Part shown: positions 1 to 48,663 of the stretch, one piece after another
How positions within the stretch are numbered: position 1 is the first letter of the stretch
Layout of the letters: each line of letters starts with the position of its first letter
Source: Elsinoe ampelina
Lineage: Eukaryota
NCBI GenBank assembly: GCA_010093995.1
Contig: ML992501.1
Location: 2,634,790-2,683,452, forward strand
Length of the DNA: 48,663 nucleotides
Direction: 5' to 3'
Program-made: the position numbers and the translations under genes
The notes under the pieces: model-generated
Databases searched by the model: none
What the model saw: the letters and a program-made list of their open reading frames with translations, nothing else
What the model was told of the DNA's origin: nothing

Positions 1-196
1 AATTATAAAGCTTAATAATTAACTTCTTGCCTTTACTATTAGTTAGAGTAAGCTTAACTATACTAACTTCTATATTAAGTAGCTTCTTTATACTAATAGC
101 TTATTTAAATTTAAGAACACCTTTATATACCTTAATTGTTAAGAACTATAACTTGTCTTTAATAAAGTGCCTTAATATACTAGAGTTATAGATTAC

Positions 197-659
197 TATT
201 ATAAACTAGTAGAACAGCTAGAGCGTAGAGACGTTAGGACTAATTAAGCTACTAAGGTTATTACGTAACCTAGCTCGACATTTACTTAGTTCTCTATCTT
301 CTCTAGTAGCTCTACCTCTAAAACTATAAAGCATATAGGTTACTAGTAGACATGTACTCTATATTGCCCCTAACTCTCGCTATAGAGTATATAGAGTATA
401 TAGAGAACGTAATAGAGAATATATATATATAGGAACAGTTCTTACCTTATATAAGTACTATAGTTAACCTTGTCTAGATAGTAAATACTAGTATTACTAA
501 GGCTAGCCTTTATAATACTATCTAATTATACTTTATTATCTATAAGATATACCTTCTTCGACTCTTACCTTAGTACTATACTACTATAGAAGTAGAACTA
601 CCTTGTTCTTAGCTTAGCTTAGACTACTAGTATAGACTATGTTTAGACAGTTTGTAACA
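197..659 (+). repeat. 5' LTR of A1 (463 bp)
   Basis: T(G>A)TTA...TAACA termini. Colinear with 19973-20435 and the reverse complement of 1024-1486 and 13768-14230. Confidence 0.95.
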
Positions 660-1023
660 TTTTAACTACCCTTACTATAGTATAGTACGCTACGAGGTTA
701 ATAAGTAACTCTTACTCTAAGTTACTATTAGTATCTTTAATCGCTAGTAGGCTAGGAAAGCTTACTATTAACGACATATCTACTACTAGTTTAACCTCGG
801 GCGAACATAGAAGGTCTCTTAGTATAAGGGAAAGACGAGGTAAGCCTAAGTTAGAAGTAAAACTCTTCTATAGGGACTACGCCTACTTAAGGCGCTTCCT
901 TATTTAACTTAAAGCCTTCTTCGCTCTAGAGAGAGATAAGTACACTAACGACATAGTAAAGGTTCTCTACGCTAGAATATACCTTAAAGGCGCTACCTTC
1001 GGGTAGTTTAAGCCTTATATAAG

Positions 1024-1486
1024 TGTTACGAACCGTCTAAATATAGTCTACGCTAGTAGTCTAAGCTAAGCTAAGAACGAGGTAGTTCTACTTCTATAGT
1101 AGTATAGCACTAAGGTAAGAGTTAGAGAAGGTATGTCTTATAGATAATAAAGTATAATTAGATAGTATTATAAAGGCTAGCCTTAGCAATACTAGTGTTC
1201 GCTATCTAGACGAGGTTAACTATAGTACTTATATAAGGTAAGAACTATTCCTGTATATATATATTCTCTATTATATTCTCTATGTGCTCTATGTACTCTA
1301 TAGCGAGAGTCGAGAGTAGTATAGAGTATACGTCCGCTAGTAACCTATATACTCTATAGCTTTAGAGATAGAGCTACTAGAGAAGATAGAGAACTAGGTA
1401 AATATTAGACTAGGTTACGTAATAACCTTAGTAGTTTAATTAGTCCTAACGTCCCTATACTCTAGCTATCCTACTAGTTTGTAACA
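1024..1486 (-). repeat. 3' LTR of A2
   Basis: TGTTACG...GTAACA, followed by the reverse complement of the polypurine tract (TTACTCTCCTTC). Confidence 0.95.
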
Positions 1487-1560
1487 TTACTCTCCTTCTT
1501 TAATTAAGTTGTCCTAATAAGTAAGTATCCTTCCTTATCTTCTTGCGCTATATACTAAAT

Positions 1561-2109
1561 ATGCCTCCTAGTTATCGAAGGTATAGTAAATCTAGTATAT
1601 CTATACGAAAGAACCTCTCGGAGTTTATTAAACTATTTAGAACTAATATACTATAGGCTTACTCTCGTTACAAATCGAAGGGGCTAGACTATAAGGTTTA
1701 TATTTAGTCGGGTATCTATAGCTAGTATGTCGTAAGTAACTACTTAGGTTATAATATTTAAGTAACAAAATTAGAATAGTAGCGTCTCTAGTCTAAGTAT
1801 ATTTATTTACGAAAGGAATTAGTTATAGTAGAGGCTACTAGAAAGAATGCTAAAGAGGCTTATAAAAAGGCAAAAGAGGCTCGTTAGAGAGCTATAGGTA
1901 ATAAGCTTTAGCTCCGTAAGGAGATATAAAAGTTAGAGAATAAGGCGGAGAAAGTAATCTCTCTAGAGGAGACCTGTATTTAAGTCTTAGAGTAGGAGGA
2001 AATACTATTATTAGTAGATCCTATCCTTCTATAGAATTAGTAATTATTTATGCCTAACTCTAATTAGAGTTCTTTATTTAGCAATAATTAAGGTGCTTCT
2101 ATTACCTAA
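1561..2109 (+). pseudogene. Antisense accessory ORF of A2: putative Zn(II)2Cys6-like motif plus coiled coil (RIP-degenerated)
   Basis: ATG at 1561. All in-frame stops are TAA/TAG, which RIP can generate. TAY codons at 1660, 1669, 1690, 1717, 1726 and 1750 have C-x2-C-x6-C-x8-C-x2-C-x7-C spacing, followed by an E/K/R/A-rich helical region. The end coordinate is approximate. Confidence 0.6.
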
Positions 2110-4622
2110 GCGCTCTTCCTTAGACGTTCTTATTTTTATTTAGTGTTAGGAGTACTAGGTCTATCTAGTTAGTTTGCTTAGAATAGGTTCTTAATCTAGT
2201 AATCTAGGATTATTTATAAGGTAAGGTGCTCCTCTAGTTCCTATGTTACTTTACTATACTAATGTCCCTTCTAGTAAATAAGATAGTAGCGTTTTCCCTT
2301 TATAAGTTTATAATGTAAAACCCTTTCGATCTTATACTATAGCTCCTATGTTTCTTTATCTAGTTCGATAGATCTAGGTATAGCATTCTATAGTGCTTTC
2401 TCTAGTAGTAATATATAAAAGACTAGATAGATCCTTATATATCTTAGTAGTTCTAGTTTATATACGTTCTTGTTTTTCTTTTCTAGGATCTTAAAGGGTC
2501 CTAGTTTAGTGTAGTTAAGTTTCTTACTTAGTTGTTTTGTTTTAATATTTTTACTAAGGAGGTAAACCTTCTCTCCCTCCTATAGAATTAGTCCTATAAT
2601 TCTCTTCTAGTTAGTAAACTCTACTATTCTTTATAATATAAATGCTATATCGTAGTATAGTTAGTTATATAGTTTCTTAATATTAGCTACTAGTATATTA
2701 GTATCCTTAGATATTAGCTTAATTCCGAGTATGTTATAGTATAGATCCGAATATATTCTATAGTTTATGTAGAATAGTAAAATTCTATTTGCTAACTTTC
2801 TATTATTAACGGCGAGTTCTATAAGTAGTAGTAGCGTTGCCTATAAGTCTTACTTATAGTTTAGGTAGCATTATAGGTACTATTCTAGTACTTGATTTGC
2901 CTGTTCTATTTGTCCGTCTGTTTATAGATAAAAGGAGGTTAATAGCTTATATTTAACTCCTAGTAGGTCTATAAATAATTGTTAGAATTATAATATAAAT
3001 AACTTATTCCTATTAGTTATTAGGTCTTATAGTACTCTATATTATAAAACAATTATTTAGAGGAAGGCAAAGGCTATATCCTTAGCTATTATTATTGTCT
3101 TATATAGCACGAAGTAGTAATACTTTATAAATCTATCTACTAGGACTAGAATGCTATTATACTTTATACCTATAAGAGGTTCTTCTAATAGTAGTAAGAG
3201 TCCTATAAAGTCTATTATAACTAATTACTATAGTTTATTAGGTAGTGGCAAGGGTTATAGTAGGCTATATAGCTTATGTCGTAAGTACTTAGACTTATAG
3301 CATATATTGTATATAGTAATATACATCTTAATATTATTTTAGAGTTCTTTCTATAGGTAGTTTTATATAATAAGCTTAATAGTCTTATTAATCCCGCTAT
3401 GTCCTACTATTAGATTATTATAGTGTATTTAAATAACTTCTTACTTCTATTCCTATATAAGCTCCTAGGTAAGGCTATATAATTGCTCTACCTTTAGGTG
3501 CTTATAGACTAGAGCGCTATTCTACTACTTTAGTATAGAGGCCTCTATTATCGTTATATTTTTTAAGTAATCTAGTTGTCGGCTAAGAGCGTCTACTCTA
3601 CTGTTCTCTAATCCCTTAATATAGTAGATTTAAAAGTTGTAACTTATAAGTGTTTCTAACTATCGAACCTATCGTCTATTAAGAACCTTAGTTATTATCT
3701 AATATAGAAGGTTCTTATAGTCGGTATAGACTTATACTAGTAAGGTTATTTCTTCTAGGTATACTCTCTATTTATAGAATGCTTCTATAATCGCGAGTAA
3801 TTCTTTATTATATATGTTATAGTTAAGTTTAGGTCTAGTTATTTTTCGTAAGTAGTATATAATTAGGTAGCGTTATTCCTCTACGTCTTTCTACGCTAGA
3901 TATACCTCTATTATAAAGTCTAAGGTATCTGTTTCTAGTAGTGCTTATTAGTCTAGGTCGAAGAGTGCTAGAACAGGTGCTATTATAAGTCTAAGCTTTA
4001 GCTCCTTAAAGGCCTACCTACATTTTTCGTTAAAGATAAAGCTAGTTTTCTTTTTTATAAGGTTAGATATTAGCGTAGCTACTCTTAAGAACCCTTTAAC
4101 AAACTTATAGTAGTAGTTAAAGAACTCTAGTAGCGCTTAAACCTCCTTAACTATTATAGGTTCTAGCTAGTTATTTACTAATTTAATCTTCTTCGGATTA
4201 GGTCTAATACTATTAGTAGATATAACATAGCTTAGAAATTGTATCTTATACTTATAAAACTTACACTTAGAGAGTTTTACTAGTAGGTCTTTCTCTTTTA
4301 GTTTCTATAGCACTTTATAAACATGTCCTACATGTTTATCGTAGGTCTTTAAGAAAATAATAATATTATCTAAATATGCTAAGATAAAGTTATTAAGGTA
4401 TTCTTATAAAGTGTTATTAATTAACTCTTAGAAGGTTATAGAAGCATTAGTTAACCTAAAGGGCATAACGAGGTACTTATATAGACTCTATTACATCCTA
4501 AAAGCTGTTTTTTACTCCTTACTCTCCTTTATTTATACTTAATAATAGGCGTCTCTAATGTTAATTATAGTAAACTATTTAGCTCTAAGTAGTTAGTCTT
4601 AAAGTTTATTAATCCTTAGTAG

Positions 4623-4826
4623 TGATACGAGATAGATACGAACTAGATTCAGTTAGAATGTAGTTTAGATTAGTCACGTGATCTCGGCATCGCGGCCCGG
4701 GCTTCCGGCCGCTCCGCCCTCGATATTACGCGTGCTTTATATACTAGCTTTTCTTCTTCTTCTTCTAAGTCTTAATATCTTAATAAATAGACATAATTAA
4801 CCCCCTTATCTTACTAGTCGTAAACA
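4623..4826 (+). repeat. 5' LTR of B
   Basis: TGATAC...AAACA. Near-identical to 10601-10804 apart from transitions. Confidence 0.95.
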
Positions 4827-5153
4827 CTATATCGAGACTTTAAAACGACTGCGACTAAGCGACGGAGCTATTAAATTATCTAGTTATTCTACTACTTACG
4901 TAACTACTAATAACTACTACTTACGAAGAATTAAAGAATTAAAGAAGAAGCTATTACGACCGTAGTTCCCGCGCACACTATAATAGATCCTCGCTACCGC
5001 TATATAGGTTAATACTACGAACCTCGAAGATATAAGAAGAGGGTAATAAGTCGAGTTATAGACGACTCTTAAAGGAAGTAGGCTACTAGCTAAAATTTTT
5101 AATATTCCCTTTGTTACGCATTGACTTTTTATACCGTTTATTTACGACTAACT

Positions 5154-6515
5154 ATGCCGAGTATAGCTCGTTCTAACCACGGCGAAGACGATTGCTACGT
5201 AAGTAAGATTCCTCTATCCCTCGCCGACAATAACGACGAACTAGTCTAATTAGCCTATTACGACCTTATTCGCCTTAGCGACACTAACCTTAAGAAGAGG
5301 CTACAAGAGACGGACGGTATAACTACTCTACGTAAGGCCTTCGCCTTTATTAAGTCTACCTATAACAAATAGGTTACTACACGTAACTTAGTATATACCG
5401 ATACTCTCGACCTATATAACTAGTTAGACAACGTCCTTATTAAACTAGATATAGCTAATAGTACCGCTAACAATCTTACTACCTAGGCCGCGCGCTACCT
5501 CGCCGACATTAGCAAACTTAAAACCGAACTAGCCTAGCTAAGAGCCGAGATAGGACGCGCTATACTAGCCTCTTTCGCACGCGGCGTTACATTGTTAGAG
5601 AAGATACTAGACCCCGCTATCTTCTCTAGCGGCACCCTAGAACAGTTCGAGGTTTTTAAGCACTAGATAAAGAACAAGATGCGCGCTAATGCTAACTATT
5701 TCTCTACCGAGGCTACTTAGTTTACCTATCTCTATTCGCGTCTCTCTAGCGAAGCGTATACCCTTATTATAGACTCCGCCAGTAACGACACTCTTAACGC
5801 TAAAGCCGCTCTTAGCCTCTTAACCTAGCGCTTTAAGGATCTAAATCGTAAGGCTACTACGTGCGCTTAGTTCGCTAGCCTCTTCTAGCGTAACGTCTCT
5901 TTTAACTCCTTTATTAGCGAATTTAATAAGTACGCCCTCTACGCTAAGATCGCCAAGGACGAATAGCTCTACTAGCTACGCTAGAAGATATCTAACGAGC
6001 TACGCGTTGCCCTTATTAACTTCGACGCTAATAACCTCTCTACCTTTATTACGAAGGCTTATACTACCGACTACAACATTTAGTAGAGCAACCTTATTAC
6101 TAAGCGTACTTAGGCCTTGCGCTCTAGCCTAGCTATAAGCCGCGCCGCTACGGCACTAATCTATGTACCTTATTCTACTTCCGCGCCTACTGCCCTAGCT
6201 ACCTTTTGCTCTATCACTAGAGGAGCCCTATAGCTCTTCCGTCTAGCTCTAACACTTACCTGTTACGTATGTGGCAAGCCTAGCTATATCTCTACTAAGT
6301 GCATAGCTAGCGCCTTAGAGAAGGCCGCTTACGCCGCTATACGTCCCGCACGTATTAGCGCTATAGAAGAGATATAATAGCTCTAGGATTGCTTAGCCGA
6401 ATTAAGCAACTAAGTCGATACTAGTTCGGCTTACGAACTGGATCTAGTTTAGCCTTAGTTCAACCCCGAAATGAATTACGAGTCTACCGACCTATCTAGC
6501 TAGAGAAACAAGTAG
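5154..6515 (+). pseudogene. gag of B
   Basis: ATG at 5154 is in frame with the knuckle TGT TAC GTA TGT GGC AAG CCT (G) (H) ATC TCT ACT (E) TGC at 6261-6302. The frame ends (Q)(G)N(E)* at 6501-6515. Confidence 0.8.
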
Positions 6516-9500
6516 CTAGAGAACAAGTTCTATCCTCTAGTAGAACAAGGGCAATTCGAGATAGATCCGGAGGTATACGGTTATTAAATAGCGTCGTTAG
6601 CTACTACATCCTCGCTATTATAACTTCTATCACTATTTACGACCCCTATAACTACTCTCGCACTATTACACTTTAAGCCTTTATCGACACTAGCGCGCTT
6701 ATCGGCGCTGTAGTTAACTATAACGTTCTCGACAAGCTAAAGAGTTTTAGCTGTCCGGTGGCACTAGCTAGCCCTATTTAGCTTTAGGCTTATAATAGTG
6801 TTCCGATAGAACAAGTCACTTATAGCGTCCCTCTTACTACTACTATTTCTAGTAAGCTAAACAACCTTACTACCTTTCGTATTATAGATATTAGCCGATT
6901 CGACATTATCCTCGGCCTTAGATAGCTTAAGGCTAATAGGGCCACTATCGACTACAAGTATAGCCGAGTTATATACAAAGAAGAGTTTTTACTAACAGTC
7001 GTTAAGTAGGAGCTACCGTAGCTAATTAAAAGGCTAGAATCTAGATCTAAGCCCGGCTTAGATCTAGAAATCTAGCTCGGCAAAGCCACTACTCTAGTTC
7101 GGAACTAGTTCGGTTCTAATCTAACTCGCGAACTAGGTTCTAGCTCGGCCGCTAAGATAGGACGAACTAGACTATATTAACTACTAGCTCTTAGGTCAAA
7201 CTTTAAGCTAAATTAGGGAGAGTTTAAGCTAATCTCTTATAGTACTTAGCTAATATATAAGTTCTTCTACGTACTTGCCTATGTAAGTGACACTAAGTAA
7301 GAAGAGCTAACTATTGCTTTTATTAGCGCCGCTGCCTTTATATTAGCGGCTAAATACTAAAAGAATAAGGTGTTTACAATCTTAGTAAAGAATATTAAGG
7401 ACTACTACCAAATAGCTTCCGAGCTAGAACTAGACTCTATAGTAGTTCTCCTAGAAGAGCTATAGGAGTTTACTAATGTCTTCTCTAAAGAGTAATCTAA
7501 TATACTTCCTCTACATCGGCTAGATTTTAATAATCGGATTACACTTAAGGATAGAGCTAAACTACCACGTACTAAACCCCTTCGCTGCCTATTACTAGAG
7601 GAGCTCGATATAGTAGAGCTATTTATCCGTAAGTACCTTAATAAAGGCTTTATTACGCTAAGCTCGGCTAGCTATTCCTCGCCTATTCTCTTTATTCGCA
7701 AGCCTAGCGGCAGACTTCGCCTTTATGTCGATTACCGCGGCCTTAATAAGGTAACTAAGCGAGACGTCTATCCTCTACCTCTTATCGAAGAAACACTTAC
7801 GCGCGTAAGTAAAGCTAAATAGTTTAGCAAGATTAACATCTGTTAAGCCTTCTACCGCCTCCGTAACTCTATCGATAGTAAAGACCTTACTACGTTCTCT
7901 ATACGTATAAGTAACTTCAAGTGGTTAGTAATGCTATTTAGCCTTACTAACGCCCCCGTAGTGTAGTAGAGGTTTATAAATTACAACTTCGTCGACATGC
8001 TCGAGCGCTTCGTGTTAATCTATCTTAATAACATTCTTATCTATACCGACGGCACTTACTAAGAGCACGCCGAGCATATTAAGCTAGTGCTCTAACGTCT
8101 CTACAATTTAGGCCTAAACGCTAACATTAAGAAGAGCAAGTTCTACCTAACAGAAGTAAAGTATCTTAGTATTATTATTAGTCGAGATAGAGTTAAGATA
8201 GATCTAAAGAAGGTCGAAGCTATACGAGCCTAGAAACAACTAGCCCCTAGTAACACTACTTAGGTAAGAAGCTTTATTAGTTTCTATAGCTACTATCGCT
8301 GCTTTATTAAGGGATTTAGCACTATTACTAAGCTGTTAAACGACCTACTTAAGAAGGACGCTACGCTATAGAACGATAAGTGCACCGCCGCGTTTAACTA
8401 TATAAAGTATACTATTATAAGTGCCCCTATCTTAGCGCACTTCGATTGCTCGAAGTAAGTAGTCGTCGAGACCGACGCCTCCGATACTACTACCGCTAGG
8501 ATTCTATCGTAATATAACAATTCCGACGTCCTCTAGCTCGTTGCCTTCTTTAGTAAATCTATAAGCGAAGCCGAACGTAACTACGTAATCTACGATAAGG
8601 AGCTATTAGCAATCGTCTAAGCCTTTAAGGAATAGGCCCCTAAGCTTATAAGTACTTAATCTAATAAGGCTATTTACGTCCTTACCGACTACTAATCCTT
8701 AATGCATTTTATAAAGACTTAAAAGCTATTACGCCGCTAAGCGCGCTAGGCCCTCTACCTCGCGTAGTTTAACTTTAAGATTATATATAGGCCTAGCGCC
8801 GCTAACGGTAAGGCCGACGCACTTACAAGGAGGAATAGAGACGTACTACGTTCGAAGGAGAACTCTAATCTACGCTAGACACTATTAGCGCACAAAGTGC
8901 TAGATTAGCGCATTATCGACGAACTAAATCTAGGTCGTATCCGAGCTAGATTACTAATCTAGGCTAAACTAAGATCTAGTTTAGCACCTATTTCGCCGCC
9001 TATTTCGGCTCGTAAGCTAGGCACCTATATAGTACTTATCTCCGCTATAGAAGAGCCTTTACTCCTTTTCGACGAAGTAGCTAAAGCTAACTTATAAGAC
9101 TCTAACTTCGAGACAGTTCGCGGCGTCTACTGTATAATAGGAGCCTTCCTAAAGAGGAAATAGTTACTGTCGACTAATGTTACGATCGAGAAGGGGATAC
9201 TATACGCCGCTAGCCGATTAATCGTACCTTTCTCTATAGCCGTAAAAGTCATCTAAGGAGTCTATATATCGAAGAATTACGCACACGGAGGGGCCACTAA
9301 GACAGCCGCTATAATTAAGTCTACTTTCTATATCCCCGGGTGCGATTCTAACGTTAAGAGGTTCGTCGCTAACTATTATAACTATAAGCGCTTAAAGGCT
9401 CGCTATAGCTTACTAGCCGGCTCTCTATCGCTATTGCCTATTCTAGTTAGGCCCTAGCAACATATTACTATAGACTTCGTTACTAGCCTACCCTTAGTAG

Positions 9501-10560
9501 ATAGCTACAACGCGGTGCTATGTGTTGTCGATCGCTTATCTAAGGAACGACACTTAATTCCTTACTTCTAGGGAGAAGAAGGAACCTCTATATTCGAGAC
9601 GGCTAAGCTATTATTCTTCTATGTGTAGAAACTACATAGCCTACTAGATAGTATCACCTCGGATCGCGGCCCTTAGTTCGTTAGCGACGTATAGAAGAGA
9701 CTCTACTAAATCCTAAAGATTACTACTAAACTATCTACCGTAGGGCATCTATAGATAGACGGCTAATTAGAGGTTATAAATCGCAAGTTCGAGCGAGTTA
9801 TCTATTTATACGCTATACGCTTTAGTAATTAGACTCTTGTTCTACTAGTTATAGAGTTCTCCGCTAACGTTAACCTATTAGAGAGTACTAAGCTATTACC
9901 GTTCGAGGTTACTAGAGGATACAAGCTAAGGCTAAGCTTCTAACCCCCTTCTAACGCACTATTAATAAGAGCTAAGCTAAATAAGGTCGACATCTATACA
10001 CTTGCTAAACAACTAGAAGAAGCGCTAGTTATCGCTAAAGCTAACCTCGCTATTACCTAATTACGTATAGTAGAATAAGCTAATAAGTACTACTAGCCGA
10101 TAGAGTTCGAGGTAGGCGATTTAGTGTAGTTATCGACAAAGAACCTCTAGCTATATAGTAATCTAAAGCTACTACTAAAACATATTAGTCTATATAAGAT
10201 TCTCGAGAAGTAGTTACTATTAGTATATAAGCTAGATCTACTAGCTACGCTACGACGAATCTACTCCGTATTCTATGCCGATCTACTTACTAAGCATCTA
10301 AACAACCCTCTACTAGGCTAAGCCTTTAAGGAACTACCTCCGATAGAAGTCGATAGTAAAGAGAAATACAAGGTAGATAACGTAGTTAACGTGTATATAC
10401 TACGTAGTAAACTAGTTACTTATATAAGCTAGAAGAGCTATCCGGAGGATCTTACCTAGTAGCTAATCGACAATCTTAAAGGAGCAGCCGACGTGCTACG
10501 TAACTATCTAGACTCTTATACGGATAAGCTAAGGCCGAAATAGATTAATAAATAATATAT
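6503..10560 (+). pseudogene. pol of B (PR-RT-RH-IN-chromodomain)
   Basis: AFIDT(G)A ~6677; LRL(C)VDYRGLN ~7716; YL(DD)ILI ~8021; VETDASD ~8465; NYVIYDKELLAI ~8579; HIT(M)DFVT(G)LP ~9461; ITSDRG ~9653; chromodomain ~10350-10510. Ends are approximate. Confidence 0.9.
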
Positions 10561-10600
10561 AATAGCGTTTAAGAGTAAACGCGCTTAAGAGAGGAAGTAG

Positions 10601-10804
10601 TAATACGAGATAGATACGAACTAGATTTAGTTAGAATGCAGTTTAGATTGGTCACGTGATCTTAGCATCGCGGCCCGGGCTTCCGGCCGCTCCGCCCTCG
10701 ATATTATACATGCTTTGTATACTAGCTTTTCTTCTTCTTCTTCTAAGTCTTAATATCTTAACGAATAGACGTAATTAACCCCCTTATCTTACTAGTCGTA
10801 AACA
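10601..10804 (+). repeat. 3' LTR of B
   Basis: Direct repeat of 4623-4826, followed by TSD AGTAG. Confidence 0.95.
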
Positions 10805-11663
10805 AGTAGGGGATAGTAATTCTTCCTAGTAAGTGTATTAAGTTTCTAGTAATTAATATATATTTATAATATTCTATTCTTTTTTAGTACAAAAAGCACT
10901 CTATACGTAATAGGTAATTTTAATAGTTATATAAATCCTTTAAGTAAGTACTTGTCGATATAGTTCTTAAGGATATTCTCCTCTTATTTTAATAGTAGTA
11001 TAAGACCTTAATAGTGTATTAGGGATTTACCCTCTTTAAAAGGTATTTTGTAATTCTATAGTTTATGTTAGAGTAAGGCTATAATACCTTTCCTTTCTTT
11101 AAATAAGTCCTTAAAGTCTTTATATTCTAGCGGAAGTACTTAATTACTTACGCTAGCAATAGCCCTAACTATTAGTTATACCTATACTGTCTTTATAGTT
11201 AGTATCCGTAGAGCTAATTATACTCCCTATGTTCTATAATTATACCTAGGGAATTTAAGTATTTCTTTAATCTAGTCTACGTCTAGATTATATTACTAAA
11301 GCTAGTCTATACTAAGTACTATATTATACTATATGTCTACTATATCAATTAATTATTTTTCTATATATATTTTGATTTTAATAGTAACGTTTTATAGTTC
11401 CTAAGTAACTTTTCTATTCTTTCCTATAGGGGTTCTATCTACTATAGTAAGTAGGTAAGGTAACTCCTTCTAATGTTAATAAGGTTTAAGCTAATTAGTA
11501 ACTATAGTAGAGACGTAGCTATAGTTAGCTCCTAAATCTATTATTACTCTTACCTTATTTCCTTATATCTAGACTTCTAGTATAAAGTAGTTTAACGTGT
11601 AGATCTTTATTATACTAAGGCTTTAGCTAGTGTTATTATCTTACCTCGTTAGGTAATAACTAG

Positions 11664-13750
11664 CTAGTTTTTTATTATTATAGCTCCTTAGATAAGTAGC
11701 TAATCCCTTCCTACACATATCTACTATTAGTACTATATCTATTAGGCAAGTCGCGTCTTATTATTATTTAATATAGTAAGGTAGACTTCTAGCGCTTAAG
11801 TTCCTTAGTAACTATAAAGTCTAATAATTCTCTACTAGTTATACTAAGTAGTATCGTATACCTATATTAGTATAACTATTCCTTCTAGGTATAGCTAGGC
11901 ATTAGTATTAAAGACAAAAGCAAGTTACGTAGATTTATCTTATTATATCCTATTCTAGTAGTAGATATATATTATTATATAATTCCTCTATATTCCTATA
12001 AGGTATGCCTTAAGTCGTCTACCTAGTAGTAGTACGTTATTATTATTATTAAATAAGTCTTTATCTATGTTATTATAGTATAGTTATTTAGTATATTCTT
12101 CGTTATATTCCTCTTTATCGCTACTACCCCTAGTATAGTTATAGTTAGTAAGGCTATACTAAGTATATTCTTGTATTTAGCTATAGGGAATAGTACTACC
12201 TATTTCGATTACTAAGAAGTCTATAGTGTATTTAAGACTAATAGCCTCTTCTCTAAGTACATTATATAAGTAGATAGTATAGTACTATTTGCAATCTAGA
12301 TTTGTATATTTCTAGAGTAATATATAATATACCTTTCCTTGTAGTTCGCTATAAAGGCTAAAGGTAAGGCTACTATATTATTATATAGCACTCGCGTCCT
12401 AATACTTTATCTCGATAATCGTATATTAGTAATTGTTACTAACTACCTTCTAGAGTTAGTTAATGTTACTACTAATTATAGAGAGCCTTTCTAGGTTAGG
12501 TTCCTAGTCTAGCTATTTCGTTAGTTGCCTACGCTTAGATAGCTTATATAGAAACTAACTAGATCCCTACTTGTCTAATAAGTAAATATAATAAGAGTTA
12601 TTATAATATACTATCTATAATAGCGTTGCATATTAGCTTTATTGTTTGCTATTAGTTATAGAGATATTAAGCGTAACATCCGGAGAGAATTCTATTGTCT
12701 CTTAAGTCGTTATAGACTTCTTCTATGTTTCCTTACCTACGCTAAAGGTTGTTAGGTCTTCTATAGTAGTGTCGGCCTTTTTTTTTCTACTAGCCTAGTA
12801 ACTATTATATATAATCCATTAGCTAGCGCTCTCTATCGGTAGTCTCTAGCCTAATACCTAGGTCTTTTATACTTAAAATATAGGTTGTCTCGTCTATACT
12901 TCTCTCTCTCTTTTCTACTAAGGAACTTTCCTCTATAGCTATAGCCTTATACCTATAAGAGGTAGCTCTCGTATATAGCGTTAAGTTCTATAGAGTCTCT
13001 ATAGTTTCGGGAGAAATACGTATATCTAGTATTTACCTTATATCCTCTATAACGTTCTATACGTCGTTTATAAAGTCTATTATTAATAGTAATTATAGTG
13101 TCTACTAATTCCTAAAGGCTGTTAGGCGGCTTAGGTATTATCTAGTCTTTAACTAAGTCGCTTAGCCCTTAGTAGAACGCTAAGTGTTTAGTACTATTGT
13201 CCTAGTCTAGGTGTATTACAAGTTATTAGAACTAGAAATAGTATTAGGCTATAGACCTATATTGTTGTAGTTATTAGATCTTTGTCGCGGCGATATGTTC
13301 TTTATTAGATACGTTAAAGACTTACTTAATCTTTAACTAAAAGATGTTAAAGCTCTTAAAGATAGCCTTTATATCTAGGCTTAGTTATCTATCTAGGTAG
13401 CTACTTATATAAGGCTTAAACTACCTAAAGGTAGCGCCTTTAAGGTGTATTCCGGCATAGAGGACTTTTACTATGTTATTAGCGTACTTATCTCTCTCTA
13501 GAGCGAAGAAGGCTTTAAGTTAAACAAGGAAGCGCCTTAAGTAGGCGCGGTCCCTATAGAAGAGTTCTACCTCTAACTTAGGCTTACCTTGTTCTTCCTC
13601 TATACTAAGAGACCTTCGGTGTTTGCCTAAGAATAAACTAGTAGTAGATATGTTATTAATAGTAAGCTTTCCTAGCTTACTAGCGATCGAAGATGCTAAT
13701 AGTAACTTAGAGCAAGAGTTACTTATTAACCTTGTAGCGTGCTATACTAT
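11664..13750 (-). pseudogene. gag of A2
   Basis: Reverse complement of A1 gag. Ends AAA AAC TAG at 11672-11664. Confidence 0.8.
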
Positions 13751-13767
13751 AGTAAGAGTAGTTAAAA

Positions 13768-14230
13768 TATTACGAACTATTTAAATATAGTCTACGCTAG
13801 TAGTCTAAGCTAAGCTAAGAACGAGGTAGTTCTACTTCTATAGTAGTATAGCACTAAGATAAGAGTTGGAGAAGGTATGTCTTATAGATAATAAAGTACA
13901 ATTAGATAGTATTATAAAGGCTAGCCTTAGCAATACTAGTGTTTACTATCTAGATAAGGTTAACTATAGTACTTATATAAGGTAAGGACTATTCCTATAT
14001 ATATATATTCTCTATTGCGTTCTCTATATGCTCTATATGCTCTATAGCGAGAGTCGGGGGCAGTATAGAGTATATGTCCGCTAGTAACCTATATGCTCTA
14101 TAGCTTTAGGGGTAGAGCCGCTAGAGAAGATAGAGAACCGGGTAAATGTCGAGCCGGGTCACGTGATAACCTTAGCAGTTTAATTGGTCCTAATGTCCCT
14201 ACGCTCTAGCTGTCCTACTAGTTCGTAACA
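13768..14230 (-). repeat. 5' LTR of A2 (least RIP-damaged copy of LTR A)
   Basis: 463 bp. Retains CCGGGTAA (14138-14145), GTCACGTGA (14158-14166) and ATTGG (14183-14187). Confidence 0.95.
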
Positions 14231-15972
14231 ATAAGTAGCTACCTAGATAGGTAACTAAACTTAGATATAAAGGCTATCTTTAAGAGCTTTAGTATCTTCT
14301 AGGCGAAGATTAAGTAGGTCTTTAACGTATCTAATAAAGAATATATCGCTATAACAAAGATCTAACAACTATAATAATATAGGTCTATAGCCTAGTACTA
14401 TTCCTAGTTCTAATAACTCGTAATACACCTAGACTAGGATAATAGCGCTAAACACTTAGTATTCTACTAAGGGCTAAGCGACTTAGTTAAAGACTAGATA
14501 ATACCTAAGCTACCTAATAGCCTTTAGAAATTAGTAGATAATATAATTACTATTAATAATAGACTTTATAAACGACATATAGAACGTTATAGAGGATATA
14601 AGGTAAATACTAGATATATACGTTTCTCTCGAAACTATAGAGACTCTATAGAACTTAATACTATACGCGAAGGCTACCTCTTATAGGTATAAGGCTAAGG
14701 CTATAGAGGGAAGTTCCTTAGTAGAAAAGAGAGAGAGAAGTATAGATAAGACAATTTATATTTTAAGTATAAAAGACCTAAGTATCGGGCTAGGAACTAC
14801 TAATAAGAGGCGCTAGCTAATAGATTATATATAATAGTTACTAGGCTAGTAGAAAAAAAGGCCAATACTACTATAGAAGACCTAACGATCTTTAGTATAG
14901 GTAAGGAAATACAAAAGAAGTCTACGACAACTCGAGAGGTAATAGAACTCTCTTTAGATATTACGCTTAATATCTCTATAACTAATAGTAAATAACAAAG
15001 CTAATACATAACGCTATTATAGATAGTATATTATAATAACTCTTGTTATATTTACTTATTAGACAAGTAGGAATTTAGTTAGTTTCTATATAAGCTATCT
15101 AAGTATAGATAACTAATAAAATAGCTAGACTAGAGACCCGACCTAGAAGAGCTCTCTATAATTAGTAATAACATTAACTAACTCTAGAGAGTAGTTAGCG
15201 ACAATTACTAATATACAATTATTAAGATAAAGTATTAGGACGCAAGTGCTATATAATAATATAGTAGTCTTACCTTTAGCCCTTATAGTAAACTATAGAG
15301 AAAGGTATATTATATGTTACTCTAGAAATATATAAATCTAAATTACAAATAGTACTATACTATCTACTTATATAATATACTTAGAGAGAAAGCTATTAGT
15401 CTTAAATATACTATAGACTTCTTAGTAATTAAGATAGGTAGTACTATTCCCTATAGCTAAGTATAAGAGTGTACTTAGTATAGCCTTACTAACTATAACT
15501 ATACTAGGGGTAGTAGCGACAAAGAGAAATATAATAAAGAATACACCGAATAACTATACTATAATAACATAGATAAAGACTTATCTAATAACAACAACAA
15601 CAATAATAACGTACTACTACTAGGCAGACAACTTAAGGCATATCTTATAGAGATATAGAGAAATTATATAATAATATATACCTACTACTAGAATAGGACA
15701 TAATAAGATAAATTTACATAACTTACCTTTGTCTTTAATACTAACGCCTAGCTACACCTAGAAGGAATAGTTATACTAATATAGGTATATAATACTACTT
15801 AGTATAACTAGTAGAGAATTATTAGACTTTATAGTTACTAAGGAACTTAAGCGCTAGAAGTCTACCTTACTATATTAAACAATAATAAGACACGACTTGC
15901 CTAATAGATATAGTACTAATAGTAGATACGTATAGGAAGGGATTAGCTACTTATCTAAGGAGCTATAATGAT

Positions 15973-18900
15973 AAAAAACTAACTAGTTATTACCTAATAA
16001 GGTAAGATAATAACACTAGCTAAAGCCTTAGTATAATAGAGATCTATATATTAAATTACTTTATACTAGAAGTCTAGATATAAGGAAATAAGGTAAGAGC
16101 AATAATAGATTTAAGAGCTAACTATAGCTACGTCTCTATAACAGTTACTAATTAGCTTAAACCTTATTAATACTATAAGGAGTTACCTTACCTACTTACT
16201 ATAGTAGATAGAACCCCTATAGGAAAGAATAGGAAAGTTACTTAGGAACTATAAAACGTTATAATTAGAATTAAAACACATATAGAAAAACGATTAATTA
16301 ATATAGTAGATATATAGTACAATATAGTACTTAGTATAGACTAGCTTTAGTAATATAATCTAGATATAGACTAGATTAAAGAAACACTTGAATTCCCTAG
16401 GTATAATTATAAGATGTAGAAAGTATAATTAGCTCTATAGATACTAACTATAAGAATAGTATAGGTACGACTAATAGTTAGGGCTATCGCTAGCGTAAGT
16501 AACTAAGTACTTCTACTAGAATATAAAGACTTTAAGGACTTATTTAAAGAAAGGGAAAGTATTATAGCCTTACTCTAATATAAACTATAGAATTACAAAA
16601 TACCTTTTAAAGAGAGTAAATCCCTAATATACTATTAAGGTCTTATACTACTATTAAAATAGAAGAAGAATGTCCTTAAGAACTATATCGACAAGTACTT
16701 ACTTAAAGGATTTATATAACTATTAAAATTACCTATTACGTATAGAGTACTTTTTACACCTAAGAAGGATAGAACGTTATAAATATATATTAATTACTAG
16801 AAACTTAATACACTTACTAGGAAGAATCGCTATCTCTTACTAAGGATTAATAAACTTTAAGACTAACTACTTAGAGCTAAATAGTTTACTATAATTAATA
16901 TTAGAGATGCCTATTATTAAGTATAGATAAAGGAGAGTAAGGAGTAGAAAACAGCTTTTAGGATATAATAGAGTTTATATAAATACCTTATTATACCCTT
17001 TAGGTTAACTAATACTCCTATAACCTTCTAAGAGTTAATTAATAATACTCTATAAGAATACCTTAATAACTTTATCTTAGCATATTTAGACAATATTATT
17101 ATTTTTTTAAAGACGTATAACAAATATATAAGACATATTTATAAAGTACTATAGAAACTAAAAGAGAAAGACCTACTAGTAAAACTCTCTAAGTATAAGT
17201 TCTATAAGTATAAGATACAATTTCTAGGCTATGTTATATCTACTAATAGTATTAGACCTAATCCGAAGAAGATTAAGTTAGTAAATAACTAGCTAGAACC
17301 TACTATAGTTAAGGAGGTATAAGTACTACTAGGATTCTTTAACTACTATTATAAGTTTGTTAAAGGATTCTCTAAGGTAGCTACGCTAATATCTAACTTT
17401 ACAAAGAAAGAAACTAGCTTTATCTTTAATAAAAAATGTAGGTAGGCCTTTAAGGAGCTAAAGCTTAGACTTATAATAGCACCTGTTCTAGTACTCTTTA
17501 ACTTAGACTAATAAGCACTACTAGAAATAAATGCCTTAGACTTTATAATAGAAGTATATCTAGCGTAGAAGGACGTAGAAGAACGACGCTACTTAATTAT
17601 ATACTACTTACGAAAAATGACCGGACCTAAACTTAACTACAACATATATAATAAGGAATTACTTACGATAGTAGAGGCATTCTATAAGTAGAGAGTATAC
17701 CTAGAGGGAATAACCTTACTAGTATAAGTCTATACCGACTATAAGAACCTTCTATATTAGACAACTACTAAGGTTCTTAATAGACAATAGGTTCGATAGT
17801 TAGAAACACTTATAAGCTATAACTTCTAGATCTACTATATTAAGGGATTAGAGAATAGCGAAGTAGACGCTCTTAGCTACTAGCTAGATTACTTAAAAAA
17901 CATAACAATAATAGAGGCCTCTATACTAAAGTAGTAGAATAGCGCTCTAGTCTATAAGTACCTAAAGGTAAAGCAGTTATATAGCCTTACCTAGGAGCTT
18001 ATATAAGAATAGAAACAAGAAGTTATTTAAATATACTATAATAACCTAATAGTAGAACATAGTAGGATTAATAAGACTATTAAGCTTATTATATAAAACT
18101 ATCTATAAAAAGGACTCTAAAACGACGTTAAGACGTATATTACTATATACGATACATACTATAAGTCTAAGCACTTACGACATAAGCTATATAGCCTACT
18201 ATAACCCTTACTACTACCTAATAAACTATAGTAATTAGTTACGATAGACTTTATAGGACTCTTACTACTATTAGAAGAGCCTCTTATAGGTATAAAGTAT
18301 AATAGTATTCTAGTCCTAGTAGATAGGTTTACGAAGTATTACTACTTTATACTATATAAGACAATAGTAACTACCGAGGATATAGTCTTTATCTTTCTCC
18401 GAATAATTGTTTTATAACATAGAGTACTACGAGACCTAATAACTAATAGAGACAAGTTATTTATATTACAATTCTAGTAATTATTTATAGACCTACTAGG
18501 AGTTAAACATAAACTATTAACCTTCTTTTATCTATAAACGGACGGACAAACAGAATAGGCAAATTAAGTACTAGAATAGTACCTATAATACTACCTAAAC
18601 TATAAGCAAGACTTATAGGTAACGCTACTACTACTTATAGAACTTGCTATTAATAATAGAAAATTAGTAAATAGAGTTTTACTATTCTACGTAAACTATA
18701 GAATATACCTAGATCTATACTATAACACACTCGGAATTAAGCTAATATTTAAGGATATAAATATACTAGTAGCTAATATTAAGAAGCTATATAACTAGCT
18801 ATACTACGATATAGCATTTATATTATAAAGGATAGTAGAGTTTACTAACTACAAAAGAATTATAGGACTAATTCTAAGAGAGAGAGAGAAGATTTATCTC

Positions 18901-19371
18901 CTTAGTAAGAATATTAAGACTAAAAGACTAAGTAAGAAACTAGACTATACTAAGCTAGGACCTTTTAAAATCCTAGAAAAGAAAAACAAGAAAGTATATA
19001 AACTAGAGCTACTAAGACATATAAGGATCTATCTAGTCTTTTATATATTACTACTAGAGAAAGTACTATAGAATACTATACCTAGACCTATCGAACTAGA
19101 TAAAGAAACATAGGAGCTATAGTATAAGATAGAAAGAGTTTTATATTATAAACTTATAAAAGAGAAACACTACTATCTTATTTACTAGAAGGGATATTAG
19201 TATAGCGAAGTAATATAGAAACTAGAGAAGTACTTTACCTTATAAGTAATTCTAGATTACTAGATTAAGAACCTATCCTAAGTAAACTAACTAGATAGAC
19301 CTAGTACTCTTAATACTAAACAAAAACAAGAATACCTAAGGAAGATTACTTAAGTAATAGAAGTACCTTAA
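15973..19371 (+). pseudogene. pol of A1 (PR-RT-RH-IN-chromodomain)
   Basis: A(M)ID(SG)AN ~16099; (C)I(D)Y(R)KLN ~16786; AYLD(D)II ~17080; E(TD)A(S)D ~17524; NY(D)I(HD)KELL ~17635; T(M)DFIG 18241; TDGQTE 18538; chromodomain Y(E)IERVL..YLI(HW)KGY..(TWEP)E at 19123-19227. The end is approximate. Confidence 0.9.
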
Positions 19372-19898
19372 TCGTTGCTAAATAAAGAACTCTAATCGGA
19401 GTTAGGCATAAATAATTACTAGTCCTATAGAAGGACGGGATCTACTAACGATAGTATTTTCTCCTACTCTAAGACTTAAATATAGGTCTCCTCTAGAGAG
19501 ATTACTTTCTCTACCTTATTCTCTAATTTCTATATCTCTTTATATAGGTAAAGCTTATTACCTATAGCTCTTTAACGAGCCTCTTTTACCTTTTTATAAG
19601 CCTCTTTAGCTTCCTTTCTAGTAGCCTTAGCTATAACTAATTCCTTTCGTAAATAAATATACTTAGACTAGAGATACTACTATTCTAACTTTGTTACCTA
19701 AATATTATAACTTAAGTAGTTACTTACAACATACTAGCTATAGATACCCGACCGAATATAGACCTTATAGTCTAGCCCCTTCGATTTATAATAAGAATAA
19801 GCCTATAGCATGTTAGTTCTAAATAGTTTAATAAACTCTAAGAGATTCTTTCGTGCAGATATACTAGATTTACTATGCCTTTAACGACTAGGAGGTAT
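19350..19898 (-). pseudogene. Antisense accessory ORF of A1 (copy of 1561-2109)
   Basis: Colinear reverse complement with no indel. It keeps ancestral codons lost in A2 (CGT, CAT, GCA, ATG, CGG). The putative Cys motif is at 19707-19799. Confidence 0.6.
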
Positions 19899-19972
19899 AT
19901 TTAGTACATAGCGCGTAAAGATAAAAAAGAATACTTACTCGTTAGAACAACTTAATTAAAGGAGAAAAGTAA

Positions 19973-20435
19973 TGTTATAAACTAGTAGGATAGCTAGAGC
20001 ATAGAGACGTTAGGACTAATTAAGCTACTAAGGTTATTATATAACCTAGCCTAATATTTACCTAGTTCTCTATCTTCTCTAGTAGCTCTACCTCTAAAAC
20101 TATAGAGTATATAGGTTACTAGTAGACGTATACTTTATATTACTCCCGACTCTCGCTATAGAGTATATAGAGCATATAGAGAATACAATAGAGAATATAT
20201 ATATATAGGAATAGTCCTTACCTTATATAAGTACTATAGTTAACCTCGTCTAGATAGCGAACACTAGTATTACTAAGGCTAGCCTTTATAATACTATCTA
20301 ATTGTACTTTATTATCTATAAGACATATCTTCTCTAACTCTTACCTTAGTACTATACTACTATAGAAGTAGAACTACCTCGTTCTTAGCTTAGCTTAGAC
20401 TACTAGTGTAGACTATATTTAGACGGTTTATGACA
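19973..20435 (+). repeat. 3' LTR of A1
   Basis: TGTTATAA...TGACA, followed by TSD ATTAC. Confidence 0.95.
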
Positions 20436-20512
20436 ATTACTCTATTCTTGCTATAGGTTAAGAATAATAATATAGATACTACTACTGCCCTATAGACTAG
20501 TATAATAATATT

Positions 20513-20715
20513 TATTAAGAATATAGCTCTCTCTAGATAATTAGGCTATAAAGTTATATAACTTTAAGTTATGTAATGCTAAGGCCTAGGGATTTATAGC
20601 TGTTCTTTCTTCTAGTAGATAGACTTCTTTTAATTAATTAACTCGTCTATTACCTAACTAGTGTGCAATTAGTTCTATATAATATTCTACTCCTAAACGT
20701 GCCTTCTACTTAACA
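20513..20715 (+). repeat. 5' LTR of C
   Basis: T(G>A)TT...TAACA. Direct repeat of 25623-25825. Confidence 0.93.
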
Positions 20716-20727
20716 GGTTATAAGCCC
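20716..20727 (+). other. Primer-binding site of C, Ty5/copia half-tRNAiMet type
   Basis: GGTTATAAGCCC, the RIP form of GGTTATGAGCCC, which is complementary to the initiator tRNA-Met anticodon stem-loop. It lies immediately after the LTR. Confidence 0.8.
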
Positions 20728-23700
20728 GGAGCTATAGCACAAGTATAGAATTATATATACCGTAGTTAAGTATCTACGTTATTAAAATTAAGCCGGATTC
20801 TATTAGTATTCTCCTCTGTTTCCTCTCTATTATCTTAATCCTAGACAGATTAGTAGAGGTAGTATAAAGCGTAAAAGACTAGTTACTTAGTGCATTAAGT
20901 AGAATATAATTAAGACGTCTACTATAGATTCATTTCTGTAATTGTATAACAGCTGCTATTTATTAGCTATAAACAACTAAACAACTTTATTTTTATTAAT
21001 TGTTCCTTCTAAGGCTAAGCTAGCCTTATTAACTATATTAACTTAAAGGTTATTAACCTCTAGAACTTAACCTTTATTTATTTATTTATAAAGTTCTTTT
21101 CTACTCTAGAACTTATCTTTAGCTATAGAAAATAATAACACCTAATTAAGGCAGCTAGTGTCTATACTCTCTAAAGATAACTATAAGAAGTAGTTCTAAT
21201 AAATAGAGCTCTAGCTTATATTAAAGAAGGTATTATAGACTCTTACTTCCCTTACTAAACTATTAGTAATAACTCTAGGGTTATTATTAACTTCCTTATT
21301 TAACTCCTAGTATTCTCCTCTATTAGTAGAGGAGAATAGTACTACCCTTTACTAGATCTATAGATATATCTCTAAGAGAGATTAAGAGATAATTTAGGAA
21401 TAGTAGTAGGCTAAACTAGCTTAGGAGAAGCTAAAGAGTAAGTATATAAAGTAGACAGGTATATAGGTAAGACAACTTTAGAAAGAGTTTATAATATATA
21501 CTATAGGTAATAATATAACTATCTTAGATGCCTAGTTATACCTAACTATATTAGGAAGGAGAATTAATAGATCTTTAGAGATTAAGTAATACTCCTTACT
21601 AATAATAAGAATTTAGAGACTACTTAGTACTCTTCTAGCTTTATAGTTAACTATAAGAGATGCCTTAGATACTTAACTATACCTTAGTATAGATAAGATC
21701 TATAACATTCTTAAAGAAAAGAAAGTATAGAAAGGAGAAGAGGAATCTACTATATTTATAAGAGGTAGACTATAACAAGGAACTAGTAGAAGCTTAAGCT
21801 ATATATACATCTTATATAAGGAACCTAGATATACTATTTCTAGGTGTCCTTATCTCTAATAAGCTAAGAAGTATATCTAGCTATCTTATAGAGTTACTAA
21901 AAGAAGTAGCTCTATAAGGAAATAGTTACCTAAACGTTAGAAACTAATTAGACTTATAAGGTAGCTTACTAAGAGGATAGACTCTCTTAAAGTAGCTAAG
22001 TTAAAGAGGAAAGATAAAGCCTATCTAGCTACTAAAGGAGGTCTACTATTAATATCTCTATCTCTACTACTAGAAGTTCTTTCTAGTAATAAAGAGCTTA
22101 AGACTATAGGTTCTACATTAGAGGTTTAAGGTAAGCTTCTATACTATTAGTAGATACTTAACTCTAGAGTATCTAACTATATAATAGATAAGCTAACTCT
22201 CTTTAGGGGCCTATTAAGTAAGATTTATACTTAATAGATCTAGGTTAGGGGGGGTTACCTTTAGTTATAGTTAATAGGAACTATAGTTATTAAGACTAAG
22301 AAGGGAGATAAGATAAAGATATAAGCTCTTTATATACCTAATCTTAGTGTAAATTTAGTCTTCTATTATAAGCTATACTTAGATTTAGGGGTTTCTAGAG
22401 TTCTTAATTTAAATTCTTTTCTTATTCTTAATTAGTAGAAGCGACTATTACTTAAAGCTAAAATTTAAAGGGGGGTATATATTATCTAATCCCTCTTTAA
22501 GTAATTAGCTAATTAAAAGCTATATTCTAGATCTAAGCCTAGCTTAATTCTAGATCTAGCTAATTAGGATTTAGTATTCCTTACTACCTAGCTTATAATT
22601 ATATTATAGACTAAGTATATATATCTAACCTAGGATAAGTAATAAGAGGATCTTATTAACTTAGGACCTAATAACTCTAAGATAGAGTATTAGCTCTAGT
22701 ATAGGAGATTTACTTACCTTAGAATTAAGAAGCTTAGGGATCTTTATAAAGTTATAACTCTTAAGAAACCTATTAACCTAAACTATAATCTGTCTATTCT
22801 ATATAAGGTCTATTCCCTTACTAAGATAAGGAATAGAAGAGGTAAAACCTTATAGAGAAGACTAGAGGTTCTTTAGCTTATCTATACTAATATCTATAGC
22901 CTAATTAAAGCAAGTAGAGAAGGATTTAAATACTTCCTTAAGCTTATAGATAGCTACTTAAGGATAATATAGATTATACTACTTAAGATAAGAAACAAAG
23001 CTCTAAAAAGGCTTATTAAGTAGAAGCTAAGGGTTAAGAAGGAGAGTAATACTAAGGTTAAGGTTACTAGATTAGATAATGCTAGTAAACTTAATAAGAT
23101 CCTAAAGTAGTAGAAGCGCTAAGAAGGTATCTATTATATAACTACTAAGCTATATAATTTAATTTAGAATAGACTAGTAGAGAAAGGCATCTAAACCTTA
23201 GAGAATAGTATAAGAGCAATACTTAAGGACTTAAAGATGCTAAATAAGTTCTAGCCTAAAGTAGTTTAGGTAGATATATATCTAAGGAATAGGATAGTAA
23301 CTAGACCTATAATTAATAATAAGTAAGTTACATCTATTAAGGCCTATATAGGCATTAAGCTATTAGTTAATTATATTAGGGTCTAGAGCTATAAGGTATA
23401 TACCTATATAAACCTAAAGTTCCTTCCTATATATAGAAGAAAAGATAAGCTTATAGATAGAGAGAGAGTAAGAGTATTTCTTAGCTATATAGATAGAACT
23501 AATAGGATATATAAGATATAGGCACCTAATAGGAAGGCAGTAATTATATTACTAAATGTTAAATTCTCTAAGTTTAAAAAAGGTAGTAATATTAATCTTA
23601 GTATTAGAATTAATACTATAAGCAATTAAGCACTAGTTAGAAGACTAGTTAGTAGACTAACTTAGATTTAGACTAAGGTTAGATCTAGAATAGACTAACT

Positions 23701-25622
23701 AAATTAGCCTATTTAGAATAAAGCACCTATAGGGAGAATCTTCTTATATATTAAGATCCTAAGAGTTAACTCTATTAACATTATAGATTTCTAACGTAGA
23801 AAAGAACTAATAGTTTAATCTTTACTAACCAACTATATAAGTTAATTACTTAAGAGATTAAGAGATAATAACTCTAATAATAAAAGCCCTAAAGCTAAGT
23901 ACTATAGAGCTTTTATTACTAAGTACATTAATTAGTAAGATAAGGTTAATAAGATTACTATAATAGCCTTTATTAAGTAATATGTCCTAATCCTAAGGGA
24001 CTATAATAAGGCTATTACTAATCTAGTATAGGGAAGTAAATAGTAGGAAGTAATTAATATAGAACTTAATACTCTATACTTAAATAATATATAGGAAGAG
24101 GTTATTCCTCTAAAGGGATCTAACTTAGTAATATCTAAATAGGTCTTTAGTGTTAAGTATAATATAGATAGCTCTATCGAAAAGTTTAAGGCTAGACTAG
24201 TTACTAGAGGCTTCTTATAGAAGTATAGTATTAACTACAAAGACACATTTATACTAATAGTTAGAGTAGATATACTTAGGCTATTCTTCGCTATTGTTTA
24301 TATACGTAACCTTAAGTGTTACTAGGTAGATATTAATAACGCCTTTATAGAGTTTTTTCTTTATAAAAGGATTTACATAAAGCTACTACCTAGCCTAAAG
24401 GTTAGTCCTAGAATTGCCTTCTAGATTCTAAGGAGCTTATATAGACTTAAGTAAGCTACTAGAGATTAGAATTAGTACTATATCTCTAAGCTATTAAAGC
24501 TAGGCTTTACTTAGAGTAAAGTAGACCTCTATCTTCTTATATACTATAATAAGAAGATTATTTTCTTAGTTTATATTAATAATATACTATTTATAGTATA
24601 AAGCAAAAAGAACATCTAGTAGTTTAAGTAAGAACTTAGTAAGATCTTTAAGATTAAAGATCTTAGTAAGGTTAATAAAGTTCTTAGGGTTAAGGTTATA
24701 AGGGACAGACAATAAGGTACCTTAAGACTTAATTAAACCTACTATATAGATAATATGCTATAGAGGCTTAATATAACCTCTAATAAGGTTACTTTAATAA
24801 AGTAGCTAATAGATAATAAGCTTCCTTAAAGAGCTTAGGAAGATAATATAAGGTATAGTAGAACTAAGTACTTATATACTATTAGAAGCTAGATGTACCT
24901 TAGCACCCTAATAAGGCTAGATACTACCTTTATCTTAGGAAGGCTAAGTTAGTTTATAGCAGATCTAATAGATAGTTATACTATTAAATTAAAGAAGATG
25001 TTAAGATATATTAGATTAACTAAAGATCTTAGTATTATATTTAGAAGGAATAGGAATAAGACCTTTAAGGGATACTCTAATTTAGACTATGCCTTAGATA
25101 AGTTAGATAGGGTCTCTATTCTTAGATATGTCTTTATACTTATAGATAGTTCTATTAGCTAGATAAGTAGGAAGTAGAAGTCTGTTTTAACCTCTACTAT
25201 AGAGGCTAAATATATAGCAATATACTCTTATATAAAGAGATTATAGTTTCTGTCTTAGTTACTAAGAGACATAGGCTATTATAAGATAGTTAGGTAATTA
25301 CTATAGAGGCTAACTATAAAGGAATCTTAGAAAGCAATAATAAGATTACCCTTTACTACTAGGATTAATAGTAATAACTAAGTAGCTCTTTTACTTATAA
25401 AAGAGCTATATACTTATAAAAGGGCAAAGTATATTAATATCGCTTACTACTACGTTAGGAAGCTATAGAGGGACTAGAGGATTTAAGTAGAGTTTATAAG
25501 GATAGTAGATATAGTAGCTAATAGGTTAACTAAGCTATTATAAGGTTAGATCTTTATAAGGTTTATAAAGCAACTTAGCTTATTATTAACCTAATAGCTT
25601 ATCTATAGGAGCTAAGTAGGAG

Positions 25623-25825
25623 TATTAAGAATATAGCTCTCTCTAGATAATTAAGCTATAAAGTTATATAACCTTAAGTTATGTAATGCTAAGGCCTAGG
25701 GATTTATAGCTATTCTTTCTTCTAGTAGATAGACTCCTTTTAATTAATTAACTCGTCTATTAGTTAACTAGTGTATAATTGGTTCTATATAATATTCTAC
25801 CCCTAAACGTGCCTTCTACTTAACA
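25623..25825 (+). repeat. 3' LTR of C
   Basis: Preceded by purine-rich AAGTAGGAG and followed by TSD ATATT. Confidence 0.93.
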
Positions 25826-26999
25826 ATATTAATATTAGTATTAGAGTGTTTATCTAATTTACCTACCTTAGTAGGTTCTCTAGATTCTTTAATAGCTACT
25901 TAACTTTTAACTTTCTTAGTCTTTAACTTACTATCTTTACTTTTAGCCTTTATACCTTTATTATTTAACCTATCTTTATTATTCCTTTTGCTCTAACTCT
26001 TTAGTGCTTTCTTAGAGTACTACTTAAAGTAATTTATATTAGAGTAGACATAATAAGTATACTAAGTATATTAATCCTTAATATAACTAGCTACTTTATA
26101 AATAGAGTTTAGATTAGTTCTTCTATTATATAAAGGCTTCTATATTCTAAGAGAGTCTATTATCTCTTTAAGACTCTTCTTATAGTTAAGGCTAGATCTC
26201 TAGCTCCTTAACTATTTAGTAGTCTCTATTTCTATAATAAACATAGTCTTAATATAGTATAGAGGAAGCCTAAACTTATTTAGTTTAGTACTAATAGTAC
26301 TTACTTTTTACTTTATAGTAATAGTATATTAATAATAGTACTTTATAAAATCTTTATAGTACTTTTAGGTGTTATAACTTATTATAATTACCTTATTAAG
26401 GTTATAGATAGCTATATATAACTTATATAAAATAACAGGTTTAAATATAGCTTTAATAGTATTTAGAAGTTCCTTTAAAGTCTTCTAAGTTATACTATAG
26501 TAAGGTCTAATAGATTTATAAATCCTTATTATAATAACACTATAAGTAATTCTATTATTCTTATACTAGGTCTTATTTCTAACCTTATAGATTACCTTAG
26601 TGCCTTTACTAGTATCTAGGGCTAGTTCTTTAGGCTTTATAACTACTAGTATCTAGTTAATGTTATAAATTATATATCTAAGTATATCCTTTTTAAGGAG
26701 AGCTACCTTAAGGGTTAATCTCTAAGTATTATAGTTGCTTTCTCTCTTAAGAATTTAAGTCTTAAGCATTTTTGCTAATCTAGATATAATAATAGTAATT
26801 AGCTAAAGGCCTGTTAATTTGATTAATGTAATTAGCTTGTTTAAGCCGTTTAAGCCGTTTAATTAAAGGGTTAATATAGGCTACTATAAGTATTTATCTT
26901 AATATAGCTAGTCTAGAATTTAGTATAGGCGGCTTAGTAATCCTTTTAATAATAACACGCTTAATTTGCTATAGCTTTAAGTGCTTTTATAGAAGCGCC

Positions 27000-27011
27000 G
27001 GGCTTATAACC
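27000..27011 (-). other. Primer-binding site of D, Ty5/copia half-tRNAiMet type
   Basis: GGGCTTATAACC is the reverse complement of GGTTATAAGCCC and abuts the LTR. Confidence 0.8.
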
Positions 27012-27153
27012 TGTTATAACTAGCAAATCGGATCGAGAGACGTGTGTTTTATTCAGAGAGTTACAATAACCGATTTATCTACTGTGCGTACGCTGACTTA
27101 TCAGTGCCAGTTCTTCAGTACCAGAGAAGCTGTACCAGCCTTCCATTACAACA
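27012..27153 (-). repeat. 5' LTR of Copia D (142 bp), largely unRIPed
   Basis: TGTTATAA...TTACAACA inverted termini, an adjacent PBS, and AATAAAA on the minus strand. The partner LTR is outside the window, so the outer end is inferred. Confidence 0.75.
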
Positions 27154-27803
27154 GAGGTTGTATTTGGTGCGTTAGTAGGGCTCGCGAGAGGTCGGGCTGG
27201 ACAGATGGTGGAATGTTATTGGTGTGGCTACTGTGAGTATAGAGCATGTTGTCATGCCTCATTCTGGGAAGCAAGCCAATACACAGAGCCCCTCCCGAGG
27301 GCGATTTGCACTCGGCCCTGGGAATTCTGCTCTGCAAATTCGCCATCATGGTAGTCTACTATGAGCTCTGCGACGAGTGCCTTTTCCCAATCATTACGGA
27401 TGCAGACCTTTTCGGTAGCAAGCGCTCGTTCATCTGTCGTATTGCCAGACACCTACCTTCCTCATCCTCCTTGCCCGCCTCATGTTCGCATTCATCCCTG
27501 GCGATCCAGCAGCCAACATTGGTGGAGGCCGCTATGGCAAGCGCACCTTGTCCTTGACCAGTCTGGCCCGTCGCTCGGCCGAGCACGTCTTTGCTAAGCG
27601 CGAGGCGGCCCCCGTCCTTGTTGACTAGTAGTGCTGAGTAATTATCACCAATGACATGGCGAAGGATAGCTGCTGACAATGAGCAGGGCCTGTTGCTATG
27701 GTGGCATGTGTCTTCTAATGTTCCATCATTGGAGATTTGCGGTGGGTGATCCATAGGTTGTGGCGAAATAGGCCAAATAGATTGCATCAACTATCATCCT
27801 GCT

Positions 27804-29564
27804 TTACCATTCCTTCTTCCGTACAAGCGTCGTGATGGTCGTGCCGTCCTTGAGGGTACTCGTCTCTTCTTCCCATCTATACCCACCCAGCCAGGGTAGG
27901 AGTCTCGTCCACACATACCAATATGCAACGCTGAATACTAATCTATGACAATGTCAGCATGCCGTGATAGCCATCAGTGATTGAAGACGTACACAGATAG
28001 CGCAACCAAAGCATAAGCCGCATAGAAGATACCACCGCTCTCTCTTTCCTTCTTCTTTGGCGAAAAGAGCGGAGCGAAAATCAGTATACCGCATATGCCG
28101 AGTCGTAGCCAGACCAAAGGCGTCCAGGCTCTGAATGGTCGCACGAGATCGGGTTTACGCTTTCGTAGTATGAGTAACCCGACCCCGAGAGCCACTGCGA
28201 AGAACTGAGATGAGTACCCCTCGACTTCAGCGATGAAGGCGTAGACAGTCTTTGATGGTGGTAGGATGATGACTAGCACAGATGGTATGTAGTGCACGAT
28301 CAGACCGCCGAGGGGTGAGTTGAAGGGGCGAGATGAGGAGAGGTAGGATGAGAAGGGAATGAGTCCGGCTCGGGCGACCTCTTGGTTGATTCGGGCCTGG
28401 AAATGTTGTCAGTGTCCTGGTAGTGATCCGAATCGGATGACCACTCACCAGACTGAACGTGACCACCATGACATTCCCAGCTGCGCTCAACGCAATAGCT
28501 ATAGGGAGGAACTTGCTCCCAAACCCATCTCCAAATACCCTCTGGAAGAACAGTGCCGCGATCAACTCTCTACTCTGCTTGACCTCTTCCATCGGTACTA
28601 CCGCCAGGTAAGCCAAATTGATCAGCAAATACAGCAAACAAGACGCCACCAGCGCAAAAGGCGGGATAGTCCTCAGCGTCCTCACCGGATCCTTGACCTC
28701 ATTCAACACATTGTTGATATTATTCAACCCAGCATATGAATAGCTGATCTTGAACAACGCCGTGGCAAGGGTATTGTAACTCCAATCGGCACCATCCCAC
28801 CAACCCTCCGTCCCCACTCCCATGCCCATCCTCGCCCCTCCCACCCCTTCCTCCCTCGGCCCGACCCCAAACCCCCTCATCACCACCACCACCCCACCCG
28901 TCCCAATCATAAACACCACCAACCCAATCTTCACCCACCCCAGCACATTCTGCACCACCACCCCCGTCCTGTACGCCACCCCATGCACCAGCGTAATCCC
29001 CGTCATCAACCCCACCGCCACCCCCTTAACCACCCAGTCCCGCACCTCCCCTCCGTCCCCCGCAACAAAAAGCACATACTTTGCAAAAACCACACAATTA
29101 CTCGCCGTAAACCCCAGCAACACCACATGCACCGCCACCACCGTCGCGGCCCCCCACCTCGGTTCCGGGAAGGTATACTCGAGGTACACCTTCATGCCGC
29201 CTGACCTGGGCAGCATGCAGCCGTACTCTAGATCGATGGACAGGGCGAACCAGGCGATGAATGCGCCTGCCAGCCAGAGCAGGAGGGAGAGCAGTGGGGA
29301 GCCGACGGATTGCAGGATTGTGCCGGGCATGGCGAAGATGCCGCTGCCGATGACCCGGGAGAGGATGAGCATGAGGCTGGAGAGGAGGCCGAGGTGGCGG
29401 CCTGTGGTGGCGGTTTCGGTGAGGGTGGGGTCGGCGTGGGGGGAGGAGGGGAGGGGGGGTTTGGGGGCTTCGAGGTCTGGAGGGGTTGGGGAGGGGGAGG
29501 AGAGGGTTTCGACGGGGTGGGGGAGGAGGGGGGCGCGCTCCGACGTGGAGGCGAAGGTCGACAT
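27804..29564 (-). CDS. APC-family amino acid permease, methionine permease (Mup1/Mup3)-like; exons 29564-28449, 28396-27993, 27942-27804
   Basis: Motifs VIGSGIFAMPG, LEYGCMLPRSGG.KVYLE, YSYAGLNN.N.VLNEV and RPFRAW, with C-terminus GGYRWEEE...DGT.IT.L. Both introns are GT-AG with branch sites. Confidence 0.88.
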
Positions 29565-30295
29565 GGTTGTGGTGAGGAAGGAAGGTGTTATTGGGTTGTG
29601 GGCATGCTTGTACGGTCCGAGATATCGAAGGACCAAGGCTAGGTGTCGTGGATGATGGCAATGAGATGGGAATGAATGGCGGAGAATAATGGTCTTACTT
29701 TGAGGATGTTGAATGTCTGATATGCCCTCATGACTGCGATGGTCACGTTTGTCATCAATACCCTCGCACGAACGCCACGGTTCTCGCATAGCCGTGTTGC
29801 TGCATGCAGGTTGGATGAGGATCACGGCAGGGGGCGACGATCAGGTGGTGGCGTACTACGCTCGGATGGAGTCGGCAACGACTCCCATTGGACGGGGGAG
29901 CAAAAGGGTATCTGTCACGCCATCTTGGTTCGGAATTGAGAATTGGCAACTCAGGCGGCTAACACGCGAGGGCGGGTTACTTTGGTGCTAGGGATTGTTC
30001 TAGGACTCCGCGATGCAGAACATGGTAGTCAGCTCTCGAGGTTGCGACGACAGAATCGATGCAAGATGGAGGAGGAGAAGGAAACGAAGACAAAGTGCGG
30101 AAGAGCTGGAAAACACAGTGTATGTTTAACCTCGGTAATTGTCGTGCACCTTGACGTCTCATACCAAGTTCAAGCACGGCAACTGTGTTCATATCTCACC
30201 CACATCTCTATCGGAACATTACGTTTCTTCGAGAAGCTGGAGCAGCGTATGTCTGTCAGTGAGTGAACAGCATTTCGATAATCAGATAATTCCCT

Positions 30296-32441
30296 TTAGT
30301 GGGCAAAGCGGAAGTCCTTTCTCTTGCTCCCACTGTCGTTCGTCGTGGCAAGATAATTGACTTGTTCCTCCTTGGACAGTGCGTTTCATCGTTTATCTCT
30401 TATTTTGTTACGCCAGATGTAATAGGCCTTGACGAAGAGGTAGAGGAAGATGTTCAGGACGTTGATCCCGACCAGGATGCGGTTACCCTTCCTGTCTGCT
30501 GAGGGTCAGTATTGGAACAATATCACCGCTGTGTGATCATCACTTACACAGTGGTCTATCGCTAGCTTGATACACGTTGGAGTAGGCGATTCCGCTGACT
30601 TGAACAAACATGCTGCGACAGTATCAGTAGCTGATGATGTTGCTGTAATATGCTTGTGCGTACTTGTACAAAGCTGCAGACACTGTCCTTGTCCTGACGG
30701 TGTTGGAGTTGCGACTGCACCATACTACTTGCATAGCATGTGCAGACGGCACAGACAACAGGACTGTCAAGATCGCGAATCGTGCCCATGCAGATGATGC
30801 GCTTGGTAGGACCGTGAGTGCGATGATGTTCGGAAGCACCCAGAGCTGACAGAAGACGCCGATGTACGCTCGATCATTGAACCGTTCGGAGTAGAACGTC
30901 ACGAGAAGCATCTACTATCCGTCAGCCAGAGCCATCAGTCACCTGCGGATTGACATACAGTGACTGCTCCGATGACTTGATTGGGTATGCTGAGTAGATT
31001 GGACTCGAAGGTATCGAAACCCAAGTTGCGGAGCGTAAGTGTCAGGTATTGATCAGGTGGTGCATATGGAAATTGAAAGGTGAGGCCGAGGATGTAGATC
31101 GGCCAAAGATCATAGTCGCAGAGTGACTTCCAGAGCAGTTTCAAATCCACAGCCTGTCTGTTATGCATGTCTCCTTTTGACCTATCATCTCGAAGGATAC
31201 GATTGACCATGATGACTTCCTCACGTTCGCTGAACCATCCTTTCGGGCGACACCATGACTTTGTCTGGGTTGGTGAAGGTGCCATCATGAACCAGGACCA
31301 GATACCGATGGTCAGGGTGAGTATGCCTTCGAACAAGAACAACCATCGCCAGCCTTCATAGCCATGAAATCCACGAAGCTTGAGCAATCCGAGAGCCAGA
31401 ATGGGCGCAATGATATCAGTGACACGCAGGCTGGTCCAGAAGAGAGCAAGACGGAAAGGTAGCTCGGTTCCCTTGAAGAAGTATGACTAATGGTAAGGTC
31501 AGCTGGAAGCGTCCTGTGACATCATGGTAGAAGGACTGACGAGGTAGAGTATGACATCCGGGATGAAGCCGCCTTGCAAAGCACCAAGCAGAGCTCGGCA
31601 GACGAGGAATGATGTTCGTCCGCTCAGCCAGAATTGAGACGCTGCGACGATGGACCATAAGCACATGATGGTTGGAATCTGATAGAGTCAGCAGAAGAAA
31701 TTCCACAGTATCCACAACATTACCCATCGATCTGGACCTATTCTCTGATCAGCTATGAAGGCTGGAAAAGGACAGAATTGTGCCTACCAAGTTTCTTGCT
31801 GACGAGCTGCGATGGCAACTCTGCGCAGAGGAAAGCAAGTCGAAAGACAGTGTTGCCCAAGTTGAAGTCTATGCTGTCAGCCTCCAGACCTCCTACCCAC
31901 GGGTATCTGTTTGTACCATTCGTATCCAGTCCAAGATCTGGTAAAAAGTTGTCGGTGTTGGCTTGACTGAGATTGCCTCTGTCAAGATCAAGCCCGAAGA
32001 AGGCAATGCAAGCCCACAAGGTGATACGCCAATCGATCTTGTTGATGAGAGGCTGTTCTTGTCAGTCGTCCTGGACGTCGAACCGTACTCTGAAGGTCAT
32101 ACCAGCTCCTCTCGCCATGTCCACCTTGCTTCTGGATCGAATCGATGCAGATTCTCGTACTTCTCCGTGGGTGCAAAGTACTTTGCGACAGATGGATCGT
32201 CGTAGACCGATGGCTGTGTGGCGATTTGATCCAAGTCCTTGTCGTTCTTTCTGCGGCTGAACAGCGTCATGATCGGAAGGACCGGCGCCTGGGTGTTCTC
32301 CAGGCGTTGCTGTAAGATGCGCTCCCGAATCGCGGCAGCATCTTCGTCCGAGGATGCATCCGAGTTGTCGATGGCTTTCTGAGCTGGAATTACTGCTTTC
32401 TGGTCAAGGCCCAGAGGCACCTGAAGCTCTGCATTCGCCAT
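30296..32441 (-). CDS. MFS transporter, allantoate-permease (ACS) family, Soa1(YIL166C)/AstA sulfonate-sulfate transporter-like; multi-exon
   Basis: Motifs [54 protein letters not shown] and [16 protein letters not shown], with C-terminus KDFRFAH*. The subfamily was recognised from memory of these motifs. Confidence 0.85.
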
Positions 32442-33128
32442 TGCTGCAAGCGGGCTGTAGCTTGATTGTGATGAGTTCCAGATGGAGGGTCAGCTACTTC
32501 TCTAATATACAAACCTTTAGATTGAGCCTCAATATGCAGCACCAACATCTCACAGGAACACGACTTGCTGCTGGTGGCATGGTGACATTCTGGGGACTTC
32601 TTCGCAATGCAGACGGCGCAGAAGCAGATCCTTCGACCATTGCAACATCCTCGATACGTAGCGAAGAATCATCGCCAGAACGGCAATATGCTGGATCGTC
32701 TGGGCGCGGGATGCAAAGGTGGACTCTGGTGGGAGATGGTATTTCCTTGGCACTTTACAAGTGCGTCGTGCGTGGTATGGCGTGATGAGGTTGGGGGAAA
32801 TTATGGGAGGGGAGATGCACAACCTCTGGATATGTCTTGACCGGATCCACCAGACCTTTGAATAAGCAAGCTTTTGTCGATGAAGCATGGGCCACTTATA
32901 TTGGAGACCATATGTATGGTGCAATTGCAGAGCTATCCAATATCCATTCCCTGCGTGGATCGCACAACCAGTGGCTTGGATGCATTGTGCCGGCTTCCAT
33001 CTTGATAGTAGCTTGAAAATCACTGCCGGGGATGCCAAAAGAATGGTGAATGAGGAAAGTGACAGCAGATATAGAAATTATGCTACGACAAAGTGAGTAG
33101 AACCAAAGAAAGCAAAATCAGCAAGCCG

Positions 33129-33152
33129 GCACGTGACCAGCTCGCACGTGAC
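33129..33152. promoter_or_regulatory. Tandem GCACGTGAC E-boxes (Cbf1/bHLH-type)
   Basis: Two exact copies at 33129-33137 and 33144-33152, about 700 bp upstream of the Soa1/AstA-like ATG. Confidence 0.4.
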
Positions 33153-33250
33153 AAGCGATCCGAAATTCGCTATTCCCCCCCACTCCCCTGCAATCCGTAA
33201 CTTCATCGCCAATCTTCATTCATCACCCGGTACGCCATTCTCGCCTATGA

Positions 33251-34920
33251 TCAGTACGAATATCGGAAGTGCGGATTCTCCATGTCGGTCATGCCAGCGT
33301 ACGCGACGTCATTGGCGACCTCCGCGTCCTCCTTCGTGGCCATGACCCTCCTCTGGTTAGCAAAGTGGTAGTATGCGACCAGAAGCAGCAGACAACCGGC
33401 AGAACTGGACCAAGTGGCTACCAAGGAGATCTTCGCAGGCTTATACATCGGAGCATCCTTGGCCTTGAATGTTTCAGGACCGATGATGTTGCCAATAGCG
33501 AAAGCCGCGTTCATGGCAGTCGTCGTGAAGGCTCGCTTGGTGTGACCAGCTGTGTTACCGGTGATCCACTGGAAGTTCAAAGGTGTAACACCAATGAAGA
33601 AATTTGCCAAGTACAGTCCAGCGAGGAGACCGCCTCGATTGCTCGCGTCGATGAACGACATCATGCTGGCGCCCATGACTCCGACAGCCATGACAAGGAC
33701 CGAGAAGAACCATCGATTACCATAGCGGCGAGGTCCAAAACCAGTCACCAGAGAAGAGCACATGTTGATCACGCCGGATGGCATGTTCAATAGCGCAGCC
33801 TGCTTGGGAGTAAAACCAAAGCTTCGGAGAAGTTGAGCCGAGTAGGAGGTGATGGTACCTCCGCCAGTACCTTGCTGCGCGATGTCAGCGTGAGAAGGCC
33901 TCGTGCTCTCGACGGTAACTCACTAGCAATATTGCACCGAACATCAACCAGAATTGCACATCCAGACATGCCTCGAAGATCTCCTTGGTACGCCATTTTC
34001 TATTAACGACTCCGACCTGATTCACCTTGGTATGCTCAAGGATCATTACTTTCTCCTGGTCTGTGAAGAATCTTGCTGCCATCGGAGTGTCAGGGACGAA
34101 GGCACAGACCGACACTCCGAACAACATAGTGATCAGCCCGAGCACAACGAACATGACCTTCCAACCAGCCAGAGCTGAGCTAGGTGGAACATGCTGGAAG
34201 GCGAAGGAAATCAGCCCACCAAGTATCTGTCCAAGGCCCATTCCGAGGAACCACAATGAGAATCGACTTGTCTGCTCTTGACGAGTATAGTACTGCGCAC
34301 TCAAGAGCATGAGGGCAGGTGGTAGACCAGCCTCGAAGATACCGCTGAGGACCCGTACAACCACTAGGCCGACAAAGTTCTTGACCGCGGCATGGCAGGC
34401 GGTGGAGATGCCCCAGAGGATGAGCGACAGGCCTAGCCACTTCCCGGTCGGACACTTCTGAAGCGGGTAGGCTTGCTGTGTGTCAGCCCTACATCGAGTC
34501 GCTATATGTGGCTGTATACATACTGTTCAGCAAAGCTGCAATCAAGACTGCGATGAAGAAGGACGAGGAGGCTTTGGAGAACTCGTCCCCTTTCAGCTGA
34601 AGAGACTGATTGAGTCCCATGACGGCAGCGTACTGGAATCATCAGCCACATGCAGTGTCAAGGAATATCAGTACACTCACGTTGAGGAGGACCTTGTCAA
34701 TGAAGTTGAGGGCGTAGCAGAACATGAGGAAAGGGATGACCATGTAGTCAACCTTGCGCCTCAATCGCTTCAATGTCGCTGGATCAGCCTCGATCCGCTC
34801 ATCTTGATGCTGCTCGAGGAACATCAAAGCATTGTCTTTGCCGCCATGCGTAGCCAGGGGTTTCAACTCCACCGGGTCAGATGCCATGACGGCTTCTTTC
34901 TCACTGATGGAAGACAACAT
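33251..34920 (-). CDS. MFS transporter, Dal5/allantoate permease (ACS) family; multi-exon
   Basis: Motifs LRRKVD..VIP, LNFIDK..LNYAAVMG, WKVMF..LG, VPDTP..ARF, NTAGHTKR and GNIIGPETF, with C-terminus DMENPHFRYSY*. Confidence 0.88.
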
Positions 34921-36022
34921 CGCTCAAGCCGAACGGCGGAGCTGTGGATAACAATTGACCGTGTCGATGTGAGCGCAATTCTCGATAGCAGAGGAAGATT
35001 TGAATCATTCTCATCTTATCGCACACCTTCACCTTAAGTATTCTGGACGTCTTCTTCACGGCTGGCGATGGTGCGGTACAGCACCACCACATGGCAGCCA
35101 CGGAAACGGCATTGACTTCTCGAAGCAGCTCTTTTTGGAATACTGTGGTGGTACAGTCTCATAGCTCGCCTCTAGAGGCAAGCTCGGCCAGTCATTCACA
35201 TGCCCAGAGCATTGGCCGACCTCGTCCAGTCTCGGTAAAGGGTCATTGTTCTTTGTTCATCCGGCGAGCATCCTTCGGAGCGGCCTTGTGCAACGCCCAC
35301 GCCTCGACATTACTCCATGCCTCGCTCAGGCTGTTGTTCTCGCGGTCGCGAAGACTCGAAGCAGTCGGCGATAGTGCCATTTGCACGACACCGGCACCGC
35401 TGGATGGCGTTTGACGGGTACTAGGCGTGTAGATTGTCGTCGTCGAGCCATGAGGCACTGGACTTTCAGGCGACCGACCCCGTACTATAATAAAGCAAAA
35501 GTGCTGGTGGTACTGCCCATCTTGGAAGTGAACGAGCCTGCGTGGCAGACGTGGGACCACTCGGAGACTATGCAGCGTCGCATCCGAACGCTTTCTCGAG
35601 TATTCCGACGCCACTCGCATTGACTTTCAAAATGGAACATAGGCCAGTCACTCGTCGCTTGCGCATTGTTGTGATCACAAGAAGGACGGCAGGTTTCGAG
35701 TCTTGATGTAGGACACCCTGGAGTGAAGAAATCTGGCAGGGTCCAGCGGCAATGGCTTCAATCTGGCTGGATGTCGCCTCGCTTCCCAGATTGTACCTGG
35801 CAGAGATATCCGATCTTGGTAAGACCCATTACGGGTGAGGTGATTGTGACCAAGTAATCTCTATATGTGCCACAAGGTAGGGATACGAGATGGCAAGACA
35901 GAGGCCGGCAGTCCTTCCTCTCAAGTATTCCTATCTCATCCATCGCCTGCTCATTTCACGATCAATCAGCACCTTTCAAAGCACAATTTGATCCTCATCG
36001 ATTGCAATCACGTGCCATCGAA

Positions 36023-37295
36023 ATGGGTTGGCTCTACAATGCGACACCTGAGCTGGAAGCCGAGTCTTCGTGGGAGAACATTTTCATTGCTGGGGTTATC
36101 CTCACGCCGCTCATGACACTCGTGGTGAGCTTGCGGATATGGTCGCGATGGAAGATGCTAGCTGCAGAAGACTTTGTGGTGGTTTTCTCGGCGGTGGGTC
36201 ATCTCGGAAAGCACGTGACGGCACGCTCTGACATTAGTCCAGATTTGCAGCATCATCTATGTTGCACTCAGCATAATGCGTAAGTACATGGCAGCATGGA
36301 GTTTGATCAAAAGCTAATTGGCAAGAAACCCGGTATGGGCTTGGCCTTGTCCCTGCGAAGCGACCACCGGGCGACTTCTACATGTACACTATGGTAAGCT
36401 TGGCTCTCCAGGCTGACCCAGCACATCTGACCGACTGTGCAGTACAACTACGCCGGACGTCCTTTCTACCTGACCGGCATCGGATGCTTCAAGGTCGCTC
36501 TCTGCCTTAGCTACCTCCGATTCACTGCTCGGACTACCACTGGACAATTTCGCAGAATCGTCTTTCTTGTGATAGCATTCGTGGTCAGCACCACCATCAC
36601 CTTCATCGTCTTGAACATCTTTGGCTGCACGCCGATCTCCAAGATCTTTGACCGACGCATTCCCGGGAAGTGCCTGCCCTTTGCACCGGTCAACTTCTAC
36701 ATCAGCGCAGCCATTGTCTTGTCGGATCTTGTCATTTTCCTGTTACCTATCCGAATGATCCGCTTCCTGAGTTTGCCACCCAAGAAGAAGATGCAGATCT
36801 GCGTCATGTTCGGGCTTGGACTGTTCACCACGGTGTTCTCAGTCTTGAGAGCTGCCGCCATACCGAACATCGCTTACGGCAACGGCGACTCGACCAACCT
36901 GGTCCTGTACAGCGACATCGAGCTCAATGTCGGGGTAAGATTGCTCCGACCATTGCTACCACAGAGCTAACGTAGCCCAGATCATCACCAGCTGCCTGCC
37001 GTACCTGCGCAAACTGTTCGACCGGAAGAAGCAGACACCGTACCATTCCGACCCAAACTCGTGGTCGGCTGGATACAACAGCAGGGACAAGCAAATCAAG
37101 AGGCAGACGGACATTGAGCTGCGAGACTTGGATGACAGACACGACAGCGAAGACTCGATCCTGCGACCGGAAGAGCGGCCCACCGGCCAACCCTTTACCG
37201 GATCTGGTCGGCCAAAGACTCCTCGAGACATCCTGCAAACACGATGCTACCAGGTCTCACACAGCGATCACCCTACCGATCGGACGGGACAGTAG
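36023..37295 (+). CDS. PTH11-like (fungal rhodopsin-like, no CFEM domain) integral membrane protein; multi-exon
   Basis: Motifs VSLRIWSR, EDF, YGLG, FKVALCLSYLR, GCTPISK.FD..IPGKC, SDLVIFLLPI, KKK.QI..MFGLG and IELNVG|IITSCLP.LR. GT-AG introns restore one frame ending TAG at 37293-37295. Confidence 0.85.
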
Positions 37296-37370
37296 AATAG
37301 ATTGCCAGTGCATAGAACACTTGCACACAGCGCTTGTCGAAGCGTTGGATAGAAATTCTCTTTTTAGCCA

Positions 37371-38351
37371 GCGGAGCCAGAGCCAGCCCTAGATCTCGTT
37401 CGCAGCATTAATTTAAACAGAGCCAGACCCGGATGGCGGGTGTTTCTGAAGCTACCCCGCCGCACATTATTGTCTTTTGATGGTCAAACAAGCTTTGTCG
37501 AACACGCGCGTGGCCATGATTCGCCCACCCATCGTCTGCCTATGTGACTTTGTCTGACCACGGAAGGTGGGTTGCATCGAGCTCATCATGTGTGTTTTTC
37601 TGATGCGGCGCCCGTGCCTTGCCCTGTCGTACAGCGCCCGTCCGCCAAGTCCAGCCACCCGCGACAGCCAATTTGTGGACATTCCGGCGGGGAGAGAGTG
37701 GTTTTGATGACAACTTGGTACCGAAGTGAAGAGGTTTTTTTTCCGGGCAAATTTACATGTTCAAATTTCCTTGTGGGAAATCATCACGCGCGCCTCGGCA
37801 GCAGACAGACCAACACTTGCTTGTTGTGGCCTAATTTCGTGCATCGTGAGATGCAATGGCAATGTTACACCGAGAGTCACGAGCTTCGAGCTACTTTTCG
37901 AAAGTGGGGTCAGCTTCTGGCCATGCAGGGTCGGGAGGGAACCCCTTTGTTTTCTGCATCTCATTGGCAGACTCTATCACTCTGATCAGATAGCCCAGCT
38001 CGGGTCCAGACGGTCCTTTCTCCCTCGTGTCCCCCGTGGAGAAGAAACTGCTGCATGGCACGGTTTTTGCGGGGAAGACCAAGCGCTTCGGGTTAATGCT
38101 TTGCGGATCTGCACTAACGACACCTTCCAGGTCAAAGGAGGAGTTGGGGTGACACCTCTTGGCCTTTAGCCGGCGCCGATTGGCCAGCCCGCCGGGCTCG
38201 CTGGGGTCATGCCCTGATCCCCGCCGGTGCTGAAAGTGTACGAATCAATCAATCGCTGTCGACAGAGGTACAAAGAGAGATGCTTTCCCCTCGTGTCTGA
38301 TCCAGGCCAGGTTCCACTCTCATCCCGCCCCGCCTTTTATTGATACCCCGC
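37371..38351. promoter_or_regulatory. Cluster of CreA/Cre1-type SYGGRG sites upstream of the sugar permease
   Basis: Matches at 37371, 37455, 37687, 37904, 38069, 38201, 38219, 38328 and 38346. The motif is short, so the enrichment is modest. Confidence 0.4.
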
Positions 38352-38357
38352 GACATC

Positions 38358-40121
38358 ATGAATACCGCCATCGACGAGAAGCCGACCTCCAACTCGGAGG
38401 TCAAGGCTCACTACAGCGACACCGACCATGTCGATGAGAAGTTGGACTACAACAGGACCGGCGCCATCGATGCCGAGAATGCGGAACACCGCATGGGCGT
38501 GGTAGAGGCTGTCAAGGCCTATCCCAGTGCCAGCGCGTGGGCGTTTCTCATGTCCTGCACCATCGTGAGCGCTGTCGACTACACTTCCAATGCCACGTCA
38601 CTGACACTCGACAGATTATGGAGTCTTACTGCGTTTTCCTCATGGGAGCTTTCATCGCCACCCCCAGATTCGCCCAAGATTTCGGCCAATTCAGCACCGT
38701 CGAGGACAAGTACTTCATCACCGCCCCATGGCAATCTGCCTTCCAGTGCGGAGGTCCCGTCGGTGCTTTGATCGGTGTGTTCCTCGCTGGTCCCATTACC
38801 AGCTGGATCGGTTACCGCTGGGCGACCATCGGTGGTCTCATGGCCTTGAACGCCTTCATCTTCGTCTTCTACTTTGGCAACTCTCTCGGTGTCTTGCTTC
38901 TGTCCCAGCTGCTCGAGGGTATCCCATGGGGTATCTTCATCGCCAACGCTCCGGCTTACTGCTCTGAGATTGTCCCTCTCAGACTCCGTGCTCCGGCGAC
39001 GCAGATGTTGCAGATGTTCTGGGCTATTGGCGCTATCATTGTTGGTGGTATCACTTACCACTACCAGTCGTTCGACGACCCATCTGCCTACAGGTGTGTA
39101 TTTTCTCAGCAAACCCCCAAGAATGTCACCCCGCTAACCTCAACTCCAGAGTCCCAATCGCTCTCCAGTGGATGTTCCCCACTCCTCTCGCCATCGCCAT
39201 GTTCCTCGCACCAGAATCGCCCTGGTGGTTGGTCCGCAAGGGCCGTCTCGCAGAGGCCGAAAAAGCCGTCAAGCGTCTCGGACGTGTCTCTGCCACCGAC
39301 AACCCAGCCGACTCCGTCGCCATGATGCGCCGGACAATCGAACTCGAGAAGAGCGTGAAGAAGCCCAGTCTCATCGAGCTGTGGAAGGGCACCGATCGCT
39401 ACAGGACACTCATCGTCTGTGGTGTGTACGCCGCCCAGAATCTCACTGGTAACTTGATCGCCAACCAGGCCGTCTACTTCTTCGAGCGTAAGCCACTTTT
39501 CCCCCTCCACTTGTGTCCCAAGCACTAACACCCCGACCAGGCGCCGGCATGGCCACCACCACCGCCTTCACCCTCGGCCTCATCACCTCCGCCCTCCAAG
39601 CCATAATGGTCATGCTCTCCTGGATCCTGACCACCTACATCGGCCGCCGCACCATCTACGTCTGGGGATCCGCCATCAACTGCGCCTTCCTCGTCGCCCT
39701 CGGCGTCGCCGCATCCGTCGGCGAATCCGACGCCTCCAACCTCGCCCAAGCGTCGCTCGGCCTCATCGTCTCCGTGCTCTTCTGCCTCGGCCCCGCCCCG
39801 GCTTCCTGGGTCATCATCGGCGAGACCTCCTCCATCCGCCTGCGCCCACTCACCACCGGCGTCGGACGCGGCGCATACTACCTCGTCAACATCCCGTGTA
39901 TCTTCTTGGCCAGCTACATGCTCAACCCGGACCAGGCCAACCTCGGCGGCAAGTGCGGTTACGTCTGGGCCGGCACGGCGTTTGTCTGCACCGTCATGGC
40001 ATGGATCTGGATTCCCGAGATGAAGGATCGCTCGTACCGCGAGATTGATATCCTGTTCAAGCGTCGCGTGCAGGCTCGCAAGTGGACCAAGACAGAGGTG
40101 GATATCAACGATGATGAGTAG
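38358..40121 (+). CDS. MFS sugar porter, maltose/alpha-glucoside:H+ permease (Mal11/Mal61-like); exons 38358-38564, 38615-39093, 39150-39487, 39541-40121
   Basis: Motifs EAVKAYP..AW, IMESY, LEGIPWG.F...APAYCSEIVPL.LR, ALQWMFP, PESPWWLVRKG, GETSS.RLR and PEMKDRSY.EID.LF. Confidence 0.9.
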
Positions 40122-40865
40122 GCGAGTTGCGCTTGCTTGAGGGTGTGGAGATTAGTGTAGTTATTGACTGGATCGAGTGGCTACGGTCGCTAGGTCTGGT
40201 AATGGAAATCCGGCTCTTGCAGCATTAATCCTGTTTTCCCGCCCGTGCACCTTCTTGACTTTGTCCAATATTATCTCCAACCCCCTTCTCTAGAACCTGT
40301 GTGTGACGAACCCGTCTTCGTCCCACCACTTCACCCGCCGCCACAATTCTCCCAAAGGCTTGCCCGTAAAAACGCCCCCAGGCAGCCCAAGCTCACCAAG
40401 CTTCCGCTAAAACGCGGCACTACGGACCCCAAAGCCAGCCCCGGTGTCAGCCCCGAAGGGACGCCCCAGTGGGAGCCTCACGGGATCCCGAAAGGGTGGT
40501 GGGGTCCGAGCCGACTGCACAACCTTGACTCCCGAATGTGATCATCACCAGTGGTTTGGTTCCACAGCCTGGGAAACCATTGGCAGGGCTTCTACAATAA
40601 CGGGCATCATGCGCTGGCTAGAAACTCAGTGATGGACCAGTCGTCGTGCATGGGTTGATTGCTGTCGGACTTGAGAGCGGGCAGGGTCGCGTGGGTCGGG
40701 AGCGGTAAGGCCGAGTGGGATGTGGTACTTGATGATGATGATGATGGGAAAGGAGGGTAGAGGTGAGGTGATGAGGTGGGTGTATTTCTTGCCTGGTCCT
40801 TTCATCTGTCTTGGACTACCTACTCCATCACGATCTGTTACGGATTTCGTGAAGACATTGCAGGC

Positions 40866-43013
40866 ATGGCTTTCAAGATCATCATCGTTGGCGCTGGGCT
40901 GGGTAGGTGTTCTTTCTAGCATGTCCGCTCCTCTACGTCGTGTAGAGTCCGATTGCCGCATCTACGATTCTCTCTGAGTCTGATATGATAGCTAACCCAT
41001 CGCAGGCGGTCTCGCCTGCGCCATCGCCTGTCGCCGTGCTGGCCTCGAGGTGGTGATACTGGAGAAAGGTCCTAAGCTAAGCGAAGTCCGTCACTTTCCT
41101 TACACTTCATCTCACTTGCCCTGCTGGCTACTTCCATCGTTTTTACCTCTCCTCGTCTTCTGATGGCCTCTATCTAGGTGGGTGCAGGCATCCAGATTCC
41201 TCCTAATGCTACCAAGATTATGCAACACTTTGGTCTTATTCCAGCCTTACTCGCTGCTGGAGCCGAGCCGTTGCGTGTCACACGACTCATCGATTTTGAG
41301 ACAGGGACAACGTTGGGAGAGAGGCCGGGTTTTGCGTGGGCTAAGAGGGAGTTTGGGGAGTGTTGGTAGTGAGTCTTCTACTTCTCTATTCTTCGAGGCG
41401 GACAGAGGCTTGCAGAAGTCTGAATCTCTTTTTGAGGAGGAGTGAGGAGAGATATAGGGTGGCCACAGATCTGCCGGGAGTATTCAATGGAGCTGGGAAG
41501 GAGGCAAGGCGACCGGGAAGCTGAACCGTGGTTTGAGAGTCGTATACAGAGTGGTGCGAGAGGGGAATGATTGAAGAGCAAGAGGTCACAAAGAAGCACG
41601 ACTGACATTAATAGCACCATTCACAGAGCCGACTACCAACGAGTGCTAGCCGATGAGGCCCTACGATTGGGGACCGAGATCAGATTCGGCACAGGTGTCG
41701 AACACGTGCATTGCAAAGGGAAGCCGTGGGTCAGGCTCGAGAACGGTGAAAGGATTGATGGTGACCTAGTCGTCGGAGCAGATGGTACCGATCCACCTCG
41801 CCAAACTACTATTTCGAAGACCACTCAGCTGATCAATCAGGCATCGGCTCCACAGTCAGAAACTTCGTTTACGACAAAGATCCACCCTTCGTGAGCAGAG
41901 GTGAAGTGGCATACCGCGCAGTCATACCTAAGGAGAAACTCGAGGGTCTGGCTGGTAGTGCCTTCGAGAAGCTGACCAAAGACGATGCAATGATGTGGAT
42001 CTGGGCCGGCCCAGGGACGCACGCCACTGCGTACTCTGTAAGGAATGGATCAATTTTCAACCTCGTCGTACTGTACGTCAACATCACCTCTGCCTAAAGA
42101 CTCAGCTAACTTCACCCAGCGGACCAGACGACCTCCCCGAAGGCGTCAGCCGCGCCACCGCCGAACGAGAGCAGATGGAGATGGCATGTAAAGACTGGGA
42201 CCCATTGTACCTGCCTCTTTCCCGTCTCTCCTTGGTCTCACTGGCTGATACCTCCCAGACTCCGCCGAATAGTCCGTGAAGCCTCCACCTCGGTCATCAA
42301 ATGGAAAGTGGTGCACATGTCCGAACTCGACACCTGGGTCAAGGTCCGTTCCCGTTCCCTTCACCCATACCGCGCGTTCCTTTCGACCATCTACCCCGCT
42401 GGCCTTCTCCTCTTCTTCTATTCCCGTTCCCTCACTTCCGCCTCCCATCCCTCCCCATGTCCCCTTACTACCCACCCTGCCCCCCCCTTCCTACCCCAAT
42501 CCACTGCCTACAGAGTACGACTAATCAATCCCCCAGGACCACGTCCTCCTCCTAGGCGACGCCTGCCACCCCACGCCCCCTTACCAAGCCCAAGGCTCCG
42601 CAATGGCCATCGAAGACGGCGTGTGCCTCGGCACTCTGCTTTCCCTGCACCAACGCTCCCCTCTCTCCAGAAACGCCGTCTCCTTGTCGGATCTGCTCGG
42701 GTTGTACTGCGACGTCCGCAAGGAAAGGACGGCGTTGCAGGATAGGGGGATGAGGAGTAATGCTCGTTTGTTCCAAGTGAATTCGGAAGAGGAGAGGAGG
42801 GAGAGGGGGGAGGTGTTGGGGGGGTTGAACTGGGGGGTGAAGGGGGAGAAGGAGGGGGAGGAGAGGGACGGCGGGGAGAGGCGAGGGAAGGAGATGGGGG
42901 CGCAGGAGAAGTGGACTTGGGGGGATATGAGGTATCAGAGGGAGTTGAATGGGTATGATACTGTAGCGGCGACTGAGCGGGCATTCAGGGTGAGGTTTGG
43001 GGCGAGGTTGTAA
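40866..43013 (+). CDS. FAD-dependent monooxygenase, salicylate hydroxylase-like (about 8 exons)
   Basis: Spliced reading gives MAFKIIIVGAGL|GGLACA (GxGxxG), E|VGAGIQIPPNA, IHRADY, DLVVGADG|IGS.VR and LLGDACHPTPPYQAQGSAMAIEDG. Confidence 0.88.
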
Positions 43014-43255
43014 AGGACGAGAATGAGTTGTTGTTGTGGAGGGTCTCGCGGGGGGTTGGAGCGACACGCAATGTCAGCGCTTGTTTGTAGGCAGGGAGAC
43101 CTCGAACTGATAGCTCGGCTGTGATTTAGCATAGCTTGATTCTTTGACAACTACGCTAGCATTTCTAGGACTTTGAACATCGAGGGCAAAGCAAACGATA
43201 TCCTCTTTTGTGCCAAGATCATGCTCTCTCCACCACAGCGTATGAAATCATGTCC

Positions 43256-43839
43256 TCACGCATCATAAGGATTCTTCGGCAGCCTCGTCGTAGTAATGGT
43301 CACCACCTCAATGACCCTGGTCGGACATCCTGTTGGACAGGGGTTGTAAGTGGTGATTGTAGAAGTAGTAGGACAGAACAAAGGATTCGTAGCAGGCACT
43401 CTCGTTGTGATTGTCTTTGTCCATGGCGCTTTCTTGTTGCAGGCACCGGCGTACGGTGTACATTCAGGGTTGTTGGATGTGACGGTAGCTTTGAAGCAGT
43501 CGCATGATGAAGTTCTTGTCTCGGTAATCGTTGATGTGGCGCCGCATCCTGTTGGACATGCTGTAGGGCAGCGTGCGAGAGAGGTGGTTGTGCTCGTGGT
43601 TGGGCAATAGGTATTTGTGGTCGGAATGGTGGTGGTCTCAAAGGCGATGCAGGCGAGGGTGATGCAAGTGGATGTGTCAAAGGGGCATTCTATGTTCGCC
43701 GACATTGTGGCTGTTGCGGTGTAGCATTTGCATACATTCTGCGCTCTAGAACTCCATCAGCGACAGTCGACAGAGTCTCTGGGGTTACTTACGCGACCAC
43801 CGCAATGAGCGAGGCAAAGGCAAGGGAGAGGAACTGCAT
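43256..43839 (-). CDS. Small secreted Cys/Thr-rich protein (178 aa, 16 Cys), candidate effector or cell-wall protein; exons 43839-43793, 43745-43256
   Basis: Signal peptide MQFLSLAFASLIAVVA/AQ is joined through a GTAAGT...GCTGAT...TAG intron to the ORF at 43256-43705. The protein has two internal repeats. Confidence 0.8.
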
Positions 43840-44318
43840 ATCGATGTTGTGTGTGACAATATTTTTCTGCCAGTGGAACCTGAAAGATACAAGTCGCTGC
43901 TCAATGTGAAGCGGACCTGCTATGGAAGGTGCATTGTACATGGATTCGGCGACTTCTATATCCATTTCTATCAATAGCGATCGGCAGCAGCTGCTTGCTG
44001 ATCATTTGAAACTGCCACGCGACGTTGCAATCCGCGACTTAGCAAAGGTCGGACGGGACCGTACCAAGCAGCTAGCTAAGCCAGTAGCTACCAGTTGTTG
44101 ATCAGACGAGCCTCATCGAGTATTCTCGGTGTCCTGCAGCTTCGTGGGAGGACTGATGTGGTATTCATTCCAGCTTGGCACCCGTTGTTGTATGGAATGT
44201 GACCAAATTGAAAGGGTGATCATCCCCTTTCGGTCTTTCTACTCCACGACGTGACGACCATGACGATGGGATAGACCCGAGTATGCTTCAATATCTTCGA
44301 CATGCGGTACAGCGAAAA

Positions 44319-44935
44319 TCAGCTCGTCTTTGGCTGCTTGGTGCCGTATTTCGACCTCGATGTGAGCCTGTTTCCCACACCACCCTGATCGAATGTCAGC
44401 TATGCATTCAGACCAGTCTTCCAGGGACATACCAGGTCAAGTGCTCCCCGGACCAGATGGTACTTGACACCGGGACAATCTTGTGATCGTCCGCCCCGTA
44501 CCATCACGACCGAATGCTGCTGTACGTTATGTCCTAGAAAATACCGTCAGCGTTTCTCCTCTGACAAATCTTGTTCGTATTCTAACCTTCTCCCGGAATG
44601 TATGCAGTCACTACTGTTCCACTACTGAGCCGTACTCTTGCAACCTTCCTCTCTCCCGAGTTTGGCTTCTTGGGCTTGACAGTGCCCACCCTCAAGCATA
44701 CCGCCTTCATTTGTGGACGATTGGCGAGCGCAGGTGAAACCGCGCGTCGGGCGGGCTGTCCTTTCCGTGCTCCATTCTTAATCTGCTGGAAGGTTGTTGA
44801 TCGAATTGGGCTCGTGGAAAATGTGCGGAAGGCTGGTCGGGGTTGAAACCGCGAGAGTGTCGCTGGGGCTGAGAAGCCGCTTTGCGTGAGAGGCAATACT
44901 GAACGAACCAGCGACCTGATCGGTACAGAAAACAT
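44319..44935 (-). CDS. MRPS12: Mitochondrial ribosomal protein S12 (uS12m); exons 44935-44587, 44533-44433, 44384-44319
   Basis: Arg/Ser-rich presequence, then [80 protein letters not shown]. Confidence 0.97.
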
Positions 44936-45657
44936 CCTGGCGGTAGAGAGACAGATCGAGTATCGTGTGTAGATTGGTCGTTTGGGCGAGACAGTGACCT
45001 TTTGATGCTCCGCAAATCTTCAAGCTCAAGCGATGACTAAGCAGGTTGGATCAGTACATGCATTGGCATTCAAGGTTGCTTCGAGATCACAACGAGAGCT
45101 CGGGCTGATTATGTATTTGAGATCATGTAATTTACGGTTCTCCTCTGCAGTGATTCGAGAAGACATGATGGCTTCCTGCAATAACCACCCTTCAAGACTT
45201 CATCTCAACCATCCTGTCACGGCCTGGCCCGTCGACGTGCTTCCGGTTTGACGATCCAGTGCCTGTGAGTCTTCTGCCGTGCTACATCGGCACTACTGCA
45301 TTGTCCCGTCTCGAATGTCAGTTCTCGAGCAGTCAATGGAATCGTTTGGCGCCACCCTGTTTTGTCGGAGTCCGACGACGCGTCGTACGTAGAGCGGGAA
45401 CAGAGCTGCGTAGCCACACAAGACAGCACGGCGGATGAGCTGCTGCAGCGTCGGCCTATCAGGTTCTGGCAGACCGGCCGCTCCGTTCATGTCCACTTCA
45501 CGCCCATGCCAAGTTATCCGAAGGAAACTCTCATTGTGTAGCGCTTCGAGACAGAGCTCAGTGGGGCGCGATCGAGCTCAGTAGAGAGTGACTAGCTCCT
45601 CATGCCATGACGCGAGCCATAGATGATTGTATCCATTGTTGAGGAAGAGGCATACGC

Positions 45658-46029
45658 TCACGTTCCGTCTTGACTCTCCGTCTTTTTGGTTCGCGCCGAC
45701 AATGGCTTCACGACTACTTCCATCGTGCCTCTTTCGTGCTCTTGCTTGAAGCCCAGCAGCTGGCCGACAAAGCCACGCGGTTTCGGTACAGGGCATTCTC
45801 GCTTTGATGCCGCGTCTTCGCTCTGCTTTTCCGTGTCGTGTGATTCCGCTTGAGGTGGTGGCAGCTTCCGCTTCCTCTTTGGAACGACCTCGCCATTCTC
45901 GGTGAACTGACGTCTATCGACAGGACATGGCAAAAGATGCGGCATGCCAACAACCAGGAAAGACACAGCCAGACATCCTGTAAAGAGCGTAGAGGTTGAC
46001 CGGGACCGAGGATGGAGATATGGCGGCAT
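45658..46029 (-). CDS. COA2: Cytochrome c oxidase assembly factor 2 (Coa2)-like protein, 123 aa
   Basis: MPPYLHPRSR.T.TLF...L.VSF.VV..PH.LPCP N-terminus and the RECPVPKP.G..G.LLGF motif, typical of filamentous-fungal Coa2-family proteins (recognised from memory). The true start is taken as the ATG at 46029. Confidence 0.65.
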   Translation of the reverse strand: MPPYLHPRSRSTSTLFTGCLAVSFLVVGMPHLLPCPVDRRQFTENGEVVPKRKRKLPPPQAESHDTEKQSEDAASKRECPVPKPRGFVGQLLGFKQEHERGTMEVVVKPLSARTKKTESQDGT

Positions 46030-46210
46030 GGCGATCTTGCTGGGAGTGGGTGCGAAATGAAACGATTGTGGAGCGACCCTTCTTACAATCGCATCTTGCT
46101 TTGAAGAGCTGTAGTCAAGACCAGACACTCCCAAAGTGATCCTCAAAGTTGTCTTGCAAAAGTTGAGGGTCTTTCTTTGGTCTCGGTTGCACCTTCCCCG
46201 TAACATTCCG

Positions 46211-46225
46211 CCAATTTCACGTGAC
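46211..46225. promoter_or_regulatory. CCAAT box plus CACGTGAC E-box in the COA2 promoter
   Basis: CCAATTTCACGTGAC, about 185 bp upstream of the COA2 ATG. Confidence 0.4.
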
Positions 46226-46235
46226 TTTCCCAGTG

Positions 46236-46495
46236 TGTTGACTTGTGTGGGGGAGGAAAAAGGATTAATTACTACCTGATCTACCAAACTGAGGTAGATT
46301 GTAACTACATAAATACTTAACCTAATAAACTAAGAGATAACTAAATCAATAGAACTCCTAAATAATAATAGATTAAGACAATAACTATCTAATTTAATTA
46401 TAAATTAGTAGAGTAGTAGATAAGTATTTAGTTCTACTAGGGGATAAACTAAATTAGGGTCCTTCTTAGCGCTCTAGCTTATACCTTAGTTAATA
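46236..46495 (-). repeat. 3' LTR of Copia E (~260 bp)
   Basis: TGTTGACT at 46236 and AGTTAATA (RIP form of AGTCAACA) at 46488-46495 form inverted termini. TACCCCTTT follows, the reverse complement of a polypurine tract. Confidence 0.75.
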
Positions 46496-48663
46496 TACCC
46501 CTTTACTAAATAGCTATAAGGCTATTATAGCTAGTTAGTAGACTACTAACTTAAGGGATAGCTATTATAAGAAGGCCTTATACCTTCTAGGTAGTAATAA
46601 CTTAGTTAAACTATTAGCTAAGGTGTCTACTAATAGTGTCTATATTACTAAGATAGAGCTAGATAGATCTCTAGCTAGATTAATCTCTTATCTTAGCTAG
46701 TAATAATAGATATTAACATAATAAAGATATATATTAAGCTTCTTAATTAGACTAGTAATAAGGCTAATTATTTACTAATTGTTATACTAAATACTAATAT
46801 ACTTAAGGGGATAGATAAAGGCTATTAGCCTCCTCTACTATATAGCTTACTTAGTAGTCTCTATAAGAGTAAGTAATTTAGCTTCTATACTTAAGGTTAT
46901 AACTATTAGCTACTTAGTAGCCTTCTAGTTAATTAAGCCTTAGAACATCTTAAATAGATAGCCTTAAAGGCTCTTCCTTAAAGAGTAACTACTAAAGCTA
47001 GTATCTAATAAGGCTTAGAAGATTAGAGGTAGTATTAAGCTATTAAAGGTAAGAGCTAGATCTTTAGTTTTATAGAGATACTAGATTACTCTATTTACTA
47101 GCCTCTAGTAAGTTAGTAATAGATTAGTTAAGTGCTCTAATAATCTAGAAGTAGTAAAGGCAATATTAGGCCTTATAATAATAGCTATAAAGTTAATAGA
47201 TCTAACCTTCTACTAGTATAGGTAGATCTCTTATAGTAATACTTAGCCTTTATAAGGCTAAAGTATCTTAATTAGAAGTAGTATTAATATTAGCCTTATT
47301 AGCTCTATAATAAACTTACTATATATCTACTATATATACTAGGCTTAACTAAGCTATAGCTTCTTAGTTACTCTATCCCTTATAACTTAGATAGCTAGAA
47401 ACTAGCTTAAATCTCTAAGTACCTTTATCTTATATTTAGTATAGAGAGCTATAATAATAGAATTAGCTTTCTCCTTATACTTCTTAAGATATATAATAGT
47501 AATATTATTCATAAAAAAGAAGATTATTACTTTAGAGGTTAGCTAGAGATAAGAAGCCTTAAAAGCCTAAGTAAAACTAATACTCTTTAGAGTAGTAGTA
47601 AATTTAGTATACTAGAGAGCTAGAGCTTATTTAAGACTATATAAGACTTTATTAAGTAAAAGGATTATATCTAATAGAGTAATACTAAGGTAGTTCTTTA
47701 TAAGCTCCTCTATAACTAACTTAAATCTAGAAGGGATAGTATAGTAGGTAGTCTTATTAATAGAGCTATTAATATAGGTATTAATAATATCTATCTAGAT
47801 AGCCTCTATATCTTTATAAGTAAGTAATACTATAAGTATTCTAAAGATCTTAGCTACTAGAGTTACTATATAAGTCTTAGATTTTGTTAATTAAAGATTA
47901 CTCCTTATATAGACTTTTACTTTATACTTTATAACCTCTTCTTTATTATTAACTTTATAGATAAACACCTATATTAAAGAGATAGGCTTACTAGTAGCTT
48001 AAGCTACTAGTATAATAGTCTATATATATTTTAAGTATAAAGTAAGTAATTTAACCTTTATAGCCTCTTAAAATTACTTCTTATAAGAATAAGCCTTAAG
48101 TTCTCTAATATTAGCTAGTAGTAGTAGAAGATTATCCCTTAATTCTAGCTTAGGCTAAGTTAGTGTTATTAATAGATAAGTATTAAAGGCTTAGTAATAT
48201 CTAGGAGCCTTATTAGTTTATATAAGAGTAGTAATATATACTTACCTTCTTAGTTTTCTTATTCTCCTTATTATAAAGATATATTTAGGAAGAAGGTTAG
48301 CTAACCTTATAGTAACTCTTTAAGGGGTTTACTTAGGCTAAGCTTTAACTACCCCTTTAGTCTAAACTTCTATCTTATCTCTCTTAACTTTATCTCCTCC
48401 TATTAGTAAAGGAGATAGCTATACTACTATAGGTAGTAGTAAGGCTAGAGTATTAAAGAACTATTTATTTAGTAAAGATTCCTAGATCTAAGCTAGGTTT
48501 AGATCTAGAATAGCCTTATCTAATTAGTCTAATAGAGGTAGTAACTAATCTAGTATAATAGAGTAACCCTTATCTAGCTACTAAGATAGGCTTAGCTCTT
48601 AATCTAGATTACTCTAACTTAGAGTCTAAGATAGTATCTAGTTCGGCTACTAAACTAGATTCT
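46236..48663 (-). mobile_element. Ty1/Copia LTR retrotransposon E, 3' portion (IN-RT linker, RT, RNase H, 3' LTR), RIP-inactivated; continues beyond the window
   Basis: Minus-strand de-RIPed motifs: PLMWVFIYK ~47960, KYKAKVCVRGD ~47900, QMDIVNAY ~47780, KALYGLKQAPALW ~47630, FFFVDDI ~47510, HVDIHHHWLRQE ~46700 and ADGLTK ~46610. Confidence 0.9.

Follow-up and report, generated by a model that had tools for sequence, protein, structure and literature searches.

Both copies of a Gypsy element in a 48,663-nucleotide stretch of Elsinoe ampelina DNA (contig ML992501.1; hereafter the window) carry the remains of a third gene, which lies antisense to gag-pol between pol and the 3′ LTR, as it does in related elements. 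Intact relatives show that this antisense accessory gene (aORF) is real and forms the third gene in a lineage of Ascomycete chromoviruses, i.e. of Ty3/Gypsy elements with a chromodomain. We consider it probable that the gene, destroyed by RIP in the window, encodes a dimeric, zinc-dependent DNA-binding regulator of the element's own LTR. An earlier sequence-only reading of the window had pointed to the frame and to a Zn(II)2Cys6-like product, and that interpretation is supported by the evidence presented here. Its functional part, a regulator read inward from the 3′ LTR that would trans-activate LTRs, counter silencing or restrain copy number, is still a proposal.

Two RIP-inactivated copies of an antisense frame

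The sequence-only reading had described a gap-free frame running antisense to gag-pol in both copies of the element. Translation and alignment confirmed its coordinates and frame (Table 1); the alignment of the two copies has no internal gap, and the observation of the antisense frame is real. The ATG of copy A at 1561 is situated 74 nt inward of the LTR end at 1486, where the terminus GTTTGTAACA is found, in agreement with the distance of about 75 bp originally given. Codon pairs reported as traces of an ancestral reading are present as described (ATG/ATA at codon 1, TAT/CGT at codon 5, TAT/CAT at codon 8, ATA/GCA at codon 15 and TAG/CGG at codon 49). Among contig pieces from DNA runs, a loose end at 1572 reveals a further, less mutated copy that reads CGT..AGA CAT AGT, fitting R..RHS. 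All stops, 18 in copy A and 17 in copy B, are TAA or TAG as stated earlier, a feature that is uninformative because RIP (TpG to TpA) erases TGA stops too. Equally accurate was the statement that TGY has been lost at all six presumed Cys codons, none of which has survived in either copy: at 1660, 1669, 1690, 1717, 1726 and 1750, copy B has TAT throughout, and the codons of copy A are either TAC or TAT. Copy A thus has TAY (Tyr) at codons 34, 37, 44, 53, 56 and 64, where the relatives have invariant Cys, and TAT at codon 47, where they have invariant His. Both aORF copies in the window are dead, relics without present function.

Table 1. Coordinates of the aORF copies and of the surrounding element in the window
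Feature	Position	Strand	Remarks
3′ LTR, copy A	1024..1486	-	463 nt; terminal inverted repeat TGTTACAAAC...GTTTGTAACA
TATA run and RIP-degraded TTCTCTAT / TGCTCTAT / TACTCTAT repeats in U3	1254..1319 (TATA 1254-1264)	-	by eye
Polypurine tract adjoining the 3′ LTR, copy A	1487..1501	-	AAAGAAGGAGAGTAA on the minus strand; intact relatives laid out alike
RIP-inactivated aORF, Gypsy copy A	1561..2109	+	183 codons, 18 TAA/TAG stops
Six-Cys domain remnant, copy A	1660..1752	+	from comparison with relatives
Long helix / coiled-coil remnant, copy A	1774..2030	+	alignable to helix 75-159 in the model of the intact relative P0003
Chromodomain-like pol end, copy A	2184..2333	-	by eye, after the SH3_Tf2-1 match
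pol, copy A, stops read as X	2394..4619	-	RVT_1, RNase H, Integrase_H2C2 (weak), SH3_Tf2-1
Same aORF in Gypsy copy B	19350..19898	-	183 codons, 17 TAA/TAG stops, start codon now ATA
3′ LTR, copy B	19973..20435	+	coordinates transferred from copy A

Both copies are RIP-mutated repeats, recognisable by transition divergence and an excess of TpA. Transitions account for 306 of the 329 differences between copies A and B, and the indices TpA/ApT (1.88 and 1.95) and (CpA+TpG)/(ApC+GpT) (0.24 and 0.18) are in line with RIP by the customary thresholds. C-to-T or G-to-A transitions altered all six Cys codons, the His codon and the Trp codon, and in copy B also the start codon. Among 32 columns with at least 90% conservation in 72 intact relatives, 30 codons of each window copy either equal a codon of the conserved residue or are reachable from one by C>T/G>A changes alone, compared with 17% for random codons taken from RIPed DNA. 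A model of the RIP rate based on independence of the two copies fitted poorly, shared TpA sites being far above its prediction, and no probability was drawn from it because this independence fails. Two DNA runs of one sample contained 2,586 and 1,872 contig pieces with at least 80% likeness to the element, and the element family is therefore highly repeated. A>G changes at 1661, 1670, 1691, 1718, 1727 or 1751 did not occur among the 40 of 154 variants listed.

RIPed DNA is rich in TAY and in TAA/TAG, and a frame in it might look restorable merely by chance. The window itself illustrates the point: the pattern Y-x2-Y-x6-Y-x5-12-Y-x2-Y-x6-8-Y matches nine times, at seven distinct places, in the 46,950 RIPed-frame codons of the window, 8.9% of which encode Tyr, and TGA stops have been erased as well. 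The six-Tyr pattern by itself is within chance expectation, and the aORF stands above chance only because of the independent evidence from intact relatives.

Intact relatives of the aORF protein

A profile built from the two X-read window copies retrieved ten proteins at E≤1e-3 among 1.84 billion, the best at 1.2e-16. The matches are intact proteins of 175–211 aa that are collinear over residues 10–148. In the reciprocal search, a profile of seven intact foreign proteins matched only the two aORF loci in the six-frame translation of the window, with E values of 1.1e-24 over 1576–2007 (copy A) and 3.7e-23 over 19452–19886 (copy B); the third-best match had an E value of 1.9. As intact homologues are matched in both directions, the identity of the aORF is settled beyond the six-Tyr pattern. 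An origin of the frame by chance has practically no probability left: with E values from 1e-16 to 1e-24 in both directions, about 150 collinear residues and Cys at the six positions, it is refuted by both profile searches together with the test on conserved columns described above.

The family profile collected 41 database proteins and 61 metagenome loci, 38 of which contain a full-length intact ORF, corresponding to 35 distinct proteins. Neither of the outcomes that would speak against the sequence-only reading was found: the intact relatives have Cys, not Tyr, His or Arg, at the critical codons, and their frames are open in these 38 of 61 loci. In the ESM Atlas, the family is represented by clusters of 140, 122 and 62 members from Ascomycota. 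Only two of the 41 database matches carry a species name, and all that are named at all are 'hypothetical' or misnamed. The family is without a Pfam entry, and a Pfam search with the broken window copies gave nothing at E≤10. Thus, a conserved protein family is routinely missed by gene sets because it resides inside repeats.

A third gene of the chromovirus lineage

Placement of the frame between the chromodomain end of pol and the 3′ LTR, as originally proposed for the window, recurs in the chromodomain Gypsy elements of the relatives. A search for homologues antisense at the 3′ end of elements, which the sequence-only reading had called for, yielded by profile the 61 metagenome loci, in which the aORF is arranged tail-to-tail with a chromovirus pol. 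The aORF of the relatives starts 45–113 nt inward of the 3′ LTR, and the 3′ ends of aORF and pol range from about 10 nt apart to an overlap of about 140 nt. Close to the match end, at no more than about 200 nt, a minus-strand open frame of at least 250 aa begins in 20 of the 33 longer loci examined. All twelve such ORFs tested, from nine loci, encode chromovirus pol (nine, all with Chromo) or gag (three). The nine pol ORFs combine RT, RNase H and integrase with a C-terminal chromodomain, in each case with Chromo following SH3_Tf2-1. In the pol of the window, Chromo gave no Pfam match at E≤0.001, the chromodomain being recognisable by eye. All five relative loci that were read share with the window a layout of polypurine tract, LTR, TATA and PBS-like site. 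Poly(A) ends were not found on any of the 61 metagenome contigs.

The sequence-only reading had further suggested measuring dN/dS in relatives. Among the 28 usable of 595 pairs, dN/dS of the aORF had a median of 0.146 and a range of 0.03–0.56 and never reached 1, indicative of purifying selection. In the pair L014/L015, values were 0.03 for the aORF, 0.05 for pol and 0.13 for gag. Purifying selection on the aORF is as strong as on pol, and across copies and relatives the frame is conserved much as gag-pol is.

Retroelements can transduce sequences, as passages of PMC7264820 point out, and the aORF might be a transduced host gene fragment, or an unrelated element nested in one Gypsy family, instead of an integral gene of the lineage. 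We regard this as very improbable, however. Position and orientation are constant across divergent elements with dS up to saturation, dS of the aORF tracks that of pol, and our searches found no longer (fused or cellular) relative of the protein, although the latter is weak as evidence. The constant placement and the selection together show the aORF to be a genuine third gene of the Ascomycete chromovirus lineage.

Protein architecture and the Zn2Cys6 question

The intact aORF protein comprises about 150–215 aa. Its basic N-terminus (SSTxRRK) and a short helix precede an invariant domain with six Cys and one His that includes the motif CKVHVRSGxC. The cluster is followed by a helix of about 85 residues and a strongly acidic tail with the conserved aromatic motif LSPxTW...FW. 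Over the last 55 residues, the tail has a net charge of −5 to −15 in 33 of the 34 proteins listed and contains three to seven aromatic residues in 31 of them. Acidic tails with aromatic residues are more typical of activation domains.

Since the relatives have Cys at all six positions occupied by Tyr in the window, the six-Cys cluster postulated after reversal of RIP was predicted correctly almost residue by residue; the position left open in the original 'KV.I' turned out to be His. The arrangement C-x2-C-x6-C-x8-C-x2-C-x6-8-C, i.e. the Zn2Cys6 spacing C-x2-C-x6-C-x5-12-C-x2-C-x6-8-C with a middle loop of eight residues, fits 71 of 81 family sequences. The other ten are L052, which keeps all six Cys around a 2-residue insert, seven sequences with Tyr or another residue in place of a Cys, and two N-terminal truncations.

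The earlier designation as Zn(II)2Cys6-like holds as a likeness, based on the six-Cys spacing and the fold neighbours described below, whereas matches to PF00172 (Zn_clus) stay below the threshold: in the profile search proposed earlier, three of seven full proteins scored 9.7–12.1 bits against a gathering cut-off of 21. When domain pieces were used, 11 of 35 matched PF00172 at E≤1 (best 1.1e-3), and other sub-threshold Pfam families matched more of the pieces (DUF5651 21, FpoO 18). A profile search against PDB sequences gave nothing significant; an L37Ae zinc ribbon (0.13), LAC9 (0.52) and LEU3 (6.4) came nearest. Sequence methods thus do not assign the domain to Zn_clus, and the CxxC...CxxC core could also be a one-zinc ribbon with extra Cys and His.

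AF2 models of the protein (pLDDT 76.7 for the whole protein, 85.3 for the domain) place a short helix at each of the two CxxC pairs and a further helix over residues 75–159. In Foldseek comparisons with the PDB, Zn2Cys6 proteins filled the first 14 ranks for the full model and, for the domain model, 17 of the 18 listed rows. Hap1, Pho7, Gal4, Leu3, Put3, Ppr1, Cep3 and LAC9 were among these neighbours. The fold matches agree with the proposed kind of fold but are statistically weak: the best Foldseek E values were 0.16 and 0.42, with none at or below 1e-3 for the full and domain models, and VIA superposed the cluster alone at 1.9–2.2 Å over 33–35 residues with Z scores of only 2.2–3.7. An unbiased wide VIA fold search returned long helices only.

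The homodimer model reached an ipSAE of 0.48, compared with 0.00 for the best control. The ipSAE mark is reached by 21 of 30 solved one-chain pairs and none of 23 single chains, and among eukaryotes by 17 of 29 pairs and none of 30 single chains. Between the dimer runs, at least 75% of contacts coincided, with a partner pLDDT of 75 or more. Predicted contacts are antiparallel, pairing residue i with about residue 218−i, so the two clusters would be about 100 Å apart in the dimer. Where the sequence-only reading had placed a coiled coil behind the cluster, the relatives have an 85-residue helix, whose predicted antiparallel pairing is unlike that of Gal4.

This pairing, together with the sequence searches, gives weight to the possibility that the gene is real and conserved and its product not a transcription factor. 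The Cys/His domain might instead bind nucleic acid or a host protein in nuclear import of the pre-integration complex, tethering or target-site choice, RNA packaging or chaperoning, or the blocking of a host silencing factor, and the long antiparallel helix might act as spacer or scaffold. Sequence membership in Zn_clus is missing, the antiparallel dimer is at odds with the Gal4 mode, and the invariant His in the loop hints at a different metal chemistry. In passages of PMC7264820, antisense aORFs of plants are likewise proposed to encode accessory proteins, e.g. for nuclear import. Nevertheless, the PDB fold neighbours are almost exclusively DNA-binding Zn2Cys6 domains, an activator would show the same order of basic N-terminus, cluster, dimer helix and acidic aromatic tail, and repeat arrays are found in U3 beside the gene. 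We therefore hold a function outside transcription to be a serious alternative, though not a likely one.

Repeats in the LTR as a candidate target

Of 29 distinct LTR-side regions, 27 contain three or more hexamers of the type GCTC[TA]G or GCTCTC; the motif was derived from five of the 29 loci, and only 24 are independent. The hexamers are clustered directly upstream of TATATA, whereas their density elsewhere in the loci predicts 0–1.2 occurrences. The degraded U3 repeats of the window (Table 1) are likely the counterpart of these GCTC(T/A)G arrays. The hexamer repeats do not contain CGG, and inspection by eye of five LTRs revealed no conserved arrangement of CGG half-site pairs. A host factor could equally bind the GCTC(T/A)G repeats.

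If the preferred reading of the aORF as a gene for a regulator is correct, the protein would be made from an antisense RNA initiated within or next to the 3′ LTR and would act as a dimeric, zinc-dependent and sequence-specific DNA-binding factor on the LTR of its own element. The likeliest target would be the GCTC(T/A)G array directly upstream of the U3 TATA box, and the likeliest action would be activation through the acidic tail. A more specific version, which we put forward tentatively and consider possible rather than likely, is that this Ascomycete chromovirus lineage carries a minimal Gal4-like antisense activator, transcribed from the 3′ LTR, which as a dimer on the GCTC(T/A)G array switches on both itself and gag-pol. 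In this circuit, the array separates the antisense gene from the sense TATA box. The transposon would then carry a positive-feedback switch of its own, comparable to Tax, Tas or HBZ of retroviruses, from which hosts might also acquire new zinc-cluster regulators.

The opposite effect on the LTR seems rather improbable to us. A protein bound there might repress the element or control its copy number, or the antisense RNA might feed RNA silencing by pairing with the 3′ end of gag-pol. As aORF and pol are convergent and share as much as about 140 nt, both RNAs would indeed pair, and dsRNA-mediated control by antisense aORF transcripts is discussed in passages of PMC7264820. However, a role of the RNA alone leaves the aORF dN/dS values of 0.03–0.18 and the invariant Cys and His residues unexplained, the acidic aromatic tail fits activation better, and a self-limiting gene is harder to keep in a selfish element, although examples exist.

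Comparison with known systems

An antisense gene in this position of an element is already in print. It is brtn, the antisense gene that Boty-like Gypsy elements carry in Botrytis cinerea and Sclerotinia. Passages of PMC8365987, PMC7264820, PMC4227169 and PMC5987419 cite Zhao et al. (2011, Virology 417:248) for it, and brtn is depicted in Fig. S1 of the supplement of PMC8365987. According to these passages, brtn resembles the aORF in being an extra gene of a fungal chromodomain Gypsy element, antisense to gag-pol and located between pol and the 3′ LTR. The two are likened by position alone, with no Botrytis or Sclerotinia protein among the 41 matches of the aORF profile. At a guess, the name 'brtn-106' may point to a product shorter than the aORF protein.

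Antisense extra ORFs near the 3′ LTR have been known in plant Gypsy elements for decades and in Boty since 2011. According to passages of PMC7264820, the plant aORFs share position and orientation with the gene described here, are conserved family-wide, and some of their products are nuclear. They belong to another kingdom, none is reported in these passages with a zinc-cluster domain, and the likeness is one of description, not of sequence. For any such aORF, the passages of this 2020 review state no clear protein similarity and no described function. Our literature search turned up no report of a zinc-cluster gene carried by an LTR retrotransposon. The words 'antisense' and 'zinc' are absent from 'LTR retrotransposons in fungi' (PMC3248453), and no such extra gene appears in its passages on additional or unusual features. 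A transposon-encoded antisense regulator of the Gal4 type thus seems to be previously undescribed.

With Gal4-type factors such as Gal4, Hap1, Ppr1, Put3, Leu3, Pho7 and Cep3, the aORF protein has in common the six-Cys spacing, an acidic C-terminal region and, as judged from the models, the helices at the CxxC pairs, a linker and a long helix predicted to dimerise. In contrast to them, it falls below the PF00172 cut-off, has an invariant VHVRSG with His as the loop between Cys3 and Cys4, and measures only about 190 aa without the fungal-specific middle homology domain of Pfam. Furthermore, its predicted coiled coil is antiparallel, and it is encoded by a retrotransposon.

HBZ of HTLV-1 is a small dimeric bZIP protein with an activation-like region, encoded in antisense and transcribed from the 3′ LTR. 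By analogy, the aORF protein would likewise be a small dimeric regulator of DNA-binding type whose gene occupies the minus strand of a retroelement beside the 3′ LTR, and might be the counterpart of retroviral trans-activators in general and of HBZ in particular. HBZ is a bZIP protein of a vertebrate retrovirus and has no Cys cluster, and no homology is claimed. Passages of PMC7264820 also mention that the 3′ LTR of HTLV contains an antisense promoter. The aORF family combines a recognisable architecture of six-Cys cluster, dimer helix and acidic tail with dozens of intact natural members. Together with a candidate target array in the element's own LTR, this architecture makes the role of antisense aORFs accessible to ordinary assays.

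An antisense gene inactivated by RIP

The LTR elements of the window are nested at three levels (197-20435), as revealed by repeat analysis and reading of the element ends. The two chromodomain Gypsy elements, copy A and copy B, show 329 differences over 3,602 aligned positions. Since 306 of these are transitions and the TpA/ApT ratios of the copies are 1.88 and 1.95, they carry the signature of repeat-induced point mutation (RIP). The first 27 kb of the window are AT-rich (25-34% GC; exception: 5-10 kb at 39-43%), and the following 19 kb carry genes and have 49-61% GC; the AT-rich transposon block gives way to normal genes near 27.0 kb and a second time near 46.0 kb. The permease gene of the GC-rich part, which matches a protein named from Elsinoe ampelina, very probably assigns the window to this Dothideomycete. 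The third element, with about 40% GC, is devoid of ORFs of at least 100 aa. The repeat pair past copy B probably represents another RIPed LTR element, and the aORF-family profile had no match in this unit.

Features of the window
Feature	Position	Strand	Remarks
Gypsy copy B	197-1023 and 14231-20435	gag-pol +	first part: 5' LTR and 364 nt; split by copy A
Gypsy copy A	1024-14230	-	opposite to copy B; inserted into copy B
Copy A 3' LTR	1024-1486
Copy A 5' LTR	13768-14230
aORF, copy A	1561-2109	+
Third LTR element	about 4618-10804		interrupts copy A
LTRs of third element (209 nt)	4618-4826, 10596-10804
aORF, copy B	19350-19898	-
Direct repeat pair (203 nt)	20513-25825		95% identical, 5.1 kb apart, immediately past copy B
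Amino-acid/methionine permease gene	28227-29786	-	aligned part 100% identical to Elsinoe ampelina protein

Between pol and the 3' LTR, both copies share one frame antisense to gag-pol, the accessory gene aORF, and alignment confirmed that the copies have no indels relative to each other in it. Its first codon lies 74 nt inside the LTR edge, a little past the polypurine tract, the stops (18 in copy A, 17 in copy B) are all TAA or TAG, and the codon pairs from which ancestral residues had been proposed are present. Two arguments of the sequence-only reading carry little weight. TGA stops are erased by RIP itself, and the pattern of six tyrosines, taken as former cysteines, has 9 matches at 7 distinct places among 46,950 RIPed codons of the window, Tyr making up 8.9% of codons in RIPed frames. 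A Pfam scan of the broken aORF translations gave no match.

The gene was recognized by profile searches in both directions. Both copies, read with X at the stops and aligned, retrieved 10 proteins at E<=1e-3 from 1.84 billion representative proteins, the best of which (E 1.2e-16 and 1.6e-11; 175-211 aa) are collinear with frame residues 10-148. Seven of the ten are intact; their Cys occupy all six columns that are Tyr in the window, and His stands at the column of window Tyr 47. A reverse profile built from these seven, and thus independent of the window, matched the six-frame translation at 1576-2007 (+; E 1.1e-24) and 19452-19886 (-; E 3.7e-23), and nothing in the rest of the window scored better than E 1.9. 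Across 32 columns at least 90% conserved in 72 intact relatives, copy A retains the conserved residue at 18 and copy B at 17; at 30 of the 32, the window codon either matches a codon for that residue or could derive from one through C>T/G>A changes alone, compared with 17% for random codons of RIPed DNA. The aORF is thus a gene killed by RIP; together with the two-way profile matches, this rules out a chance pattern. The observation is thus confirmed, and the two window copies are dead relics.

A conserved protein family of chromodomain Gypsy elements

In a collection of 5.8 billion sequences, the family profile matched 41 proteins. Almost all lack a name or are labeled 'hypothetical', two bear wrong names ('AcrA' efflux subunit and 'chromosome segregation ATPase'), and two alone come with a species name, a Bathelium mastoideum MAG and Elasticomyces elasticus, both Dothideomycetes. 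Clusters of 140, 122 and 62 members were found in the ESM Atlas, with Ascomycota as commonest phylum. JGI and GenBank metagenome contigs contained relatives at 61 loci, 38 of them with a full-length intact ORF, giving 35 distinct proteins. The spacing C-x2-C-x6-C-x8-C-x2-C-x6-8-C fits 71 of 81 family sequences; the ten misfits comprise one two-residue insert, seven replacements by Tyr or other residues, several of which look RIPed, and two truncations. Six database 'proteins' (P0007, P0011, P0012, P0036, P0048 and P0049) have Tyr for some or all Cys and are gene calls on RIP-damaged copies in other fungi. The consensus SSTxRRxxLxxFIxxFGxxM(P/V)xxCxxCxxxxxxC(K/R)VH(V/I/L)RSGxCxxC...C(D/N)(V/I)(R/K)(V/I)TxxE(W/F)xRL is followed by a long helix, which bears AEEAIxVEE towards its end, and then by an acidic tail containing L(A/S)LSPxTW...(D/E)xFW. 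The family is real and conserved, and apparently unannotated.

The expectation that homologues sit antisense at the 3' end of Gypsy-type elements was borne out. Open frames were listed for the 33 longer of the 61 metagenome loci, and 20 of these 33 have a minus-strand frame spanning 250 aa or more that starts within about 200 nt of the match end. Twelve such frames from nine loci were scanned with Pfam and proved to be nine pol (protease, RVT_1, RNase H, integrase, SH3_Tf2-1, Chromo) and three gag; the pol of the window, with its stops translated as X, still yields scores for RVT_1, RNase H and SH3_Tf2-1. The aORF and pol are convergent; their ends are separated by about 10 nt at one extreme and overlap by about 140 nt at the other. 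Five element-length contigs, read through the assembly junction, all share the order seen in the window. Along the gag-pol strand, the aORF start is followed after 45-113 nt by the polypurine tract, an LTR that opens with TGT(T/A)A, a TATATA box, the LTR end ...ACA and a PBS-like site CTTTGA(A/C)... The sequence after the 5' LTR, CTTTGAACACCC and variants (L005, L015, L019, L030, L033), is conserved among divergent elements; its counterpart at window 660-671 is TTTTAACTACCC.

Selection was estimated by the Nei-Gojobori method from the 28 of 595 pairs with 0.03<dS<1.5. In these non-independent pairs, the median aORF dN/dS was 0.146 (range 0.03-0.56, none reaching 1). For loci L014/L015, dN/dS was 0.012/0.417 in aORF, 0.017/0.345 in pol and 0.079/0.609 in gag; for L030/L035, 0.117/1.07 in aORF and 0.208/1.79 in pol. 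Constraint on the aORF equals that on pol, and the two genes diverge in parallel. The family is an integral part of a chromovirus lineage.

A metagenome contig of 115 kb harbors a 2.4-kb unit (L007 7551-9964; also L006) of normal GC with AT-rich flanks, bounded by 330-nt direct repeats 95% identical and holding only a gag fragment (weak Retrotrans_gag) and an intact aORF. It is either an internally deleted element retaining the aORF or a step towards domestication.

Predicted structure

The AF2 model of the family protein P0003 (seven sequences; pLDDT 76.7) has one helix at 17-31, a short helix at each CxxC pair, a long helix at 75-159 (pLDDT >90 over most of it) and a disordered tail; residues 14-112 modeled with 35 sequences reached pLDDT 85.3. 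The structural reading was right in that intact relatives have the six Cys followed by a long helix. The description as a Zn(II)2Cys6-like cluster is supported by Cys spacing and agrees with statistically weak fold matches, with the Pfam score below cut-off. With neither the whole nor the domain model did Foldseek find a PDB match at E<=1e-3. Zn2Cys6 proteins take ranks 1-14 for the whole model (Hap1 best, at E 0.16) and make up 17 of 18 among the matches listed for the domain model (best E 0.42), including Pho7, Ppr1, Gal4, Leu3, Hap1, Put3, Cep3 and LAC9. VIA re-alignment gave Z 2.2-3.7 and, for the cluster alone, 1.9-2.2 A over 33-35 residues; an unbiased VIA search returned long helices alone. 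Zn_clus scored 9.7-12.1 bits on family proteins (cut-off 21), with 11 of 35 members at E<=1, and a profile search of PDB sequences listed seven, none significant, among them a ribosomal zinc ribbon (E 0.13), LAC9 (0.52) and LEU3 (6.4). As sequence methods do not connect the domain with Zn_clus, it is described here as Zn2Cys6-like without being assigned to that family.

A two-copy model of P0003 residues 36-160 passed with ipSAE 0.48 (best control 0.00), a mark reached by 21/30 solved same-chain pairs and 0/23 single chains (eukaryotes 17/29 and 0/30); runs showed at least 75% contact agreement and pLDDT of at least 75. The predicted contacts are antiparallel and centered on residue 109, in contrast to Gal4. 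In the antiparallel model (residues 73-141), the Cys clusters would sit at the two far ends of paired helices spanning about 100 A. The last 55 residues have a net charge of -5 to -15 in 33 of 34 tails listed.

A putative regulator of the LTR

Taken in order, the parts would match a small activator, with a basic N-terminus, a head for metal binding and DNA reading, a dimerizing helix and an acidic aromatic tail. With 45-113 nt between start codon and LTR, a promoter would have to reside in the U3 of the 3' LTR or the short spacer. In the part of U3 that runs from the LTR edge to the TATATA box, GCTC(T/A)G or GCTCTC hexamers occur at least three and up to 11 times in 27 of 29 distinct loci, compared with 0-1.2 expected from their density elsewhere in the same loci; the motif was picked from five loci, leaving 24 independent. 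These arrays lie just upstream of the palindromic TATATA box (L005, L015, L019, L030, L033 and 24 other loci), and CACGTG boxes are also present in several of the LTRs. The window LTR has a RIP-degraded counterpart of the array at 1264-1319, beside a TATA run.

The array thus has the antisense gene on one side and the sense promoter on the other, two units that point away from each other. It contains no CGG, and a host factor could be its binder. We prefer the reading that the aORF protein binds the array and might thereby regulate both the antisense gene and the sense promoter. Regulation of the LTR by this protein, of either sign, is a reasoned hypothesis.

Comparison with known antisense genes

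The closest functional analogy to the aORF would be HBZ of HTLV-1. We found no report of a zinc-cluster gene in an LTR retrotransposon in the literature searched. An antisense promoter in the HTLV 3' LTR is mentioned in a 2020 review (PMC7264820), the excerpts of which state that for none of the antisense genes of LTR elements has a clear similarity to other proteins been described. An antisense gene at the same position, brtn, is carried by Boty-like elements of Botrytis and Sclerotinia (Zhao et al. 2011, as cited in excerpts of PMC8365987, PMC7264820, PMC4227169 and PMC5987419). No protein of these genera is among the 41 family-profile matches, which counts weakly against homology; the likeness of brtn to the aORF is one of position and orientation. 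In plants, such antisense genes are carried by the Gypsy elements Grande, RIRE2, Retand and PvRetro13, according to the same excerpts of PMC7264820.
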